Shown piece after piece: positions 1-64,000 of a stretch of DNA of 64,000 nucleotides. The stretch spans positions 1 through 64,000 of the forward strand of contig CAVRGP010000002.1 in the NCBI GenBank assembly GCA_963720755.1, read 5' to 3'. This DNA comes from an uncultured Chloroflexia bacterium (GTDB taxonomy: Bacteria > Chloroflexota > Limnocylindria > Limnocylindrales > CSP1-4). The notes beneath the pieces were generated by a model, which saw only the letters and a list, made by a program, of their open reading frames with translations, had not been told where the DNA came from and did not search any database. The translations under genes were made by a program, and so were the position numbers. Within the stretch, counting starts at the first letter, position 1, and each line of letters opens with the position of its first letter.

Positions 1-16
1 CGCGTCTGACCGATAG

Positions 17-1114
17 CTAGTCGTTCTGACCCCGTTTGAACGCGGGGCGATCGCCGGAACCCGTCCGATCGCGCCATGTCCGATGGTCCACAAGGACCTC
101 GCGGTAGGCGAGCGCCGCGAGGAGGATCGCGGCGGCGTAGATCGGAAGTGGATGGGTCGTCGCGATCGGTGAAACCGCGACGACAGCGAATGCCGTCAGT
201 GGGGCCAGGACCGCCATCCCCGGCAGGGCGAGGGCGATCGGTAGCGCGCCATACGTGCCCGCGTACGGCGCCAACAACAGGCCCGACGTCACCGCCCAGG
301 TGAGCCCAGCTTCAGGGCCGCGTCTGAGCAGCACGAAGATCAGGCCGAGCACGACGACTGCGGCGATCGGAAGCCATAGAGCCGGGGCGATCGCAGTCAC
401 GCCGTGGTTGCCGGCGAATGGCGCCGCGTAGCGTGTGCCGGCGGCCAGGGCCCCCAACCACGCAAGGTACGTCGCTGGGCCGGCGGCGATCAGACCGACG
501 AGCGACGCCGTGACCCCGCCGACAACGGCGCCCGCGAACGTCGCGCGACGCCACACCAGCAACCACAGGAAGATCGGCAGAAGCAGGGGTTTGGCAAAGA
601 TCGCCGCCACGACTCCCAACAGGATCCCGTTTCGGGCTCGGGATGATCCCAGGACTGCCGGCATCGCGGCAGCGACCAGGACGACGTTCACATTGCCGAC
701 CATGACGTCGTGGAGAAACGGCAGACACAGGACCAGTCCGAGCATCGCCAGGACCCGCGGGCCTGGCCGCCACTGCTGCGTCAAACGGGCGACGCAAAGA
801 CCGGCGATCACGATCTTGGCGCTCGCGTAGGTGATGCTGACGACGTCGAACGGGAGTGGGGCAAGCGGTTCGCCGACCACCGCTGCCAACGGTGGATAGA
901 GGAAGCGGGGATCCGCATACGGGTCAGCGCCAGCCGTCAACCGGGCGCCGGCATCAAGGATCAGCCGCAGGTCGATCCCCCACCAACCGTCTGTGCCCCA
1001 GGCCTGCAGCACCCAGCCGAGGAATTCCCCCAGCCCGAAGACCGACACGAACATGATCGCCGCGAACCATGCGAGGCGGCGGCGAGGCGGCACTTCGGGC
1101 AACGTGACGTCCAT
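17..1114 (-). CDS. GT87/DUF2029-like GT-C membrane glycosyltransferase
   Basis: Multi-TM protein with DL..I..A..RL...DPY...FLYPP, GNVN and K-P motifs typical of GT87. Confidence 0.75.
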   Translation of the reverse strand: MDVTLPEVPPRRRLAWFAAIMFVSVFGLGEFLGWVLQAWGTDGWWGIDLRLILDAGARLTAGADPYADPRFLYPPLAAVVGEPLAPLPFDVVSITYASAKIVIAGLCVARLTQQWRPGPRVLAMLGLVLCLPFLHDVMVGNVNVVLVAAAMPAVLGSSRARNGILLGVVAAIFAKPLLLPIFLWLLVWRRATFAGAVVGGVTASLVGLIAAGPATYLAWLGALAAGTRYAAPFAGNHGVTAIAPALWLPIAAVVVLGLIFVLLRRGPEAGLTWAVTSGLLLAPYAGTYGALPIALALPGMAVLAPLTAFAVVAVSPIATTHPLPIYAAAILLAALAYREVLVDHRTWRDRTGSGDRPAFKRGQND

Positions 1115-1196
1115 CGGGCCGCCGAGCGTACTCCTTTGCTACGGGCGCCACGCTTGGACGTGGGTACACTCCGACCGAAACCCATGGCTAGCGGAA

Positions 1197-2075
1197 GTGA
1201 CCTTGACTGATGCGGCGGCGGCCGAACAGAACGAGATCGGGCTCGTCGTCTCCATGCGCGCCCTTGCTCGGCGACACGCGCGGACGGTTCGCGATGCCCT
1301 TGTCATCATCGGGATCCTTCGAGCCGCCTGGTATTTCGCCGTCCAGGGGGTTCGCCCGTGGGAATTCCTCGGCATCGATGCCCGTGCCTATTGGTCCGTC
1401 GATCTGGCCCATCCGTACGCGAACTCGGGCGTCGGCGTCATATCTACCTACCTCTATTCGCCAGCCTTCGCACAGGCGCTCGCGCCATTCAGCAACTTGC
1501 CGTTCTCCGTCTTCTTCGCCATCTGGACGGCGCTGGCCATCGCTGTCCTCGTCTGGCTCGTCCGTCCCTGGCCGTGGGCCCTCGGCATCTTCGCGTTGCC
1601 GATCCTCTACGAGTTGATGGTCGGGCAGGTGCATCTCTTCATCGCGGCGTCGATCGTCGTGGGTTTTCGCTACCCATCGGCATGGGCCTTCCCGATCCTG
1701 ACAAAGATCACCCCCGGTATCGGCCTACTTTGGTTCCCGATCCGGCGAGAGTGGCGGGCCTTGACCATCGCCGCCGGTTCGACACTCGCCATCGTGATCG
1801 TGTCGATCGCTCTGGGGCCGGGGGCGTGGGCGGACTGGATCACGTTCCTCACGTCCAGCACGGGCCGAGGTGACTGGCTCTACCTGCGGATCGGAGTGGG
1901 CATCGCACTCGTGTGCTTTGGCGCGATCACCAACCGCCGCTGGCTCGTCCCCGTGGCCGTGTGGATCGCGCTACCGGTCGTGTGGGTCGAGTCATGGGTG
2001 ATCCTTCTCGCCATCATCCGACTGCGCCCCGCGAGCATTCCGAGCGCGCCTTCAGCTGTCGAAACAGGATCCTGA
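1197..2075 (+). CDS. GT87/DUF2029-like GT-C glycosyltransferase (start uncertain, 1197-1254)
   Basis: DARAYW..YLYSPAF..GQVH..TKITPGIG motifs; hydrophobic. Confidence 0.75.
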   Translation: MTLTDAAAAEQNEIGLVVSMRALARRHARTVRDALVIIGILRAAWYFAVQGVRPWEFLGIDARAYWSVDLAHPYANSGVGVISTYLYSPAFAQALAPFSNLPFSVFFAIWTALAIAVLVWLVRPWPWALGIFALPILYELMVGQVHLFIAASIVVGFRYPSAWAFPILTKITPGIGLLWFPIRREWRALTIAAGSTLAIVIVSIALGPGAWADWITFLTSSTGRGDWLYLRIGVGIALVCFGAITNRRWLVPVAVWIALPVVWVESWVILLAIIRLRPASIPSAPSAVETGS

Positions 2076-2122
2076 CTTCCCGTCGTACCCATCCCGCCCC
2101 GGTGGGTCGTCCCGGTGCTCCC

Positions 2123-2845
2123 TCAACGGCGGCGGCGAAGCCTTGCCGCGAATGCCACCCAGTACCAGTGCAGGTAATGCGGGAGCCACTCGCGGAGTTT
2201 GAAGTTGCTCTGGCCGGCGGTCCGGTCGCGCCAGGTCGTCGGGACTTCGGCGATCCGGCGCCGGTCGATCGTCGCCTTGACGGTCAGCTCCAGGGCAAGC
2301 TCGAACCCGGCCGTGCTCTCGATCGTCACGGTGTCGAGGAAGTCGCGCGAATAGAGCTTGAAGTTGCTGGTCGGATCATGGGTCGGGACGCCGGCGAACC
2401 AGTGCAGAGTCAGTCCTGCGGTCCGGCTCATCAGGCGCTTGAGTGGTGGCCCACCGATCTGGTGGCCGCCACGCATGTAGCGCGACGCCGCGACGACCGC
2501 GGCGCCATCCCGCGCCAGCGAGACCATCGGATCGACGACGTGCGGCTCGTCCGATCCATCTGCCATGGAGATCAGCACCAACGGGGCCGTCGTGCCGTTG
2601 ATCCCCGCCTTCATCGCGTTGAGGACACCACGCCCGAGATCGTTGCGCAGTCCGCGGAGGCCCGGGATCTCACCGGACAGGCGAGCGATCACCGGGACCG
2701 TCGTATCACCGTCGAAGTCGTAGACGACGACCAGTTCGTGCGATGTCGCGACACCTGCGGACATCGCCCGCAGGACCGGTTCGACCGCCTCGCCCTCGTT
2801 GTAGACGGGCAGGATGATCGACAGTTCGACACCCGGTTCGGTCAT
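2123..2845 (-). CDS. GT2 polyprenol-phosphate sugar synthase (DPM1-like)
   Basis: LSIILPVYNE, MADGSD, ASRYMRGG, DPTSNFKLY; ATG overlaps upstream stop (ATGA). Confidence 0.85.
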   Translation of the reverse strand: MTEPGVELSIILPVYNEGEAVEPVLRAMSAGVATSHELVVVYDFDGDTTVPVIARLSGEIPGLRGLRNDLGRGVLNAMKAGINGTTAPLVLISMADGSDEPHVVDPMVSLARDGAAVVAASRYMRGGHQIGGPPLKRLMSRTAGLTLHWFAGVPTHDPTSNFKLYSRDFLDTVTIESTAGFELALELTVKATIDRRRIAEVPTTWRDRTAGQSNFKLREWLPHYLHWYWVAFAARLRRRR

Positions 2846-3498
2846 CGGCGGACGCCGACGAAGAGGGTCTGCTTGCCCATCACCCGCCAGGCCGGCGGAA
2901 ACGCCAGGTACGCCCTGACGAGCGACCGAGCGGCTGGCAGTCGCCCCTTGGTGGAATACGGCAGGAATCGGGTGACCAGGCGTTCCGTACCGATACCGGC
3001 CAGTTCGGCAGCTTCGAGCAGGCTCCGCTCGGTCAAGGCGACCCGATGATCGATGAAGTCCCAGTACCGCGGACCGACGAGACGGATGTTGGGCTGCAGG
3101 ATGACGACCCGCCCACCGATGACGAGCAGTTCTCGAACGACCTTGAGCTGCTCGATGACCGCGTCGGCGGACTCGAGGTGCTCGAGGTAGTTGCTCATGA
3201 AAACGGTCCCGAAGTGGGCCGTCGGCAGGACGGCGCCGAGGTCGAGTCCCGACGCCTGAACGAACCGGACGTCCTCGGGAAGCGCGGCACGCATGTCCCG
3301 GATATCGGTCGCCCATCGTTCGGAGGCGGTAGCCGAGCGGATGAAGTGGCCCCGATCGCAGGCGAGGTCGAGGAGCGGCAACGTGGGATCCACGTGTCGC
3401 GACAGGTACCGCACGATCTCGTCCCAGACCTCCTGCTTCGCGCGGACCTCGCGCTCATCGAACCGGGCGGCATACAGATCCTGCAGCGGATCGGTCAC
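2842..3498 (-). CDS. Class I SAM-dependent methyltransferase
   Basis: LLDLACDRG motif I, SNYLEHL; GTGA overlap with upstream gene. Confidence 0.8.
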   Translation of the reverse strand: MTDPLQDLYAARFDEREVRAKQEVWDEIVRYLSRHVDPTLPLLDLACDRGHFIRSATASERWATDIRDMRAALPEDVRFVQASGLDLGAVLPTAHFGTVFMSNYLEHLESADAVIEQLKVVRELLVIGGRVVILQPNIRLVGPRYWDFIDHRVALTERSLLEAAELAGIGTERLVTRFLPYSTKGRLPAARSLVRAYLAFPPAWRVMGKQTLFVGVRR

Positions 3499-4517
3499 AA
3501 GCGCCCGGCCTCCGACTCCACCTGGATCCAGGGGATGACCTCGTCGAGCATTTGATCGAGCGTCGTCGTCGCCTCGAAGCCGAGGACGTCGCGCGCCTTG
3601 CGGACATCCGGGACGCGGAGCTGGACGTCGTGCTCGAACGGCGGGTCGCTGACGAAGCGGAAAGGGGCGCCATCGGTGCGGGCTTTCGTCCAGATCGTCT
3701 CGGCCAGCTCCAGAACCATCGTCGAGGCGGCGGTGGAGAGGTTGAAATCGTTGTTGAGCGCAGCAGGCGATTCCATCGCCAGTCTGATCCCATGGGCGAG
3801 GTCGCCGCCGTAGGTGTAGTGGCGGACCTGGTCGCCCGACCCGAGGATGTGGAGCGGGTCCTGGCCCTTGAGCACCTTGACCACGAGGTCGGGCACGACG
3901 TGGCTGAGGGCGAGCTTCACGTTGCCGCTCATGATGTCCGTGTCGCGGACCGCCCGCCGCTCGCCGATGCCGACGCAATTGAACGGGCGAACGATCGTGT
4001 ATGGCAGCTTGAACTGCTCCCAGGCGCCCTTGGCGAAGTACTCGGACGCCAGCTTCTGGAAGCCGTAGGTCGACACGGGCGGAGGCGAGCTGAGCTGGGC
4101 GCCTTCCGGCGTCGGGAACGTCGTCGCCGACTCATAGACCATGGAGCTGCTGATGACGACGATCCGTTCGAGGTGGCCGTCGCGGTGGGCGGCGATCGCG
4201 CCGTCGAAGGTGGCCGCGAGGATCCGCTCGTTCTCGGCCAGCAGGTCGTACGCGAACTCGTGGAAGTAGCTGATCCCGCCGATCATCGCGGCGGCCGCGA
4301 CGACCTGGTCGCAGTCGGCGGCGAGCTCGCGGATGAGCGCGGCGTCCTTGGCATCACCCTCCACGAACCGATAGCGCGGATGATCGTCGTACGACTTGGT
4401 CAGGCGGCCGTATTTGCTGAAGTCGTCGAGCCCGATGACGTCGTGCCCGGCCTCCAGCAGTTCCGGCACGAGATAGCCGTTGATGAACCCGGCGGCACCG
4501 GTGACGAGGATTCGCAC
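3495..4517 (-). CDS. NAD-dependent epimerase/dehydratase (extended SDR, possibly UDP-uronate decarboxylase-like)
   Basis: TGAAGFI, SSSMVYE, YGFQK (YxxxK), RPFNCVG. Confidence 0.85.
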   Translation of the reverse strand: MRILVTGAAGFINGYLVPELLEAGHDVIGLDDFSKYGRLTKSYDDHPRYRFVEGDAKDAALIRELAADCDQVVAAAAMIGGISYFHEFAYDLLAENERILAATFDGAIAAHRDGHLERIVVISSSMVYESATTFPTPEGAQLSSPPPVSTYGFQKLASEYFAKGAWEQFKLPYTIVRPFNCVGIGERRAVRDTDIMSGNVKLALSHVVPDLVVKVLKGQDPLHILGSGDQVRHYTYGGDLAHGIRLAMESPAALNNDFNLSTAASTMVLELAETIWTKARTDGAPFRFVSDPPFEHDVQLRVPDVRKARDVLGFEATTTLDQMLDEVIPWIQVESEAGRL

Positions 4518-5722
4518 TAGAGTCGGATCCCTTCACCGAGGGCGCCCCAGACGTCGACGACGTCGAGGCCACCGATCTCGAGCTGGCGATAGGCCTTGTG
4601 GGGCGCGCCGAGGATGAGGATGTCGCTCTCCTTCAGGACGGACTCGAGGGGGACGAGGCGGTCGTCGACGACATACGGATCCGTGCACATGACCCGTGCG
4701 CCCGACCAGGCCAGGAGCTTGCGAAGCTTGTAGCTGAGCGAGGCGCGAGGATCGTCCGACTCTGACTTGAACGCCATGCCCAGGATGCCGACGGTCTTGC
4801 CACCGAGTCCGCCGTAGCGTCGCTCGAGGGCACCGACGATGTAGGCGGGCAGGCCCTCGTTGACCTGCATCGCGGCCTGACCGAGCGGGAAGTGATCGGC
4901 GGTGAACGCAGCCAGTTGCATCGTGTCCTTGAACAGGCATGGCCCGGCGGCGAAGCCCGGGCCCGGCAGGTCCGCGGCCCGCGGATAATCCTCGCGGATG
5001 GCGCCCAGGATGTTCCCGTAGTCCACCCCGGCCTGGTTCGCGATCATGAAGAACTGGTTGGCGACCGCGAACTTCATGTATCGCCAGGTGTTCGTGAAGA
5101 GCTTCGCCAGCTCGGCTTCCTTGGTCGTCGTCCGGATCGTCTTCTCGGCCAGGGTGCCGAACAACTCGGCCGCGCGCTCGGCCGCGACGTCGGTATCCGC
5201 GCCGACGATCTGGGGCAGTGAATGGAGCTCCTCGAGGGCATGGCCCTCGGCGATCCGTTCCGGGCAGAAGGCGACGTCGACGATGCAGCCGCGCTCCTCG
5301 AGGTGCTGGGCGACGTAGCCCGTCGTCCCCGGGTAGACCGTGCTGCGGAGCACGACGAGCGCGCCCTCGCGCAGGTGCGGCGCGATCTGGTCGACGGCCT
5401 TCTCGAAGATCGTCATCGATGGCCCCAGGAATTCGTCCACGGGCGTACCGATGACGACGACCAGGTGCATCGTTCGGGCGATCATCTCGCCGGTGGAGCC
5501 GAATGCGATCCGCCCGGTGGGCAGAAGCTCCTCCAGGAGTGCGTCGGCGCCCGTCTCGAGGAACGGCATCTGACCGGCCGAGATGCGGTCGAGAGTCGCC
5601 TGGTTGGTGTCGTAGATGCCGACGCGGAGACCAGCCTTTGCGAACGCGAGGCTCAGTGGCAGGCCGACGTGGCCACCGCCGCCGAGCACGACGACGTCAA
5701 GATCGGGGACGGTTTGGGTCAT
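4517..5722 (-). CDS. Nucleotide-sugar dehydrogenase (UDP-glucose/GDP-mannose dehydrogenase family)
   Basis: GGGGHVGLP, LRSTVYPGTT, CPERIAEG, GPCLFKD, GMAFK. Confidence 0.9.
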   Translation of the reverse strand: MTQTVPDLDVVVLGGGGHVGLPLSLAFAKAGLRVGIYDTNQATLDRISAGQMPFLETGADALLEELLPTGRIAFGSTGEMIARTMHLVVVIGTPVDEFLGPSMTIFEKAVDQIAPHLREGALVVLRSTVYPGTTGYVAQHLEERGCIVDVAFCPERIAEGHALEELHSLPQIVGADTDVAAERAAELFGTLAEKTIRTTTKEAELAKLFTNTWRYMKFAVANQFFMIANQAGVDYGNILGAIREDYPRAADLPGPGFAAGPCLFKDTMQLAAFTADHFPLGQAAMQVNEGLPAYIVGALERRYGGLGGKTVGILGMAFKSESDDPRASLSYKLRKLLAWSGARVMCTDPYVVDDRLVPLESVLKESDILILGAPHKAYRQLEIGGLDVVDVWGALGEGIRL

Positions 5723-5728
5723 GCTCGA

Positions 5729-5734
5729 ACTCTA
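5729..5734 (-). promoter_or_regulatory. -10 element (TAGAGT) of a putative leaderless transcript
   Basis: TANNNT 6 nt before ATG 5722, no SD. Confidence 0.6.
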
Positions 5735-5798
5735 GCAGCCCGGTGCCTCTCGACACCGCACCCTGAAGGTCCGGGCAGCGCCCTGGTACGCGCGGTCG

Positions 5799-7223
5799 TC
5801 AGTTGGCCGGTCGAGCGAAAACGGAGCCGTCATCATCGACGTGGACCCGGCGCCAACCTGCGGCATCGAGGCGGTCCGCGAACGCGGCGTCCTTCGCCGA
5901 GACCACTGCGAAGGCGACACCCCACTCGTCCAGCTGCGCCTGCCAGCCATCGACCCCGGCGATCACGCCTTCGTACGCATCCCAAACCTCTGCCGGGAAC
6001 ATCTCGATCCGCGAGTCGACGGCGACCGGCAGATCCGGATAGCTCGAATTCGAACCAGGAGCCCCACGGCTGGGGGTTGAAGACGTGATCGCCGGGTCGG
6101 GCAATGTCGCGCAGCGCCGCCGTGATGCCGGGTGGTGCCATCCCGACCACGCCCTGCGGAGCATCGAGATCCGGGTCGGCGGGGCGCCAGACAGGCAGCA
6201 AGGCGACGCCCACAACGGCCAGTACTCCGGCGACGACGATGTTGAGCCGCCGCATCAACGGTGTGCCAAGGGGCTCCTCCGCCGAATGGGAGCGCCGGAC
6301 GTGATCAGGACGCCAGCGATCGCGGCCACGGCACCGAGTGGCCACCAGGCGACACCGCGGACCGCATAGGCGCCGATGGCAAAGAAGAACCCGAGCCAGG
6401 CAAGAGTCGGCCAGGCGGTCGCGGTGCCGCGCCTGGCCAGCAAGGCGATCACCGCGATCACCGAACCGAAGAACAGCAGGCCGGGAAGGTCGTGGAGCGA
6501 GGTCGGCTGCCACTCGGTGATCCGCGCCGTCACCAGGCTGTTCGTGGAAAGTCCCACGGCGTACACCCAGACGGCGGGCCCGAACGGCGTGACGCACGCG
6601 GCGGCGACCGAGGCCAGTGCCACCGCCAGGGCAAGATGCGGCCGCGGCACCCGGTCGTGCAGATCTTCCAACCAGGCAAGCCCGAGCACCGCCGGTCCCA
6701 GGAAGAAGCTGCCGTGGATGTTCGCCCAGGCGAGGACGATGATCGGGATCGCCCACAGGCGCCCGGGATGGGCTCGCCGGTCCGTGACCAGCACGAGGAC
6801 GACGGCGAACAGGCCCATGCCGAGGAGCTGCGGTCGGAGACCGAGCGCGACGGCCGAGACGACGAAGGCCGCGAGTGACAGCAATGCCGCATCCCTGGCG
6901 ATGAGCCCTCGCCGGCGCCCGATCAGGTACAGGCAACCGAAGATCAGGCCGGTCAGGGCCGCCCGGAACAGGACCAGACCCGTCCACGAGCCGAGCTGGA
7001 AGACGGCGGCAAGGATGACCTGGGCACCCCACTGCTGGTCGGTCCAGGGCGCGCCGTAGGCCGTGAAGGTCCAGGTATCGGTCGTGGGCAGCCCGCCGCC
7101 AGCCAGCATCGAGGCGCCGGCCCGGAGGTGATAGGTCAGGTCCACGCTGGGCAGATTCGCGATGACCGCACCCAGCGCGGGCAGCCCGATGGCGAGGAAC
7201 GCCCAGAGTCTTGGCAGTGTCAC
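5799..7223 (-). CDS. GT-C-like multi-TM membrane protein (two apparent frameshifts)
   Basis: DLTYHL.AG, W.DQQW, LRPQ, WANIHGSF; continues through the frames of ORFs 5833..7032 and 5799..6215 (PWGSW, VDSRIE). Confidence 0.7.
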
Positions 7224-7229
7224 CCGCTG

Positions 7230-7235
7230 ATGCTA
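7230..7235 (-). promoter_or_regulatory. -10 element (TAGCAT), leaderless
   Basis: 6 nt before GTG 7223. Confidence 0.55.
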
Positions 7236-7283
7236 ACGATCGATGGTGCGTTTTCGCACCGGGTCATTGGTACCAGTGCGCGA

Positions 7284-8483
7284 TCAGACCGCGGCGGCGA
7301 CCTCTGAGGGACGCACGGCACGCGCTCCTTCGTCGTAGATGGACGCGACCGAGTTGACCATCAACTCGATGCAGAAGCGGTCGTGGACGAGGTCGTGGCC
7401 GGCGCGGCCGAGCATGTCCGCGTAGGAGTGATCGGTCAGGAGGCGGACGATCGCCGTGGTGAGTGCGTCGGGGTCGTGGGGCGGCACGAGGATCCCGGTG
7501 ACGCCGTCCTCGACCATCTCCGGGATGCCACCGACGTTGGACGCGACGACCGGGCGCGACAGGGCCATGGCCTCGAGGATCGTCAGCCCCTGGGCCTCGC
7601 GATAGGACGGCAGGACGGCGACATCGAGTGCCGCCGTGACCGCCGGCACGTCGTCACGACGCCCGGTGAACACGACGCGGTGGGCGACCCGCAGCTCCCG
7701 CGCTTGCGCCTCGAGGGCGTCGCGCCGGCTCCCCTCGCCGACGATCAACAGATACACATCTGGGACTGCCCGGACGATGGCCGGCCAGGCCTCGAGCAGG
7801 GTCGGGTGCCCTTTTTCGGGCTCCAGCCGAGCCACCACGCCGACGATCTGCGAGCCGGGCTCCATCCCGTACTCCTCGGGGAGGGTGCAGCACGGTTCCT
7901 GATGGTCGTAGCGCTGGAGGTCCACGCCGTTGTAGATGAGGCTCATCGGGACGATGTCCCGGCCCTCGGCGATGAGCTTGGCCTCGCTCGCCTTCGAGAC
8001 CGCGATGAGATGGTCGAACTGGGGGGTGAGCTCGAGCAGGGCGTGACGGTCCTCGTCGGAGCGGACCCGGCTCGAATGGGCGGTGGCCACGAGGTACGGC
8101 CGCCGCTGGCCAGCTTCCACGAGTGACATGACCGCTCGGGCCGCCACCGTCTCCGCGCGGAACATGTGGGCGTGGACGACATCGGCCCGGACTTCGGCCA
8201 GGTGGGCCGCGAGCGCGCCGACCGCGATCGAGTCATCCGGGGAGTCGATGACGAGGACCTCGACGCCCGCGCGCTGGAGCTTGCGCACGGCGCTGCCGGC
8301 GGACAGCGAGACCACGGATACGTCGTAGCGCGATGGGTCGAGCCGGCTGACGAGCGACATCAGGTGTTCCTGGGCGCCGCCGTTTGTGCCGGTCGCCAGC
8401 ACTTCGACCACGCGGATCCGGCTGGACACGGCCGGCCGGTCAAGCACCTCGAGGCACGACTCCCAGGGCAGCGGAGCACTCAT
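7284..8483 (-). CDS. GT4 (GT-B) glycosyltransferase
   Basis: GGAQ, VHAH, IYNGVD, VARL.PEKG, E.QGLTILEAMA, VGGIPE. Confidence 0.9.
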   Translation of the reverse strand: MSAPLPWESCLEVLDRPAVSSRIRVVEVLATGTNGGAQEHLMSLVSRLDPSRYDVSVVSLSAGSAVRKLQRAGVEVLVIDSPDDSIAVGALAAHLAEVRADVVHAHMFRAETVAARAVMSLVEAGQRRPYLVATAHSSRVRSDEDRHALLELTPQFDHLIAVSKASEAKLIAEGRDIVPMSLIYNGVDLQRYDHQEPCCTLPEEYGMEPGSQIVGVVARLEPEKGHPTLLEAWPAIVRAVPDVYLLIVGEGSRRDALEAQARELRVAHRVVFTGRRDDVPAVTAALDVAVLPSYREAQGLTILEAMALSRPVVASNVGGIPEMVEDGVTGILVPPHDPDALTTAIVRLLTDHSYADMLGRAGHDLVHDRFCIELMVNSVASIYDEGARAVRPSEVAAAV

Positions 8484-8484
8484 G

Positions 8485-9672
8485 TCAACCGTTCCTTCGT
8501 CGGACCAGCAGGCGTTGGATGGGTTCATCCACGGCGCCCCACTCATACTTGTACGGCTCGTCGCCACGAAGGAAGTCGAGCTGGCGGGTCCCGGACGCGA
8601 TCGCCCGGGCAACGTAGGCATGGACCATGACGACACCCGGCGACAATTCGCGGGCATCGGGATCGACACCTGCGTTGTAGTAGAGACACCGATCGCCCGC
8701 GTCGAAATGGATCCCTGCCGCGATCCGGCGGCCGCCGACGGTGAGGAACGTCAACCGAAGCGGACCGTCCGCCCCAGACAGCTCGAATAGGCGTCGGAAG
8801 AGCGTGCGGCTCTGGGCGCCACCCTCGGTGTTCGGGAACAAGCCGTTGACGCCCCAGCGCTTCTGGTGGAGGTCGATGAACGCGTCGAGGTCGGCCAGCG
8901 GGTCGATGGCGTCATCGAGCCGGACCTCGCCGACAGCTTCCGCTCGTCGGACCTTGCGCCGGATCTCGTGTCGCTCCTTCTTGCCGAGTGTCGCGAGGTA
9001 GCCGTCCATGTCCGTGTCGTCCGGCAACGTGACGACGGGGCAGACATCCTCGCGCTCCACGTCGAGCGTCCAGCCTTCCGCGATCTCGCGCGCCCCGAAC
9101 GCCGCTGCCAGCGCGTCCGCCGCTGGATCGCCGCAGCGAAGTCGACGGAGATCCACGACATCCCATAGGTGCCGGTCCATCTCGGCGACGTGGTCGGCCA
9201 GTGCATCGGCGACGGCCGGCAGGTCGGTGGGGGCCGCCAGGATCGTGGCGTAATCGGCGTGGTAGGAGGCGCCGAAGAAGAGCGCGGTCGCGCCCGGTGC
9301 GACGTGCGTCAGTTCGACCTCGGCGCCGTGGCGCATCGTCGTGTGGGTGCGCGCGTCGTCCGGCTCCACCTCGTGGCGGTGCATGAGCGGGACGATCGCG
9401 ACCGGGTCGGCGCCGGCGGGTGCGTCGGCCGGGACCAAGACCAGGGTCTCGTCCGAGACGTTCTCTCCGTAGGCGTCCCACCAGGCGCGCTGGAAGGCCC
9501 AACCGGAAAACGGGGTCGTCCAGGGGTTCCGTGCGGCGAGCGCATCCCAGGTACCGCGAGGGATGTCGTCGATGGATCGTCGCTCGGCGCGGAGGGAAGT
9601 GTCGGAAGCCGCGGCAACAGTCTGGTCAGCGCCTGGACAGGCAGGCTCCGCTGACACGGTCGGGGAGGTCAC
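8485..9672 (-). CDS. GNAT acyltransferase (CelD/BcsL, Acetyltransf_6-like)
   Basis: W..AWW, ADY, R.EIRRK.RR, YNAG.D...LSPG, DFLRGDEPYKY.W. Confidence 0.85.
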   Translation of the reverse strand: MTSPTVSAEPACPGADQTVAAASDTSLRAERRSIDDIPRGTWDALAARNPWTTPFSGWAFQRAWWDAYGENVSDETLVLVPADAPAGADPVAIVPLMHRHEVEPDDARTHTTMRHGAEVELTHVAPGATALFFGASYHADYATILAAPTDLPAVADALADHVAEMDRHLWDVVDLRRLRCGDPAADALAAAFGAREIAEGWTLDVEREDVCPVVTLPDDTDMDGYLATLGKKERHEIRRKVRRAEAVGEVRLDDAIDPLADLDAFIDLHQKRWGVNGLFPNTEGGAQSRTLFRRLFELSGADGPLRLTFLTVGGRRIAAGIHFDAGDRCLYYNAGVDPDARELSPGVVMVHAYVARAIASGTRQLDFLRGDEPYKYEWGAVDEPIQRLLVRRRNG

Positions 9673-9678
9673 GTCGTG

Positions 9679-9684
9679 ACTCTA
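9679..9684 (-). promoter_or_regulatory. -10 element (TAGAGT), leaderless
   Basis: 6 nt before GTG 9672. Confidence 0.6.
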
Positions 9685-9771
9685 CATCGACATCCGTTCC
9701 GTTGCGTCGGCAACGGTCTTGATGCGAACGTGCACGCGGTGGGACGAGTCGCGACAAGCGTTGGAATGGTC

Positions 9772-10626
9772 TCAGCCAACCGACGTCGCCGGTGGATCGG
9801 CTGGCTTGGGTTCCTTCACAGCCCCGATCCCATCCGGACCCGCAAACCAGATGGGAAACACCGCCGCCAGGACGGCGAAGCCAGCCAGGGATAGACCTGG
9901 ATTGGCTACCGTGATCGCCGCGACGAGCAAGAGTTCGCCAGTGCGCCGGCCGAGGACCCCTGCAACGACGGTCAACGCAAGGCCCGCGGCGGCGCGCGCG
10001 GCATACGGGACGGGGATGAGACTGTTCCCAACCATGCCTGCGCGACCGAGGACTGAGTCCAGCCACGCCTGCCAGAGTCCGGCATCCAGGGCGATGCTCG
10101 CCCCGACGATGGCGGCGCCGACCACGCATGCGACCGCCGCATCGCGCCACCGGCGACGAAGGACCAGATAGACGATGCCCAATCCAGGGCTCAACTTCAC
10201 GACCGAGGCGATCGCGAACAGGAAGGGCCATCGTCGCAATCCCAAGACGATCGCGACGGCGATGAATAGATGGACGTTCTCAAACCGGAGTTCGACCGCG
10301 ACCGGGATGAACGCGATCAAGGCCAGCATCGCGAGCATCGTGCGACCCGCGAGATCCCAGACCGCGAGCAGCAATAGGGCTCGGTACGCCACGATGTACG
10401 CGATGGTCGGAACAAAGATCGTCAAGGGGGCGAGCACTTGCGCGAGCGGCGGCGGGTAGTGGTACGCGTACGGCGCGAAGGCGGCGTCGCCGAGGACGTA
10501 GATGGGCTCGCCCTGAGCCAACCGGCTCCCGGCAAGCCAATAGGCGAGGTTGTCGTTCGGTTCCGCCCAGAAGATGACGACCACCACCGCCAGAAACGTG
10601 GCGCCCAGCGCCGCGACGCTGATCAA
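9772..10626 (-). CDS. GT87/DUF2029-like GT-C glycosyltransferase (start uncertain)
   Basis: DNLAYW.AG.RL..G.PIY, YHYPP, ENVH, KLSPG. Confidence 0.75.
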   Translation of the reverse strand: MISVAALGATFLAVVVVIFWAEPNDNLAYWLAGSRLAQGEPIYVLGDAAFAPYAYHYPPPLAQVLAPLTIFVPTIAYIVAYRALLLLAVWDLAGRTMLAMLALIAFIPVAVELRFENVHLFIAVAIVLGLRRWPFLFAIASVVKLSPGLGIVYLVLRRRWRDAAVACVVGAAIVGASIALDAGLWQAWLDSVLGRAGMVGNSLIPVPYAARAAAGLALTVVAGVLGRRTGELLLVAAITVANPGLSLAGFAVLAAVFPIWFAGPDGIGAVKEPKPADPPATSVG

Positions 10627-10780
10627 AGCGATCCGTTGGAGCGTGATCGTTGAAGTGCGGGAATCTTGCCCGGTACTGATGGCGCAAAATCCTCGAGATT
10701 GGTCAGGTAGCCTTCGGACCTCGGCGCAACGAACATATCCGAACACCGAGTGAGTGGAGAGTACCGCCGCGAGGACTCGA

Positions 10781-11584
10781 ATGACTCCGACGATCGCCGT
10801 GATCATGCCGGCCTACAACGAAGCCGACCGCATCGCGCAAACGATAGCCACCGTTGCGCGATACGCCGTGCGAAATCAGCGCATCGGGCCGGTGATCCTC
10901 GCCGACGACGGCTCCGACGACAGCACGATCGAAATCGCGATGCAGGCGGCTGCCAAGGCTGGCCTGTCCATCGAGGTCTTCCCCTATCGACATGAGGGCA
11001 AAGCGCTGACGGTGCGCTCCGCCATGCTGGAGGCGGCTGACCGAGTGTCCGCCGAGTATCTGATGATGCTGGACGCTGACGATGAGATCCCGATCGACCA
11101 ACTCGACCGGGTCAACTGGTCCGGCGACCCACGGACCATCTACATCGCTCGCAGGGTCGGGCAGGTCGAGGGAGCCCGTCGCGATTCCCCGTCGTCCATT
11201 CGATCGATCATGTCGAAGGGGATGCGAATTGCCGCGCATCTGTTGCTCGGTCTGCGTTATGCCGACACTCAGTGCGGTTTCAAGCTGTTTCCTAGGACGA
11301 TCGTGCAACCCCTGTTCGAGCAGCAACGCTCCACCGGGTGGACGTTCGATGCGGAACTTCTGTTCATCGCGGACCGCATCTCCCATCTTCCCATTCGAGA
11401 GATCCCAGTCGTCTGGGTCCCGCGTGGCGTGAGCAACGTGCGACCGTCGGCGGCCATGACAGGCGGCGTGGCCATGCTATCGACCGCGCTGAGGCGAGCT
11501 CGACGCGTATACCGCCCGGTTGGAATGTACGTCGGGATCGACCTCGACGGACGAGCTGCCGTCGCGGAGAAGCACGGCGCATGA
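10781..11584 (+). CDS. GT2 polyprenyl-phosphate glycosyltransferase (ALG5/DPG-synthase-like)
   Basis: MPAYNEA, DDGSDD, LDAD, DTQCGFKLF, FDAELL. Confidence 0.85.
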   Translation: MTPTIAVIMPAYNEADRIAQTIATVARYAVRNQRIGPVILADDGSDDSTIEIAMQAAAKAGLSIEVFPYRHEGKALTVRSAMLEAADRVSAEYLMMLDADDEIPIDQLDRVNWSGDPRTIYIARRVGQVEGARRDSPSSIRSIMSKGMRIAAHLLLGLRYADTQCGFKLFPRTIVQPLFEQQRSTGWTFDAELLFIADRISHLPIREIPVVWVPRGVSNVRPSAAMTGGVAMLSTALRRARRVYRPVGMYVGIDLDGRAAVAEKHGA

Positions 11585-11641
11585 GCTACGTCATGGGTGC
11601 GTTGCCCACCGCATAGGGTCGATCATCCGCGCGCTCACCAC

Positions 11642-12859
11642 TCAGATCCGATAGGCCCAATAGACGCCGATGGCCATCACGATCGTGCCGAACCCGATGA
11701 GGATCCTCCAGCCTGTTCCGACGCGCCCGCGGTTGACAACGGCCAGCCCGCACAGCGCGATGACGAATGGCACCGAATCGAGGAAGTACCGGTAGCCGTA
11801 CTGGAGCCAGCCCCCGCCGTAGTACAGCAAGGTCGGGATGAGCACGGCGGCCGTCGCGCCGAGCAGCCACCAGGAGCGGGGTCTGCGCCAGTCCGCCTGC
11901 GTCGCGAACAGCAGACCCGGACTGGTGACCAGGACGGACATGCCGAGCCCATCCGGCTTGAAGAACGGCGCCGTATCGATGAGCCTCGGCAGGTGGAGCA
12001 GGAAGTAGTCGATGTTCATGCCGATGTGGGCGAGCGCGAACAGGCCCAGGTTCCGTTGCCGCTCGAGGAACGCCGGCAGCGTCGCAAGGCCGTAACCCGA
12101 CTCCCACGGTGACCCGAACCGGAGCTGGTTGTAGGCAAAGAACGCGATGAGCGCCGGCGTGAACCCGATGGCCAGCCAGGTCCACTGGCGCAGCCGTGCC
12201 GACCGAACGACCGATCGGACATACCCGCCGGCCACGTTTGGCGCGGAGATCGACGATCCCCCGTCGAGCAACAGGGCGTAGAACGGAAGCGCGAAGGCAA
12301 GGGGTGCCCGCGTCAGGAATGCCGCCCCGGCGAACAGGCCGATGAGCCAGGCGCGCTGACGCCCGAACAGCTCGATCAGGCAGGTCAAGGTCAGGATCGT
12401 GGCGACGAGGTGGCCTGTGTGCCATACCCCGCCGCGAGTGGTCACCCACAGGATCTGGGTAGAGAAGCCGAACAGGATCGTGAGCCATAGCCGATCGGAT
12501 AGCCGGGTCACGCGGACTCGGCCCAGGAGCACCCAGCACAGTCCCACGCCGCCCGCCGCGAGAAGGGCGTTGATCCCGGACTCGATCTGGTCGGCTGAGG
12601 TCGCCCCGATCAGCGCGACGATCGGCGCCAGCGCCACCGCAGGGAACGGCGCGAACGGCACGTAGAAGTGACCGCCTACGACGATCACATCGTACGGCCC
12701 GGGCTGGAAGGTCAACCACGTCCGGCCATGGAGGAAAGCATCCGCGAGGTAGAAGAAGTCGCCGCGACCCGCGTCGAAGCCACGGTCGGCGAGCCAGTAG
12801 ACGAGCGCCGACACGGCGACGACCGCCAGTCCGATGGCCGTCGAACGGTTCGGTCTCAT
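11642..12859 (-). CDS. GT-C-like multi-TM membrane protein
   Basis: F.YLADAFL.G, YVPFAPFPA, YN..RFGSP...GY, GYRY.LD. Confidence 0.7.
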   Translation of the reverse strand: MRPNRSTAIGLAVVAVSALVYWLADRGFDAGRGDFFYLADAFLHGRTWLTFQPGPYDVIVVGGHFYVPFAPFPAVALAPIVALIGATSADQIESGINALLAAGGVGLCWVLLGRVRVTRLSDRLWLTILFGFSTQILWVTTRGGVWHTGHLVATILTLTCLIELFGRQRAWLIGLFAGAAFLTRAPLAFALPFYALLLDGGSSISAPNVAGGYVRSVVRSARLRQWTWLAIGFTPALIAFFAYNQLRFGSPWESGYGLATLPAFLERQRNLGLFALAHIGMNIDYFLLHLPRLIDTAPFFKPDGLGMSVLVTSPGLLFATQADWRRPRSWWLLGATAAVLIPTLLYYGGGWLQYGYRYFLDSVPFVIALCGLAVVNRGRVGTGWRILIGFGTIVMAIGVYWAYRI

Positions 12860-13695
12860 GTTGAGCGCTGGTCGGGGAACCGAGCGTCAAGGAGACGCCC
12901 CAGGGCCTCCCGTGCGTATGGCAGCACGCCGACAAGCATCGATGAACTGATGATGTAGTACACCGGGAGTGCCAATGTCGATCCGACGACGACCGGCCAG
13001 CGATAGCCTCGCCAGGCGCCGAACACGATAAATGCGATGGCAGGTCCCAGCCGCACCCAGAACGGCAGGTAGTAGGGGGCGACGGAGGGTGCCGGGCTCC
13101 CCGTCAACAGCGCCACGTAGTCGAACCATCGATCCGGATGCAGGCCGAACGAGACCGCCACGATCGCCGCTGTCACCCCGAGGGCGATGGCCAGGTCCCG
13201 CCACCGTCGACGCAGCGCGAACCAAAGCAGACCGATCCCGGGTGTGACCTTGGTGAGCAAGACGAACGCCCACGACGCGGGGAACCGGAAGCCGATGACG
13301 ATCGCCGCTGCGAGCATGATCTGGATATTGCCGGCGTTGATCTCTGATGCCACTGGGACGGTGAACAGGACGAAGATCGTGAACGGTCCAGCCATCCAGA
13401 CGAGGAGGGCCAGCAAGATGGCCCGCCAGATGGCGACGAACGCCTCGAACGGAATCCAGCGCCACCAGCCGACGATGAACTCGAACGCCGGTGAGTAAAG
13501 GTAGGCATTCTCACCTTGACCATTCACGACTGATCCGTAGAGGTCGGCCGGATCCGCCCCCCAGTACGCGCGGACATCTACCGGTTGGCCGCCGGTGGAT
13601 GTCAAGTACCACCAATAGGCGACGGCGACGACGATGCCGAGAACGACCAGCCCATCCCGCACGAGCCGACGCCAGGTGATGGCCCCGTAGCTCAC
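12856..13695 (-). CDS. GT87/DUF2029-like GT-C glycosyltransferase
   Basis: DVRAYW, YLYSPAF, GNIQ, TKVTPGIG. Confidence 0.8.
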   Translation of the reverse strand: MSYGAITWRRLVRDGLVVLGIVVAVAYWWYLTSTGGQPVDVRAYWGADPADLYGSVVNGQGENAYLYSPAFEFIVGWWRWIPFEAFVAIWRAILLALLVWMAGPFTIFVLFTVPVASEINAGNIQIMLAAAIVIGFRFPASWAFVLLTKVTPGIGLLWFALRRRWRDLAIALGVTAAIVAVSFGLHPDRWFDYVALLTGSPAPSVAPYYLPFWVRLGPAIAFIVFGAWRGYRWPVVVGSTLALPVYYIISSSMLVGVLPYAREALGRLLDARFPDQRST

Positions 13696-14786
13696 AGGTG
13701 TGCCATCCCGTCAACGGGTCCATGGTGCCCAGATCGACGACGGATCGACCATTCGGCCAGGGGCGGCCCGATCAGACCGGCTGCGAACACGATCGGATAG
13801 ATGGCCGCCGGCATCAGACCCGCCAGCGGCAGAGCGGTGAGCAGTGGGATCGCGACCGCCCACCAGTGACCTCGGTCTAACAACCAGGCGACTGACACGA
13901 GGAGGACGACGGCGTAGTGGTCCCATAGGAGCGGCGACAGCATCTGGCTCGCGACGACCGTCGTCAGGTAGCTGACCTCGCCCGACGACCAACGGATGGC
14001 GGCCAGCACGATCAGGACGACGGCGACCGTTGAGATCAACTGCAGGGTCCCGGCGATGCTCTCCGAAACACCCGCCTGAAAGGCGATCGCCCCGAGGGTG
14101 AAGTTATGCGGCGTCGTGACCGGTGAGCTCACCCTCTGCAGCAGGGCGAGATAGTCAGCCCAAACCTCAGGTCCGAACGCGATGGTCGCGATGACGGCAG
14201 CGGCAAACATGACAGCGAGCGCCGTCGCGACCGCACGCCAGCGATCGGTCAGGCCCGCCCAGCCGAGGAGGATGAGCGGTTGGACCTTCACGATGGCTCC
14301 GGCAGCCATGCTCAGGCCAAGCGGCATGGCACGATCCAGGCAACGCCAGCCGATGGCAAAGAACAACAAGAGGATCGGCCCGACCTGTCCCAGTTTGAAC
14401 GCGTAAAGCAACGGCCAATCCAGACCGCCGAGGAGTAGGACGGCCCAGCGGACAGATGACCGAACGGGCATGATGGCAACACCTGCCACGAACGACGCGA
14501 TGCCGGCCCCGAGCCAGAGCCACAGCCCGAGCTGGTCCGGCATCAGCGCGAACGGGATCAATGCCAGGGCAAACGGGGGCGGGTAGAGGAAGATTGCATA
14601 CCCACCAGCAACATCCACGGCCGGGTCGTACAGGGGCGCCCCGTCGATGGCTCGATGCGCTGCCCCCACATACGCCTGGTAGTCGTAACCCAATGTCGAG
14701 CCGGCCGTGGCCAACACGGCGAGGGTCGTCAGGATGAAGACGGCGCCAGCAGCCAACGGCAGGGCGCCCCGAAGCGCCATTCTCAC
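13692..14786 (-). CDS. GT87/DUF2029-like GT-C glycosyltransferase
   Basis: DY.AY..AA, FLYPP, LGQV, K.QP, SPLLWDHY. Confidence 0.85.
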   Translation of the reverse strand: MRMALRGALPLAAGAVFILTTLAVLATAGSTLGYDYQAYVGAAHRAIDGAPLYDPAVDVAGGYAIFLYPPPFALALIPFALMPDQLGLWLWLGAGIASFVAGVAIMPVRSSVRWAVLLLGGLDWPLLYAFKLGQVGPILLLFFAIGWRCLDRAMPLGLSMAAGAIVKVQPLILLGWAGLTDRWRAVATALAVMFAAAVIATIAFGPEVWADYLALLQRVSSPVTTPHNFTLGAIAFQAGVSESIAGTLQLISTVAVVLIVLAAIRWSSGEVSYLTTVVASQMLSPLLWDHYAVVLLVSVAWLLDRGHWWAVAIPLLTALPLAGLMPAAIYPIVFAAGLIGPPLAEWSIRRRSGHHGPVDGMAHL

Positions 14787-15589
14787 GCCGACTGTTCGCT
14801 TCGGTGAAGCCGCCGGTGGATGATCGGGATCCTGAACAGATCCCAGGCGACACGCACGGCAAGAGCCGGGCCCGGACGCATCCGCGAGCCGCGTCGGTCG
14901 TACCAGTGGATCGGCACGATGGCGAGCCGGTATCCACGTTTCCGGGCCAGATATACCAACTCCACGTCAAAGACGATGCTGGTGATCCGCTGGCGAGAGA
15001 AGAGATCCTGGGCGGCCCCACGGGTGAACCCCTTGAACCCGCACTGGGTGTCCTTGACCGGTCCGACGACCCACACCGAGGCGAGCAGGTGGAACATCTT
15101 GCCGAGCATCCGTCGATAGCCCGGCTGGCTTGCGCGCATATCTGAGCCATCGGGCTGGATCCGCGAACCAAGGGCGACATCATGATCGCCAAGCGCCTTG
15201 GCGATCAACGGAAGCTGATCGGGCGGCGTAGCCATATCCGCGTCGGCAAAGACCACGAGGTCCGACGCGGACGCCAACATGCCGGCCCTGACGGCCGCTC
15301 CCTTGCCGCCGTGCGGGACGGTCATGACCCGCAACGTCACACCTGGGATGCCGGTGGCCGCCTCCGCTTCCGGACGCTTCGTCACCAAGGCCGCGGTCTC
15401 GTCCGTGCTTCCGTCGTCAACGACGAGGATCTCGATCGCGCCCGGCAGCCCGGCTGATCCAGGCGCCCCCTCGCGAGCATGGTCACCGCGTCGCCGCAGG
15501 TAGCCGAACAACTCATCGAGGGCCGCTCCGATGCGCGCTTCCTCGTTGTAGGCGGGCAGGACGACCGTCAGGGATTCGCCGGGTAGCAT
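14783..15589 (-). CDS. GT2 polyprenyl-phosphate glycosyltransferase (ALG5-like)
   Basis: LPAYNEE, VDDGSTD, GKGAAVR.GM, FADADMATP, DTQCGFKGF, FDVEL. Confidence 0.9.
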   Translation of the reverse strand: MLPGESLTVVLPAYNEEARIGAALDELFGYLRRRGDHAREGAPGSAGLPGAIEILVVDDGSTDETAALVTKRPEAEAATGIPGVTLRVMTVPHGGKGAAVRAGMLASASDLVVFADADMATPPDQLPLIAKALGDHDVALGSRIQPDGSDMRASQPGYRRMLGKMFHLLASVWVVGPVKDTQCGFKGFTRGAAQDLFSRQRITSIVFDVELVYLARKRGYRLAIVPIHWYDRRGSRMRPGPALAVRVAWDLFRIPIIHRRLHRSEQSA

Positions 15590-15599
15590 GCCGGGCAGT

Positions 15600-16493
15600 C
15601 TACCGGCCGGTCGCGTCGGGCCGGGGGTCGCCGTTGGTCGCCTCGCGACCGGACCATTCGGCCACGTCCGGTCCTCCGAACCCCGCGAGCAGTGTCGAAA
15701 GTTGATAGCTCAGGAGCCGCGGCGTCGCAAGGACGGACAGAGCGACCGCGGCCGCCCAGCCCCAGCGGGATGGCGCCACGCGCACGGCCACAAGTCCCAG
15801 GACGACGATCGAGATGACCCACAGGATCGGCGACAACGCGAACAGCGACAGGTTGTTCGCGTCCTTCACCTGCTCATCGGCCAGGAAGCCGAGATAGCTG
15901 ATCGTTGCGGCAGGCTCGAGCACCAACTGAACGAGGAGGATAGCTGCCAGCCAGACGCCCAACCACCCGAGACGACGCCACTCACGTCGCCCGACCCAAT
16001 AGACGGCAACGAGTGCCGGATAGAGCTTGAGGTTGGTGGCCAGGGCCACTGCCCACGGTGCACCGATCGCGAGCAAGTAGGTGACGAGCGCCTGCGCTTG
16101 GCCGATCGCGACCGTCCATGCGATCGCCATGGCCAGCAGACCGGCGGTGATCAACACGGCCCGGCGGAACCCCAGGCGGCCGAACGTCAGGATGGTCGCA
16201 CCGACAACGACCGCCTCCCAGATGACGGCTGCCGGTCCGTATGGCAACAGCGCCAGCGGCCGGAAGACGATCGCAAGCAGGGGTGGATAGTGATAGGAGC
16301 CGGGCACGTTCGTGTCGGCGACCGGCACGTACAGAGGCTGACCCGCGTTCAGGCGGGCGCCGGCATCGTAGTAGGCCCGCACATCGGCGAGTGGATCCGT
16401 CGTGAGATGGATGATGCCAAGCCACACGCCGAGCAGCAGTCCGAGGCCGGCCAGGACGACCAGCAGGGTCTGCCCGACGCGTCCCACGCTCAT
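15600..16493 (-). CDS. GT87/DUF2029-like GT-C glycosyltransferase
   Basis: DVRAYYDAG.RL, YHYPPLL, IGQAQ, NLKLYP; ATGA overlap. Confidence 0.8.
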   Translation of the reverse strand: MSVGRVGQTLLVVLAGLGLLLGVWLGIIHLTTDPLADVRAYYDAGARLNAGQPLYVPVADTNVPGSYHYPPLLAIVFRPLALLPYGPAAVIWEAVVVGATILTFGRLGFRRAVLITAGLLAMAIAWTVAIGQAQALVTYLLAIGAPWAVALATNLKLYPALVAVYWVGRREWRRLGWLGVWLAAILLVQLVLEPAATISYLGFLADEQVKDANNLSLFALSPILWVISIVVLGLVAVRVAPSRWGWAAAVALSVLATPRLLSYQLSTLLAGFGGPDVAEWSGREATNGDPRPDATGR

Positions 16494-17371
16494 CGGTCCC
16501 GCTCCGGGCGACTCGTCGAGGGCCCACCCATCGCCGCGAGAAGCGTCGAGAGCTGGTAGACCAGAAGCCGTGGATTCGCGAATACGGACAGGATGACTGC
16601 CGATGCCCAACCCCAGCGTGTGGGAGCAAGACGGATCGCTAGCACCACCAGGACCACAACGGACCCGGCCCACAGCGCCGGCGAGATGGCGAAGGGAGAT
16701 ATATTCGCGATCTGGCCGACCTGGTCGAGGCCCAGGAAGCTCGCATATGCGATGGTAGCCGCGGGCTCCAGCACGAACTGGAAGGCGAGCAGGGCGAGCA
16801 TCCAGCCAGCGAACATGCCGAGCGCCCGCCATTCGCGGCGTCCGAGCCAGTAGATCGCGACGAGCAGTGGAAACACCTTCAGGTTTGCGGCGAACGCGAC
16901 GGCCCACGGGGCCCCGACGGCCAGGAGGAACGTGACGACGGCCTGTGCCTGACCGATGACGACGGTCCACGCGATGGGGGCGGCCAGCCAGGCGACCACC
17001 AGGAACGTCGGCTCTTGCAGACCCAACCGGCGGATCGTCAGGAGAGTCGCGCCGATGACGACGCCGGCCCAGATCGCGGCCGCAGCCTCGTACGGCAGCA
17101 GAGCGAGCGGCCGAAACATGATCGCCAGCAGCGGCGGATACCGGTAGAACGACGCATCGTCGATGCCGCCGGGCTGCACGTACAAGGGCAGACCGGCGTT
17201 CAGCCGTGCGCCGGCGTCGTAGTAGGCATGGACGTCGCCGAGCGGATCGAGGAACAGATGGACGAGCGCCGCCTCGATGCCGATCATCACCCCGAGCACC
17301 GCGGCCAGGCGGAGGACGAAGCGGACGTTCCGGCGGGTATAGATCGGCCCGTCCGGCGTGGCGGCGTTCAC
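16490..17371 (-). CDS. GT87/DUF2029-like GT-C glycosyltransferase, tandem paralog of 15600..16493
   Basis: DVHAYYDAG.RL, YRYPPLL, IGQAQ, NLKVFP; start GTG 17371 or ATG 17392. Confidence 0.8.
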   Translation of the reverse strand: MNAATPDGPIYTRRNVRFVLRLAAVLGVMIGIEAALVHLFLDPLGDVHAYYDAGARLNAGLPLYVQPGGIDDASFYRYPPLLAIMFRPLALLPYEAAAAIWAGVVIGATLLTIRRLGLQEPTFLVVAWLAAPIAWTVVIGQAQAVVTFLLAVGAPWAVAFAANLKVFPLLVAIYWLGRREWRALGMFAGWMLALLAFQFVLEPAATIAYASFLGLDQVGQIANISPFAISPALWAGSVVVLVVLAIRLAPTRWGWASAVILSVFANPRLLVYQLSTLLAAMGGPSTSRPERDR

Positions 17372-17377
17372 GGGGAC

Positions 17378-17384
17378 TAGTATC
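17378..17384. promoter_or_regulatory. Overlapping divergent -10 elements
   Basis: TAGTAT (+) 7 nt before ATG 17391; GATACT (-) 7 nt before GTG 17371. Confidence 0.5.
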
Positions 17385-17390
17385 ACCGCC

Positions 17391-18500
17391 ATGAACGGCC
17401 CGCGACGCCTGCTCGTCGCCGGACTGCTCGTCCTGCTCGTCCTGCTCATCGTCAAGGCGCAGATCTGGACGATCTGGCTCGGAGCGCGCCCCGGCGTCGA
17501 CCTTCAGATCCCTCTTCTCGCCACCGAGCGCTGGATGGCCGGCGGCGAGCCCTACCAGGCATCTGCATTCCTCGCCGGACCCGGGGCCACCCAGCCGTTC
17601 CTCTATCCGCCGTTCGTGCTGCCGTTCCTGTCCGTCTTGACCGGTCTACCCCGCACGGCCGTGCTCTGGGGCTGGATCGGGATCCTGTTCGTGGCCGCGC
17701 TGTACACGGTCAGGCGGCTTCGAGTCCCGTGGCTGTGGGTGCCGCTCGTCCTCGCCTGGCCGCCCTTTACGGAGGGGATCCTCGACGGGAACTTCGCGAT
17801 GGTGATGTTCCTGGCCTTCGTGGTGCTGTTCTATCAGGAGGCCGGATCCCCGTGGCGGCCGGCGCCGCGCGACGTCTCACGACCGGAGGAATCCGCGGTC
17901 AAGGTCGGACTCCTCGCGACGGTCATCAGCGCAGTCAAGGTGTCGCAGCCTCATGCGTGGCTGTTCGTCCTCCACTATCGCTGGCGCGCCGCGGTGATCG
18001 GGGCGGTCGCTATGGCCGTGCTCGTACTGGCGACGCTGCCGATCACCGGCATCGACCTCTGGTTCGATTGGTTCGCCCAGCTCCGCCGCGCGAGCGACGT
18101 GACCTGGGACCTTGGCGGGTTCGCGCTCCCGCGATTCCTGCCGGCGCCGTGGCTCGGGCTCCTGGTCGCAGTGTGGTGCGTCGTGGCCGTCTGGTTCGTC
18201 CCGCGCCGCGATGGCGGTCCTTGGGTTGGCCTCCTGTCGACCTTTGGCAGTCTGTCACTCCACATCTTCGGCATGCTGTTCCTCGTGCCCGCGATGCTCA
18301 GGATCCGCCTCGAGCTGGCGATCATCGCCGCCTGTTTCATCGCGACGTACTCGTATGAGGGGTGCTGGGCGGGAATCGTCGTGGTGACCCTCGCCTATGC
18401 TGGTTCGGAGTTCGCGCGTGGCGAGCGGGTCCGGGCGTGGTTCGGCGACACGATGTCGGCGTGGCAGGCCGCGACCTCCGGGGCACCAGGAACCAGCTGA
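17391..18500 (+). CDS. GT87-like GT-C glycosyltransferase
   Basis: DLQIP..A..RW..G.EPY, FLYPP, DGNF, KVSQ; multi-TM. Confidence 0.7.
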   Translation: MNGPRRLLVAGLLVLLVLLIVKAQIWTIWLGARPGVDLQIPLLATERWMAGGEPYQASAFLAGPGATQPFLYPPFVLPFLSVLTGLPRTAVLWGWIGILFVAALYTVRRLRVPWLWVPLVLAWPPFTEGILDGNFAMVMFLAFVVLFYQEAGSPWRPAPRDVSRPEESAVKVGLLATVISAVKVSQPHAWLFVLHYRWRAAVIGAVAMAVLVLATLPITGIDLWFDWFAQLRRASDVTWDLGGFALPRFLPAPWLGLLVAVWCVVAVWFVPRRDGGPWVGLLSTFGSLSLHIFGMLFLVPAMLRIRLELAIIAACFIATYSYEGCWAGIVVVTLAYAGSEFARGERVRAWFGDTMSAWQAATSGAPGTS

Positions 18501-18731
18501 GGTCGCTGGTGCGGCGACGCACCAATGGTCATGCGAACGATGGGACTGCCGGGCGACACACTTGAACGACAGTTGCCGCTAGATTGAGTGTCATGCCGTA
18601 CCAAGCGAAGCCATCTGCACCCCGCGTCAGCGGATCTGCGACGAGGTCCTCCGCCGCCGTGCGCCACGATGCCACCGCTCGAGCCGCAAGGCGAGACCCG
18701 CTCGCCATGGCCGTTTGACTTGGAGCAACGC

Positions 18732-19268
18732 ATGCAGCCGGACATGCCCACTCCGTCGAATTGGTACGAGCATCGCCTTCACGGGTTGCGCGCTCACAGG
18801 GCATTCGGTCGACCGATCAGGTTCTACTTTCGCCGCCGCGAACAGGTTCTCTACCTGATGGTGGGCGCCTGGAACACGTTCTTTGGGTATGCGGTGTGGG
18901 CGATGATGCAATACTTGCTTGGCGACTACTTGAACTATCTCGTCATCCTGGTCCTCGCATGGCCGGTCGCAGTGCTGAACGCGTATGTTGGCTACCGCTA
19001 CATCGTCTTCCGTAGCGAGGGCGCGGTGCTGACAGAGTTACCGCGATTCGCGGTTGTCTACGTCGTGGCGCTAGTTGCGAACCTCGTCTTCCTCCCGATC
19101 GCCCTGCAGGTGCTGCCGTTCGAGATCTACGTCGTCCAGGCAATCGTGACGGTCCTGGTGGTCGTCGGCAGCTATCTGGGTCACAAGTACTTCAGCTTTC
19201 GGGGTGACCCGATCGTGGATTCGATCGAGTCCTTCGTCTACGAGCCGCCGGCCGAAGCCGGCGATTGA
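18732..19268 (+). CDS. GtrA family lipid-linked sugar flippase (start uncertain)
   Basis: YLMVGAWNT, four TM segments, SY.GHK.FSF; GGAG before ATG 18732. Confidence 0.8.
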   Translation: MQPDMPTPSNWYEHRLHGLRAHRAFGRPIRFYFRRREQVLYLMVGAWNTFFGYAVWAMMQYLLGDYLNYLVILVLAWPVAVLNAYVGYRYIVFRSEGAVLTELPRFAVVYVVALVANLVFLPIALQVLPFEIYVVQAIVTVLVVVGSYLGHKYFSFRGDPIVDSIESFVYEPPAEAGD

Positions 19269-20305
19269 TCGGTGGACAAGGGTCGAAAGGAACCGACGTG
19301 CCGCTGCTGACCGTCCTCACTCCTTGCTATAACGAAGAAGGCAATGTCCGCGAGGTCTATCTGCAGGTAAAGGCGCAGATGGAGACGCTGCCCGGTTATG
19401 AGTACGACCATCTGTTCATCGACAACGCCTCAACGGATCGAACGGTCTCGGTCCTGCGCGAGCTCGCCGCGATGGACAAGAACGTCAAAGTCATCGTGAA
19501 CGCACGCAACTTCGGCCACATCCGCTCTCCCTTCTATGGGTTTCTGCAGGCCCGCGGGGAGGCGGTGATGAGCTGTGTCGCCGACCTGCAGGACCCGCCG
19601 GTGCTTCTTCCCCAGTTCGTCCGGAAGTGGGAGGAAGGCTTCAAGGTCGTGATCGGAGTCAAGGCCGGCACCAAGGACTCCTGGCTCATGGCCCGGACGC
19701 GGAGGTTCTACTACGGGTTGGTTGGCAAGCTGTCATCGGACGTGGAGCTTGTCCACAACTTCACCGGATTCGGCCTCTACGATCGCGAAGTCATCGAGCA
19801 ATTTCGTGGCACAGGCGAGCAATACCCTTACTTCCGCGGTCTCGTCAGCGACTTCGGGTACGAGCGAGCTGAGATTTCCTACATCCAACCTGGCCGAAAA
19901 AGTGGTATCACCAAGAACAACTTCTTCAGCCTCTACGACATGGCGATGCTGGGAATCACCAACCATTCGAAGGTTCCCCTGCGCCTCGCGACGATGGGTG
20001 GGTTCGCCATTTCGGTGATCAGCCTCCTCGTCGCGGTCGGGTACCTCGTTGCGAAGCTGATGTTCTGGGACCAACTCCAGCTGGGCCTAGCACCGCTCTT
20101 GATCGGCATCTACTTCTTTGGTGCCGTTCAGCTGTTCTTCATCGGAGTCCTCGGCGAGTACATCGGCGCGATCCACACCCAGGTCCACAAGCGGCCACTG
20201 GTTGTCGAGAGGGAGCGGATCAATTTTGCCGAGCGCGCAAGCTCCTCGCAGCCTGGAGCGCTTCTGGAAGATCCGCGAGAGCCCGCCGCGCCTCCGTCTC
20301 GCTGA
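19265..20305 (+). CDS. GtrB/ArnC-like GT2 undecaprenyl-phosphate glycosyltransferase with two C-terminal TM helices
   Basis: PCYNEE, RNFG, ADLQDPP, S.VPLR, GEYIG.I......RP. Confidence 0.9.
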   Translation: MIGGQGSKGTDVPLLTVLTPCYNEEGNVREVYLQVKAQMETLPGYEYDHLFIDNASTDRTVSVLRELAAMDKNVKVIVNARNFGHIRSPFYGFLQARGEAVMSCVADLQDPPVLLPQFVRKWEEGFKVVIGVKAGTKDSWLMARTRRFYYGLVGKLSSDVELVHNFTGFGLYDREVIEQFRGTGEQYPYFRGLVSDFGYERAEISYIQPGRKSGITKNNFFSLYDMAMLGITNHSKVPLRLATMGGFAISVISLLVAVGYLVAKLMFWDQLQLGLAPLLIGIYFFGAVQLFFIGVLGEYIGAIHTQVHKRPLVVERERINFAERASSSQPGALLEDPREPAAPPSR

Positions 20306-21330
20306 CGTCGGTCGCGAGGGATAGGCTCCAGTCCTCAAACGGAATGACGACCGCCAGCCCCGGACCGGATCGCTTCTTGTCGTGCCGCATTGCCTCGATC
20401 ACGGCGTCCTCGTCGAGGTTCGTCGTGTCAGCGGCGGACGTCAGGATCGGGACAAACATCCGGGCAGCGAACCCATCGAGACGCGCCCGTTCGAAATCGC
20501 CGCGGTAGGACGAAACCAGGGCCGCAAGGATCATCCCCAGAACGACCCCTTGGCCATGGGGGACTGCGAAATCCGTCGCAGAATTCGATCGCGTGGCCGA
20601 AACAGTGGCCGAAGTTCAGCAGGCGTCGGTTCCCGACATCGAACTCGTCCTCCTCGACAAAACGTCGCTTGATGGTGAGTGACGTCCGAACAGCTCCGCT
20701 CACCGCTGCCGGGTCGCGTCTAGCGAGCGCCTCGATCGTTGCCTCGATCTGCGCCCGGTCGACCGGGCTCGACGCGATGTGCATCTTCACGATCTCGCCG
20801 AGCCCACTAAAGAACTGGTGGTCATCGAGGGTGGTGACGAGCGGGGAGTGAACGACCACCCGCCGCGGTGGGTTCATGGTCCCCAACAGGTTCTTGAAAT
20901 CACGGAAGTTCAGCGACGTCTTCGCGCCGATGCAGCTGTCCGCCTGCCCAAGCAGCGTCGACGGCACGTAGACCCAAGGGACGCCTCGATACATGACCGA
21001 AGCCAGGAAGCCAGTCACGTCCTGCACGACTCCACCGCCGATGGAAACCACCACGGTCCTGCGCGTTGCCCCTTGCGCGATCATCGCCTCGCAGAGGACC
21101 GTGACACCGTCGAGCGTCTTCGAATCCTCGGTTGCATCGATGAAGTGCAGGGGCCGAGCCGCCAATGGCGCCAGGGCTCCAGTGCCGTGCAGCTGCCACA
21201 CCCGCCGATCCACCACGAAGAATGCGCTCTCGAGTGCGCCTAGCTCGGTGACCCAATCGACGTCATCAGGAAAGTCCACCGCGTAGTCGCCGAGTTGTGA
21301 CCGGACGGTGAACAAATCTCCTCCGTTCAT
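20220..21330 (-). CDS. 3-dehydroquinate synthase-like sugar-phosphate cyclase (frameshift near 20560)
   Basis: IGGGVVQD, RG, PSTLLGQADSCIGAK, KNLLG, GEIVK, LNFGH..GHAIE, DKK. Confidence 0.75.
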
Positions 21331-21998
21331 CAGATAATCGAATAGCCTCCGTCGCAAACGACAGTCTGACCGGTCATGAACGAATTGCGGGCCGAAGCGA
21401 GGAACGCGACCAGTTCGGCGATCTCTTCGGGTTGTGCCATCCGCCTGAGCGGAACGCCTTGGGCGATGGCAGCGATCTCCTCTGGGCTGTTGTTCTGAGT
21501 CGTCATCTCGGTCAGGACAAAGCCTGGCGCAACCGAGTTCACGAGGACGCCCCGAGGTCCGAATTCGACCGCCATAGCGCGGGTCAGGCCGTCGAGCCCA
21601 GTCTTGGCCACGGTGTACGGGAGACGACGCTCCTTGGCGACGATCGCCCACACGGACGAGATATTGACGACGCGACCCCAACCGCGCTCGGCCATCGCCG
21701 GCGCTAGTGCCCGGGCCAGTCGAAATGGCGCGACAAGGTTTACCTCCAGCGTGTCGTGCAGCAGGTCGTCGTCCGTCTCTTCGAGTCGAGCGAGACGGTT
21801 GAAACCCGCATCGTTCACGAGGATGTCGACCGGGCCGTCGAGTCGTGCGAGGTATCGGTAGGTCGAGGCGGGGTCGGCGAGATCGAGTTCGGAGCGCGGT
21901 GGCAAAAGCACCTCGGCTCCCAGGTCCGCGAACCGCTCCGCGACAGCTCGTCCGATCCCACGTGACGCACCGGTCACGAGGGCGACCCTCCCGTTCAC
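21330..21998 (-). CDS. SDR oxidoreductase (FabG-like)
   Basis: TGASRGIG, NISS, YTVAK, VAPG. Confidence 0.9.
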   Translation of the reverse strand: MNGRVALVTGASRGIGRAVAERFADLGAEVLLPPRSELDLADPASTYRYLARLDGPVDILVNDAGFNRLARLEETDDDLLHDTLEVNLVAPFRLARALAPAMAERGWGRVVNISSVWAIVAKERRLPYTVAKTGLDGLTRAMAVEFGPRGVLVNSVAPGFVLTEMTTQNNSPEEIAAIAQGVPLRRMAQPEEIAELVAFLASARNSFMTGQTVVCDGGYSII

Positions 21999-22807
21999 TC
22001 CAGCATGCCGCCTGCCTGCTCGATGCTCCGGGCGTATCGCGCTTCCAACATCTCGATGCGCGTGCGGTCCTCCTCGAAGATCCCACCGTAGAAGTCGCGC
22101 TTGTTCTTAAGCCACATTAGCTCGAATCCGACGGCCTTGAGGATGCCCGCCTCAGCAGCGTCGTCAAGGGCGGCCGGACAGGCGAAGATCACCTTGCGCG
22201 TTTCGTAGCGATCGAGAAGATCACCAAGATCTCGCATGAAGGGCAATGCTTCCTTCGCGATCCCGCCGCCCACCGCGCATTCGAGCCCCTTGGCCTTGGC
22301 GGCCTGGAAGACCCTGCGACCGATATCGAGGATCGTGGGGCTGTTTATCTCGTCACGGTCCATGCCAAGCGACCCTGACATGTCGACTCTGCCGAGAACG
22401 ATGCCGTCCAGCTCGTCGATTTCCGGCAGCTCGAGCATCTCATCCAGGTTGTCGACTGATGTGATCGTCTCGATATTTGCGGCGAATGCAACATCGTGGC
22501 GCTCGCTCGCCGGAAAGGCCAGATGAGCAGCGGCCAGGAATTTGTGGAGCGCGTAGGCCGACTCGATCATCGGTCCCACGACACGCTCGACACCGATGAC
22601 GCGAGCCTCATACAAGTCGCGTAGCGCTTCGCCACCGCCAACCTTGATGGTCAGGCCCAGGCCAGAGGTGGACACTACGTCCTTCAGTCGCATCGCCTCT
22701 TCGATCCTTGTGCCCTCGGCCTCAAATTCGGCCTTGACCCCGGCCACGTGATGGTTCTCGCGAAGGTCCTGCAGCTGGTGGACCATCTTTCGCTCTAGCT
22801 CGTTCAC
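21995..22807 (-). CDS. HpcH/HpaI aldolase / citrate lyase family protein
   Basis: KAEFEAEG, PMIES, NIET, GRVD; SD AGGAG before GTG 22807. Confidence 0.75.
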   Translation of the reverse strand: MNELERKMVHQLQDLRENHHVAGVKAEFEAEGTRIEEAMRLKDVVSTSGLGLTIKVGGGEALRDLYEARVIGVERVVGPMIESAYALHKFLAAAHLAFPASERHDVAFAANIETITSVDNLDEMLELPEIDELDGIVLGRVDMSGSLGMDRDEINSPTILDIGRRVFQAAKAKGLECAVGGGIAKEALPFMRDLGDLLDRYETRKVIFACPAALDDAAEAGILKAVGFELMWLKNKRDFYGGIFEEDRTRIEMLEARYARSIEQAGGMLE

Positions 22808-22815
22808 GGGTGCTC

Positions 22816-24798
22816 CTAAGACTTCTTCTCGTACGGGTCGATCAACATGTTCTCCAGCAGCTCCGCGCGATCGAGCCAAGGAAACATGTCCTCAAGAGGC
22901 TTCGACATCAGCCGTCCATCCGGCAATTTCTCGGCGATCACCTTTGGTGAAAACGCCTGTTCTGGGTCCATGACGACGTCGAGTAATGACGGACCATCAG
23001 TTGCGAGCATCTCGTCGATGGCGGCACTCAACAAGGGGAGCTCGCCAACCCTGGTGGCGGGAATGCCATACGCACCCGCGAGCGCGACCATATCCGGCAA
23101 GCCGAGACCGCTCGCCACGCTCTCGCCAAATCGGTTGCCCGCGAACAGGTTGTCCTGGGTCTGGCGCATGGATAGGTATCCAGCGTTATTGAACACGAAC
23201 ACCTTGATCGGGAGCTGGTGATGGACAATCGTCTCGAGCTCCTGGACGTTCATCTGGATGCTTCCGTCCCCAGCCAGACAGATGACGCGTCGGCTCACGC
23301 CCCCCATGGACATGCGTGCACACGCGGCGCCGATCGCCGTCGGAAGGTCGTAGCCCATCCCCGCAGTGCCGGAGTTCACGATGACCTGCTGGCCCCTTTT
23401 CAAGCGCAGGGCCTGCAGGGCTGTCACGCAAGCCGAACCATTCGCAAGGACGATGACGTCGTCGGCTTCGAGATGGTCTGACAGCTCATCGACGAAGACG
23501 TAGGGGTTGATCGGCGTCTGTCGCCGCCGGTAATCCGGCAGAACGACCGGATAGCGCGCGCGCCGGTCCGCACACCAAGCGAGCCACTCCGTCCACGGTC
23601 GCGGTGGCGCGCCGTCATCGACCAACTCCCGCAAGACCCGAACGAACCAGCCGACCTCGGCTTGGATCGCCAGATCCGGCGATATGGTGGGTTTGGCCAG
23701 CTCCGCGGCATCGATGTCGACGACGACGAGGTCAGCGGCCCGGGCAAATGCCGCGAATTCGTACCCGATCTGGCGGATGTTGAGACGGCAGCCCAGCACG
23801 ATCAGAAGATCCGCATTCTGGACAGCGAAGTTCCCTGCGCGGTCTCCGATCGATCCCGGCCGCCCCACGAATAGCGGGTGGTCCTGCCACATCGCATCCA
23901 GCGCGTTCCAAGCGGTCACCACGGGCACCTGCAGGTCATCGACAAGGCATCGGAAGTCGTCGAGTGCCCCCGCGCTCCGGAGGGCCGACCCAGCCAGGAT
24001 CACCGGGCGCTGAGACGTTCGCAACTTCGCCAGGACCGACTTCGCCTGTTCGGCCGCCAGCGTCCGATCGAAGATGCCGGCAAGCGCACCTCGATCCTGC
24101 GGTGGAGTCGTCGCTGGCAGCCAGATCTCGCTCTCGGGCAGGATCTCCCCGGGCAAGGAGACGCCGGTGATGACGCTGACTTCTCGCCCCCGGATTGGGT
24201 TAACCAGGTGATCGGGCAGATCCTCGAGTTCGCGTGAGTCAAAACTGCGCAGGAGATCCGGATCGACCTGAGCCGATTGCACGTTGAGTGGCACGTCCAA
24301 CCAGACAGGCCCCGGCCGGCCGGCGCGAGCGAGGTAGGCCGCCTTCTCGAACTGGTAACGAGCCTCCTGAGGATCGGTGATCATCGCAGCGTACTTGGTG
24401 ATGGGCGCGACGATGCGGATGATGTCGCCTTCCTGATCTCCCAGCTGACGGAGCGGAAGGCCAGTGCTAGCCACTGTCGTGTCGAAGCGAACCTGACCCG
24501 ACAGGAAAAGGCCAGGGACGGAGTCGTGCCACATTCCGAGCACGCCCGTGATGGAATTGGTCCCACCAGGGCCACTGGTGACGATGGCCACCCCAAGGGT
24601 TCGCTTCGTCCGCGCATATCCTTCGGCCGCGATCGCACACGCCTGCTCATGCTGGTTGAACATGACGTCAACGTCGGGGTTCGAGCGCAGCGCGTCATCG
24701 AGGTGCATCGCACCGCCACCTGTGATGGCGAACACTCTGTCAACGCCCAGGTGTGGGAGCCGGGCGATGATGTAGTCCGCGACACGCATGGTGCTCAT
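22816..24798 (-). CDS. ThDP-dependent enzyme, acetolactate-synthase-like (YerE-type carboligase candidate)
   Basis: GGGAMHL, HEQ....AAEGY, TSGPG.TN, GPVWLDVP, GDGS...N ThDP motif. Confidence 0.85.
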   Translation of the reverse strand: MSTMRVADYIIARLPHLGVDRVFAITGGGAMHLDDALRSNPDVDVMFNQHEQACAIAAEGYARTKRTLGVAIVTSGPGGTNSITGVLGMWHDSVPGLFLSGQVRFDTTVASTGLPLRQLGDQEGDIIRIVAPITKYAAMITDPQEARYQFEKAAYLARAGRPGPVWLDVPLNVQSAQVDPDLLRSFDSRELEDLPDHLVNPIRGREVSVITGVSLPGEILPESEIWLPATTPPQDRGALAGIFDRTLAAEQAKSVLAKLRTSQRPVILAGSALRSAGALDDFRCLVDDLQVPVVTAWNALDAMWQDHPLFVGRPGSIGDRAGNFAVQNADLLIVLGCRLNIRQIGYEFAAFARAADLVVVDIDAAELAKPTISPDLAIQAEVGWFVRVLRELVDDGAPPRPWTEWLAWCADRRARYPVVLPDYRRRQTPINPYVFVDELSDHLEADDVIVLANGSACVTALQALRLKRGQQVIVNSGTAGMGYDLPTAIGAACARMSMGGVSRRVICLAGDGSIQMNVQELETIVHHQLPIKVFVFNNAGYLSMRQTQDNLFAGNRFGESVASGLGLPDMVALAGAYGIPATRVGELPLLSAAIDEMLATDGPSLLDVVMDPEQAFSPKVIAEKLPDGRLMSKPLEDMFPWLDRAELLENMLIDPYEKKS

Positions 24799-24808
24799 GC
24801 GTCGGGCC

Positions 24809-25702
24809 TCACGAGTCGAACTCGAGTCTAGCCCGGTCGATCCCCGACCGACGGTCCGCATACCACCCAAAGAGCTGATCGATGGCCACGTCCGATGGGG
24901 TGAACGTCAGCTGCGGCATCGCCTGTCGCAGTCGGGCGTTGTCAGCCGTGTACTCGGGGCCATGCCCGTCCTTGCCGACCCGCACCTTCACGTCGTTGCC
25001 TGACCTAGCTGCGACCGCGTCAGCGAGGGCTTTGAGGCTGTCGGTCGAGTCGGGACCCACGTTGTAGGCGCGATGCTCGGCGGACCCGGCCAACGCCCAA
25101 TCCACCACCGGCATCAGATCATCGATGAAGAGATAGCTGAAGCGTCGGTCCTGCCGGAGAGTGATGGGCATGTGCCAAAGAGATCGACAGATCGCGTTCG
25201 AGATGAACCGGATGCCATAGTCTTCGTATCGCCCGAAGACGCCAAATAGCCGCAGTTCGACGATCGGATGCTTGGGATCCAACGGCATTGCGTCGAGGAA
25301 TCGAGCGATCGCGTATTTCGAGAGACCGTGGTCGTCTTCGGGCACCGATCTGCCGAGAAGGGACTCAGCGACGCGAACGAGGGATTCGCGTGTGTCGTAT
25401 ACGGCGCCCGAACTGAGAAAGACGAGGGTTTCGAACCGGTCCCGATTCCGCTCGATGTTGAAGAACATCCGGAGGTTGGTCCAGATCTGGCGGGATGGAT
25501 CCTGCGCGGCGCGGTGACCAGGTCGGACGGCGCCATGAACCACGGCGTCGACGGCATGCTCACGAAACCAGGCGTTCACCGCGCGGTCGTCGGAAAGGTC
25601 GAGCTGCGAATGGCTTGGAGCAAGCACCTCATGCTCTCGCGACAGGTGCTCACTGAGGTTCCGACCGATGAAGCCGCTACCGCCCGTCAAGAGGATCCTC
25701 AT
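24809..25702 (-). CDS. NAD-dependent epimerase/reductase
   Basis: TGGSGFIG, SSGAVY, LRLFGVFG; HGLSK in place of YxxxK. Confidence 0.8.
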   Translation of the reverse strand: MRILLTGGSGFIGRNLSEHLSREHEVLAPSHSQLDLSDDRAVNAWFREHAVDAVVHGAVRPGHRAAQDPSRQIWTNLRMFFNIERNRDRFETLVFLSSGAVYDTRESLVRVAESLLGRSVPEDDHGLSKYAIARFLDAMPLDPKHPIVELRLFGVFGRYEDYGIRFISNAICRSLWHMPITLRQDRRFSYLFIDDLMPVVDWALAGSAEHRAYNVGPDSTDSLKALADAVAARSGNDVKVRVGKDGHGPEYTADNARLRQAMPQLTFTPSDVAIDQLFGWYADRRSGIDRARLEFDS

Positions 25703-25708
25703 TCAGCG

Positions 25709-26401
25709 TCACTCCCACGCATCGGTGTAGATCGACTCGAGAGGGATCCCGCGCCCGAGTAGCTGTTCCGTGAGGGTCCCGAGCATCGCTGGGGGCCCGC
25801 TGAGGTAGTACGCCGGGTCGTTCAGACTCGCAACGGCCGGCGCCGCGATGTTGGCGTCGAGGCGGCCGTCGGTTTCCTCGCAAATCAGGTGGCACGTCAG
25901 CGACGAGACCGACCCGGCGCACGCCTGGACCAGGGGGCCGTAGACGAAGAGGTCGAGTGTCCGGGCGCCGTAGAAGAGGACGACCTGCGGGGCGTTCCTG
26001 GGTGTGAGCGATTGGAGGAACGCGGTGAATGCAGTCACGCCGGTGCCGCCCGCGAACAGCACCGCGTCCCTGTGCGGGTCGATCACGAAGTCGCCATAGG
26101 GAAGCTTGGCCCACACAGTGGCGCCGGGTACCACCTCATGCTCCATCCGGGTCGTGAACCGGCCCTTGACCGCGTATGTGATCTGCAAGCGATCGCGCTC
26201 TCGCGGTGAGCTTGCGATCGAGAAGACCCTCGACTCCGGCCAGAAACCGACACCGTCGTATGGATCGATCGCGAAGTGCAGGAACTGCCCTGGTCTGAAC
26301 ATAGGAACGGGGAGCGAAGGCGCGAGTTCTACGGTGTACACGCGTTCTCCGTGATCAGTCACCGCGTCCACCAGGCAAGGGATCTTGCGAACAACGGCCA
26401 C
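25709..26401 (-). CDS. FNR-like FAD/NAD oxidoreductase (E3/DdhD-like, lacks the ferredoxin domain)
   Basis: PGQF, RVFSIAS, PYG.F, AGGTG.TAF, YGAR, SGPP.M. Confidence 0.75.
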   Translation of the reverse strand: MAVVRKIPCLVDAVTDHGERVYTVELAPSLPVPMFRPGQFLHFAIDPYDGVGFWPESRVFSIASSPRERDRLQITYAVKGRFTTRMEHEVVPGATVWAKLPYGDFVIDPHRDAVLFAGGTGVTAFTAFLQSLTPRNAPQVVLFYGARTLDLFVYGPLVQACAGSVSSLTCHLICEETDGRLDANIAAPAVASLNDPAYYLSGPPAMLGTLTEQLLGRGIPLESIYTDAWE

Positions 26402-26407
26402 CGCCGC

Positions 26408-27784
26408 TCAGCGGTCCAAGGACGCAGGTGCCGGCCGGCCGCTCGTCATGATCGTGGTCCGCTCGCCGGCCATGAAACGTCCGAACGCGTCGACGATGTA
26501 GTCCACCTGGGCATCGCTGATTCCCGGGTAGACGCCGACGAAGAACGTGTCGTTCATGACGATGTCGGTATTGGCCAAGTCGCCGACAACGCGACGTTCG
26601 ATGGGCTCGAAGGCCGGGTGACGGAGCAGGTTGCCGCTGAACAAACCGCGCGTCTCGATCCGGTTCGCCTCCAGGAACGCGGTCAGCTCCGCTCGCGTGA
26701 AGCCGGCGTCCGGCCGAACGGTGATGACGAAGGCGAACCACGACGGATCCGAGTGAGGTGGCGCCACCGGCAGGAGCAGTCGGTCCCCATACAGGCGCAG
26801 ACCATCGAACAAGCGAGCGTGATTGTGCTTGCGCGCCTCGGTGAACTGCGGAAGGCGAGGGAGCTGGGCGCATCCGATAGCGGCCTGCATGTCCGTGGCC
26901 TTCAGGTTGTAGCCCAGGTGTGTATACACATACTTGTGGTCGTAGCCGTACGGCAGGCTGCCGAACTGCTGCGCAAACCGCTTGCCGCACGTGTTGTTCT
27001 CCCCGCCCGCGCAGTAACAATCCCGGCCCCAGTCGCGGATCGAACGAGCGATCCTGGCCAACTCGTCGTCGTCGCTGACGACCATGCCGCCTTCCCCGGT
27101 GGTGATGTGGTGGGCCGGATAGAAGGACGACGTCGCCAGGTGGCCGAACGTCCCGGTGAGTCGTTCGCGGTAGGTCGACCCCAGGGCGTCGCAGTTGTCC
27201 TCGACGAACCAGAGGTCGTGGTCGTCCACGAGCTGCATGACGGTATCAAGGTCGCATGGCACGCCCAGCGTGTGCGCGAGCATGATCGCCCGAGTACGAG
27301 GAGAGACCGCCGCGCGCAACTGCTCGGGATCGGCGTTGTAGTCGCCAAGCCGGACATCGACGAAGACCGGCACGAGTCCGTTCTGCACGATCGGAGCCAC
27401 GGTGCTCGGGAAGCCCGCCGCTACGGTAATGACTTCGTCCCCGGGCTTGAGCCTGCGATTACCCAGCTTCGGCGACGTGAGCGTGGTGAGTGCCACCAGG
27501 TTGGCGGACGAACCCGAATTGACGAACAGCGCATCCGAGCGGCCCAGATAGTCGGCGACGCTGGCCTCGAACAGCTCGGTGTAGCGACTGGCCGTCAAGT
27601 AGAAATCGAGGCTCGAGTCGACAAGGAGGCGCATCTCCTCCTCGCCGAACACACGACCTGCGTAGCGCACGGGGTCCCGGTCGGCGTCGAACGGCCCCGA
27701 CGAATGGCGCTCGCGGTAATAGCGGCCCACCAGTTCGAGGATCTCCGTGCGTGTCTCGGACGCGACGTCGCGCCTGTCCGTCAA
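26408..27784 (-). CDS. rfbH: CDP-4-keto-6-deoxyglucose 3-dehydrase (E1)
   Basis: NSGSSANL, AHTLG, EDNCDALG, SFYPAHHITTGEGG (His at the Lys site), DWGRDCYC..TC, GYDHKY. Confidence 0.92.
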   Translation of the reverse strand: MTDRRDVASETRTEILELVGRYYRERHSSGPFDADRDPVRYAGRVFGEEEMRLLVDSSLDFYLTASRYTELFEASVADYLGRSDALFVNSGSSANLVALTTLTSPKLGNRRLKPGDEVITVAAGFPSTVAPIVQNGLVPVFVDVRLGDYNADPEQLRAAVSPRTRAIMLAHTLGVPCDLDTVMQLVDDHDLWFVEDNCDALGSTYRERLTGTFGHLATSSFYPAHHITTGEGGMVVSDDDELARIARSIRDWGRDCYCAGGENNTCGKRFAQQFGSLPYGYDHKYVYTHLGYNLKATDMQAAIGCAQLPRLPQFTEARKHNHARLFDGLRLYGDRLLLPVAPPHSDPSWFAFVITVRPDAGFTRAELTAFLEANRIETRGLFSGNLLRHPAFEPIERRVVGDLANTDIVMNDTFFVGVYPGISDAQVDYIVDAFGRFMAGERTTIMTSGRPAPASLDR

Positions 27785-28897
27785 GTGTCCGACCTCTCTC
27801 CGTCGTCCCGAGCCCAGACCAGCCCCGCGGTGCGGGCGTCGTGCTGGTAAGCGTGGAGTTCATCGTCGACCAGGTCGCGCGCTCGCGCAGGGGCCCGGTA
27901 GTACTCGCGGTACCAAGACGCCGTCCGCCTGACTGCGGTCGAGGGATCCCAGACCGGATCTCCATCCAAGCTGCTCTCGTGCCTTGGAACTGTCGAGGCT
28001 CAGCCGCTGGGCTTCATGTGGCTGACCTTCGGACCTAGCAGGCGTCGTCCAGGTGCCGGCGCCCCACTCCGCCAGGAATCGCTCCACGACCCAACGAACC
28101 GGCTGGTCGGACCGTTCCAGAGTAGGTCCGAAATTCCATGCTCCAGCGAAACGACGCCCGTGGCGGAGCAGCGCCGCGCCGAGCAAGAGGTACCCGGACA
28201 GAGGTTCGAGGACATGCTGCCAGGGACGGATGGCGTCCGGGTTTCGAACGAGGATGGGTTCCCCGGAGATCAGAGCTCGGACGGAATCCGGGATGATCCG
28301 ATCGGGCGCCCAATCGCCTCCGCCGATGACATTGCCGGCCCGCACGGATGCGACCGCGGCTCCGTCGGCGAAGAAACTCTCGCGATAGGCGTTGGTGACC
28401 ACTTCCGCGCCCGCTTTGCTCGCTCCGTACGGGTCACGGCCACCGAGCGGGTCTGTCTCTTGGAAGGCTTGGCCGGTCTCGCAATTCTCGTAGACCTTGT
28501 CACTGGTCACGATGACCACCGCCCGAACCGAAGGGCAGACCCGCGCTGCTTCGAGGACATTGACGGTGCCCATGACGTTCGTCTCGAATGTCTCCCGCGG
28601 CTCTTCGTATGCCCGACGGACAAGCGCTTTGGCCGCGAGATGGAAGATCACCGCCGGCTGCGCTGCCTGCACTTCGGCCCCGAGCCGGTCGCGGTCGCGG
28701 ACATCGGCAACCACATGATGGACTCGCGCCTCGAGATCCAAAGCGTCGAACAGACTAGGCTCGGTTGGCGGGTCAAGTGCGAAACCCGTGACCTCGGCAC
28801 CCATCGTCCCAAGCCAGGACGAGAGCCACGATCCCTTGAATCCGGTGTGGCCGGTGACGAACACACGGCGGCCGGCATACGTCTCAGCCAGGCGCAT
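27781..28897 (-). CDS. rfbG: CDP-glucose 4,6-dehydratase (frameshift near 27960)
   Basis: VTGHTGFKGSWL, TSDKVY, RAGNVIGGGDW, RPWQHVLEPL, WNFGP; C-terminus in ORF 27781..27969. Confidence 0.9.
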
Positions 28898-29726
28898 CCG
28901 TGGCCCCGGTGTCGCTCCGTGCATCTGCGTTGCTCCAGACCGCCCACGGCGCGGTTCCGGAGTCCCACAGAGCCTGGAGTGTGCGGACGTCGCGCAGGGC
29001 GTCCATCGGCTGCCAGAACCCGCGGTGGCGGAACGCCACAAGCTCGCCGCTGGCAGCGAGGCCTTCAAGGGGAGCGCTCTCGAACAGTGTGTCGTCGCCC
29101 TCGATGCGGTCAAGAACCGCCGGCTCGAGCACAAAGAACCCGCTATTCACCCAAGAGCCATCGCCGATCGGTTTCTCCTGGAAGGCCCGGACGCCGGGTG
29201 CGACCACGCCGCCCACCATCTCGTCAGGCTCGATCTCGAGCGATCCGAAACGCCCCAGTGGCTGAACGGCCGTGATGGTCGCCAACTTGCCGTGCGACCG
29301 GTGGAACTCAAGGAGCTTGGCGATGTCCACATCCGCGACACCATCGCCGTAGGCGAGCATGAATGTGTCATCGCGGATGTACTCGCTGACGCGCTTGATG
29401 CGCCCGCCCGTCTGCGTCTTCGGCCCCGTGTCGACTAGCGTCACGCGCCATGGCTCGGCGGCGTTCTGGTGGACCACCATCGAGTTATCACGCATGTCGA
29501 AGGTCACGTCGGACATGTGCAGGAAGTAGTTCGAGAAATACTCCTTGATCACGTAGCCCTTGTAGCCGAGGCACACCACGAAGTCGCTGAATCCGTAGTG
29601 GCTGTAGGTCTTCATGATGTGCCACAGGATCGGCCGCTCCCCGATCTCGACCATCGGCTTTGGCCGCGATGCGGTCTCTTCGGATAGGCGCGTGCCTAGA
29701 CCGCCGGCGAGGATGACGACCTTCAC
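28884..29726 (-). CDS. rfbF: Glucose-1-phosphate cytidylyltransferase
   Basis: ILAGGLGTRLSEET..PKPMVEIG, GYKG..IKEYF, TGGR, GFWQPMD. Confidence 0.95.
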   Translation of the reverse strand: MKVVILAGGLGTRLSEETASRPKPMVEIGERPILWHIMKTYSHYGFSDFVVCLGYKGYVIKEYFSNYFLHMSDVTFDMRDNSMVVHQNAAEPWRVTLVDTGPKTQTGGRIKRVSEYIRDDTFMLAYGDGVADVDIAKLLEFHRSHGKLATITAVQPLGRFGSLEIEPDEMVGGVVAPGVRAFQEKPIGDGSWVNSGFFVLEPAVLDRIEGDDTLFESAPLEGLAASGELVAFRHRGFWQPMDALRDVRTLQALWDSGTAPWAVWSNADARSDTGATDAPG

Positions 29727-29929
29727 CACTCGCCTGCTTCCCGAGCAAAGCATCGATGGACCACGACCTTAGTGTATCTGCGGTGGCGGCGTCACGGCGT
29801 CCAAGGACCTCCACGTCCGCCCGGCGGCCAGCGGAGTTGTCAGCCCCGGGACCGGCACCGCGAGCGCCGTCGCGGTTGGGGCTGGCGCGAACGCGCCCGG
29901 CCATATCCGCATCACGCATGCATAGTCCG

Positions 29930-31558
29930 TCAGCGCTTGAGCTCGTAGATCGCGATCGGGTCCGATGCGCCGACCGTGAACCGGCCCAGCAAGCGGTAGG
30001 ACCCAGAGGCGACGAGCGCGTCGACGACGCGCTTGATCTCGCGTTGCCCGCTGGGGCGCCCGCCGCGGAACATGGTCTCGTGGAAGGTCCAATCGGCGGG
30101 CGTCAGATCCATCCAGACGATGAATGTCGGCGGCTGCTGGCGGAGGGTCTCGGCGTCGCGGATTGCCAGGCTGTCGGGTGCAACGTCAAAGTAGTCGACC
30201 ACGCCGAAAGTCGGACTTGGAAGGCCGACCATCACGTTGAAGTAGTCTATGTGAGGAAAGGTGTACATCGTGTCGCCCGGTCGCTTGGTCGCCTGGACGA
30301 CGTGGTAGATCGTGTTCAGGTCGGCGGCGTAGGCGGGTGACGACCGTAGCCCGGCCAGATGGGGGTCGTCGAACGGCGTTGTCGCCGTCGACGCCGCCGG
30401 CAGAGCGTTGACGCCCCACCAGTGGTAGGGCAACGATACCCGCTGTACCACGACGCTGAGGATCAGCAAGGCGCATGCGCCGTACGCCGCGACGTCACGG
30501 GCCCGCCACCAGCTGACCCTGGCTGACAGCGCCGTCCCGATCAGCAGGGCACCCGGCAGGAGCATCGCATGCTCCTCGAGGACGCCCGACATGCCGTGGA
30601 CCCACATGAGGGTGAACGCTGCCACGGCGATCAGGAAGCGGATCGGCTCGCGACGAGCACGCCAGCACAAGATCCCGACGGCCACGAACGACACATAGAC
30701 GAGCCAGGCTCGGGCAGCCCGATCCCCCTCGATGGTGATCTCCGCTGGCAGCTCGGGCAGGCGCGTGAGAAAGCCGAAGAGCAGAGTGACGACGCTGCCT
30801 TTTGACGAGCTCCCGCCGAACACCTGCTCGAGCGCGGGTGACAGAGCCCCCGTCGCGGCGAGCACGCCCGTGGCCACCGCTATGACGGAGAGGCAAGCCG
30901 GGATGCTGGCGACGATGCGTGGACGTCGCGGCAGGAGCGCTAACCCCAGCACGAGGGGGAGGATGACGCCGGTCGACTGCTTGAAAAGGAACAGCATGCC
31001 CGATGCCAGGCCAAAGAGGATCGGCCAACGCCACCGATCCGACTCCAAGCACCGGATCGCAAGGTAGAGCACGAGGACGGAAAGGGTCATCGACGACTGG
31101 TAATAGCCGTAGAACACGTTCTGCAGGTTGGCGGATGACACGATGAAGCCAGTCAGGACCGCCACGAATGCAACCCGCAAGGGGAACAGTCGGCGAAGGG
31201 TCACGAACGTGACCGCGATGAGAACGAGACTCTCGGCGATCCCGTACAGGCGCAGGGCGAGGAACGAGTCGTTGGTCGCGACCGAGATCGCGTGCATCAG
31301 CAACGGGAAGCCGGGCGGGATGAATAGGTAGAAGTCGCGGTAGGGCACCTGGCCCGCGCTCATCCGGTTCGAGATGTCCTGGAACCAGCCCTCCGTGACG
31401 GGCACGAATGTCGTCACGAGCAGCAAGCTGAACGTCGCACAGATGACCAGGAGGGCTGCGAGGGTGAGGGTGGTGCCGGCGCCAGCCCAGGCAAGCCGCT
31501 CGTGCGCACGCTCCCCTACGCTGCCAATGGCTCCGGCTCCGCGCGTCGGCTCCGTCAC
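29930..31558 (-). CDS. GT-C-like multi-TM glycosyltransferase (GtrC-type)
   Basis: EG...G.VPYRDF...PP, FKQS.G, extracytoplasmic C-terminal domain. Confidence 0.7.
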   Translation of the reverse strand: MTEPTRGAGAIGSVGERAHERLAWAGAGTTLTLAALLVICATFSLLLVTTFVPVTEGWFQDISNRMSAGQVPYRDFYLFIPPGFPLLMHAISVATNDSFLALRLYGIAESLVLIAVTFVTLRRLFPLRVAFVAVLTGFIVSSANLQNVFYGYYQSSMTLSVLVLYLAIRCLESDRWRWPILFGLASGMLFLFKQSTGVILPLVLGLALLPRRPRIVASIPACLSVIAVATGVLAATGALSPALEQVFGGSSSKGSVVTLLFGFLTRLPELPAEITIEGDRAARAWLVYVSFVAVGILCWRARREPIRFLIAVAAFTLMWVHGMSGVLEEHAMLLPGALLIGTALSARVSWWRARDVAAYGACALLILSVVVQRVSLPYHWWGVNALPAASTATTPFDDPHLAGLRSSPAYAADLNTIYHVVQATKRPGDTMYTFPHIDYFNVMVGLPSPTFGVVDYFDVAPDSLAIRDAETLRQQPPTFIVWMDLTPADWTFHETMFRGGRPSGQREIKRVVDALVASGSYRLLGRFTVGASDPIAIYELKR

Positions 31559-31612
31559 ACGACGTGCGTGACAGTGGGTTCACGTCCTGGGCGTGGTTGC
31601 TGGAGACGGTCG

Positions 31613-33346
31613 TCACGATGTACCCGCATCCTGTATTGGAGAGCAATCCTGCCTTGTATTGCCATACAGGTAGAGCGGTTCCGCACGGCCAAAGAACAGA
31701 TACTGCAGATACGCCAATTCGTTCGATTCGGATCAGCTTGTAGTGAGGGATGCTGAGTCGACTGTTCGAAAGGACCGCACAGGTTCGGAACGAAGGCCAG
31801 TTGCTCTCCCACCAGTTCAGGCTGTCCGGATCGAGTCGGTCTTCTCGGGCCCGGTCCCGTTGAAGCCGACCCACTCGTAACCCGCATCCACGGTGCTCGC
31901 GTCGTATCCCATTGCGACGGCCGCCTGACCTTCACGATAGCGGGCGGTGTCGTAGGCGAATGAGTTCAAAGCGATGATGAATGCCGATGCCACAAGCCAG
32001 ACAAAGGCCCCGTGGGCGAAGGCGTGGCTTCGGCCAAGGGCGAATGGCTGCGAGCCTCGGCGCAACATGAGGGTCGCAACGACCGGGACCATCGGAAACA
32101 GGTAACGGTCGTAGACGGCGCCGATCGCCGAGTAGAGTGCAAGTTCCGCGCCGTATAGGAGCAGGAAGAGCAACAGCGGGGCTTCTGGGGCGTGCGCGAA
32201 TCGAACCACGAACGCCTTTGCCGTTGACAAGTTTGTGACCCCGATGACGTGGTGCTTACCCCGCGTCAGGATGAGCGCCCCAACCAAGATCGCCGCGAAG
32301 ATGGCCAGTTGCTCGGACAGTGCCCAAGAAGTGCTACCAAAGACTGTCTCCCGGGACCCTGTTAGGAAGAAATCGCCCGTGGGGCCCTCGTAGTAGCCTC
32401 CTGGACCGATGTAGCCTCCCCCCAGGCCGTTGGACGTCCAAAGGTTCCCGATGATCGGTCCGTTCGGCGACAGAGCGACCATCAAGCCCACTGCGGCGGC
32501 AGCAAGCAAGATCGCGTGCGGGCTGATTGCACCGATCCGCTCCCCCGCCCAAAGCACGGCGGCGGGGAGGACAACCGCTGCCAGCGTGATGAATGCCGGG
32601 CCCAGGATGCTTAGATATTGGGAGTGCACCGATACCGGCTGGACGTTGCCGGGAAGCGAAGCGACCACCCCGATGATGGTTGCTACCCCGACAACCAGAA
32701 CCATTGACACAAAAGCAAGGAGTGTTCGCTCGCCGGCGCGACTCCGGACCCAGGCGACCGCGAGTATCGCGACTGGGGCGCTGATCGCGAATTCGCGGAT
32801 GCCCACGGCAAGAAGACCGATGCCGATTGAAACCATGAGGGTCCATCGTCCGCCATCCCCCTGGAGCCACTTGGTTCCCAAGTACAGGCAAACCATGACG
32901 AACGCAAACGTAGGCCCATCTGTCATGAAGCTCGCCGATTGGCGAACAAAGCCAGGCATCGCCTGAGTAAGCAGGACGACAAACACCGCGGAGGCTATTC
33001 CCAGGAAGCGTCGTGCCAAGAGGTAGGTGGCGACGACTCCGATCGAGGCCATGACGAGTCCATACGCCGTAAATGCCCAGGGGTCACCGCCGGATACCCA
33101 AAGGAATGGCTGAACAGTCAATAGTTGCCCGATGAACGCGGCAGTGTGCGCGAACAAATCGACGGAGCCAGTCTGAAACAGACCGGTCGCCGCTCGCATG
33201 TAGACCCAGTCGTCGTTGCTCGGCAGGCCGATGGCGCCCGCAGCGGCAGCCATCCATAGCGGGATGCCGACCGCGACCAAGGCGAGGATCGTCATTGATC
33301 CCACGTCCTTCGGTCCGATACGTACCCTCGTCGGAAGCCAATTCAT
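31613..33346 (-). CDS. GT39/ArnT-like GT-C protein (two apparent frameshifts near the C-terminus)
   Basis: NDDWVY, SFMTD, IRE, DRY, DAGYEW; continues as LNWWESNW... then YLQYLFFGRAEPLYLYG to a stop at 31613. Confidence 0.7.
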
Positions 33347-33347
33347 G

Positions 33348-35405
33348 TCATGGGACCTGCAGGATCTCGGCTTCGCCGCTTCCGGCGACTGGGACCGCTC
33401 CGCTGACGAGCGTGTTCGGGTGCCTGGCATCAGCATAGATGTAGTCGATGCCGTGCTCCTTCATGAACCCGATGACGCTGCTTGACGAAGGTCGAGCAGT
33501 CGCGTTCGGGTACAGCGCTAGTTGCGGGGCGGCTCTGAAGAATTGGCTGACCACTGCGAGCGATGGTTCGGCGCCAAGTAGGGTGCTTGGAAATTCCGCC
33601 TCGAAGCACATCGGGACGACGCGGCGGCCAGCGTGCGCATCGATGCTAAGAAGTTGAGGTGTTCCAAACGCTACCTCGTCGAACGGCTGGCATGAGTAAG
33701 CCAATTTCGCATCCGAGGGCAACTGGCTGATGGCTTCGAGAAGGGCGATCGGGATCGGCTCGTAGCCAGAAGGTCCGAAGCCCTGCAGGCGGACGATCCC
33801 GTTCGCAAATCCCAACTCCAGCTGGATCCCGCACAAGGCGATCAATGCGATGGTGAGCCGGACGTGCCTCGTCCTTGGAGGCGCTCCCAGACGATCGCCA
33901 CGGCGGCAGCCGCGATCGGCGTGGCGAAGACTGCGATTCCGGCGAAGTACAGGTAGAACATCGTGAAGTCGCCGAGCCGCGCACCCCACGCGACTGCGCC
34001 CACAGCAAGGACACCTAGCGTCGCGACGAAGAGATCACTTTGCAGCCGTGCCTCACGCCGTCTCAGATACCAGGCGGCCGGAATCGCGAGGAACACGCCA
34101 GCACCGAGGATCGTGATTGCGACGGAGTCGCGCCATGACGCGTTGAACGGCGCTACGACCACCGAGGGTGCGACGCTGGAAGGGGGTGGGCCGCTTGCTG
34201 ACGGGCTGACTCCCACATCGTGGGCGGTCGCCATGCCCCAGAGCACCGTTGCCAGGACGAGGGCACCGGTTGCGGTCATCGTGCGGACCCAGACGGGCAA
34301 CAAGATCGGTTGCCGCCGCGCACGAATCGACCTCGCAACCTCGAGCGTGCAGACGATCCCCACGCCAACGAGCGCGAGCACCGCGATCGCAATATGGGCG
34401 GGTAGGATGAATGCGACCGCGCTCCCAACGAAGCCAGCGAGCGCCCATGTCGCGCCGCGACGAGTCAAGACGACCACAGCGAAGAGCGCAAGTAGACCCG
34501 CGATGGCACCAAGCCCGTATAGTTGTGACCCCGAAGATCATGCCGACGGCCCAGCCACTGAAGAACGGTCCCGGGATCAACGCGACGGGGGCGAGAAATA
34601 GGCACGCCGTGAACCCGAATGCGAAAGCCTTCCACGAATCGGTGTCCGCCATCCGGCGGACGAGGGTGCCGGTCAGCGCGGCGGCGGCTAGGAGCACGAT
34701 CGGCAAGACGATGAAGAACCGAGCGGCGAGCGGCGGCGCGCCGAAGATCGTGATGGCGGCGGAAGCGAGCCACAGTTCGCCCCAGTGGTACCAAGTCTGC
34801 TCGGGCAACCCGGCCAGATCCGTGAAGCCGGACGGCGAGAGTATTCGTCTCGGTGCCAGAGGTGGCCAGGTCGCGGCCGAGGACCGCGTAATACGCCTCG
34901 TCACGGTTCTCCACAGGCTGGACGCCATTGCGCGGGCTCGGTGCCATCGTTGATCCATACAGGAGGGCGATCGCAACGACGAAGGCGCCACCACCGAGCG
35001 CCGCGAGAGCGATCGATCGATTGCGCTCCCAACGCGTCCGTCTCCGCGGCCGTGGGCGCCGCCGATGCGCTGCTTGCGGCTTGACCTCGTGGCCGGAACC
35101 GTGGGACAAGCGCAAGCGATGATGGCGATGGCGAAGCCGATGGCCACCGGCGTGAATGAGCTCCGCCCGCCGGACCAGATTGCGGCCCACCAGGCGGCGA
35201 GGACCAGGAGCCCGGATGCCAGGCCGACGCCGAGCGTCTCGCCCGCCCGCGCGTTGACCTCGAGCAGGCCAACGGTGCGCGCCACCCAGATGCCAAACAC
35301 GAGAGCGATCGCCCCGAACAGCAGGCCCTGGGCGATCGCCAGCCACACGGCTCCGTCGGCGACGGTGATGGCGAACTCAGACACGAGTGGAGGCAGCCAA
35401 CTCAC
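33348..35405 (-). CDS. Large multi-TM membrane protein, probable GT-C, split by at least four frameshifts
   Basis: Successive hydrophobic segments in ORFs 34053, 34465, 33842, 33348; DEAYYA, WYHWGELW, IDYIY. Confidence 0.6.
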
Positions 35406-35476
35406 GGGAAGTCCTCGACCATGTTCGCGCGGAGGGCCTGAGCGAGAGCGGGCGCCGATCGACTAGTACTCGTCAC
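35402..35476 (-). CDS. Putative leaderless 24-aa upstream ORF
   Basis: TACGAT 6 nt before GTG; its stop overlaps the next GTG (GTGA). Confidence 0.3.
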   Translation of the reverse strand: MTSTSRSAPALAQALRANMVEDFP

Positions 35477-35741
35477 GCGCGCATCGTAGCCGGACGCGTT
35501 CCCGACCCAATGTGACGCGAAGGTCCGCCTCGCGCCGGGACCCTCCGACCTCCAGCGGCGTCTCCACCATGTCGTCGTATCCCGTCGCCCTCCTGTACGC
35601 GGATCGCCATGGCTACATCGAAAATCCGGGTTCGCCTCCGGCACCCGGGGGCTACACCAGGCTCGATGCCCGGCGCCAAACGGATTAGTCATTTCGTACT
35701 GGGGGGCGCCGAGCGCGACCCGGTGCTACCCTGCACCGGCC

Positions 35742-37373
35742 GTGCGAATCCCTCTGCTCCTGTACGGGCTTGCGTTCGCCGTTCGCGCCGGGTTGATGCT
35801 CCTGTTCCCCGACCCGGCCTACCCGGATTCGTTCTACTACGTCGACGTGGCGCGGGCGCTCGGCGAGCGGACACGGGCTGAACGTCGACTTCGTCTGGAT
35901 CTTCGCGGAGGTCGGCGGCAAGTTGCCCGCCGATGCGGTCCTGCCCATCCCGTCGAACGCGCACTGGCTCCCCCTGGCGTCGTTCATCCAGGCGCCGTTC
36001 ATCGTGCTCATGGGCGCGACGGCGATCGCATCCGCGCTGCCGATGGTGCTCATCGGCTCACTGGCCGCGCCGCTGACCTGGCTGATCGCCCGTGACATGG
36101 GCGCTTCCCGGACCGTGCAGCTGGGTGCCGCGGTCCTCGCCGCCATCCCCGCAGCGGGGACGGTGTTCATGCCGCAGCCAGAGAACTTCGCGATCTTCCA
36201 GCCGCTGGTGGCGGCGACCCTGTGGTTCGCGGCTCGTGGGCTGCGGGGCGACACGAAGTCATACGCGGCGGCGGGGCTCCTCGTCGGGCTCGCCTCGATC
36301 GCACGCAACGACGCCTTCCTGCTGGGCGCGGCCGTCGGCCTCGTCTTCGTCATCGATCGGGTCCGAGCCTGGCGGCGCGGCGATCGTCCGCACATCTCGG
36401 TCCTCGCGGCGGCCGCCTGCATCGGGCTCTACCTGCTCATCGTCGTCCCGTGGTGGTACCGGCAGTACACCGTCTTCGGGTCGATCTCGCCGACGGCATC
36501 GACCGGTACCGCGCTGTGGCTGACGGAGTACCGGCAGTGGAACAGCATCACCGCGGACGTGTCGCTCGCGAACTTCCTGGCCCAGGGACCCGCCGGCATC
36601 ATCGGCAGCCGGCTCGGTGGGCTCGTGTCGGCGCCGCGAACTTCGCGGTCGTCATCTGCTCGGTCGTGCTCGTCCCATTCGTCGTGTGGGGCGGCTGGAT
36701 CCGCCGCCGCTCGGACGACTTGCTGCCCTGGTTCCTGTACGTCCTCATCATGTTCCTCGGCGCGACGCTGCTCTTCCCGTTGCACGTTCCGGGCGGCGCG
36801 TTCATCCATTCGGCCGTCGGGATGGGTCCGTATGCCTACATCCTGGCGCTGGAGGGTGTCGCGGCCCTGGTCGCGTGGATCGCGAAACGACGACCGAGCT
36901 GGGACGCATCGACCGCGACGCCGGTCTTCTCCTGGGCGGTCGTCGCCCTCGTGATCCTCACCGCGGCGCTGTACGCCCCGGTGGTCCAGGCCGGCTGGCG
37001 GGCGGCCGCGGCCCCACGGATCGAACTCGCCACGCAGCTGGACGAGATGGGCGTCCCGTCCACGGACCGGCTGATGTCCATCGATGCCGGCGGGTTCAAG
37101 TACTTCACAGGGCGGGGTGGTGTCGTCTCGCCGGACGACCCGATCGACACGATCCGAGAGGTCGCAGACGCCTACGACATCCGCTGGCTGGTCCTGGAGC
37201 GAAACGGCACGGTCGAGGCCCTCAAGCCCGTCCTCGATGGCGCGGCGCGGCCGGCCTGGATCGGGCCGCCGTCCTTCACGGTCGCAGCGGCTGACGATGG
37301 ACCACCGACGCTGGGGCTCTATCCTGTGTGCTTCGACGTATCCGACACCCGCTGCGGGGAGGCAGGGTCATGA
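35742..37373 (+). CDS. ArnT/GT39-like GT-C glycosyltransferase (two frameshifts)
   Basis: PDSFYY..VA, HWLPL, ARNDA, PWW.R....FGS. Confidence 0.75.
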
Positions 37374-38997
37374 GTCGACGCGAAGCTTGGTTGACGGCAG
37401 GCGCGATCTTCGTCGTCGCGTTCCTCGTGCGGCTGGTGTTCGCGTCGCAGATCGTCTTCCCGAAGCCGGAAGACACCGCCTACTACGTCGGGGTGGCGCA
37501 GAACCTGGTCGAGGGGCGGGGCCTCGTCACGGACGCCATCTGGAGCTTCCAGACGCCGCCGCTCGAGTTCCCACGGGCGGCGTTCGAGATCTGGCTACCC
37601 CTCCCGACGTTCCTCGCCGCGGTCCCCATGCTGTTGTTCGGAGCGACCTTTGCGGCCGCCCAATGGTCGTCGGTCCTGGCGGGCGCGATCGTGCCCGTCC
37701 TCGCCTGGCGCCTGGCCGCCGACATGGCCGCGGAGTACGAGGTCCCGCATCGCCCGAGCCCGGGTCCTCGCGATCGGGAGTGGCCTGACCGCCGCGGTCT
37801 ACCTGCCCCTCCTGCTCCACTCGGCCCTGCCCGATTCGACGATGCCGTTCACGGTCCTCGCCCTCTCGGCGTGCCTGCTGATGGCCCGTTTCGTCGCGCA
37901 TCCCCGGGATGTCCGGCTTCGCGACCCGCGCGTGATCGCGGTCGGCCTGCTGATCGGCCTGGCGGCCCTGACCCGCAACGAGGCGATCTACATCGGTCTC
38001 GCCTGGGCGATCGTGGTCTGGCGGATGGGCGGCGTGGCTCGAGGGCGACGGGTGGCCATCATCGTCGAGGTCGCCGTCATCGCCGGACTCATCTTCCTGC
38101 CCTGGGCGGTTCGCGACTGGCTGGTCTTCGGCAGTCCGTTGCCCGGTCAGGCAGTCGCCAACGCCCTGGCCGTGAACGGATACAGATGTCTTCGCCTGGA
38201 ATGATCCGCCGACGCTGGCCCGATACCTCGCCGTCGGCCCGATCGGCCTGGTCGGCATGCGCATCGGCGGCATCGTCCACAACCTGTTCAACGTCCTGCT
38301 CCTGCCCGGGCTGCCGATCTCGGTCATCGGACTCGTCGGCCTGTACTGGACCATTCGAAGCCAGGCACTCCGGCCCGTCGTCATCGTCAGCTTCACCGCA
38401 TTCATCGTCACCAGCCTCGTCTTCCCGGTCACCACGACCTGGGGGACCTTCCTCCATGCATCCGGTCCGTTCCAGGTGCTGCTCGTGGTGTCGGCCCTGT
38501 TCCTTCTCGACGGCCTGATCGAGGAGGTGAGCATCCGGAGGAAGTGGACGAACCCGAACGCCTGGCTCGGTGCCGTGCTCGGGATCTTCGGGTCGCTCCT
38601 GTTCTCGATCGTGCTCCTTCCGTCGTTCGCGGCAGGCTCGCGCGACACGGCCCGGCTGTACGAGGTCCTCGGGGAACGCATGGCGGCCATCGGGCATCCG
38701 ATCGATCCGGCGGACGGCCCGATCATCTCGAACTACCCGATCTGGATGGCCGAGACGCAAGGCGTCTATGCGCTCGGCCTGCCCGACGAACCGCCGCGCG
38801 ACGTCGTCGACCTTGCGGATCACTTCGGATCGACCCTGCTCATCCTGGTCGACGCGAACAGCACCCATTGGCCCGCGGATCTCGAGGCTGGCGTGGACGG
38901 CTCCGGTTGCTTCCACGAGGTCGACCTGCAGCATCCAGACGCGTCACTGGAGGATCCGCTCGCGGATACCAAGGTCTTCGAGATCGCCTGCCCGTGA
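37370..38997 (+). CDS. ArnT/GT39-like GT-C glycosyltransferase, tandem paralog (two frameshifts)
   Basis: EDTAYY..VA.NL.EG.G, WLPL, LTRNEA, PW..RD...FGS; ATGA overlap. Confidence 0.75.
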
Positions 38998-40052
38998 CCC
39001 GCGTCTGCATCGTCATCCTCGGTATGCACCGATCGGGTACGAGCGCGCTGGCGGGCACGCTCGGCTTGCTCGGCGCGACGATGCCGGAGCACCAGATCGC
39101 CGCGAACCCGACCAATCCGACCGGACACTGGGAGCCGGAGCGGCTGGTCCGGATCAATGACCGGCTACTCGAGGAGGCGGGCAGCGGTTGGCAGGACTGG
39201 CGCCGCTTCGACCCGGGCGCCGTGCCGCCGGAACGGATGCGTGCGTACCGCGACGAGATCGCCGCCTGCCTGGAGGACGAGTACCCGCAGTCGACGCTGT
39301 TCGTCGTGAAGGACCCGAGGATCTCGCGGATGGTCCCGCTCTATTCCGACATCCTCGGATCGATGGGCGTGGATCCGAAGTACATCCTGTGCGTCCGGAA
39401 CCCGACCGACGTGACGGCATCGCTGGTCCGTCGCAGTGGCATCTCGGCAGGGTCATCGGCGCTTCTCTGGCTGAGGCATGTCCTCGACGCCGAGCGCATG
39501 ACTCGCGGCAAGACCCGCACGTTCGTGTCCTATGAGGCACTCCTCGACGATTGGCGACACGTCGTGCTCAGGATGTCCGGGTCACTTGATCTCGAATGGC
39601 CACGCTCCATCGATGACGCCGCGCCGGATGTCGAACCCTTCCTCCAGGGAGATCTTCGGCACCATGCCCGGACAACGGGCGGAATGGGCGGCGGCGAGCA
39701 GATCGAGCGATGGGTGGGCGAGGTCTACGCTGCTCTCCTTTCCCTGATCGGGGATCCGGGCGATGGCGAGGCCATGGCCACGCTCGATCGCGTCAGCGCT
39801 GCGTTCGAACCGGCCGGCGAGACCTTCGGGTCGGCGACGTTTCCTGACCTCGTCGAACGTGATCGGCAGCTCGCCGCGATGGCCAAGCAGCTTCGCGTCG
39901 AGACGAGGCGCAGGGAGAGGACCGAGAAGCGGCTCGACGCCGTCCTGGCCAGCCGGTCGTGGCGTCTCACTCGACCACTTCGCGGCCGCAACCCACGTGA
40001 CCCGAAGGACGGTACGTCGCCGGATCACCATCCCGAAGCCACGCCCGAATAG
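38994..40052 (+). CDS. Sulfotransferase-family protein with C-terminal coiled coil
   Basis: LGMHRSGTS (5-prime PSB loop), NPTGHWE, KDPR, RNP..V..SL, SRSWRLTRPLR. Confidence 0.75.
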   Translation: MTRVCIVILGMHRSGTSALAGTLGLLGATMPEHQIAANPTNPTGHWEPERLVRINDRLLEEAGSGWQDWRRFDPGAVPPERMRAYRDEIAACLEDEYPQSTLFVVKDPRISRMVPLYSDILGSMGVDPKYILCVRNPTDVTASLVRRSGISAGSSALLWLRHVLDAERMTRGKTRTFVSYEALLDDWRHVVLRMSGSLDLEWPRSIDDAAPDVEPFLQGDLRHHARTTGGMGGGEQIERWVGEVYAALLSLIGDPGDGEAMATLDRVSAAFEPAGETFGSATFPDLVERDRQLAAMAKQLRVETRRRERTEKRLDAVLASRSWRLTRPLRGRNPRDPKDGTSPDHHPEATPE

Positions 40053-40190
40053 GTCTTTCGTACCAGTCGGCGGAACCGGTGCCCGGTGCTACGCTGCACC
40101 GGCTGTGAGATACCCCATCGTCCTGAGCACGCTTGGCCCCGCCCGCACGGGCGTGGGCTCGTGACGACCGCCTCGTATACTCGGACACCG

Positions 40191-40904
40191 ATGGAGCACG
40201 CACGCGTCGCCACCGAACCCACGGACGACCCACCCGATATCGGGCTGCGCCTTGTCGAGGCCCAGGAGACGGAGCGAGCGCGCCTTGCCCAGGAGGTCCA
40301 CGATGGACCGGCCCAGGCGCTCAGCAACGCCATCTTCCAGGTTGAGCTCATCGAGAAGCTGATCGACTCCGACCTCCCCCTCGCCCGCTCCGAGCTGCAC
40401 TACCTGCGCGAGCTGCTCCGGCGCGAGTTGGACGGCGTCCGTTCGTTCATCAGCCAGCTCCGGCCCCCGATCCTCGACGAGTTGGGCCTGAATGGCGCGA
40501 TCACCGATGCCGTTTCACGCCTGCGGACCCTGACCGGATTGGACATCGCCACCAACCTGGCCGCCCCGACGGACGGCCTGACCGACGCCCAGCGGACGGT
40601 CGCCCTGCGCGTCGCCCAGGAGTCCCTCCAGAACGTCCGAAAGCACGCCGCGGCCACGCATGTCACGGTCACCACGGCGCTGCGCGACGATGGTTGGACG
40701 CTGGAAGTCGGCGACGATGGGCGGGGTTTCGATCCGGGTGACATGGCGGCCCGCGGTCGGCGAAACTTCGGATTGCAATTCATGCGTGAACGCGCCGACC
40801 TGACCGGCGCACGATTCGACGTACGATCGCATCCGGATGGCGGCACCGTCGTCCGGCTGGTGATCCCGATCGGGGCCACCACGGGAGGAGAGGAGCGCTC
40901 ATGA
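40191..40904 (+). CDS. Soluble HisKA_3 histidine kinase (DegS-like core, no sensor domain)
   Basis: QE.ER.RLA.EVHDGPAQ, LRP..LD.LGL, QESLQNVRKHA, DDGRGF, FGL..MRER. Confidence 0.88.
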   Translation: MEHARVATEPTDDPPDIGLRLVEAQETERARLAQEVHDGPAQALSNAIFQVELIEKLIDSDLPLARSELHYLRELLRRELDGVRSFISQLRPPILDELGLNGAITDAVSRLRTLTGLDIATNLAAPTDGLTDAQRTVALRVAQESLQNVRKHAAATHVTVTTALRDDGWTLEVGDDGRGFDPGDMAARGRRNFGLQFMRERADLTGARFDVRSHPDGGTVVRLVIPIGATTGGEERS

Positions 40905-41647
40905 GTGCCACGGACTACAGCGGGCCTGATCGCCGACGCGGCGGTCCGGAGAAGCGCGCCGCCAACGAGATCACCAGGATCCTGGTGGTGGACGACCACG
41001 CCCTCTTCCGGATGGGGATCGCCAACATCCTGGGCCACGAGGCGGACTTCGACATCGTGGCCGAAGCCGAAGATTCGCGAAGCGCCATCGACCGCGCGCT
41101 GGAGACCTCGCCGGACATCATCCTCATGGACCTGTCGCTGCCCGCTCCGGGTGGCATCGAGACGACCCAGCGGATCAAGCGCGAGTTGCCATCCACCGGG
41201 ATCATCGTCCTGGCCCAGACCGAGGACGAGGACGCCCTGTTCGATGCGATCAAGGCCGGCGCCGCAGCGTTCATCCTGAAGGACGTCGGCCCGGACGATC
41301 TCGTCACCATCATCCGGCGGGTCGTCGCCGGCGAGTACCTCATCAACGACAAGGTCTTCTCCAAGCCGGCCGTCGCCTCGCGGGTCCTCAAGGAGTTCCG
41401 CGAGCTCGCCGTCTACGGTCAGGACGCTGCGCCGATCTTCGCGCCGCTGTCCCCGCGCGAGGTGGAGATCCTGGACAACATCGCCCAGGGCATGACCAAC
41501 AAGCAGGTCGCCTACGCGCTGTCCATCAGCGAACAGACGGTCAAGAACCACATGAGCTCCATCCTGCGCAAGCTGTCCGTGAACGACCGGACCCAGGCCG
41601 TGGTCTATGCCATGCGCCAGGGCTGGATCCGGATGCCGGAGGACTGA
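40901..41647 (+). CDS. NarL/LuxR (DegU-like) response regulator
   Basis: ILVVDDH, ILMD, LK, LSPREVEIL..IAQG.TNK, ISEQTVKNH. Confidence 0.92.
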   Translation: MSATDYSGPDRRRGGPEKRAANEITRILVVDDHALFRMGIANILGHEADFDIVAEAEDSRSAIDRALETSPDIILMDLSLPAPGGIETTQRIKRELPSTGIIVLAQTEDEDALFDAIKAGAAAFILKDVGPDDLVTIIRRVVAGEYLINDKVFSKPAVASRVLKEFRELAVYGQDAAPIFAPLSPREVEILDNIAQGMTNKQVAYALSISEQTVKNHMSSILRKLSVNDRTQAVVYAMRQGWIRMPED

Positions 41648-41658
41648 TCCCCAGCGAC

Positions 41659-42960
41659 ATGACCGAGTCAGCACCCTCCGAGGCGCCGCCAGCGAACCTG
41701 CCTGAACTCTCCGGGCGGATGGCGGACGACCTCGCGAGCCTGGATAAGGAGCTCGCCGAGATCGACCTCCTGATCACCCAGGCGAAGACCGAGGCCGACC
41801 GGCACGAGACCAGGCGGGTGGCAGGCGCGGAGAAGATCGACGCGGCCCACAAGACCGCCGAGTCCGCCGGAACCGCCATGGACCCGGCCCTGGCCGCAGA
41901 CCTGAACGCCCAGCTCGTCCTGCTGACGAAGCGTGCGGCGCTCATGGAGACCCAGGTCGAAGTACTGGAAGGCAAGCGAAAAGTCCTCGGCCGCTACCGC
42001 GACAGTATGGCCGCCTACCTCGGAATACTGGCAGCGATAGGCGACGTGCCTGTGTCATCCGACGCCGCCCGATCCAGCCAGTCCGGAACCGCGATCCCGA
42101 TCGGGACCGTTGCCGCGACGGCCGCGAGGAAGGCCGCCGGGGCAGGCGTCGATCCGGCCGTCTCGCGGCTGCTCCTGGACGCGCAGGAGGACCTGCGCCG
42201 TGAGATCGCCCGGACGATGCACGACGGCCCGGCCCAGAGCCTGACCAACATCGTCCTCCAGGCCCAGATCGTCGAGCGGCTCGTGGCAAGCGACCCGACG
42301 AGCGCGGAGCCGGAAGTTCGTGAACTGATCGCGATGGTCCAGCGCAGCCTGGAAGCCACCAAGTCGTTCATCTTCGACGTTCGGCCGATGGTCCTCGACG
42401 ACCTCGGCCTCGTGCCGACCTTGCGGCGGGCCACCCGCGAGCGCGCCAAGCGCGCCGGTATCCCCATCGACTTCGATTCCATGGGGACGGACCGTCGCCT
42501 GCCGATGGACCTCGAGACCGGGTTGTTCCGGATCCTGGACGAGGCGATGGAGGCCTACGTCGCGGGCCAGGCCACGTGGGTCACCGTCCGGCTCGACTGG
42601 GCCGAACAATTCGAGGCGCACGTCACGGCCTACAGAGAGATGGCCCAGGCGGAACCGGCTGCCACGCCCGAGACGGCGCCCGACGCCGACCTCCCGCCGG
42701 CGCTGGCGGCGATGATGGAGGATCGACGAGCGGACGCACGAGATGCCGTGGAAGCCGCGAAGCGGGATTCGGTCGTGGCCCTGCCTCCGTCCACCTGGCG
42801 CGAGATCGAGGGCCGGGCGACGACGCTCGGGCTGGTGGCGGAATTGCTCAAGGACGGCGCCGAGGTGCGGATCGTCGGCGACCTTGCGGCCGACACGCCC
42901 GATGCGATCGCCGCCGCGGAGGCGGCCGCGGTGGAGGCGGCCGCCACGGACGCATCCTGA
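41659..42960 (+). CDS. Coiled-coil HisKA_3 protein with degenerate ATPase domain
   Basis: QEDLRREIAR.MHDGPAQSL, RPMVLDDLGL; N-box Asn and DxGxG absent. Confidence 0.8.
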   Translation: MTESAPSEAPPANLPELSGRMADDLASLDKELAEIDLLITQAKTEADRHETRRVAGAEKIDAAHKTAESAGTAMDPALAADLNAQLVLLTKRAALMETQVEVLEGKRKVLGRYRDSMAAYLGILAAIGDVPVSSDAARSSQSGTAIPIGTVAATAARKAAGAGVDPAVSRLLLDAQEDLRREIARTMHDGPAQSLTNIVLQAQIVERLVASDPTSAEPEVRELIAMVQRSLEATKSFIFDVRPMVLDDLGLVPTLRRATRERAKRAGIPIDFDSMGTDRRLPMDLETGLFRILDEAMEAYVAGQATWVTVRLDWAEQFEAHVTAYREMAQAEPAATPETAPDADLPPALAAMMEDRRADARDAVEAAKRDSVVALPPSTWREIEGRATTLGLVAELLKDGAEVRIVGDLAADTPDAIAAAEAAAVEAAATDAS

Positions 42961-43121
42961 TGCGACGACTGACGTCGCGCGGTCAGGGCGTCGTTGAATA
43001 CGGTTTGATCCTGGCCCTGACCAGCATCTTCACGGTGCTCATCCTGGGGGTCTTCGGCGGGACGCTGGCCGATTTCCTGAGTCTCGTCGGTAGCGCGATC
43101 GACGCCGCGACCGGCGGCTGA
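42960..43121 (+). CDS. flp: Flp-family type IVc pilin (divergent, minor)
   Basis: RGQG/VVEYGLILAL; TGATG overlap with the kinase gene. Confidence 0.8.
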   Translation: MRRLTSRGQGVVEYGLILALTSIFTVLILGVFGGTLADFLSLVGSAIDAATGG

Positions 43122-43246
43122 CCGCCGAGAGTCCGGGCACCACCCCCGGTACCATCATCCTAGTGTCTATTTGCGGGATCAGTCCCTATATTCGAGACAT
43201 GCCCTCGATCTTCCGGGGGGATCGTCATCATCTGGGAGGCTGCCAC

Positions 43247-43417
43247 ATGGCACTCATCACCACGCTCCTCGCCTCGCTTCGCAGCGACGAGGAAGGCCAG
43301 GGACTGGCCGAGTACGCGCTGATCCTCGCCCTCATCGCGATCGTCGCGATCATCGCCCTCATCTTCCTGGGCGGCCAGGTCAGCACGATCCTGAACACGG
43401 TCGGCAACTCCGTCTAG
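43247..43417 (+). CDS. flp: Flp pilin
   Basis: EEGQG/LAEYALILALIA; SD GGAGG. Confidence 0.92.
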   Translation: MALITTLLASLRSDEEGQGLAEYALILALIAIVAIIALIFLGGQVSTILNTVGNSV

Positions 43418-43435
43418 GACCCGATCGCGTCGCAC

Positions 43436-43476
43436 GAACCGCCGACCCCACGGGGCTCGGCGGTTCTTCATTTCTT
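43436..43476 (+). terminator. Intrinsic terminator-like hairpin
   Basis: GAACCGCCGA...TCGGCGGTTC followed by a T-rich tail. Confidence 0.7.
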
Positions 43477-43503
43477 GGTGCGGTTATAGGGCATCTGGGT
43501 CTC

Positions 43504-43532
43504 TTGACACGCCGCTTGACCGCCCGTACCGT
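43504..43532 (+). promoter_or_regulatory. Sigma70-type promoter
   Basis: TTGACA-17 nt-TACCGT upstream of flp at 43585. Confidence 0.7.
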
Positions 43533-43584
43533 TTCCCAGCCCGCAGCGATCCTGCGGAGATCTCACGGAAAGGAGGGAACCAAC

Positions 43585-43755
43585 ATGACACAGCTCATCG
43601 CACTCATCTCGTCCATCCGCAACGACGACGAAGGCCAGGGTCTGGCCGAGTACGCGCTGATCCTCGCCCTCATCGCGATCGTCGCGATCATCGCGCTCAT
43701 CTTCCTGGGCGGCCAGGTCAGCACGATCCTCAACACGGTCGGCAGCTCCGTCTAG
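43585..43755 (+). CDS. flp: Flp pilin (near-identical to 43247..43417)
   Basis: DEGQG/LAEYALILALIA; SD AAGGAGG. Confidence 0.92.
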   Translation: MTQLIALISSIRNDDEGQGLAEYALILALIAIVAIIALIFLGGQVSTILNTVGSSV

Positions 43756-43780
43756 GACGGTCCACTCCATGGCAGATCGG

Positions 43781-43810
43781 AGCCGCCGGCGCCGTAAGGC
43801 CCGGCGGCTT
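43781..43810 (+). terminator. Hairpin after flp
   Basis: AGCCGCCGG...CCGGCGGCT. Confidence 0.55.
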
Positions 43811-43858
43811 CAACGTTCCGGTGGTGCATGGACGCCGACGGAACCTACCAACGGCCTA

Positions 43859-43886
43859 TTGACACTCGCGCAGCCGACCGTATGTT
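43859..43886 (+). promoter_or_regulatory. Sigma70-type promoter
   Basis: TTGACA-16 nt-TATGTT upstream of flp at 43919. Confidence 0.6.
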
Positions 43887-43918
43887 GGCGGTAAGTCTTC
43901 GAGAAAGGAGGTTCATGC

Positions 43919-44110
43919 ATGACCAGACTCGCGCCCGTCCTCGCGATCATCGACCGGCTTCGCCGGGATGACGAAGGCCAGGGCCTCGCCGAATACGCTC
44001 TTATCCTCGCTCTCATCGCGATCGTCGCTATCGTCGCCCTCCTCTTCATGGGTTCCCAGGTCAGCGACAAGCTGAACGTCATCGGTACCACGTTGCAATC
44101 CATCCAGTAG
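43919..44110 (+). CDS. flp: Flp pilin
   Basis: DEGQG/LAEYALILALIA; SD AAAGGAGG. Confidence 0.92.
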   Translation: MTRLAPVLAIIDRLRRDDEGQGLAEYALILALIAIVAIVALLFMGSQVSDKLNVIGTTLQSIQ

Positions 44111-44123
44111 GACTTCGATCTTC

Positions 44124-44154
44124 AAGGCCCGCCGAGCGATCGCTGGCGGGCCTT
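44124..44154 (+). terminator. Hairpin after flp
   Basis: AAGGCCCGCC...GGCGGGCCTT. Confidence 0.6.
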
Positions 44155-44345
44155 CGCATGTCCGCGGGCCCTGACGGCACTCCCGCTGGCCCCCAGGAAC
44201 GCAACCTTGCAGATTTCCTTGCACCATGCGTGCGTTCCTGCTTTTTCCTACCAATAGTCCTAGCCCTTTGGTATAGTCGCGCGGCTCTGGGGCGGTGCTA
44301 GAGTGGTGCCACCTGTCACACCAGCTTTGATCGGGGAGAATCAAC

Positions 44346-45239
44346 TTGAGACGCTCAAATCGCCTTGTCCTGCTCGTCGGGGTCTTCCTGGCGATCGTGG
44401 CCTTCGTCGGCATCATCCTGCTCAGTTCGAGCACCCCCAAGTCGAATGGTCCGGAGGCGGCTCCGACGACCGGTCCGGTCGTCGTCGCATCGGCGGATAT
44501 CCCGCTATCGACGCGCATCGCGGCCAACCAGATCACGACCAAGACCGTGGACCTGACGGCGATCCTGCCGGGTGCGTTCACCGATCCCTCCCAGGTGATC
44601 GGCCAGATCGCCCGCGAGCAAGTCACGGCCGGCGCGCAGATCACGAGCGAAACGCTCAGCGGCAACAACGGCCAGATCACAACGATCGACTGTCCGGCCA
44701 CCCTGCGCTGCATGTCTGTCCAGGTGGACCAGGTCAGCGGCGTGGGCACGGTCATCAAGACCGGTGACTACGTGGACATGGTCGTCGGCCTGACCGCTGA
44801 CAAGTTCCCGGTCATCACGATCAACCCGGTCGATAGCTCCGTGACGGTCGTCTCCGGCCTCAACAGCACCAGCGTCAAACTGCTGCTCCAGGGCATGCAG
44901 GTCATGGGCACGCTGCTGCCGACCCCGGCGCCGACAACCGACACCGGGACAGAAACACCGGCCCCGTCAGCGGGTGACACGACAGCCCTCAACGGCCAGC
45001 AGCAGATCGTCATCCTTGCGGTGACGGCTCAGCAGGCCGAGGTCCTGAAGTTCGCCCAGATGGACGGCAACGTCTCGCTGGCCCTGCGATCGTCAGCCGA
45101 CTTCATCGATCCGGTCACGGGCGAGCCCGTGCTGCCGGTCGACGCGGTGACGACTGGCGTGACGCTCAAGGTGTTGGTGGACTCCTACGGTGTCCTGCCA
45201 CCCGAAGTCGTCCAGACCGTCACGCCGAAGAAGCCGTAG
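44346..45239 (+). CDS. cpaB: Flp pilus assembly protein CpaB/RcpC
   Basis: N-terminal TM, SAF-like VVVA..DIP, GV...I..GD.VD, LALR. Confidence 0.88.
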   Translation: MRRSNRLVLLVGVFLAIVAFVGIILLSSSTPKSNGPEAAPTTGPVVVASADIPLSTRIAANQITTKTVDLTAILPGAFTDPSQVIGQIAREQVTAGAQITSETLSGNNGQITTIDCPATLRCMSVQVDQVSGVGTVIKTGDYVDMVVGLTADKFPVITINPVDSSVTVVSGLNSTSVKLLLQGMQVMGTLLPTPAPTTDTGTETPAPSAGDTTALNGQQQIVILAVTAQQAEVLKFAQMDGNVSLALRSSADFIDPVTGEPVLPVDAVTTGVTLKVLVDSYGVLPPEVVQTVTPKKP

Positions 45240-45251
45240 CGGAATCCTGAT

Positions 45252-45276
45252 CGGGGACGCGCCTGGCGCGTCCCCG
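45252..45276. repeat. Perfect GC hairpin between cpaB and cpaE
   Basis: CGGGGACGCGCC-T-GGCGCGTCCCCG. Confidence 0.6.
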
Positions 45277-45316
45277 GCCACCGCATCCACCCACCGCAAG
45301 GACCGACCAGAGCGAG

Positions 45317-46576
45317 ATGACTGACCAGATCCGTGTCCTCGTCGTTGACGACATCGCCGAAACCCGCGATCACCTCACGAAGCTTCTTGGCTTCGAGAGC
45401 GACATCGAGGTTGTCGGCGCGGCTGGCTCCGGTCGTGAAGCGCTGGAGCTGGCCGGCCAGCTGAACCCGGATGTCGTCCTCATGGACATCAACATGCCGG
45501 GCATGGATGGCATCGCGACGACGGAGCAGCTCTCCTCGACTGTCCCGAACGCGTCCGTCGTGATGATGTCCGTCCAGGGTGAAGCGGACTACCTCCGCCG
45601 ATCCATGCTGGCCGGCGCCCGGGAGTTTCTCGTCAAGCCATTCAGCAGCGACGAACTGACCGCCTCCATCCGACAGGTGAGCGCGCGCGAGCGCGACAAG
45701 CAAAGCCGGCTCGCCGCCACACCGGCGACGATCGGCGGCGGGGGTGGCGACCGGACCGGTGGTGACGGCGAGCCCGGCACCGTCGTGGCCGTGTTCAGCC
45801 CCAAGGGCGGTGTCGGGCGAACGACCGTCGCGGTCAACCTGGCCGTCGCCGCCGCCACGGAGCTGGGCAAGAAGGTCGTCGTCATGGACGCCTCATTCCA
45901 GTTTGGCGATGTCGGTGTCCTGCTCAACCTGAACCCGAAGAGCAAGTCGATCGCAGACCTCATCCCGGAGCTGGAAGCGGGCGAGCTCGAATCGATGGAC
46001 ACGTTCCTGGTCGATCACTCGGCTGGGATCCGCGTCCTCCTCGCCCCGCCATCACCGGAGACCGCCGAGATCATCACGGCAGCCTGGGTCAAGCGGGTCA
46101 TCGAGGGCCTGCGGCGCGACCACGACCTGGTCGTCGTCGATTGCGCCGCATACTTCAATGACACGACGCTGGCGATCCTTGACGCCGCCGACATCATCCT
46201 GACGATGCTGAGTCTCGAGATCACGAGCATCAAGAACATGCGCCTCTTCCTGGAGGTAGCCCAACAGCTTGGCTATGAGAAGGGGAAGGTCCGGCTCGTC
46301 CTCAATCGCGCCGATTCGGCCCTCGGCATCCGGGTCAGCGACGTCGAGACCTCGATCGGACGCAAGGTCGATGAGCAGATCGTGAGCGACGGTCGGAGCG
46401 TGGTCTACGCGCTCAATCGTGGCGTCCCGTTCTTCCTGTCCAATCGGGAGGCCCAGGTCTCCCAGGACATCCTCCGACTCGCCCGGACCGTGACCGGGGA
46501 ACGAGCCGTGGTCGAGGCCGCGGACGAAAGTGCCAAGAAGTCCACTCAGAAGAAGTCGTTGTTCGCATGGCGATGA
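45317..46576 (+). CDS. cpaE: CpaE/TadZ receiver + MinD-like ATPase
   Basis: REC domain (VDD, MDINMP, KPF) plus SPKGGVGRTT. Confidence 0.88.
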   Translation: MTDQIRVLVVDDIAETRDHLTKLLGFESDIEVVGAAGSGREALELAGQLNPDVVLMDINMPGMDGIATTEQLSSTVPNASVVMMSVQGEADYLRRSMLAGAREFLVKPFSSDELTASIRQVSARERDKQSRLAATPATIGGGGGDRTGGDGEPGTVVAVFSPKGGVGRTTVAVNLAVAAATELGKKVVVMDASFQFGDVGVLLNLNPKSKSIADLIPELEAGELESMDTFLVDHSAGIRVLLAPPSPETAEIITAAWVKRVIEGLRRDHDLVVVDCAAYFNDTTLAILDAADIILTMLSLEITSIKNMRLFLEVAQQLGYEKGKVRLVLNRADSALGIRVSDVETSIGRKVDEQIVSDGRSVVYALNRGVPFFLSNREAQVSQDILRLARTVTGERAVVEAADESAKKSTQKKSLFAWR

Positions 46577-46617
46577 CCGCACGCACCTGGCCCGTCCGGG
46601 CGAGAAGGGGGTAAACG

Positions 46618-48039
46618 ATGTCCCTGTTGAAACGGATCGAAAGCGCTCGACCAGGTGCCGACGGCACCGCCGGCGCCGCACCGGGTAAGCCAGGCGCGCC
46701 TGGATCCAACGTTCCGGCACCGCCAGGCGGGGTCCCGGGCGCCCCGACGCCGAGTCGCCTGAGCAGTCAGGCGCCCGTCCGCGAGTCGTTCCGCGACGTC
46801 AAGTTCCGCATCCAGAACCGGGTCATCCAGGACCTGGATCCGAAGCTGGACCTGTCCAACCAGGTCGAGGTCCGACGCCAGATCGAGGAGATCTTCGGCA
46901 AGGTCATCGACGAGGAAGGCCTCGCCCTGACCCGCGCCGAGCGCGTCCGGATGCTCGAGCAGATCACGGACGAGATCATCGGTCTCGGCCCGCTCGAGCC
47001 ACTTCTTCGTGACGAGTCCATCACCGAAGTCATGGTCAACGGCCCGCGCCAGGTCTACATCGAGCGATCGGGCAAGCTTGAACTGACCAACGTGGTCTTC
47101 CAGAACGACGATCACGTCATGCGGATCATCGACCGGATCATCGCCCCCATCGGCCGTCGAGTCGACGAATCGAGCCCGATGGTCGACGCCCGTCTGACCG
47201 ACGGGTCTCGCGTCAACGCCATCATCCCGCCGCTCTCATTGGTCGGCCCCGTCGTCACCATCCGAAAGTTCTCGGCGTCGCCGTTCACCGTGGAGGACCT
47301 CGTCCGCTTCGGCACGGCTACCTCGGACATGTTCGACTTCCTCCGAGCGTGCGTGGAAGCGCGGCTCAACGTGTTCGTGTCCGGCGGCACCGGCTCGGGC
47401 AAGACCACGACCCTCAACGTCCTGTCGTCGTTCATCCCGAACGACGAGCGGATCGTGACGATCGAGGACGCGGCGGAGCTCCAGCTTCGGCAGGAGCACG
47501 TCGTCACCCTTGAGTCGCGCCCACCCAACATCGAGGGCAAGGGCGCCGTCCCCATCCGCGAGCTCGTCCGCAACGCCCTGCGCATGCGGCCCGACCGGAT
47601 CATCGTCGGGGAGTGTCGGTCCGGCGAGGCTTTGGACATGCTCCAGGCCATGAACACCGGCCACGACGGCTCCATGTCCACCGGCCACGCCAACAGCCCG
47701 CGCGACATGCTGTCGCGGCTCGAGACGATGGTCCTGATGGCCGGCGTGGACCTGCCCCTGCGGGCGATCCGCGAGCAGGTCGCGTCCGCCGTCGATCTCA
47801 TCGTCCAGCAGTCCCGGCTCAAGGACGGGACGCGCAAGATCGTCAACATCACCGAGGTCCAGGGCATGGAGGGTGATGTCATCGTCATGCAGGATGTCTT
47901 CATCTTCGAGCAGACCGGCGTCGTCGAGGGCAAGATCCAGGGCCGCCTCAAGGCGACCGGGATCCGGCCCAAGTTCGTCGAGAAGTTCGAGGTCATGGGG
48001 ATCAACCTGCCACCCGGCCTGTTCGGCTTCACCTACTAG
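46618..48039 (+). CDS. tadA: Tad pilus assembly ATPase CpaF/TadA
   Basis: GLGPLEPLL, VDARL.DGSR, GGTGSGKTT, IEDAAEL, LRMRPDRIIVGE. Confidence 0.95.
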   Translation: MSLLKRIESARPGADGTAGAAPGKPGAPGSNVPAPPGGVPGAPTPSRLSSQAPVRESFRDVKFRIQNRVIQDLDPKLDLSNQVEVRRQIEEIFGKVIDEEGLALTRAERVRMLEQITDEIIGLGPLEPLLRDESITEVMVNGPRQVYIERSGKLELTNVVFQNDDHVMRIIDRIIAPIGRRVDESSPMVDARLTDGSRVNAIIPPLSLVGPVVTIRKFSASPFTVEDLVRFGTATSDMFDFLRACVEARLNVFVSGGTGSGKTTTLNVLSSFIPNDERIVTIEDAAELQLRQEHVVTLESRPPNIEGKGAVPIRELVRNALRMRPDRIIVGECRSGEALDMLQAMNTGHDGSMSTGHANSPRDMLSRLETMVLMAGVDLPLRAIREQVASAVDLIVQQSRLKDGTRKIVNITEVQGMEGDVIVMQDVFIFEQTGVVEGKIQGRLKATGIRPKFVEKFEVMGINLPPGLFGFTY

Positions 48040-48062
48040 GCTCGGGAAGGAGTACTGAACCC

Positions 48063-49071
48063 GTGGATACCATGACGCTCGCGGTCGCCGCCGTCGCCGC
48101 CCTGGCGATCATCGTGCTCGCGATCGGCGTTGCGACCTCGGGTGGGTCCGGCATCTCCGACCGGCTCGAGCGCTACGCGGCGAAGCCGGCCGCCAACAAG
48201 GCCGCCAGCGGTCAGGGTGGCGTCGCCGACCTGATCGCCCAGAGCGCCGCCCTCAACAGCCTCAACCGGGTCGTCGAGCAACGCGACTTCGGGGCCAACC
48301 TGGCCCGCGACATCGCCCGGGCGGACCTGCAGCTCAAGCCGTCGGAGTTCCTGGCCATCTGGGCCGGCTCGGTCGTCGGCGTCCCGCTGGCCATGTTCCT
48401 CCTGTCGCCGATCCTGCCCGCGCTGGGCAACCCGATCTTCCTCCTCGTCGGACTGCTCATCGGGTTCATGCTCCCGAGGTTCTGGCTGGCGCGTCGAAAG
48501 AGCGGCCGCCTCGGCGCCTTCAACAAGCAGCTGCCGGATACGATCACCCTGCTGGCCAACGCCCTGCGCGCCGGCTCGTCCTTCCTCCAGGCGGTGGAGC
48601 TGGTGGTCCGCGAATCGCGCCCACCGGTCTCGACCGAGTTCGGCCGCGTCATCCGTGAGGTCAACCTTGGTCTGCCGTTCGAACAGGCCCTGGAGAACAT
48701 GGTCCGCCGGGTCCGCTCGGACGACCTCGAACTGATGGCCACCGCCATCAGCATCCAGCACCAGGTGGGCGGCAACCTCGCCGAGATCCTCGACTCGATC
48801 GCGTACACGATCCGTGAACGCGTCCGGATCAAGGGCGAGATCCGAACGCTGACCGCCCAGCAGCGCATGTCCGGTTACGTCGTGGCGGGTCTCCCGATCG
48901 GGCTGGCCGGCCTTCCTGTTCGTGGCGGCGCCCGGGTTCATGGATCCGATGTTCGCCAATCCGCCGGCCATCCTCGGGCTGCCGGCCGGGGTCATCATCC
49001 TGATGATCGGCGGTTTCATGATGTTCCTCGGGTTCCTGGCCATCCGCAAAATCGTCGACATCGAGGTCTAG
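48063..49071 (+). CDS. tadB: TadB platform protein (1-bp frameshift near 48911)
   Basis: QLPD...LAN.LRAG, EF, GGNLAEIL; C-terminus IRKIVDIEV-stop at 49071 in the shifted frame. Confidence 0.85.
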
Positions 49072-49076
49072 GACTG

Positions 49077-50009
49077 ATGGAAATCTTGCCGATCGTCGTC
49101 GCCGCCCTCGCGGCCGGCGGCATCCTGCTCATCGTCATCGGCTTGTCCGGCGGCCAGTCCGTTGACCCGGTCCAGGCCCGGCTGACCCAGCTTGGGTCCA
49201 TGCAGGCCAAGAACCTCGAGGAACTCGAGCTCCAGCAGCCGTTCATCGAGCGGACCCTGCGGCCCCTCGCCAAGCGCCTGTCCGGTAGCGTGTCCCGGGT
49301 CACGAGCACTTCGTTCAGCGAGCGGACCGAGAAGCGCCTCGCGTTGGCAGGTAACCCTGGCGACATGCGGGTGGCCGACTGGCTCGGGATCAAGGCCGTC
49401 GGCGCGATCATCGGGGCGATCATCTTCTTCGCCCTGTTCGTGCTCCTCGGCGTCATGAGCCTGCCGTTCTTCATCGGGCTGGTGATGACCGCCGTCGGCG
49501 GCTTCTTCGGCTACACCTACCCCGAGTTCTGGCTGGGGGGAAAGATCAAGAAGCGCCAGAAGGCGATCCTCCTGATGATCCCGGACGCACTCGACCTGCT
49601 GACCATCTCCGTGCGGGCCGGTCTCGGGTTCGACGCGGCGCTGGGCAAGGTCGTCGAAAAGCTGGAAGGCCCCCTGTCGGACGAGTTCCGGCGGGCAATG
49701 GCAGAACTCCGAGTCGGCAAGGCGCGACGCGATGCCCTGCGTGACATCGTCGCCCGGACGGAAGTCCCGCCGCTGACCAACTTCATCGGCGCGATCATCC
49801 AGGCCGAGCAACTCGGCGTGTCGATCTCCAAGGTCCTCCAGGTCCAGTCGGAGCAGCTCCGGATCGAACGCCGCCAGCGTGCCGAGGAACAGGCCGCGAA
49901 GGCCCCGATCAAGATGCTGTTCCCGCTCGTCGGCTGCATCTTCCCGTCGCTGTTCATCGTCATCCTTGGCCCGGCGATCATCCTGATCGTCCAGAACCTG
50001 GCCGTCTGA
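49077..50009 (+). CDS. tadC: TadC platform protein
   Basis: PDALDLL...V.AGLGFD, AE.LG.SI, RRQRAEE.A.KAP.KMLFP. Confidence 0.9.
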   Translation: MEILPIVVAALAAGGILLIVIGLSGGQSVDPVQARLTQLGSMQAKNLEELELQQPFIERTLRPLAKRLSGSVSRVTSTSFSERTEKRLALAGNPGDMRVADWLGIKAVGAIIGAIIFFALFVLLGVMSLPFFIGLVMTAVGGFFGYTYPEFWLGGKIKKRQKAILLMIPDALDLLTISVRAGLGFDAALGKVVEKLEGPLSDEFRRAMAELRVGKARRDALRDIVARTEVPPLTNFIGAIIQAEQLGVSISKVLQVQSEQLRIERRQRAEEQAAKAPIKMLFPLVGCIFPSLFIVILGPAIILIVQNLAV

Positions 50010-50027
50010 CCCGGATCACCGCGGATC

Positions 50028-50480
50028 ATGGACGCGCCGGATGCCGGCAGTGAGGCCACGAGCCACGACACACGCCCAGGCGCGGGCAGGCTGCCGCCGA
50101 ACGGCCGTTCCGTGCGGGCACGCAACGTCACCCGTGGCACCGAGCTGAGCCATCGACTCGAGGTGGCCGACGGCCTGTGGGCCAAGTTCATGGGCCTGAT
50201 GGGCCGCGACGGTCTGCCCTCCGATGGTGGGATGTGGCTGCCGGCATCCAATGGCATCCACATGATGTTCATGCGTTTCGCGATCGATGCCGTGTTCGTC
50301 GGCCGCCCCGAGGATGGCGATCCGGCCGGACCACGGCCGGTGCTGTCCGTCCATCCGGGGCTGCGGACGTGGACCGGGATCGTGCCACTCGTCCGCGGCG
50401 CCAACGGCGTGCTGGAGCTGCCCGTGGGCACGATCGAGCGCACCGGGACGATCGTCGGCGACCGCATCACCGTCGGGTAG
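50028..50480 (+). CDS. DUF192 family protein
   Basis: EVAD....GLMGR, IHM.FMRF.ID, VLELP.G, GD. Confidence 0.8.
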   Translation: MDAPDAGSEATSHDTRPGAGRLPPNGRSVRARNVTRGTELSHRLEVADGLWAKFMGLMGRDGLPSDGGMWLPASNGIHMMFMRFAIDAVFVGRPEDGDPAGPRPVLSVHPGLRTWTGIVPLVRGANGVLELPVGTIERTGTIVGDRITVG

Positions 50481-50601
50481 CCAGCCGAGCCGAGCCTGAT
50501 GCCGCCTACGCGCATACAGGGCGCGGTGTCCAGAATTGCCGCCAAATCAAGCATCAACGGCCGCCCGCATGGCATGCTGCAGGCACACCACGGGAGGACG
50601 C

Positions 50602-50997
50602 GTGCACCTGACCTTCGATGACGTGATGGAATTCGTCGTCCGAGCGTTCGAGACGGCAGGGATCCTCATTCTGGCGGTCGGTTCCATCCGTGCCCTCTGG
50701 CTGGGCTCCACGGCCTGGGCCCGGGGCGAACGGACCGGCGTCTACCAGCGCGTCCGCCTGCACGTCGGCCAGGCGATCCTGCTCGGCCTGGAGATCCTGA
50801 TCATCGCGGACATCGTCCAGACCGTGACGATCGACCTCACTCTGGAGAGCGCCGCCACCCTTGGCCTGATCGTCCTCGTCCGGACGTTCCTCAGCTTCTC
50901 ACTCGAGATCGAGCTCGATGGCGTCGTCCCGTGGCACCGTCGCCGGACGGTCCGCGACGAGGGCTCCATCGACGACATGCCGCATCGACTGCACTGA
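50602..50997 (+). CDS. DUF1622 family membrane protein
   Basis: G..ILLGLE.LI.ADI..T, LGLIVL.RT.LS.SL..E..G..PW; SD GGAGG. Confidence 0.8.
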   Translation: MHLTFDDVMEFVVRAFETAGILILAVGSIRALWLGSTAWARGERTGVYQRVRLHVGQAILLGLEILIIADIVQTVTIDLTLESAATLGLIVLVRTFLSFSLEIELDGVVPWHRRRTVRDEGSIDDMPHRLH

Positions 50998-51044
50998 CGC
51001 CCGGATAAGCGCCGGGTGAGACCCGACTGTCATCGTGGGCCGCG

Positions 51045-51734
51045 ATGGCGCCCCTGCGACGACTGACGACGCTCGCCCTCGACCTCGCCTTCCCGGCAAC
51101 CTGTGCCGGCTGTCGACGGGAAGGTGAACCGCTCTGCGACGAATGCCGGCCGGCCCTCGATGTCCGTCTCGATCTGCCGGGCGGGACGCCGATCGGACTA
51201 CCGGCGGAGATCCCGGCGCCGCTGCTGCAACTGGATTGGTGCGCGCCGTTTGCCGGTCCCGTGCGGGCCGCCCTCCACGACCTGAAGTACGCCGGGGAGC
51301 GCCGCCTCGCTCGTCCCCTGGGAACGGCGGTCGCCCGGCGCTGGGGCCGCATCGGCGTCGGTGCGGACGTCGTCGTGCCCGTCCCGATCCACGCCGATCG
51401 CGAGCGGCGGCGCGGCTACGACCAGGCTGCCCTGATCGCGGAGGTCGCGGCCGCGGATCTCGGTCTGCGCTGCGAGCGAGCGCTCGAGCGGGAGCGCGCC
51501 ACCGTCGCCCAGTTCGAGCTCGGCCGGAATGAGCGGGCAGCCAACGTGAGCGGAGCCTTTCGGACCCGCGGCGAGGCCAGCCACGCGGCGGACGCAACCA
51601 CCTTCCAGGGGCACTGGATCCTCCTGGTCGACGACGTCGTCACGACCGGTGCCACCCTGGCCGCGTGCGGGGTCGCGCTGCTCCAGGCGGGCGCCTTCGC
51701 CGTCTCCGCGATCGCCGTCGCACGCGAGCGCTGA
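51045..51734 (+). CDS. comF: ComF family protein (zinc ribbon + phosphoribosyltransferase)
   Basis: C..C...LC..C, LKY, VPVP.H...RGY.QA, R..NV..AF, LVDDV.TTGATL. Confidence 0.9.
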   Translation: MAPLRRLTTLALDLAFPATCAGCRREGEPLCDECRPALDVRLDLPGGTPIGLPAEIPAPLLQLDWCAPFAGPVRAALHDLKYAGERRLARPLGTAVARRWGRIGVGADVVVPVPIHADRERRRGYDQAALIAEVAAADLGLRCERALERERATVAQFELGRNERAANVSGAFRTRGEASHAADATTFQGHWILLVDDVVTTGATLAACGVALLQAGAFAVSAIAVARER

Positions 51735-51757
51735 CCGGGTGTCGAGGAGCCCGGGCG

Positions 51758-51782
51758 TATAATCGACCCAGACGCAGGAGGG
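51758..51782 (+). promoter_or_regulatory. -10 TATAAT and SD of hpf
   Basis: TATAAT 51758-51763, AGGAGG before GTG 51787. Confidence 0.65.
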
Positions 51783-51786
51783 CCTG

Positions 51787-52362
51787 GTGCGGACGATCGT
51801 CAAGGGAAAGAACGCTGAGATCCCGGACCGTGTGCGCGACTATGCGGAGCGCAAAGCGCAGCGGATCGAGCGGCTGCTGGACGATCAGACCGATGCGACC
51901 TTCGAGCTCTGGAACGAGCACCACCGCAGCGCCGACGCCTCCCATTTCGCCGAGCTGACCCTCGTCATCCAGGGCAAGCCGCTGCGCAGCCGGGCAGCCG
52001 GCTCGTCGTACCAGGCCGCCCTCGACGGCGTCGTGGACAAGGTCGAGCGCCAAGCCGTCGACCACAAGGAGAAACCTCGCCTCCGGGCGCGCCCCGAGGA
52101 GGAGAAGGAGATCCTCCGACGACTGGCCGACGGGAGCGAAGGTCCGGCCAGAGAGACGCGCATCGTCAAGGTCAAGCGCTTCGCCATCGAGCCGATGTTC
52201 GAGGAAGACGCGGTCGCGCGGATGGAGGAGCTGGGCCACACGTTCTTCGTCTTCGTCAGCGCGGAGACCGAGCGGATCGCCGTCCTCTACCGACGCCAGG
52301 ACGGGGACTACGGCGTCATCGAGCCGATGATCGGCGGCGACTACACGAAGGGCCGACGCTAG
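51787..52362 (+). CDS. hpf: Long ribosome hibernation promoting factor
   Basis: S30EA domain plus IV..KRF...PM..E.A...MEELGH.FFVF, YRR.DG.YG.IEP. Confidence 0.92.
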   Translation: MRTIVKGKNAEIPDRVRDYAERKAQRIERLLDDQTDATFELWNEHHRSADASHFAELTLVIQGKPLRSRAAGSSYQAALDGVVDKVERQAVDHKEKPRLRARPEEEKEILRRLADGSEGPARETRIVKVKRFAIEPMFEEDAVARMEELGHTFFVFVSAETERIAVLYRRQDGDYGVIEPMIGGDYTKGRR

Positions 52363-52394
52363 GCCCCGACCCCGCGCGTCGTACGATGCCGCGG

Positions 52395-54025
52395 ATGCTT
52401 CCCGCCGGACGACGCCTCGTGCCGCTGCTCCTGCTCGTCGCCGCCGCGTTGCTGCGCCTGCCGAACCTGGCGACCCGTGGGACCTGGGATTCCGACCAGG
52501 GCCACGACATGCTCGTCCTGCGGTCCATGGTCACCGACGGGGTCGTGCCGTTGCTGGGGCCGCCCACGTCGATCGGAGACGTCCATCACGGCGCCTGGTA
52601 CTACTACCTCCTGTCGCCGGCCGCCTTCCTGACCGGTGGCGACTCGCCGCTCGCCGTCGTGGCGCTCATCGCCCTGGCCGGCATCGCGGCCGTGCTCGTC
52701 ACCTGGTGGCTGGCCCGCTCGATCGCCGGGGACGCGGCCGGCCTGATCGCCGGGTTGACGATGGCGGTATCGATCTCCGCGGTCGATGAATCGACCTTCA
52801 TCTGGAACCCGAACCTCATCGCCCTGTCGAGCGCCATCGCGCTGGCGGGAGCCTGGCGGGCCTGGACGAGCGAGCGCCCGCGATGGTGGCTCGTGGCCGG
52901 CATCGGCACGGCGGTCACGATGCAGTGCCACGTCCTCGGCGTCACCCTGCTCCCGATCGTCGGGGCCTTGTTCGTCGCCGACCTTCGGAGGCGACCGGGC
53001 GGGGTCGATCGCAGTCGGGTGTGGCGGTTCGGCCTGGCCGGTCTCGCGATCGTGATCGTGAGCTTCGCGCCACTGGCCGTTCACGAGCTGACGAACCACT
53101 TCTCCGAGGTCACCGCGGCGCTCGACTACATCCGGGCCGGCGGGGACCCGACCGCGACTGGTCCGCTCGTCCGCTTCCTCGTCATCGGCGCGCGGGTCGT
53201 GTCCTGGCCGTTGACGGGGCTCATCACCGATGGCGCGCTCGCGGCGCTCATCGCCGCCGCCGGCGTCATCGGGCTGGCGATGTGGAGCGGTCTCTTCGGT
53301 AACCGGTCGGAGATGGTTGCGGCCCGCTGGCTGGGGCTCGGTCTCGTCTGGACGGCGTTCGCGCTCACGTTCCTGTCACCGAGCCTCGCTTCGGTCGTGC
53401 CCGGGCTCCCGAACGACCACTACCACGCCTTCGCCGACCCGATGGTCTTCACCCTGGTCGGGATCGGCGCCGTGACCGTCTGGCGTGGACGCGTCGTGGC
53501 CGACCCGGTTGCCCTGGCAAATCCGGCCCACGTCGCCGACCCGGCAAATCCCGCCGGCACGGCAGGCCCGCCAGCGAGGCGCCCGACCGGATCATCCGGC
53601 GCGGCTTCGTCGTGATCGCCGTGGCCGCCGTGTTGTCCTGGAACCTGTTCCAGCAGCCACCGGCGGTCAACCCGGATGGCGGGTTCCCGGCCGCGGCCGA
53701 GGCCGCCGACCGGATCATCGCCACGACCGATGGCGGCGCGTTCACCCTCCGCTCACTGCCGGACTTCAAATCGACCGAGGCGTACGGCTACCCGCTCGTC
53801 CGTGCCGGGGCCGTGGTCCGGGTCGATGCCGGCACGGGCGCCGTCAGCGCGACCGCCGACTCGCTCGTCGTGATCTGCGACTCGCTGTTCGAAGGGGCGA
53901 TCGGTGCGCCCTGTGACGGCGAGGCCGAAGCCCGGGTCGCGCCACCCAGCCGGTTCGGGGAACCGGTCCTCCGGTTCGAGGCCGCGCCGGGACGGTTCAT
54001 CTCGGTTTACGCGCCGAGCTTGTAG
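52395..54025 (+). CDS. ArnT/GT39-like GT-C glycosyltransferase (frameshift near 53580)
   Basis: LRL, DQG.D, PLLGP.TS, G..YYY, IWNPN, Q.H; leaderless TACGAT 52382-52387. Confidence 0.75.
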
Positions 54026-54030
54026 CGAGT

Positions 54031-54110
54031 CGGCCTGGGCGGCCGCGGCGCGGCGGCGGGCGGCGGCGGGCGCGGCCGACGGCGGGCGGCCGCGGCGGGC
54101 GGCGGCGGGC
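54031..54110. repeat. Nearly pure-GC low-complexity tract of GGCGGCGGGC-like units
   Basis: About 80 bp with only one A and one T. Confidence 0.7.
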
Positions 54111-54118
54111 CGTGGAAC

Positions 54119-54276
54119 TTGCCAAATATGCGTCCCACGCTTACTAAGCACGGATAGCAGCGTCCGGGCGGTTGATCGTGGCCGGATCGGAGCTGCGCTG
54201 AGCGTGGAGGCCGAGGATCTAGCTGATCTCGGGGTGGATGGGATGGCTTTGTACGCGGCTGGCTCGTATTTGGCAA
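54119..54276. repeat. Intergenic segment bounded by inverted repeats
   Basis: TTGCCAAATA (54119-54128) and TATTTGGCAA (54267-54276). Confidence 0.55.
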
Positions 54277-54439
54277 ATGTGCCGCGGCGGCCCACGGACC
54301 CCCGCGGCACGCCACGCTCCCCGGCCCCCGCCGCCACGCTCCCCGCGGGAATCGCGAACGCCGGCGCCCCAGACACCGGCGTTCGCTGCCCCGAAGACTC
54401 TGTCCGTGGAGGACGGACCGAGTCAAGCCAGATGGATGC

Positions 54440-54967
54440 TCAGTAGCGCCCCGGCTCTCGATTAGCCGAGCGGGAGACGGCGCGCACCATGCTGACGGTG
54501 GCCCCGGCACCCACCCCGACCGGCGTACCGGACGTGGAGGCGGAAGATCGTCCGAGCGTCCGTTCCGGAGACCGTTCGGTCCCGGAACTCGCGTCGGCGG
54601 ATGGGAAGTTCCTGGCGTAGCGGCGCATCCGCACCGCGAGGTAGTACTCCATGATCTGGCGAACCTGCGGTTCGCTCAGCAGCTCGTCGGCACGCAGGGC
54701 GTACTCGACGCGGGCGGTCGGGTTGGTGTTCCCGGCGGCGACGAGACCGAGGTATTGCGGCGTATCCGCATCGTCACGAAGCTCGCGCAGGCCGCGGGCC
54801 AGCTTGGTGGCAGTCCCGAGCGACGGCATCCGATCCCCGCGGATCAACCGCGAGATCGTGGAGTGGTCGACTCCGGACTGCTGGGCGAGTTGGCGCTGCG
54901 ACATCTTCTTGGCCTTGAGCTGGGCTCGCAGCCATTCGTTGAACGCTCGGCCGTTCTGCGTGGTCAT
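54440..54967 (-). CDS. XRE-family HTH transcriptional regulator
   Basis: MSQRQLA..SGV..STISRL..G.R.PS..T...LA. Confidence 0.85.
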   Translation of the reverse strand: MTTQNGRAFNEWLRAQLKAKKMSQRQLAQQSGVDHSTISRLIRGDRMPSLGTATKLARGLRELRDDADTPQYLGLVAAGNTNPTARVEYALRADELLSEPQVRQIMEYYLAVRMRRYARNFPSADASSGTERSPERTLGRSSASTSGTPVGVGAGATVSMVRAVSRSANREPGRY

Positions 54968-55175
54968 GGGTGGGATTGGGCTCCGCTGTGATCCACCATT
55001 CGGATGGGCTGTTCTCTAGGCCCACTATCGAGCGGCGACGGTGCGGTCTATATCACCCGTTCGTACCGGTCGGTCCAGGGAGCGTGGCGGTCTCGCAGAT
55101 CGGTTCGGTGGGGTTCGTGTCGGTGCGGTCTGGACCGTCGGCCTTGGGACCCCGGACTATCAGGGTAGGCTTCTG

Positions 55176-56351
55176 TCAGACCGGTGTCGGGGCCGACGAG
55201 GCGGCGGGGGGCTGGCCGATCCGGCCCATCCCGCGCGGCATCGGCGAGACGACGTAGACGATCGCGCCGAACACGATGATCGACAGCACGCTGATGACCC
55301 AGTCGAGGATCGTGATCGCGGTCGCCTCGGGCAGGGGTACGCCGTACGCCACGGTCAGGACACCGATGACGCCTGCCTGGGCGAAGCCGAGACCGGCCGG
55401 GCTGAGGGGGATGGCGGTCAGCAGCGAGCCGATGAGGGCGACGAAGACCGCCCCGGACAGACCGAGCTCGACATCCGGGAACCCGAGGGCGAGGACGACG
55501 ATGTACAGACGCAGCGCCTCGGTCATCCAGATCAGGACCGTGACCGTCGCCAGCATCGGCAGGTGGCGGATGCCGACCCCACCGAAGACGCCCTGCTCGA
55601 ACCGCTCGTACAACTCGTGGATCCTGGGCGGGAGCGGCAACCGATCGATGATCCGCCGACCGAAGTTGCGCATCGTGAACAAGCCGACGGCGGCCACGAC
55701 GACGACCACGATACCGACGATGAAGATGACCTTGATCGCTTCAGGCATGCCGCTCCGGAAGCTCCAGAAGCCGGCGGCCAGGCCAAGGATGGCGATGGCG
55801 AAGATGTCGAGGATGCGTTCGATGAAGACGGTCCCGAAGGTCCGGCTCAGCGAGGCCACGCTGTTCATCTTGAGCAGGTAGGCACGGTAGACGTCGCCGA
55901 GCTTGGCCGGGACGACGCAATTGACGAACCAGGAGATGTACAGGATCTCGGTCGAGCCGCGAACGGGGATCTCGAAACCGGACGCCTCGAGGAGCCGCTT
56001 CCAGCGATAGCCACGCAACGGGAAGCCGAGGTAGAACACGATGAACGCGAGCAGGACCAGGGCCGGGTTGGCCTGGAGGATGAGATCCGGGACGGCGGAC
56101 AACCGCTCGCGGTTGAGGTACAGGAAGAAGGCGATGATCGCGAGCGGAACGACGATCGACAGGATCGTCCGGGGCTGGCGCAGGCGATGACCGAGCGAGA
56201 GCGGCGCGGCCTCGTCCGGCTCGTGCTCGAGGGCATCGATCAGGTTATCTGGCTCGTTGAGCGGAAGGGCGGCATCCATCGGCCCAGACCCTACCGGACC
56301 GCCCGCCCCCTCGGCCATCGAACGATGGTCCTGTCCCTCCGGGCCGGTCAC
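55176..56351 (-). CDS. Lysylphosphatidylglycerol-synthase TM / AglD2-like flippase domain protein
   Basis: RGYRW..LL, N.VVPAKLGD.YR, ER..D, P.SPAGLG. Confidence 0.8.
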   Translation of the reverse strand: MTGPEGQDHRSMAEGAGGPVGSGPMDAALPLNEPDNLIDALEHEPDEAAPLSLGHRLRQPRTILSIVVPLAIIAFFLYLNRERLSAVPDLILQANPALVLLAFIVFYLGFPLRGYRWKRLLEASGFEIPVRGSTEILYISWFVNCVVPAKLGDVYRAYLLKMNSVASLSRTFGTVFIERILDIFAIAILGLAAGFWSFRSGMPEAIKVIFIVGIVVVVVAAVGLFTMRNFGRRIIDRLPLPPRIHELYERFEQGVFGGVGIRHLPMLATVTVLIWMTEALRLYIVVLALGFPDVELGLSGAVFVALIGSLLTAIPLSPAGLGFAQAGVIGVLTVAYGVPLPEATAITILDWVISVLSIIVFGAIVYVVSPMPRGMGRIGQPPAASSAPTPV

Positions 56352-57028
56352 GGCCTGACCCGGTCGTTGCCCCGCAACCGATTGATCCCCTTGGCCAGCG
56401 GCGTCCAGAGCCGAACGAAATAGGTCGCCCTGCCCGGGACGATCTCGGCAGTGGCCAGGGCGGCGAGCAGACCGGCCGGCGTGGACGGATCCCCGTCGAG
56501 CGCCGTGTAGGCGACGCCGACCTCCATCACCGAGTGGGCGTCGGAGACCGAGACGCCGGGCCGACCCTGCTCGATCGCGAAGGTGGCGGCATCCTCGTTG
56601 CCATGCCCGACGACGCGGGCGTTGTAGGTCTCGATCCAGTCCACGTGCGGCGCGAGGCTGGCCATCGCGGCATCGCGGAGGAGCGAGCCGCGCATCCGGT
56701 CGAACGGGTGCGGGATGCCGACCAGGCCTCCCTGTTCACGAGCCGCCGCGATCGTATCCATCGCGGACAGGCCCGGCGGGATCGCCCGCTCGAGGAAGAC
56801 GCAGATGAGGTCGCCGTCACTGGTCTTCACTTCTTCGCCGATGATCACCGTCAGCCCCGCGGGAGCGAGATCCCGGGCTTCGAGTGCGATGTCGATCCGA
56901 TCGTGATCGGTGATCGCAAGGTGGGTCAGCCCGCGGACGCTCGCCGCCTTGACGATGTCCCCGGGCGCCGACAGACAGTCGAAGCTCCCTCGACTGTGAC
57001 AGTGCAGATCGATGAACGCGCGCGTCAC
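56348..57028 (-). CDS. PHP domain metal-dependent phosphoesterase
   Basis: DLHCHS, AITDHD, GEE, PHP, E.YN, SDAH. Confidence 0.88.
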   Translation of the reverse strand: MTRAFIDLHCHSRGSFDCLSAPGDIVKAASVRGLTHLAITDHDRIDIALEARDLAPAGLTVIIGEEVKTSDGDLICVFLERAIPPGLSAMDTIAAAREQGGLVGIPHPFDRMRGSLLRDAAMASLAPHVDWIETYNARVVGHGNEDAATFAIEQGRPGVSVSDAHSVMEVGVAYTALDGDPSTPAGLLAALATAEIVPGRATYFVRLWTPLAKGINRLRGNDRVRP

Positions 57029-57254
57029 GTGGGTCGACCAGCGGCGGCTCCATCGTCGAGCGACGGGGCACCTACGGCGCTGCGCCTTGCGGTGCCCGTC
57101 TGCTCGGCGCTGCTGCCGCCGGACCACCGTGAAGTGAGCGTCCGAGAGTAGGAGCGGGTGGCGGGCCGGCCGGCGGGCGGCTGGATGCCGTGAGGCGCAG
57201 CGCCGTAGGCATCCAGGAGTCCGCCGGCCGGCCCGACGCCAGCGGTCACGACCA
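57029..57254. repeat. REP-like palindromic doublet element A
   Basis: Perfect 17-bp IR CCTACGGCGCTGCGCCT (57071-57087) / AGGCGCAGCGCCGTAGG (57193-57209), each nested in a longer hairpin. Confidence 0.75.
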
Positions 57255-58253
57255 TCAGATCGTCTGGACCAGGGATTTCTTGAAGAAGTCGAAGTGCTCC
57301 AGGGCCAGACCGGTGCCCAGGGCGACGCAGCTGAGCGGGTTCTCCGCGACGTGGCAGGGGACGCCGGTCACCTGGGTGAGCAGCTTGTCGATGTTGCGCA
57401 AGAGGGCGCCGCCGCCGGACATGACCATGCCCTTGTCGATGATGTCCGACGACAGTTCCGGGGGTGTCTGCTCGAGCACGGCCCGGACCGCCGACACGAG
57501 CTGCTGGAGTGGGGCTTCGATGGCCTCCATCACCTCGCTGCTGGTGATCGGGATCGTCCGCGGCAACCCGGCGATCAGGTCGCGGCCGCGGACCTCCATC
57601 GTGAGCTCCCGCTCGAGCGGCAGGGCGGTCCCGATCTCCATCTTGACCTCTTCCGCCGTCCGCTCGCCGATCATCAGGTTGTACTTCTTGCGGATGTACG
57701 TGGCGATCGCATCGTCGAAACGGTTGCCCCCGACGCGGAGGCTGTGCGACACGACGATCCCGCCGAGGGCGATGACCGCGATCTCGCTCGTCCCGCCGCC
57801 GATATCGATGATCATGTTGCCGGACGGCCCGCTGATCGGCACGTTGGCGCCGATGGCGGCGGCCAGCGGCTCCTCGATGAGGTAGGCCTCCTTGGCACCG
57901 GCCTTGAGCGCCGCGTCCCGGACGGCCCGCTTCTCGACGCTGGTCACCCCGGCCGGGACGGAGATCATGACCTCCGGCTTGCCGAACCCGATGGGGCCGC
58001 GACGGACCTTGCCGATGAAGTGGCTGAGCATCGCCTCGGTGATGACGTAGTCGGCGATGACGCCGTCCTTCATCGGGCGGATGGCGTGGATATTGCCGGG
58101 CGTTCGCCCGATCATCTCGCGGGCTTCGTCGCCCACCGCGACGATCCGGTTGTCATCGGAGACGGCGACCACGCTGGGTTCCGTGATGACGATGCCCTTG
58201 CCCTTGACGTAGACGAGGACGTTGGCGGTCCCGAGGTCGATACCGATCTTCAT
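57255..58253 (-). CDS. mreB: Rod shape-determining actin MreB/Mbl
   Basis: [39 protein letters not shown]. Confidence 0.95.
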
Positions 58254-59596
58254 GAGGGGTCGTCTGCTGTCCCTTCCGCGCTGCGCGAGATGCTGGCTCC
58301 GATGTCGAGGAACTTACGCTCGATGTTCTCATAGCCCCGGTGAACGTGGTGTGCACCGTGGATGGTGGTCGTGCCTCGAGCCGCCAGGGCCGCGAGCATG
58401 AGCGACGCGCCGGCTCGCAGGTCACCGATCTCGACCTCGGCACCGACCAGGTCGGCCGGGCCCGTGATCGTGGCGTGATGGGTGTCGACCTGCTTGACCT
58501 TCGCGCCCATTCGCCGGATCTCGCTCATCCACTCGAGACGATCCTCGAAGATCGCCTCGTGGACGCGCGATGTGCCCTTCGCCTGGGTCAGCAACACCGC
58601 GGTCGGTGGCTGGAGGTCGGTGGCCAGCCCCGGGTAGGGCGCCGTCTCGATGTCACAGGCCGTGTACCCGCCGGCGTGGAGCGCCGACCCATCGACATCG
58701 ATCGTGTCGCGGCCGCAGGTGACGTCGACGCCGACGTTGATCATGACTTCGACGAACGTGGACAGGTGGTCGCACGGCGCCCCCTCCAGGGTCACGCGAC
58801 CGCCGGTCACGGCCGCAGCGATGGCGAACGTGCCGGCCTCGATCCGATCGGGGATCACCCGGTGCTCCGCGCCGCGCAGGCGTTTTCGGCCGTCGATCTC
58901 GATCGTGTCCGGGGCCGTCCGCTCGATCGCCGCGCCCATCTTCTGCAGGAATTCGATGAGGTCGTCGACCTCCGGCTCCTGGGCCGCCGGCCGGATGACG
59001 GTGTGGCCGTCGGCGAGGGTCGCTGCGAGCATCGCGTTCTCCGTCCCCATCACGGACACGAACGGGAAGGTGACCTCACCGCCGCGCAACCGTCCCGGCG
59101 ACGTCGCGAAGTAGTAGCCGTTCCGGTAGTCGATCGATGCACCGAGGGCTCGCATCGCCTCGACGTGGAGATCGACCGGGCGGCGTCCGATCCGGTCGCC
59201 ACCCGGGTTGCTGATGATGACCCGACCGAACCGGGCCAGGAGCGGGCCGAGCAGGATGAAGCTGGCGCGCATGCGGGCCGCGGCCTCGAGCGGCACGAAC
59301 AGCCACTCGACGTCACCCGACGCGATCTCGTAGATGTTGGCGGCGGGATGCTCGACCACGACCCCCAGATCGCGCAGGGTATCGGTCATGACCCGCACAT
59401 CCTCGATCTCGGGCACGTTGGTCAGCCGGCAGCGCTCGCCGGTCAGCGTCGCAGCGGCCATCATCTTGAGCGCCGCATTCTTGGCACCGCTGATCGTGAC
59501 CGTGCCGTTCAGCGGCCGACCGCCCTCGATCCGGAAGACCTCACGGGCCACCGGTTCCGGGTGGTATTCCCAGTGGAATGGCCGGACGCCTGTCAT
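58250..59596 (-). CDS. murA: UDP-N-acetylglucosamine 1-carboxyvinyltransferase
   Basis: SGAKNA, MRAS, PGGD.IG.RP.DLH, SV..TEN, EPEV.DL, DRIEAGT, DLRAG, RGYE. Confidence 0.95.
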
Positions 59597-59602
59597 CCGC
59601 CG

Positions 59603-60034
59603 CTACCCGTGGCGCCGCGGACCCTCGCGGTGGCGGCGCTCCGCGACGCGGATCCGCAGGAGGGCCTGCTGAAGAGACGCCCGCGCGGCGGCAAGGTCGA
59701 CCGCATCGGTCTGCGCAGCGCCCTCGAGCGTCCGCTCTGCTTCACGCCTGGCTTCGAGGGCTTTCTCGAGGTCGATCTCGCTGGCCATGTCCGCGGTCTC
59801 GGCCATCACGACGACGCGGTCCGGTCGGACCTGGAGGAAGCCCCCGACGATCGCGAACGATTCCTCAAGGCCGTCCTTCCGGATGCGCAACTCCCCCACC
59901 CCGAGCATCGACACCAATGGCGCGTGGTGCGGCAGCACCCCGAGCTCACCCTCGACGCCCGGCAATTGGACGCTGTCCACCGAATCCGAGTAGGCCAGAC
60001 GCTCCGGGGTCACGATCTCCAGCAAGAGTGGCAT
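59603..60034 (-). CDS. atpC: ATP synthase F1 epsilon
   Basis: LEIVTPER, GELGVLP.HAP, GGF, ID...A..A. Confidence 0.95.
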   Translation of the reverse strand: MPLLLEIVTPERLAYSDSVDSVQLPGVEGELGVLPHHAPLVSMLGVGELRIRKDGLEESFAIVGGFLQVRPDRVVVMAETADMASEIDLEKALEARREAERTLEGAAQTDAVDLAAARASLQQALLRIRVAERRHREGPRRHG

Positions 60035-60036
60035 CA

Positions 60037-60266
60037 GGGAATCCTAAACGCAGCGGCGGGCAGCCACCGATCTGCGCCCCCTACGGCGCTGCGCCTGACG
60101 GGGGCGCGCCTCGGCGCCTGCCCGCCGCTGCGGGAGCTTGCTGTCACATAGGTGCTTCCGGGGAGATTGGGGGCGTGCGCCGACGCCGGCCGGCGCCCGG
60201 CAGCCCGAGCGTGAGGCGCCGCGCCGTAGCGAGCGGCAGCCGGGTGGCGGCCGGCGACTGCGGTCC
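60037..60266. repeat. REP-like palindromic doublet element B (same family as A)
   Basis: CTACGGCGCTGCGCCT (60081-60096) / AGGCGCCGCGCCGTAG (60214-60229), nested hairpins. Confidence 0.75.
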
Positions 60267-62566
<2,300 letters not shown>

Positions 62567-62711
62567 GCCTAGATCCTCAGCAGCCGCTACGGCGGCCCGG
62601 CGCCGCGTTGTCGCCTGCGCGCGCTCGCTCTCGCACCTTGGGGTGCGCTCGCTCACGTGCTCGGCTTCGCCTTGCGCGGGACCGCCGAAGCGGCTGATTC
62701 TCGGTTGCATG
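62567..62711. repeat. Palindromic insert C between atpA and atpG
   Basis: CAGCCGCTACGGCGG...CCGCCGAAGCGGCTG stem with internal GCGCTCGCTC direct repeats. Confidence 0.6.
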
Positions 62712-64000
62712 TCAGGCCAGGAAGCTCGTGCGGAAGGCGTCGACGGCCTCGTCGAGGGATGCCGCGAGCTCGTCCGACAGGGACTTCTTGTCGGCCAGCT
62801 CGGTCAGGATGTCGGGCCGCTCGGTCTCGAGGAAGCGGTAGAACTGGGTCTCGAACTCACGGACGCGCGGCGTCGGCACGTCGTCCAGTTTGCCGGTCGT
62901 GGCGACGTACAGGATGGCGACCTGCTTCTCCACGCCGAGCGGCTGGTACTGCGGCTGCTTGACGATCTCCGACAGCTTTTCGCCCCGGGTCAGCTGGTCA
63001 CGGGTCGCCTTGTCCAGGTCGGAGGCGAACTGGGCGAAGGCCGCCAGCGAGCGGTACTGGGCGAGGTCCAGCTTGAGCGGCGCCGCGACCTTCTTCATCG
63101 CCTTGGTCTGCGCGGCCGAGCCGACCCGCGAGACCGAGATGCCGATGTTGAGGGCCGGTCGCTGGCCGGCGTTGAACAGGTCCGTCTCGAGGAAGATCTG
63201 GCCGTCCGTGATCGAGATGATGTTGGTCGGGATGTAGGCCGACACGTCACCGGCCTGCGTCTCGACGATCGGCAACGCCGTGATCGAGCCGCCGCCATTC
63301 TCGTCGTTCATCCGCGCGGCGCGTTCGAGCAGCCGGCTGTGGAGGTAGAAGACGTCGCCAGGGTAGGCCTCGCGGCCGGGTGGACGGCGGAGCAGCAGCG
63401 ACATCTCGCGGTAGGCCCAGGCGTGCTTGCTCAGGTCGTCGTACACGCACAAGGCGTCGTTGACGACGCCCTGGCCGGGGACGTCCACCCCGTTCTCCAT
63501 GACTTCTTCGGCCATCGCCACGCCCGAGTACGGGGCGAGGTACTGGAGCGGGGCCGGATCCTCCGCGCCGGCGACGACGACGATCGTGTATTCCATCGCG
63601 CCGTACTGCTCCAGGACGGCGACGGTGTTGGCCACGGTCGACAGCTTCTGGCCGATCGCGACGTAGATGCACACGAGGCCCTTGCCGCGCTGGTTGATGA
63701 TCGTGTCCAGGCAGATGGCCGTCTTGCCGGTCTGGCGGTCGCCGATGATCAACTCGCGCTGCCCACGTCCGATCGGGATGAGGGCGTCGATCGCCTTGAC
63801 CCCGGTCTGGACCGGGGTATCGACCGACTTGCGGACGATGACGCCCGGGGCGATCCGCTCGACCGGGCGGGTCGCCGTCGCGGCGATCGGGCCCTTGTCG
63901 TCCAGCGGGCGTCCGAGCGGGTCCACGACCCGACCGAGCAGCGCGGCCCCGACCGGGACCTCCACCACGCGACCGGTCGTCTTGACCGTGTCACCTTCCT
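62712..64000 (-). CDS. atpA: ATP synthase F1 alpha (5-prime end outside the window)
   Basis: [48 protein letters not shown]. Confidence 0.97.

What the first reader, a model, noticed from the sequence alone, without database searches (positions are those of the whole stretch)
20220..29726. CDP-3,6-dideoxysugar pathway extended by a ThDP carboligase, aldolase, SDR and DHQS-like cyclase: candidate branched or carbocyclic sugar
Seen: contiguous rfbF-rfbG-rfbH-reductase-epimerase-ThDP enzyme-HpcH aldolase-SDR-DHQS-like genes. Established: RfbF/G/H plus E3 give CDP-4-keto-3,6-dideoxyglucose, and YerE (ThDP) plus YerF convert it to C4-branched yersiniose. DHQS-family enzymes cyclise sugar phosphates into carbocycles, and carbocyclic higher sugars such as caryose and bradyrhizose exist in bacterial glycans. 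Inference: the three extra enzymes extend and possibly cyclise the branch, giving a higher-carbon or carbocyclic sugar by a route I cannot match to a characterised pathway. No other shikimate genes are nearby.
Basis: partly seen in the sequence, partly recalled or inferred. Interest (0 to 1): 0.78.

Follow-up and report, generated by a model that had tools for sequence, protein, structure and literature searches.

The report
Caryophyllose-type branched-sugar gene cluster
This is an operon for a rare long-branched cell-surface sugar of the kind already known from Mycobacterium marinum, and its quinate-synthase-like gene probably trims the side chain instead of closing it into a ring.

Summary
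One thing was missed: the DHQS-like gene is split by a single extra base near 20581-20584. The essential atpD gene in the same window is split the same way, so an assembly error is the likelier cause.

The gene set is not unmatched. By annotation, the M. marinum lipooligosaccharide locus carries the same genes side by side: MMAR_2329 DHQS-family, 2330 SDR, 2331 aldolase, 2332 ThDP enzyme, 2333 GT2, 2334-2336 RfbF/H/G and 2327 GT87. Genes 2331-2333 are needed for caryophyllose. A 2022 scheme already explains the aldolase, ThDP enzyme and reductase.

Only the DHQS-like/SDR pair has no assigned role. In 80 related loci from many phyla the SDR sits beside the DHQS-like gene in 76 and a ThDP enzyme in 70. 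A C-C-forming enzyme is present in 73: HpcH-like in 57, HMGL-like in 13 and NeuB-like in 3.

I infer that the pair removes the terminal phosphate and re-reduces the ketone left behind, which gives the side chain its terminal methyl. I found no evidence for a carbocycle. This is a new member of a known kind, of moderate interest.

The parts
28884..29753 (-). RfbF, glucose-1-phosphate cytidylyltransferase. The start is ATG at 29753 or GTG at 29726.
   Evidence: TIGR02623 equivalog, 421 bits against a cut-off of 300.
27860..28897 (-). RfbG, CDP-glucose 4,6-dehydratase.
   Evidence: TIGR02622, 433 bits against a cut-off of 278. ATG at 28897.
26408..27784 (-). RfbH (E1), the PMP-dependent CDP-6-deoxy-4-keto-glucose 3-dehydrase.
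   Evidence: PRK15407 RfbH, 676 bits against a cut-off of 423. DegT_DnrJ_EryC1, 293 bits.
25709..26401 (-). E3-like NAD(P)H-flavin reductase of 230 aa. It has the FNR-like module only and no detectable 2Fe-2S domain.
   Evidence: NAD_binding_1. Best NCBIfam match is PRK08051 NAD(P)H-flavin reductase at 62 bits, below its cut-off. A homologue is present in 14 of 80 related loci.
24809..25702 (-). Extended SDR of 297 aa. Its inferred role is the YerF-type reductase of the acyl carbonyl of the branch.
   Evidence: Pfam Epimerase, 88 bits. A homologue is present in 46 of 80 loci. The role is inferred from the scheme in PMC9306805.
22816..24798 (-). YerE-like ThDP-dependent carboligase.
   Evidence: TPP_enzyme_N, M and C domains. 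GDG...NN ThDP motif at residue 508. The best solved relatives are 8rph (388 bits) and 5ahk (230 bits), ahead of the AHAS entries. A homologue is present in 70 of 80 loci.
21995..22807 (-). Divergent HpcH/HpaI-type class II pyruvate aldolase of about 270 aa.
   Evidence: Pfam HpcH_HpaI, 37 bits against a cut-off of 25. AlphaFold model with pLDDT 94. The best folds are HpaI, SwHKA and YfaU aldolases, TM 0.54-0.58. A homologue is present in 57 of 80 loci. Relatives are 270-271 aa long.
21330..21998 (-). Compact classical SDR of 222 aa, the partner of the DHQS-like gene.
   Evidence: adh_short_C2, 173 bits. It lies directly upstream of the DHQS-like gene in 76 of 80 loci. Its stop overlaps the DHQS-like start.
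20220..21330 (-). DHQS-like gene of the sugar phosphate cyclase superfamily, read in two frames.
   Evidence: The N-terminal part scores 290 bits on TIGR04425 and 190 on aroB; the C-terminal part scores 58 and 30. Frames are shown.
20578..20585 (-). Site of the single-base frameshift in the DHQS-like gene.
   Evidence: The window has one extra base relative to L001, L003, L005 and L002.
19265..20305 (+). GT2 glycosyltransferase of the ArnC/PgfS type, a polyprenyl-phosphate sugar transferase. Convergent with the operon.
   Evidence: Glycos_transf_2, 88 bits. PgfS 181 bits and ArnC 112 bits, both below their cut-offs. A homologue is present in 32 of 80 loci. MMAR_2333 is annotated as GT2.
18588..19268 (+). 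GtrA-family membrane protein, a putative flippase for the lipid-linked sugar.
   Evidence: GtrA_DPMS_TM, 53 bits. GtrA families recur in related loci.
17358..18500 (+). GT87 (GT-C) membrane glycosyltransferase.
   Evidence: GT87, 33.5 bits against a cut-off of 25. GT87 is also found next to the cassette in L053 and L057. MMAR_2327 is annotated as GT87.
29930..33436 (-). Two PMT_2-type GT-C glycosyltransferases upstream on the same strand (29930-31558 and 31817-33436).
   Evidence: PMT_2, 38 and 30 bits.

Best explanation
The nine genes form one operon for a CDP-activated 4-C-branched 3,6-dideoxyhexose of the caryophyllose type.

Established chemistry: RfbF, RfbG and RfbH, with a flavin reductase, turn glucose-1-phosphate into CDP-4-keto-3,6-dideoxyglucose.

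Published scheme (Steitz et al. 2022), applied here by homology and gene context:
- The HpcH-type aldolase joins pyruvate to a small sugar aldehyde to give a 4-hydroxy-2-oxo acid.
- The YerE-like ThDP enzyme decarboxylates that acid and adds it to the C4 keto group.
- The YerF-like extended SDR reduces the acyl carbonyl.

My inference concerns the DHQS-like enzyme and its coupled SDR. I propose that they make the terminal methyl of the side chain.
- The DHQS-like enzyme uses DHQS chemistry: transient NAD+ oxidation followed by beta-elimination of the terminal phosphate.
- Its most likely substrate is the aldol product of pyruvate and erythrose-4-phosphate, which is a stereoisomer of DAHP.
- The SDR then reduces the ketone left behind.
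- The result is a linear 3,7-dideoxyheptulosonate, which serves as the ThDP donor. No ring is closed.

The GT2, GtrA and GT-C (GT87, PMT_2) genes around the operon then load the sugar on a polyprenyl phosphate, flip it and attach it outside the membrane. This step is also inferred.

The broken DHQS-like frame is more likely an assembly error than a dead gene.
For: 1. The three CDP-sugar genes score above curated cut-offs.

2. The ThDP enzyme's two best solved relatives are 8rph and 5ahk, ahead of all AHAS entries. From memory, these are the YerE-like enzymes JanthE and PpYerE.

3. The M. marinum LOS locus carries the same functions side by side. The DHQS-family, SDR, aldolase and ThDP genes are MMAR_2329, 2330, 2331 and 2332, the same order as in the window. 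GT2 is 2333, RfbF, RfbH and RfbG are 2334-2336, and GT87 is 2327. Knock-outs of 2331-2333 lose caryophyllose, and MMAR_2332 takes 4-hydroxy-2-oxo acids.

4. In 80 loci from other genomes, the following lie next to the DHQS-like gene:
- SDR in 76
- ThDP enzyme in 70
- HpcH-like in 57
- YerF-like in 46
- RfbG in 45, RfbH in 44, RfbF in 43

5. Where the HpcH-like gene is missing, another C-C-forming enzyme stands in: HMGL-like in 13 loci and NeuB/PseI-like in 3. The best NCBIfam match of the HMGL-like proteins is 4-hydroxy-2-oxovalerate aldolase. In total 73 of 80 loci have one such enzyme.

6. Two loci point to 3-deoxy-2-ulosonate (phosphate) intermediates. L067 has KdsB-like and PseF-like cytidylyltransferases beside the SDR, DHQS-like and HMGL-like genes and no ThDP enzyme. 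L069 has a KdsC/KDN-9-P-phosphatase-like gene beside the DHQS-like gene.

7. The DHQS metal, phosphate and carboxylate motifs are invariant in 18 of 18 family members: DSxxGxKT, KN, ExxK, IK, RxLLNxGHxFGHAIE, HG and DKK. The assignment of roles to these residues is recalled, not tested.

8. No kinase family recurs among the gene clusters seen in 5 or more loci. The phosphorylated substrate should therefore be a common metabolite.

9. The caryophyllose side chain has been synthesised from a digitoxose-configured, 2,6-dideoxy acid. It therefore ends in a methyl group, and by my inference its last two stereocentres match D-erythrose.

10. On the frameshift: atpD in the same window is also split into two frames.
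Against: - No enzyme of this DHQS-like family has been assayed, so phosphate elimination without cyclisation is inferred only.
- As I recall, the DHQS elimination product cyclises readily to dehydroquinate. A linear product needs fast trapping or a different hydride route.
- The order of steps is open. The pair could act on the sugar phosphate before the aldolase does.
- The equivalence with MMAR_2329-2331 rests on annotation and gene order. No mycobacterial sequence was compared, and none appeared among the 80 kept loci or the listed protein hits.
- M. marinum has a 'putative sugar kinase' (MMAR_2328) beside its DHQS-family gene. This cassette has no counterpart.
- L058 and L069 lack the classical SDR.
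- L063 has both an HMGL-like gene and an HpcH fragment, so the replacement is not strictly exclusive.
- The DHQS-like protein is markedly more diverged from its closest relative L001 (72%) than its neighbours are (83-90%). That would also fit decay.
- The E3-like reductase has no Fe-S domain.
Confidence: 0.6

Rival explanations
1. The DHQS-like enzyme and the SDR act before the aldolase. They eliminate phosphate from a small aldose phosphate such as erythrose-4-phosphate and reduce the resulting ketone. This gives an omega-deoxy aldehyde, which the aldolase then joins to pyruvate. The final sugar is the same; only the order differs.
For: Steitz et al. draw the caryophyllose donor as pyruvate plus a free aldehyde '28' and give no origin for that aldehyde. 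The chemistry acts on the same four carbons in either order. The DHQS-like/SDR pair is the most constant unit (76 of 80 loci), while the C-C-forming enzyme varies.
Against: The residues that I recall binding the DAHP carboxylate in DHQS are invariant in the family. That fits a 2-oxo-acid substrate better. A KdsC-like ulosonate-phosphate phosphatase in L069 implies phosphorylated ulosonates. Erythrose-4-phosphate cannot form the ring that DHQS-type enzymes bind (my own knowledge).
Confidence: 0.2
2. The DHQS-like enzyme is a true cyclase and closes a carbocycle in or on the branch, giving a carbocyclic higher sugar.
For: The protein belongs to the sugar phosphate cyclase superfamily, and the DHQS catalytic motifs are intact. 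The best NCBIfam model is named a 'cyclizing' phospholyase. If the phosphorylated acid itself were the ThDP donor, the branch would be a DAHP analogue that could cyclise.
Against: A DHQS-type ring closure uses the C2 keto group, so the product could no longer serve as a ThDP donor. The sugar linked to the annotated equivalent gene set in M. marinum, caryophyllose, has an open-chain, methyl-terminated side chain. The DHQS-like gene also occurs with CMP-ulosonate cytidylyltransferases and without a ThDP enzyme in L067. The conserved carboxylate-binding motif argues for a small acid and not a CDP-sugar (roles recalled).
Confidence: 0.08
3. The DHQS-like gene in this genome is a true pseudogene. 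The cluster then either makes a different branch (phosphorylated, hydroxylated or shorter) or is inactive.
For: A single-base frameshift sits at codon 250. The protein is only 72% identical to L001 while its neighbours are 83-90%. The window copy is 4 points further from L003 than L001 is.
Against: The essential atpD gene in the same window carries the same kind of single-base frameshift, which points to assembly errors. All 62 invariant family columns are kept in the window's N-terminal part (the window sequence was part of that alignment), and the HG and DKK motifs are kept in the C-terminal part. L001's intact copy is also fast-evolving.
Confidence: 0.1
4. The DHQS-like gene is the housekeeping aroB and sits next to the sugar genes by chance.
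For: It scores 190 bits (N-terminal part) on the aroB model.
Against: The window gene and 8 of 8 intact relatives fall below the aroB cut-off: 240-263 bits for the relatives against 305. All score higher on TIGR04425. The gene is linked to the SDR in 76 of 80 loci and to the ThDP enzyme in 70 of 80 across many phyla. No shikimate gene is in the window; the EPSP-synthase-family gene at 58253-59596 is MurA.
Confidence: 0.02

Closest known systems
Caryophyllose part of the Mycobacterium marinum LOS locus (MMAR_2327-2336)
   Same: By annotation it has the same set of functions: a 3-dehydroquinate synthase family protein, a short-chain dehydrogenase, an aldolase/citrate lyase family protein, a ThDP-binding protein, GT2, G1P cytidylyltransferase, RfbH, CDP-glucose 4,6-dehydratase and GT87. 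The DHQS-family, SDR, aldolase and ThDP genes are in the same order as in the window.
   Different: The host is an uncultured high-GC bacterium whose closest relatives for this cluster are Ca. Limnocylindrales MAGs. There is no sugar kinase like MMAR_2328. An E3-like reductase and a YerF-like gene lie inside the operon. No sequence comparison with the mycobacterial proteins was possible. The product is unknown.
Yersiniose A pathway (YerE/YerF, Yersinia pseudotuberculosis)
   Same: The CDP-4-keto-3,6-dideoxyglucose acceptor, a ThDP carboligase and a reductase of the branch carbonyl.
   Different: Yersiniose uses pyruvate directly and gives a C2 branch. It has no aldolase, DHQS-like gene or classical SDR.
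Erwiniose cluster (ErwE/F/I/J, Pectobacterium atrosepticum)
   Same: An aldolase makes a 4-hydroxy-2-oxo acid that a YerE-like enzyme couples to the keto sugar.
   Different: The aldolase is of the BphI type and is paired with an acetaldehyde dehydrogenase. The branch is C4. No DHQS-like gene is described. The HMGL-like proteins found in 13 related loci are the nearer analogue of ErwI.
3-dehydroquinate synthase (AroB) and other sugar phosphate cyclases
   Same: The fold family, the NAD and metal motifs and the DAHP-binding motifs are conserved. The best solved relatives are DHQS entries such as 3okf at 154 bits.
   Different: Scores fall below the aroB cut-off. The family has its own invariant residues (DSC, GHC, K-x-H, DEFD, HGQ). 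It is always found in sugar clusters. Cyclisation is unlikely, by inference.
NCBIfam TIGR04425, 'AroB-related putative sugar phosphate phospholyase (cyclizing)'
   Same: It is the best-scoring model for the window gene and for 8 of 8 relatives.
   Different: All score below its cut-off of 400: 342-398 bits for the relatives, and 290 plus 58 for the two window pieces. The model is a hypothetical equivalog with no tested function.

Membership tests
CDP-3,6-dideoxyhexose pathway (RfbF/RfbG/RfbH/E3) | RfbF, RfbG and RfbH equivalogs score above curated cut-offs | tested here: met
   421 against 300, 433 against 278 and 676 against 423 bits.
CDP-3,6-dideoxyhexose pathway (RfbF/RfbG/RfbH/E3) | An E3 reductase with both a 2Fe-2S domain and an FNR-like flavin/NAD module (definition recalled) | tested here: not met
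   Only NAD_binding_1 and Fre-like matches were found in a 230-aa protein; no Fe-S domain was detected. A homologue occurs in only 14 of 80 related loci. Another electron donor may serve.
YerE-like ThDP carboligases for acyl-branched sugars | Three ThDP-enzyme domains and a GDG...N cofactor motif | tested here: met
   TPP_enzyme_N, M and C. GDGSIQMN...NN at residue 508.
YerE-like ThDP carboligases for acyl-branched sugars | Closer to YerE-like enzymes than to acetohydroxyacid synthases | tested here: met
   8rph scores 388 bits and 5ahk 230 bits, against 222 bits or less for AHAS entries. That these two entries are YerE-like enzymes is recalled.
YerE-like ThDP carboligases for acyl-branched sugars | Couples a 2-oxo acid to CDP-4-keto-3,6-dideoxyglucose | not testable with these tools
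   This needs an enzyme assay.
Caryophyllose-type cassette (M. marinum MMAR_2329-2336) | DHQS-family, SDR, aldolase and ThDP genes adjacent, with RfbF/G/H and GT2 | tested here: met
   M. marinum annotations are from supplement tables S1-S3 of PMC12395582.
Caryophyllose-type cassette (M. marinum MMAR_2329-2336) | Sequence-level orthology to MMAR_2329, 2330 and 2331 | not tested
None was among the 80 kept loci or the named hits.
Caryophyllose-type cassette (M. marinum MMAR_2329-2336) | The product is caryophyllose | not testable with these tools
   This needs a glycan structure.
3-dehydroquinate synthase AroB (TIGR01357) | Score at or above the curated cut-off of 305 bits | tested here: not met
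   The window pieces score 190 and 30 bits. Eight of 8 intact relatives score 240-263 bits.
3-dehydroquinate synthase AroB (TIGR01357) | Shikimate-pathway context | tested here: not met
   No shikimate gene was found among the window ORFs scanned. The EPSP-synthase-family gene is MurA, 489 bits against 393.
TIGR04425 AroB-related phospholyase | Score at or above the curated cut-off of 400 bits | tested here: not met
   The window pieces score 290 and 58 bits. Relatives score 342-398 bits. It is the best model but sits below its threshold.
Sugar phosphate cyclase superfamily | DHQ_synthase N- and C-terminal domains with conserved metal and NAD motifs | tested here: met
PF01761 at 109 bits and PF24621 at 60 bits.
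HpcH/HpaI class II pyruvate aldolases | Pfam membership and the TIM-barrel aldolase fold | tested here: met
   37 bits against a cut-off of 25. The family profile hits only HpcH/HpaI aldolases in the PDB, weakly, at E 2e-4. The model (pLDDT 94) best matches HpaI, SwHKA and YfaU at TM 0.54-0.58.

The most novel reading that the evidence does not exclude
The DHQS-like protein founds a widespread, uncharacterised branch of the sugar phosphate cyclase superfamily that does not cyclise. With its dedicated SDR it acts as a phosphate-eliminating deoxygenase on DAHP-like 3-deoxy-2-ulosonate phosphates. The mechanism would be either DHQS-like elimination with immediate ketoreduction, or hydride return to the terminal carbon as in sugar 4,6-dehydratases. 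The product would be an omega-deoxy ulosonic acid. This would explain the terminal methyl of caryophyllose-type side chains. It would also feed CMP-activated deoxy-ulosonic acids in organisms such as Selenomonas (L067).
Probability: 0.4. Interest if true: 0.65.

Novelty: new member of a known kind. Interest (0 to 1): 0.45.

Why it matters
Long-branched 3,6-dideoxy sugars such as caryophyllose sit on the surface glycolipids of M. marinum and in some Gram-negative O-antigens. How their side chains are made is only partly worked out.

This window shows that the whole cassette is not a mycobacterial oddity. The pattern scan found 275 relatives of the DHQS-like protein among species-representative genomes. 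The 80 best come from MAGs or isolates labelled Chloroflexota, Actinomycetota, Planctomycetota, delta-proteobacteria, Elusimicrobia, Melainabacteria, Firmicutes, Spirochaetes and one Micrarchaeota archaeon.

It also singles out the two genes that the published scheme leaves without a role, the DHQS-family enzyme and its SDR. The proposed function can be tested with purified proteins. If it holds, it adds a non-cyclising activity to a textbook cyclase family and lets side-chain structure be read from gene content.

Tried and rejected
Papers I could not read:
- Sarkar 2011 (PMC3133064) and Rombouts 2009 (PMC2742863) are not held.
[quoted passage not shown] Either may already discuss the DHQS-like gene.
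- bioRxiv supplements are closed.

Literature searches for a published link between YerE-type clusters and DHQS-like enzymes:
- 6 papers held at least 4 of the 5 terms; by their listings, none held both 'dehydroquinate synthase' and 'branched sugar'.
- 0 papers.
- 4 papers, unrelated judging by title and abstract.
- 1 review.
- 'dehydroquinate' occurs 0 times in the supplement of PMC9306805. I saw no DHQS-like gene in parts 1-2 of 3 of its text, which cover the whole body.

Search for a named mycobacterial homologue:
- None was among the 120 listed hits for the DHQS-like protein or the aldolase.
- None was among the members of the 8 clusters looked up (Thermoleophilia only).
- None was among the 80 loci kept out of 275.
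- Sequence-level orthology therefore stays unchecked.

Not done:
NCBIfam scores were used instead.
- The search of protein representatives, complex prediction, the protein-atlas search and the third homologue search were not used.

Readings considered and rejected: a housekeeping aroB, a carbocycle-forming cyclase, and a programmed frameshift (no supporting feature; atpD is broken in the same way).

Coordinate slips (stop codons in the requested stretch) and a malformed search term were corrected and resent.

Full report
**Observation.**
- RfbF, RfbG and RfbH score above NCBIfam's curated cut-offs: 421 against 300, 433 against 278 and 676 against 423 bits.
- They are followed by a 230-aa flavin reductase with only an FNR-like module, then a 297-aa extended SDR.
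- Next comes a three-domain ThDP enzyme with a GDG...NN motif.
- The last three are an HpcH_HpaI protein (37 bits against a cut-off of 25), a 222-aa classical SDR and a DHQS-like gene.
- Genes abut or overlap. The SDR stop and the DHQS-like start form ATGA, and the HpcH stop and SDR start form GTGA. This is one operon.

The DHQS-like frame is broken.
- Codons 1-250 end with GHCFGHAIE. The rest of the protein, including the HGQ-VV-GM and DKKR motifs, continues in another frame down to the stop at 20220.
- An alignment with four relatives shows one extra base in the window at that point.
- The essential F1 beta subunit gene atpD is split the same way near 60728-60750. One piece matches profile positions 2-312 and the other 346-462, in different frames.
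- Two single-base frameshifts in 64 kb, one of them in atpD, make an assembly error the likelier cause. I cannot settle this without reads.
- Against an artefact: the DHQS-like protein is only 72% identical to its closest relative, L001, while the four neighbouring proteins are 83-90% identical. L001's intact copy is also fast-evolving, however.

**What the DHQS-like gene is.**
- Its best NCBIfam model is TIGR04425, 'AroB-related putative sugar phosphate phospholyase (cyclizing)'. The window pieces score 290 and 58 bits. The aroB model gives 190 and 30.
- Eight of 8 intact relatives score 342-398 bits on TIGR04425 (cut-off 400) and 240-263 on aroB (cut-off 305).
- They are therefore neither AroB nor bona fide members of that model, which is itself only a hypothetical equivalog.
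- The best solved relatives are DHQS entries, for example 3okf at 154 bits.
- The motifs that I recall as binding the metal, phosphate and carboxylate in DHQS are invariant in 18 of 18 aligned family members. The family adds invariant residues of its own: DSC, GHC, K-x-H, DEFD and HGQ.
- There is no shikimate context. The EPSP-synthase-family gene at 58253-59596 is MurA.

**Related loci.**
- A pattern scan of species-representative genomes found 275 relatives of the DHQS-like protein. The best 80 were kept.
- By record title they are MAGs or isolates of Chloroflexota, Actinomycetota, Planctomycetota, delta-proteobacteria, Elusimicrobia, Melainabacteria, Firmicutes, Spirochaetes, Alphaproteobacteria and one Micrarchaeota archaeon.
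- I ran tblastn with the window proteins, requiring E at most 1e-8 and an HSP covering at least half the query. Hits per 80 loci were:
  - SDR 76, ThDP enzyme 70, HpcH-like 57
  - YerF-like 46, RfbG 45, RfbH 44, RfbF 43
  - GT2 32, E3-like 14, GtrA 11
- Many loci are short contigs, so these counts are lower bounds.
- Loci without the HpcH-like gene carry another C-C-forming enzyme. Thirteen have an HMGL-like protein of about 535 aa, whose best NCBIfam match is 4-hydroxy-2-oxovalerate aldolase at 84-91 bits, below its cut-off. Three have a NeuB/PseI-like synthase.
- Together 73 of 80 loci have one such enzyme. The other seven (L012, L023, L025, L029, L065, L074, L080) are mostly short contigs. 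L063 has both an HMGL-like gene and an HpcH fragment at its contig end.
- This non-orthologous replacement says that the conserved job is to join pyruvate or PEP to an aldehyde, giving a 4-hydroxy-2-oxo acid.
- Two loci add detail. L067 (Selenomonas ruminantium) has KdsB-like and PseF-like cytidylyltransferases next to the SDR, DHQS-like and HMGL-like genes, and no ThDP enzyme. L069 (Treponema) has a KdsC/KDN-9-phosphate-phosphatase-like gene next to the DHQS-like gene. Both point to 3-deoxy-2-ulosonic acids and their phosphates as intermediates.
- I clustered 990 neighbouring ORFs. Among the clusters seen in 5 or more loci, none carried a kinase domain and two had no Pfam match.

**Literature.**
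- Steitz et al. 2022 (PMC9306805; I read parts 1-2 of 3, which is all of the body text) give a unifying scheme. An aldolase makes a functionalised 2-oxo acid. A YerE-like ThDP enzyme (ErwE, MMAR_2332 or MyGE) couples it to CDP-4-keto-3,6-dideoxyglucose. A YerF-like enzyme reduces the branch carbonyl.
- In that work ErwE refuses pyruvate, which argues against extension after branching.
- The paper cites knock-outs of MMAR_2331, 2332 and 2333 that fail to add caryophyllose.
- I saw no DHQS-like gene mentioned in those parts, and 'dehydroquinate' occurs 0 times in its supplement.
- The supplement tables of PMC12395582 (rows found by search) annotate the M. marinum locus as follows:
  - MMAR_2327: GT87
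  - MMAR_2328: putative sugar kinase
  - MMAR_2330: short chain dehydrogenase
  - MMAR_2332: ThDP-binding protein
  - MMAR_2333: GT2
  - MMAR_2334: G1P cytidylyltransferase
  - MMAR_2335: RfbH
  - MMAR_2336: CDP-glucose 4,6-dehydratase
- This is the window's gene set, with the DHQS-family, SDR, aldolase and ThDP genes in the same order. The match is at the level of annotation only; no mycobacterial sequence could be compared.
- Searches for any paper linking YerE-type clusters with DHQS-like enzymes found none.
[quoted passage not shown] I could not see that survey.

**Mechanism: what is established and what is published.**
- The route from glucose-1-phosphate to CDP-4-keto-3,6-dideoxyglucose is established chemistry. 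The RfbF, RfbG and RfbH identities are shown here.
- The sequence aldolase, then ThDP coupling, then YerF-type reduction is the published scheme. It is applied here by homology and gene context.
- The ThDP enzyme's best solved relatives are 8rph and 5ahk, which I recall as the YerE-like enzymes JanthE and PpYerE.
- The aldolase model (pLDDT 94) matches class II pyruvate aldolases at TM 0.54-0.58.

**Mechanism: what I infer.**
- The DHQS-like enzyme and its SDR create the terminal methyl of the side chain.
- The caryophyllose side chain has been synthesised from a digitoxose-configured 2,6-dideoxy acid. It is therefore a 2,6-dideoxyhexanoyl unit.
- By my inference, its last two stereocentres match carbons 2 and 3 of D-erythrose-4-phosphate.
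- Pyruvate plus erythrose-4-phosphate gives a DAHP stereoisomer, which is exactly the substrate type of DHQS.
- Phosphate elimination by DHQS chemistry, followed by ketoreduction by the SDR, would give 3,7-dideoxyheptulosonate, the donor that the published scheme needs.
- Ring closure would destroy the 2-keto group that a ThDP donor requires, so I do not expect a carbocycle.
- The reverse order, with the pair acting on the aldose phosphate before the aldolase, is the main rival.

**Delivery.**
- A convergent GT2 of the ArnC/PgfS type, a GtrA protein and a GT87 lie next to the operon, and two PMT_2 genes lie upstream.
- The first 37 kb of the window hold eight GT87, four GT2 and three PMT_2 genes in all.
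- GT2, GtrA and GT87 recur beside the cassette elsewhere and in M. marinum.
- I infer transfer of the sugar to a polyprenyl phosphate, flipping across the membrane, and attachment outside the membrane by GT-C enzymes.

**Verdict.**
- The cluster is a new member of a known kind.
- Its remaining interest lies in the untested DHQS-family/SDR pair, which is conserved across many phyla.

Noticed in passing
window 60270-61680, minus strand; junction near 60728-60750: The F1 ATP synthase beta gene atpD is split into two frames by a single-base shift. The pieces match profile positions 2-312 and 346-462. This suggests indel errors in the assembly.
   Followed up: yes
window 1-37000: This is a large envelope-glycan island. 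It holds eight GT87 genes, four GT2, three PMT_2 (a fourth is at 52386-53612), a GT4, a UDP-glucose dehydrogenase, an epimerase and a GNAT/FemAB-like acetyltransferase. That is an unusual density of GT-C enzymes.
   Followed up: partly
L067:5827-10773 (Selenomonas ruminantium): The SDR, DHQS-like and HMGL-like genes stand next to KdsB-like and PseF-like cytidylyltransferases with no ThDP enzyme. The product may be a CMP-activated deoxy-ulosonic acid and not a branched sugar.
   Followed up: partly
L055 (Candidatus Micrarchaeota archaeon MAG): An archaeal MAG carries the cassette: RfbF, RfbG, RfbH, HpcH-like, SDR, DHQS-like and ThDP genes. This is either horizontal transfer or a binning artefact.
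   Followed up: no
window 20220-21330 compared with L001:4238-5300: The DHQS-like protein is 72% identical to L001 while the YerF-like, ThDP, HpcH-like and SDR neighbours are 83-90% identical. The gene evolves faster in both lineages of this clade.
   Followed up: partly
window 58253-59596, minus strand: This EPSP-synthase-family gene is MurA (489 bits against a cut-off of 393) and not AroA. The window therefore holds no shikimate gene.
   Followed up: yes
window 44346-50009, plus strand: A Tad/Flp pilus gene set is present: RcpC/CpaB, a CpaE-like response-regulator ATPase, a CpaF-type T2SSE ATPase and a TadB/C-like T2SSF protein. Two-component regulator genes precede it at 40086-42960.
   Followed up: no
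window 22816-24798, residues about 180-245 of the ThDP enzyme: The ThDP enzyme is about 660 aa. It has an extra acidic, proline-rich stretch between the N-terminal and middle domains compared with its best solved relative. Close relatives L001-L006 have a similar length (653-658 aa).
   Followed up: no
M. marinum MMAR_2328 (supplement of PMC12395582): A 'putative sugar kinase' lies directly beside the DHQS-family gene in M. marinum. It has no counterpart in the window or in the recurrent gene families of the 80 loci. It may supply a phosphorylated substrate there.
   Followed up: no

Follow-up and report, generated by a model that had tools for sequence, protein, structure and literature searches.

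The window, i.e., the whole 64,000-nt stretch of DNA analysed in this study, contains two gene pairs, mreB|PHP and atpD|atpC, in which all genes are co-directional on the minus strand and the two members of each pair are separated by a palindromic insert (A and B, respectively). From gene order and codon overlaps, we infer that each flanking pair forms one operon. The upstream member of pair A, mreB (57255..58253, minus strand; 332 aa; Pfam MreB_Mbl, E 8.6e-141), ends with a TGA at 57257-57255 and is followed by a PHP-domain gene (56348..57028, minus strand; Pfam PHP and PHP_C). The two genes are bridged by a 76-aa open reading frame (57025..57255, minus strand; referred to as ORF A), the ATG of which (57255-57253) uses the A of the mreB TGA to give TGATG, and the TGA of which (57027-57025) overlaps the GTG of the PHP gene (57028-57026) to give GTGA. 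That GTG is the likely start of the PHP gene, because the Pfam PHP domain starts at residue 7 of the resulting 226-aa product, and the aligned start position in relatives is also ATG or GTG (ATGA/GTGA). No Shine-Dalgarno motif was found close to the GTG at 57028, and in this window the PHP frame itself is open across insert A, up to a GTG at 57127.

Pair B consists of atpD (60267..61680, minus strand; F1 beta; identified by its ORFs and a Pfam match on the C-terminal part), which has its TGA at 60269-60267, and atpC (59603..60034, minus strand; F1 epsilon; 143 aa; Pfam ATP-synt_DE_N and ATP-synt_DE). Across insert B runs a twin of ORF A that was missing from the initial annotation, a 78-aa ORF (60034..60270, minus strand; referred to as ORF B) that begins with a GTG overlapping the atpD TGA (GTGA) and ends in a TGA overlapping the atpC ATG (TGATG). 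Its frame relative to the repeat is identical to that of ORF A, with YGAAPH followed by RRSAVG. The initial annotation had described for insert A an ORF of 76 aa with overlaps at both ends, a perfect 17-bp inverted repeat with 105 nt between its arms, the placement of each arm in its own hairpin, and the reading of the arms as YGAAPH and RRSAVG, and all of these were recovered here.

Each insert is made up of two hairpins of ~95 nt, in which an 18-nt tip is conserved and the stems are variable, yet still pair. In insert A, hairpin A1 (57152..57248, minus strand; covariance-model match with E 7.8e-6, inverted repeat and fold) adjoins mreB and carries its tip in the sense orientation, with the mRNA sequence CUACGGCGCUGCGCCUCAC read as YGAAPH, while hairpin A2 (57035..57128, plus strand; covariance-model match with E 3.0e-6 and inverted repeat) adjoins the PHP gene, is inverted relative to the genes and is read as RRSAVG. 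The pairing arms are 57042-57072/57091-57121 in A2 and 57154-57189/57208-57243 in A1, and the arms of the inverted repeat, which form the apical loops, are the 17-bp tips of A2 (57071..57087) and A1 (57193..57209). In insert B, hairpin B1 (60173..60266, minus strand; covariance-model match with E 8.4e-5 and fold) adjoins atpD with the sense tip YGAAPH, and hairpin B2 (60044..60137, plus strand; covariance-model match with E 1.3e-7) adjoins atpC and is inverted, with RRSAVG. B2 is ~80% identical to the single hairpin found at the same site in genome G010, where it has the opposite orientation. The predicted RNA fold of region A reached -145.9 kcal/mol (z = -5.69), which was matched by none of 200 shuffles, and the sequence of ORF A folds at -0.60 kcal/mol per nt; the fold of region B had z = -3.58. 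Of 20 predicted pairs, 15 have changes on both sides. The tip itself contains a 5-bp palindrome (GGCGC-N-GCGCC) flanked on one side by an unpaired GTAG, and in both doublets the tips are inverted with GTAG outward, 105 nt (A) and 117 nt (B) apart.

This tip may be compared with the GTAG REPs, which are described as GC-rich palindromes with an unpaired GTAG that form inverted dimers with their tags out and lie mostly just 3' of coding regions, sometimes within genes (PMC3733652). According to the same source, REPs form part of larger palindromes in Thermomicrobium roseum, which also belongs to the Chloroflexi (PMC3733652). The inverted tips with outside GTAG at 105-117 nt have the geometry of the head-to-head REP dimers described there (PMC3733652), and the presence of the element at these sites is polymorphic between genomes across the genus, both of which would suit a mobile doublet of the REP/REPIN type that owes its spread to a RAYT transposase, with the ORF being incidental. 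Inverted dimers of REPs have spacings of 20-100 bp. The initial annotation had likewise placed the insert in a REP-like repeat family for which a RAYT/HUH transposase might exist. However, REPs are 20-40 bp long and occur in high numbers (tens to hundreds per genome), and those with a GTAG tag are associated with RAYT transposases, whereas the element described here has five copies and a conserved unit that is a ~95-nt hairpin with stems differing between copies. A 16-mer search of the window gave four occurrences at up to 2 mismatches, compared to 0.14 expected, and none of 100 shuffles reached four; in the whole genome, the 16-mer had five matches at up to 1 mismatch. The covariance model and nhmmer identified four clear hairpins and one degenerate copy in the 3.01-Mb genome. 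The family is small. In a set of 101 genomes of the genus (related metagenome assemblies, Limnocylindrales, Chloroflexota by record label), 39 contain 1-9 copies each, and of all 101 genomes searched, G000 and G068 were the only ones with doublets at a spacing of up to 150 nt. Y1_Tnp (PF01797), the domain of RAYT/Y1 transposases, was detected neither in the window's own genome, which is 93.6% complete, nor in any of the 101 genomes of the genus, while the control genomes were positive.

The nearest relative was at the same locus in 17 of 26 cases for atpD|atpC and in 13 of 16 cases for mreB|PHP, which points to vertical descent. The case for recent mobility between loci is weak, given that the nearest neighbours are mostly from the same site. 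We also considered whether pre-existing hairpins might have received the tip as a small REP; this was rejected, because the spacers that lack the tip (G022, G016 and G084) hold diverged tips in the same hairpin and not empty loops. Tip-less spacers hold diverged versions of the same hairpin and not empty targets. Taken with the copy number, the size of the unit and the missing Y1_Tnp in the 101 genomes, this makes a RAYT-moved doublet very unlikely, and the assignment to a REP-like repeat family was not upheld. An exact search for the tip in the genome collection returned 49 matches, 40 of which were in MAGs labelled Chloroflexia, Limnocylindrales or Chloroflexota; the remaining 9, which are singles in unrelated taxa, are taken as chance matches. 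In a sister family with genomes of ~1.1 Mb, the pattern was matched only with 1 mismatch, roughly as often as the reversed-pattern control.

Both ORF A and ORF B have proper start and stop codons, and their products share YGAAPH and RRSAVG in the same order (BLASTP E 0.003 in a single comparison), which is what a two-member paralogue family of functional small proteins would show. Their similarity is, however, limited to the translated DNA tips, and no Pfam family was found for either product. The GC contents at codon positions 1/2/3 are flat in both ORF A (0.71/0.75/0.78) and ORF B (0.75/0.78/0.77), and over 8 close pairs the substitutions at the three codon positions numbered 73/92/66, with no enrichment at the third position. 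In addition, where relatives have an orthologous spacer, it encodes an unrelated peptide, with lengths of 15-103 codons. Judged from these sequence comparisons, the peptide sequences show no constraint, and functional small proteins are scarcely credible.

The frames, as distinct from the peptides, were compared across the relatives by locating the gene pairs with tblastn; sites with unplaceable gene ends were skipped and are not in the counts. Empty sites, with a gap of up to 10 nt, made up 45 of the 79 atpD|atpC site calls, 14 of these 45 having a direct TGATG overlap, and 13 of the 67 mreB|PHP site calls, including overlaps of the types ATGA, GTGA, TAGTG and TGATG. The empty-site comparison proposed in the initial annotation thus revealed direct stop/start overlaps in relatives without the insert. 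Insert-bearing sites, defined by a gap of at least 50 nt, numbered 65 (29 atpD|atpC and 36 mreB|PHP). To count as a bridging ORF, a frame had to start between -1 and +9 nt from the upstream stop codon and to have its stop between -9 and +1 nt from the downstream start codon; the expected number came from randomly phased sequences with a dinucleotide-shuffled interior. Bridging ORFs were found at 45 of the 65 sites, compared to 16.5 expected and a maximum of 31 among 200,000 simulated totals, while 20 sites had none. Strict double overlaps were found at 22 of these 45 sites versus 8.3 expected, which is the comparison with chance that the initial annotation had proposed. Given that the assemblies are related and contain indel errors, these site counts are noisy and not independent; when the spacers were clustered at 80% identity, 34.1 of 48 clusters were bridged, compared to 11.9 expected. 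Bridging is kept despite insert lengths of 50-307 nt and differing hairpin orientations.

The signal lies mainly in the phase. Because stop codons are scarce at 70-77% GC, an open frame counts for little by itself, and same-length shuffles were open in 35.1 of the 65 cases. The phase from start to stop fits at 48 of the 65 sites, and only 10 and 10 of 65 fit after shifting the length by 1 or 2 nt. Of the 45 sites that combined both overlap motifs with a gap of 4 nt or more, 34 were in phase. The frames in the other intra-operon copies are thus non-random, contrary to the random frames that the initial annotation had named as a refutation. The base before the atpD TGA gives an overlapping ATG or GTG at 25 of 29 insert-bearing sites versus 4 of 45 empty sites. 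In the bridging ORFs, 14 of 16 sense tips are read as xGAAPx and 7 of 8 inverted tips as RRSA(V/A)G. The nearest relative, G068, has three separate 3-nt indels at mreB|PHP and retains the double overlap; at its atpD|atpC, the bridging ORF is absent and a 1-nt length difference puts the frame in line with atpC.

Since these are metagenome assemblies, we considered whether the double overlaps might be chance events or artefacts of error-prone assembly. The window atpD indeed carries a 1-nt frameshift near 60728-60730, where public contigs are one base shorter (60728/60730), and tblastn returned broken genes for many relatives. Random indel errors would nevertheless erase and not create a phase signal over 65 sites. 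Moreover, the overlaps are found in both copies of the window and at mreB|PHP of the independent assembly G068, and a contig from a public DNA run spans 56933-57162, which includes part of element A, with no gaps and one differing letter; overall, the public DNA contigs cover both elements in part. Chance or an artefact is therefore highly improbable.

A fifth copy of the element is found in the genome at C11:801152-801241, where it is in frame at about residue 684 of a 793-aa ABC-F ATPase ORF, within the linker between the second ABC domain and ABC_tran_CTD. Its tip is read as SGAAPH, which is the same frame as in ORF A and ORF B, and ABC_tran_CTD follows downstream in that frame with 25.4 bits in G000 (below the cut-off) and 37.1 bits in G081 (above it). 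Among the 29 genomes of the genus examined for it, 12 have the tip in the ABC-F linker, and all 12 read it in that frame. The ABC-F linkers without the tip are similar in length (aligned tails of 166-202 aa), and therefore no net insertion is visible in this gene. The proposal in the initial annotation that the repeat generates new peptides thus holds in a weak sense only, in that one copy supplies the ABC-F linker while the peptides of ORF A and ORF B show no constraint. The ABC-F copy is reminiscent of the Rickettsia palindromic elements (RPEs), 100-150 bp in length, which are described as being tolerated within coding sequences, where they keep the frame and contribute an extra stretch of peptide (PMC10969869); the ABC-F copy, too, is palindromic and lies in the frame of a genuine protein-coding gene. 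Unlike the copies found here, which are few and in which only ~6 residues (xGAAPx) are conserved, RPEs encode a conserved peptide and are reported with 44 insertions in one genome, and no relay role between coupled genes is described for them; also unlike RPEs, an insertion relative to orthologues is not visible for the ABC-F copy, given the similar linker length without the tip.

Another explanation would assign the hairpins a role that needs no translation, in which they are untranslated RNA elements such as 3' exonuclease barriers, RNase III sites or partial terminators setting the atpD:atpC and mreB:PHP ratios, and the ORFs arise incidentally from GC-rich sequence in which stop codons are few. 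Several observations fit such a role. In most cases the hairpins begin 3-21 nt past the upstream stop, other copies lie directly downstream of genes, with one between convergent genes, and REPs are also reported to be mostly downstream of coding regions (PMC3733652). The strong folds of both regions, the two-sided changes at 15 of 20 pairs and the openness of 35.1 of 65 shuffles are in line with it as well. However, the phase bias (48 of 65 versus 10 of 65 and 10 of 65), the overlapping start at the atpD stop of filled sites (25 of 29 versus 4 of 45 empty ones), the 3-nt indels of G068 and the in-frame ABC-F copy would all be left unexplained. The orientation of the hairpins relative to transcription varies, and a search of Rfam with 54500-61000 on both strands gave no match at E up to 1. 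We therefore regard a purely untranslated role as possible but unlikely. A structural RNA role and a relay ORF could coexist.

We suggest instead, with a probability of roughly 0.6, that ORF A and ORF B are relay ORFs kept by selection because they preserve translational coupling across a palindromic insert. Ancestrally, mreB-PHP and atpD-atpC would have been coupled via overlapping or abutting stop/start codons, before a palindromic element, a ~95-nt hairpin with the conserved apical 18-mer, came between the genes, here as an inverted doublet. Selection would then hold one frame open over the whole insert, with its start on the upstream stop and its stop on the downstream start. Ribosomes ending mreB or atpD may reinitiate on the putative relay ORF, translate through the hairpins, presumably melting them, terminate atop the start codon of the following gene and initiate anew at that point. 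The peptide would be functionless, with only the openness and phase of the frame being retained. One RNA run gave no coverage of either element, a result that is neutral as to their transcription. The relay is perhaps not needed for atpC, as it carries its own AGGA 9 nt ahead of its ATG. The initial annotation had proposed that the frame is kept for coupling by read-through. Its conservation, in both openness and phase, is borne out by comparison (45 of 65 versus 16.5 expected); from the sequences we infer the remainder, namely that the relay ORFs are translated and that coupling or the avoidance of polarity is the selected benefit.

Alternatively, a hairpin and its relay ORF might act together as a regulatory, translation-gated valve, in which the flux of upstream ribosomes decides whether the hairpins are melted and hence how much of the low-stoichiometry downstream product is made (epsilon versus beta, PHP versus MreB), and whether the transcript is cut or terminated; the copy in the gene of the ribosome-associated ABC-F ATPase, read in the same frame, might tie the device to a translation factor. 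We consider such a valve quite unlikely.

The proposed relay has parallels in known systems. MIRUs are mycobacterial, non-palindromic direct repeats of ~50-100 bp, often in tandem, and their ORFs reportedly overlap both neighbouring genes. In a summary of Supply et al. 1997, the MIRU is presented as an intra-operon repeat with a small ORF that is overlap-coupled to a neighbouring gene and whose insertion affects expression little (PMC12548453). Like a MIRU, the element here lies between co-directional genes, and the ends of its ORF overlap the stop and start codons of the neighbours. Unlike a MIRU, to which it is presumably unrelated in sequence, it is a long hairpin, single or as an inverted doublet, and is found in Chloroflexota; the support for it is a phase statistic over 65 sites and not a repeat consensus that carries the ORF. 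According to one source, translation coupling requires overlaps or very short distances (PMC10666635), and a short upstream ORF that delivers ribosomes to a downstream gene has also been described (PMC12548453). The stop/start overlaps at both ends of ORF A and ORF B fall into the -1 and -4 nt classes known from termination-reinitiation coupling at ATGA/TGATG overlaps. In contrast to the known delivery ORFs, those proposed here have 76-78 codons, span two stable hairpins and are coupled at both ends between ordinary genes. By analogy with these systems, our best reading is that the proposed relay ORFs combine MIRU-like and RPE-like behaviour.

If this is true, ORF A and ORF B would represent a natural, non-mycobacterial case in which an arbitrary frame is kept open purely to pass ribosomes over a structured insert, and the comparative data would indicate that stop/start coupling is worth restoring once it has been disrupted. 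They would also illustrate a route by which palindromic DNA could persist inside a coding gene and in essential operons, with the ATP synthase and cell-shape genes as examples. Gene callers will label such relay ORFs as hypothetical proteins or extend the neighbouring genes into them. A crude scan of the genome for strict double-overlap ORFs of 15-130 codons, performed after 2273 coding-like ORF ends, returned 39 rows (~35 distinct), several of which, from their sequences, we take to be real small genes (ribosomal proteins and a NuoK-like protein). The phase test used here could reveal more relay ORFs, and at least one further candidate is present in this genome.

In the window, the minus-strand gene order is atpA, atpG, atpD, insert B, atpC, murA, mreB, insert A, PHP and an LPG_synthase-like membrane gene, with Pfam matches to MreB_Mbl, EPSP_synthase (murA type), ATP-synt_DE, the C-terminal part of F1 beta, PHP/PHP_C and LPG_synthase_TM. 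Insert A is a doublet of hairpins (i.e., A1 by mreB and A2 by PHP) spanned by a 76-aa relay ORF (57025-57255, minus strand). As claimed in the initial annotation, this ORF overlaps both neighbours: its ATG shares one base with the mreB TGA (TGATG), and at its other end the TGA runs into a GTG, that of 57028 (GTGA). The perfect 17-bp inverted repeat described there is likewise present, with arms at 57071-57087 and 57193-57209 spaced 105 nt apart, and each arm caps a long hairpin of its own as the apical loop. The predicted RNA fold of the insert A region has an energy of -145.9 kcal/mol (z = -5.69). PHP probably starts at this GTG, given that in the product counted from 57028 the Pfam PHP domain sets in at residue 7 and that the aligned position in relatives is ATG or GTG (the next base is nearly always A). 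Upstream of it the frame is open to GTG 57127 (window 57028-57127; alternative product of 259 aa), so an automated gene call may take PHP further, into hairpin A2, and overlap the relay ORF.

A 16-mer of insert A occurs in the 3.01-Mb genome at only two places, inserts A and B, plus one copy with a single mismatch. The second place, which was absent from the initial list of features, lies between atpD and atpC and is spanned by a 78-aa relay ORF (60034-60270, minus strand), whose GTG overlaps the atpD TGA and whose TGA overlaps the atpC ATG. Both tips (i.e., the conserved apical 18-mers of the hairpins) of insert B are read in the same frame as those of copy A, YGAAPH in the sense and RRSAVG in the inverted orientation; the stems of copy B are unlike those of copy A, with pairing kept. 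In the window, atpD falls into two frames that overlap, 60577-61680 and 60267-60626. Many public contigs, among them contigs of four runs, are one base shorter at 60728 or 60730, so the window atpD probably carries a 1-nt insertion error near 60728-60730, and indel errors are thus present in the assembly.

Among the 101 genus genomes, mreB was located in 99, and the atpD-to-PHP stretch was taken from about 90. Gene ends were placed by tblastn, sites without placeable ends were left out, and both contigs were kept for the two MAGs that gave two each (G010/G010b and G059/G059b). In this empty-site comparison, the gap was ≤10 nt at 45 of 79 sites for atpD|atpC (14 of the 45 with a direct TGATG overlap) and at 13 of 67 for mreB|PHP, including ATGA, GTGA, TAGTG and TGATG overlaps. 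From these short gaps and overlaps, both gene pairs were probably joined ancestrally by stop/start coupling. At 25 of 29 filled vs. 4 of 45 empty sites, the last base of the codon preceding the atpD TGA is G or A, yielding an overlapping GTG or ATG; this comparison is confounded by phylogeny. Some atpD|atpC spacers measure only 4-22 nt (L071, L069, L067, L122 and L106 of G073, G058, G049, G048 and G014, respectively) and have GTGA/ATGA where atpD ends and an in-phase TGATG where atpC begins, giving relay ORFs of 2-8 codons; they resemble what would be left, still in frame, of an insert since lost.

We counted an ORF as bridging if it opens on, or shortly after, the stop codon of the upstream gene and closes on, or shortly before, the start codon of the downstream gene. 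Bridging ORFs were found at 45 of the 65 insert-bearing sites with gaps of ≥50 nt (22/29 at atpD|atpC and 23/36 at mreB|PHP), and 22 were strict double overlaps. With the interior shuffled and the phase randomised, 16.5 were expected (8.3 strict), and 200,000 simulated totals reached no more than 31. Collapsing the spacers into 48 clusters (80% identity) gave 34.1 bridged vs. 11.9 expected. Phase fitted at the observed length at 48/65 sites and after a 1-nt or 2-nt length shift at 10/65 each; where both overlap motifs were present and the gap was ≥4 nt, 34/45 were in phase. After deletion of 1 or 2 nt in mid-spacer, the bridge persisted in 17 of 130 cases. Shuffling the interior at unchanged length left 35.1 of 65 sites bridged by expectation, and reverse-complementing it left 26/65. 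Thus, the signal is mostly one of phase and less so of scarce stop codons. Sites with a detectable hairpin were bridged at 30/41 (10.6 expected) and those without one at 15/24 (5.9 expected). Relative to this genome, the nearest relative, G068, has three 3-nt indels at mreB|PHP and retains the double overlap; at atpD|atpC it has one nucleotide more between the genes, and the frame continues into atpC. No bridge was found at 20 of the 65 sites, some of which may be assembly errors.

The relay ORFs are flat in GC along the codon: GC at codon positions 1/2/3 is 0.71/0.75/0.78 in relay ORF A and 0.75/0.78/0.77 in B, compared with roughly 0.65/0.45/0.9 in real genes of this genome. Differences between close pairs fall on the three codon positions as 73/92/66, and the peptides of orthologous spacers are unrelated, ranging from 15 to 103 codons. 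Among the genome's strict double-overlap ORFs, the relay ORFs have the strongest folding per nucleotide. Judged from sequence, it is the frame of the relay ORF that is important and not its peptide. In bridging ORFs, the tip frame was xGAAPx in 14 of 16 sense tips and RRSA(V/A)G in 7 of 8 inverted ones. The canonical tip has stop codons in one sense and two antisense frames, which narrows the choice of frame yet does not fully set it.

A fifth, degenerate copy of the hairpin (contig 11 of this genome, 801152-801241) lies in frame within a gene for a 793-aa ABC-F type ATPase (799137-801518; L187:638-3016), with uvrB downstream. It occupies the linker that joins the second ABC domain to the C-terminal coiled coil, and its tip is read SGAAPH. 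The tip was found at this linker in 12 of 29 genus genomes examined, in the same frame every time; in the tip-less genomes the linker is of similar length, so no net insertion is visible in the gene. At least one real protein thus contains the element translated in the SGAAPH frame.

The conserved tip, CUACGGCGCUGCGCCUAAC, folds into a 4-bp mini-stem and triloop over an internal loop, and the stems differ among copies. Across 19 aligned copies, both sides had changed in 15 of the 20 predicted pairs, which could reflect selection on structure; DNA-level correction of near-palindromes could also produce such changes. The diverged mreB|PHP hairpins of G016 (L043) and G084 (L077) have an apical mini-stem of GCCG/CGGC, not GGCG/CGCC, a both-sided change that keeps pairing. 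The element had no Rfam match. A covariance model recovered the window's four hairpins and one weak match in this genome, in agreement with nhmmer, and gave 1-9 matches per genome in 39 of 101 genus genomes. By record title, 40 of 49 exact-tip matches were in MAGs named Chloroflexia, Limnocylindrales or Chloroflexota. Relatives in the genus carry a single hairpin of ~95 nt at the same two junctions, its orientation relative to the genes varies among genomes at one same site, and inverted doublets within 150 nt were confined to this genome and G068 among the 101. The closest relative of a hairpin was at the same locus in 17/26 cases for atpD|atpC and 13/16 for mreB|PHP, and descent is therefore mainly vertical. 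Further copies lie just 3' of other genes' stops (L035:10080-10174 and L037:4131-4224 of G010, L042:3818-3920 of G008 and L044:6851-6942 of G001); one follows the membrane gene downstream of PHP, one recurs between ORFs of ~240 and ~330 aa, and one is between convergent genes.

The tip resembles a minimal palindrome with a GTAG tag, and the two halves of the doublet are arranged as in head-to-head REP dimers; REPs are described as lying downstream of genes, as inverted dimers and sometimes within genes (PMC3733652). Classification as a REP is opposed by the number of copies, the size of the unit and the lack of a transposase: a RAYT/HUH enzyme had been proposed as something to look for, and Y1/RAYT was found in 0 of 101 genus genomes. 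The initial observation thus stands and gains a second case, whereas its interpretation is supported in part: the relay logic is supported, and REP membership is not. Rickettsia palindromic elements (RPEs) insert in frame within genes (PMC10969869). According to a review, MIRUs insert at start codons, and coupling of an ORF inside the repeat to the gene keeps the impact on expression small (PMC12548453). The Chloroflexota case joins a palindromic body, like that of REPs and RPEs, to a doubly coupled relay ORF, like that of MIRUs, and is supported by a genus-wide phase statistic. Among the papers listed by a narrow literature search on palindromic intergenic repeats, none was on Limnocylindria, a weak basis for claiming that nothing is published.

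In the mechanism that seems most likely, ribosomes ending at the mreB or atpD stop would reinitiate on the overlapping ATG or GTG and translate the relay ORF across both hairpins. They would then terminate at its stop codon, which overlaps the start of the downstream gene, and reinitiate there. Translation of the insert would also hold the hairpins open and spare the operon a long untranslated stretch. Since no Shine-Dalgarno motif lies near the PHP start, PHP should depend on the relay; atpC, with an AGGA 9 nt ahead of its ATG, may be less dependent. Another candidate relay ORF of 102 codons with strict double overlap lies on the minus strand of contig 6 of this genome (140664-140972; L188:1165-1473), between a putative aminotransferase-like ORF of 406 aa and an ORF of 286 aa. 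This ORF folds at -0.55 kcal/mol per nt and runs across another long palindrome, unlike that of inserts A and B, which contains GTAGGCGGC and has its arms at L188:1225-1241/1375-1391 and 1267-1284/1332-1349.
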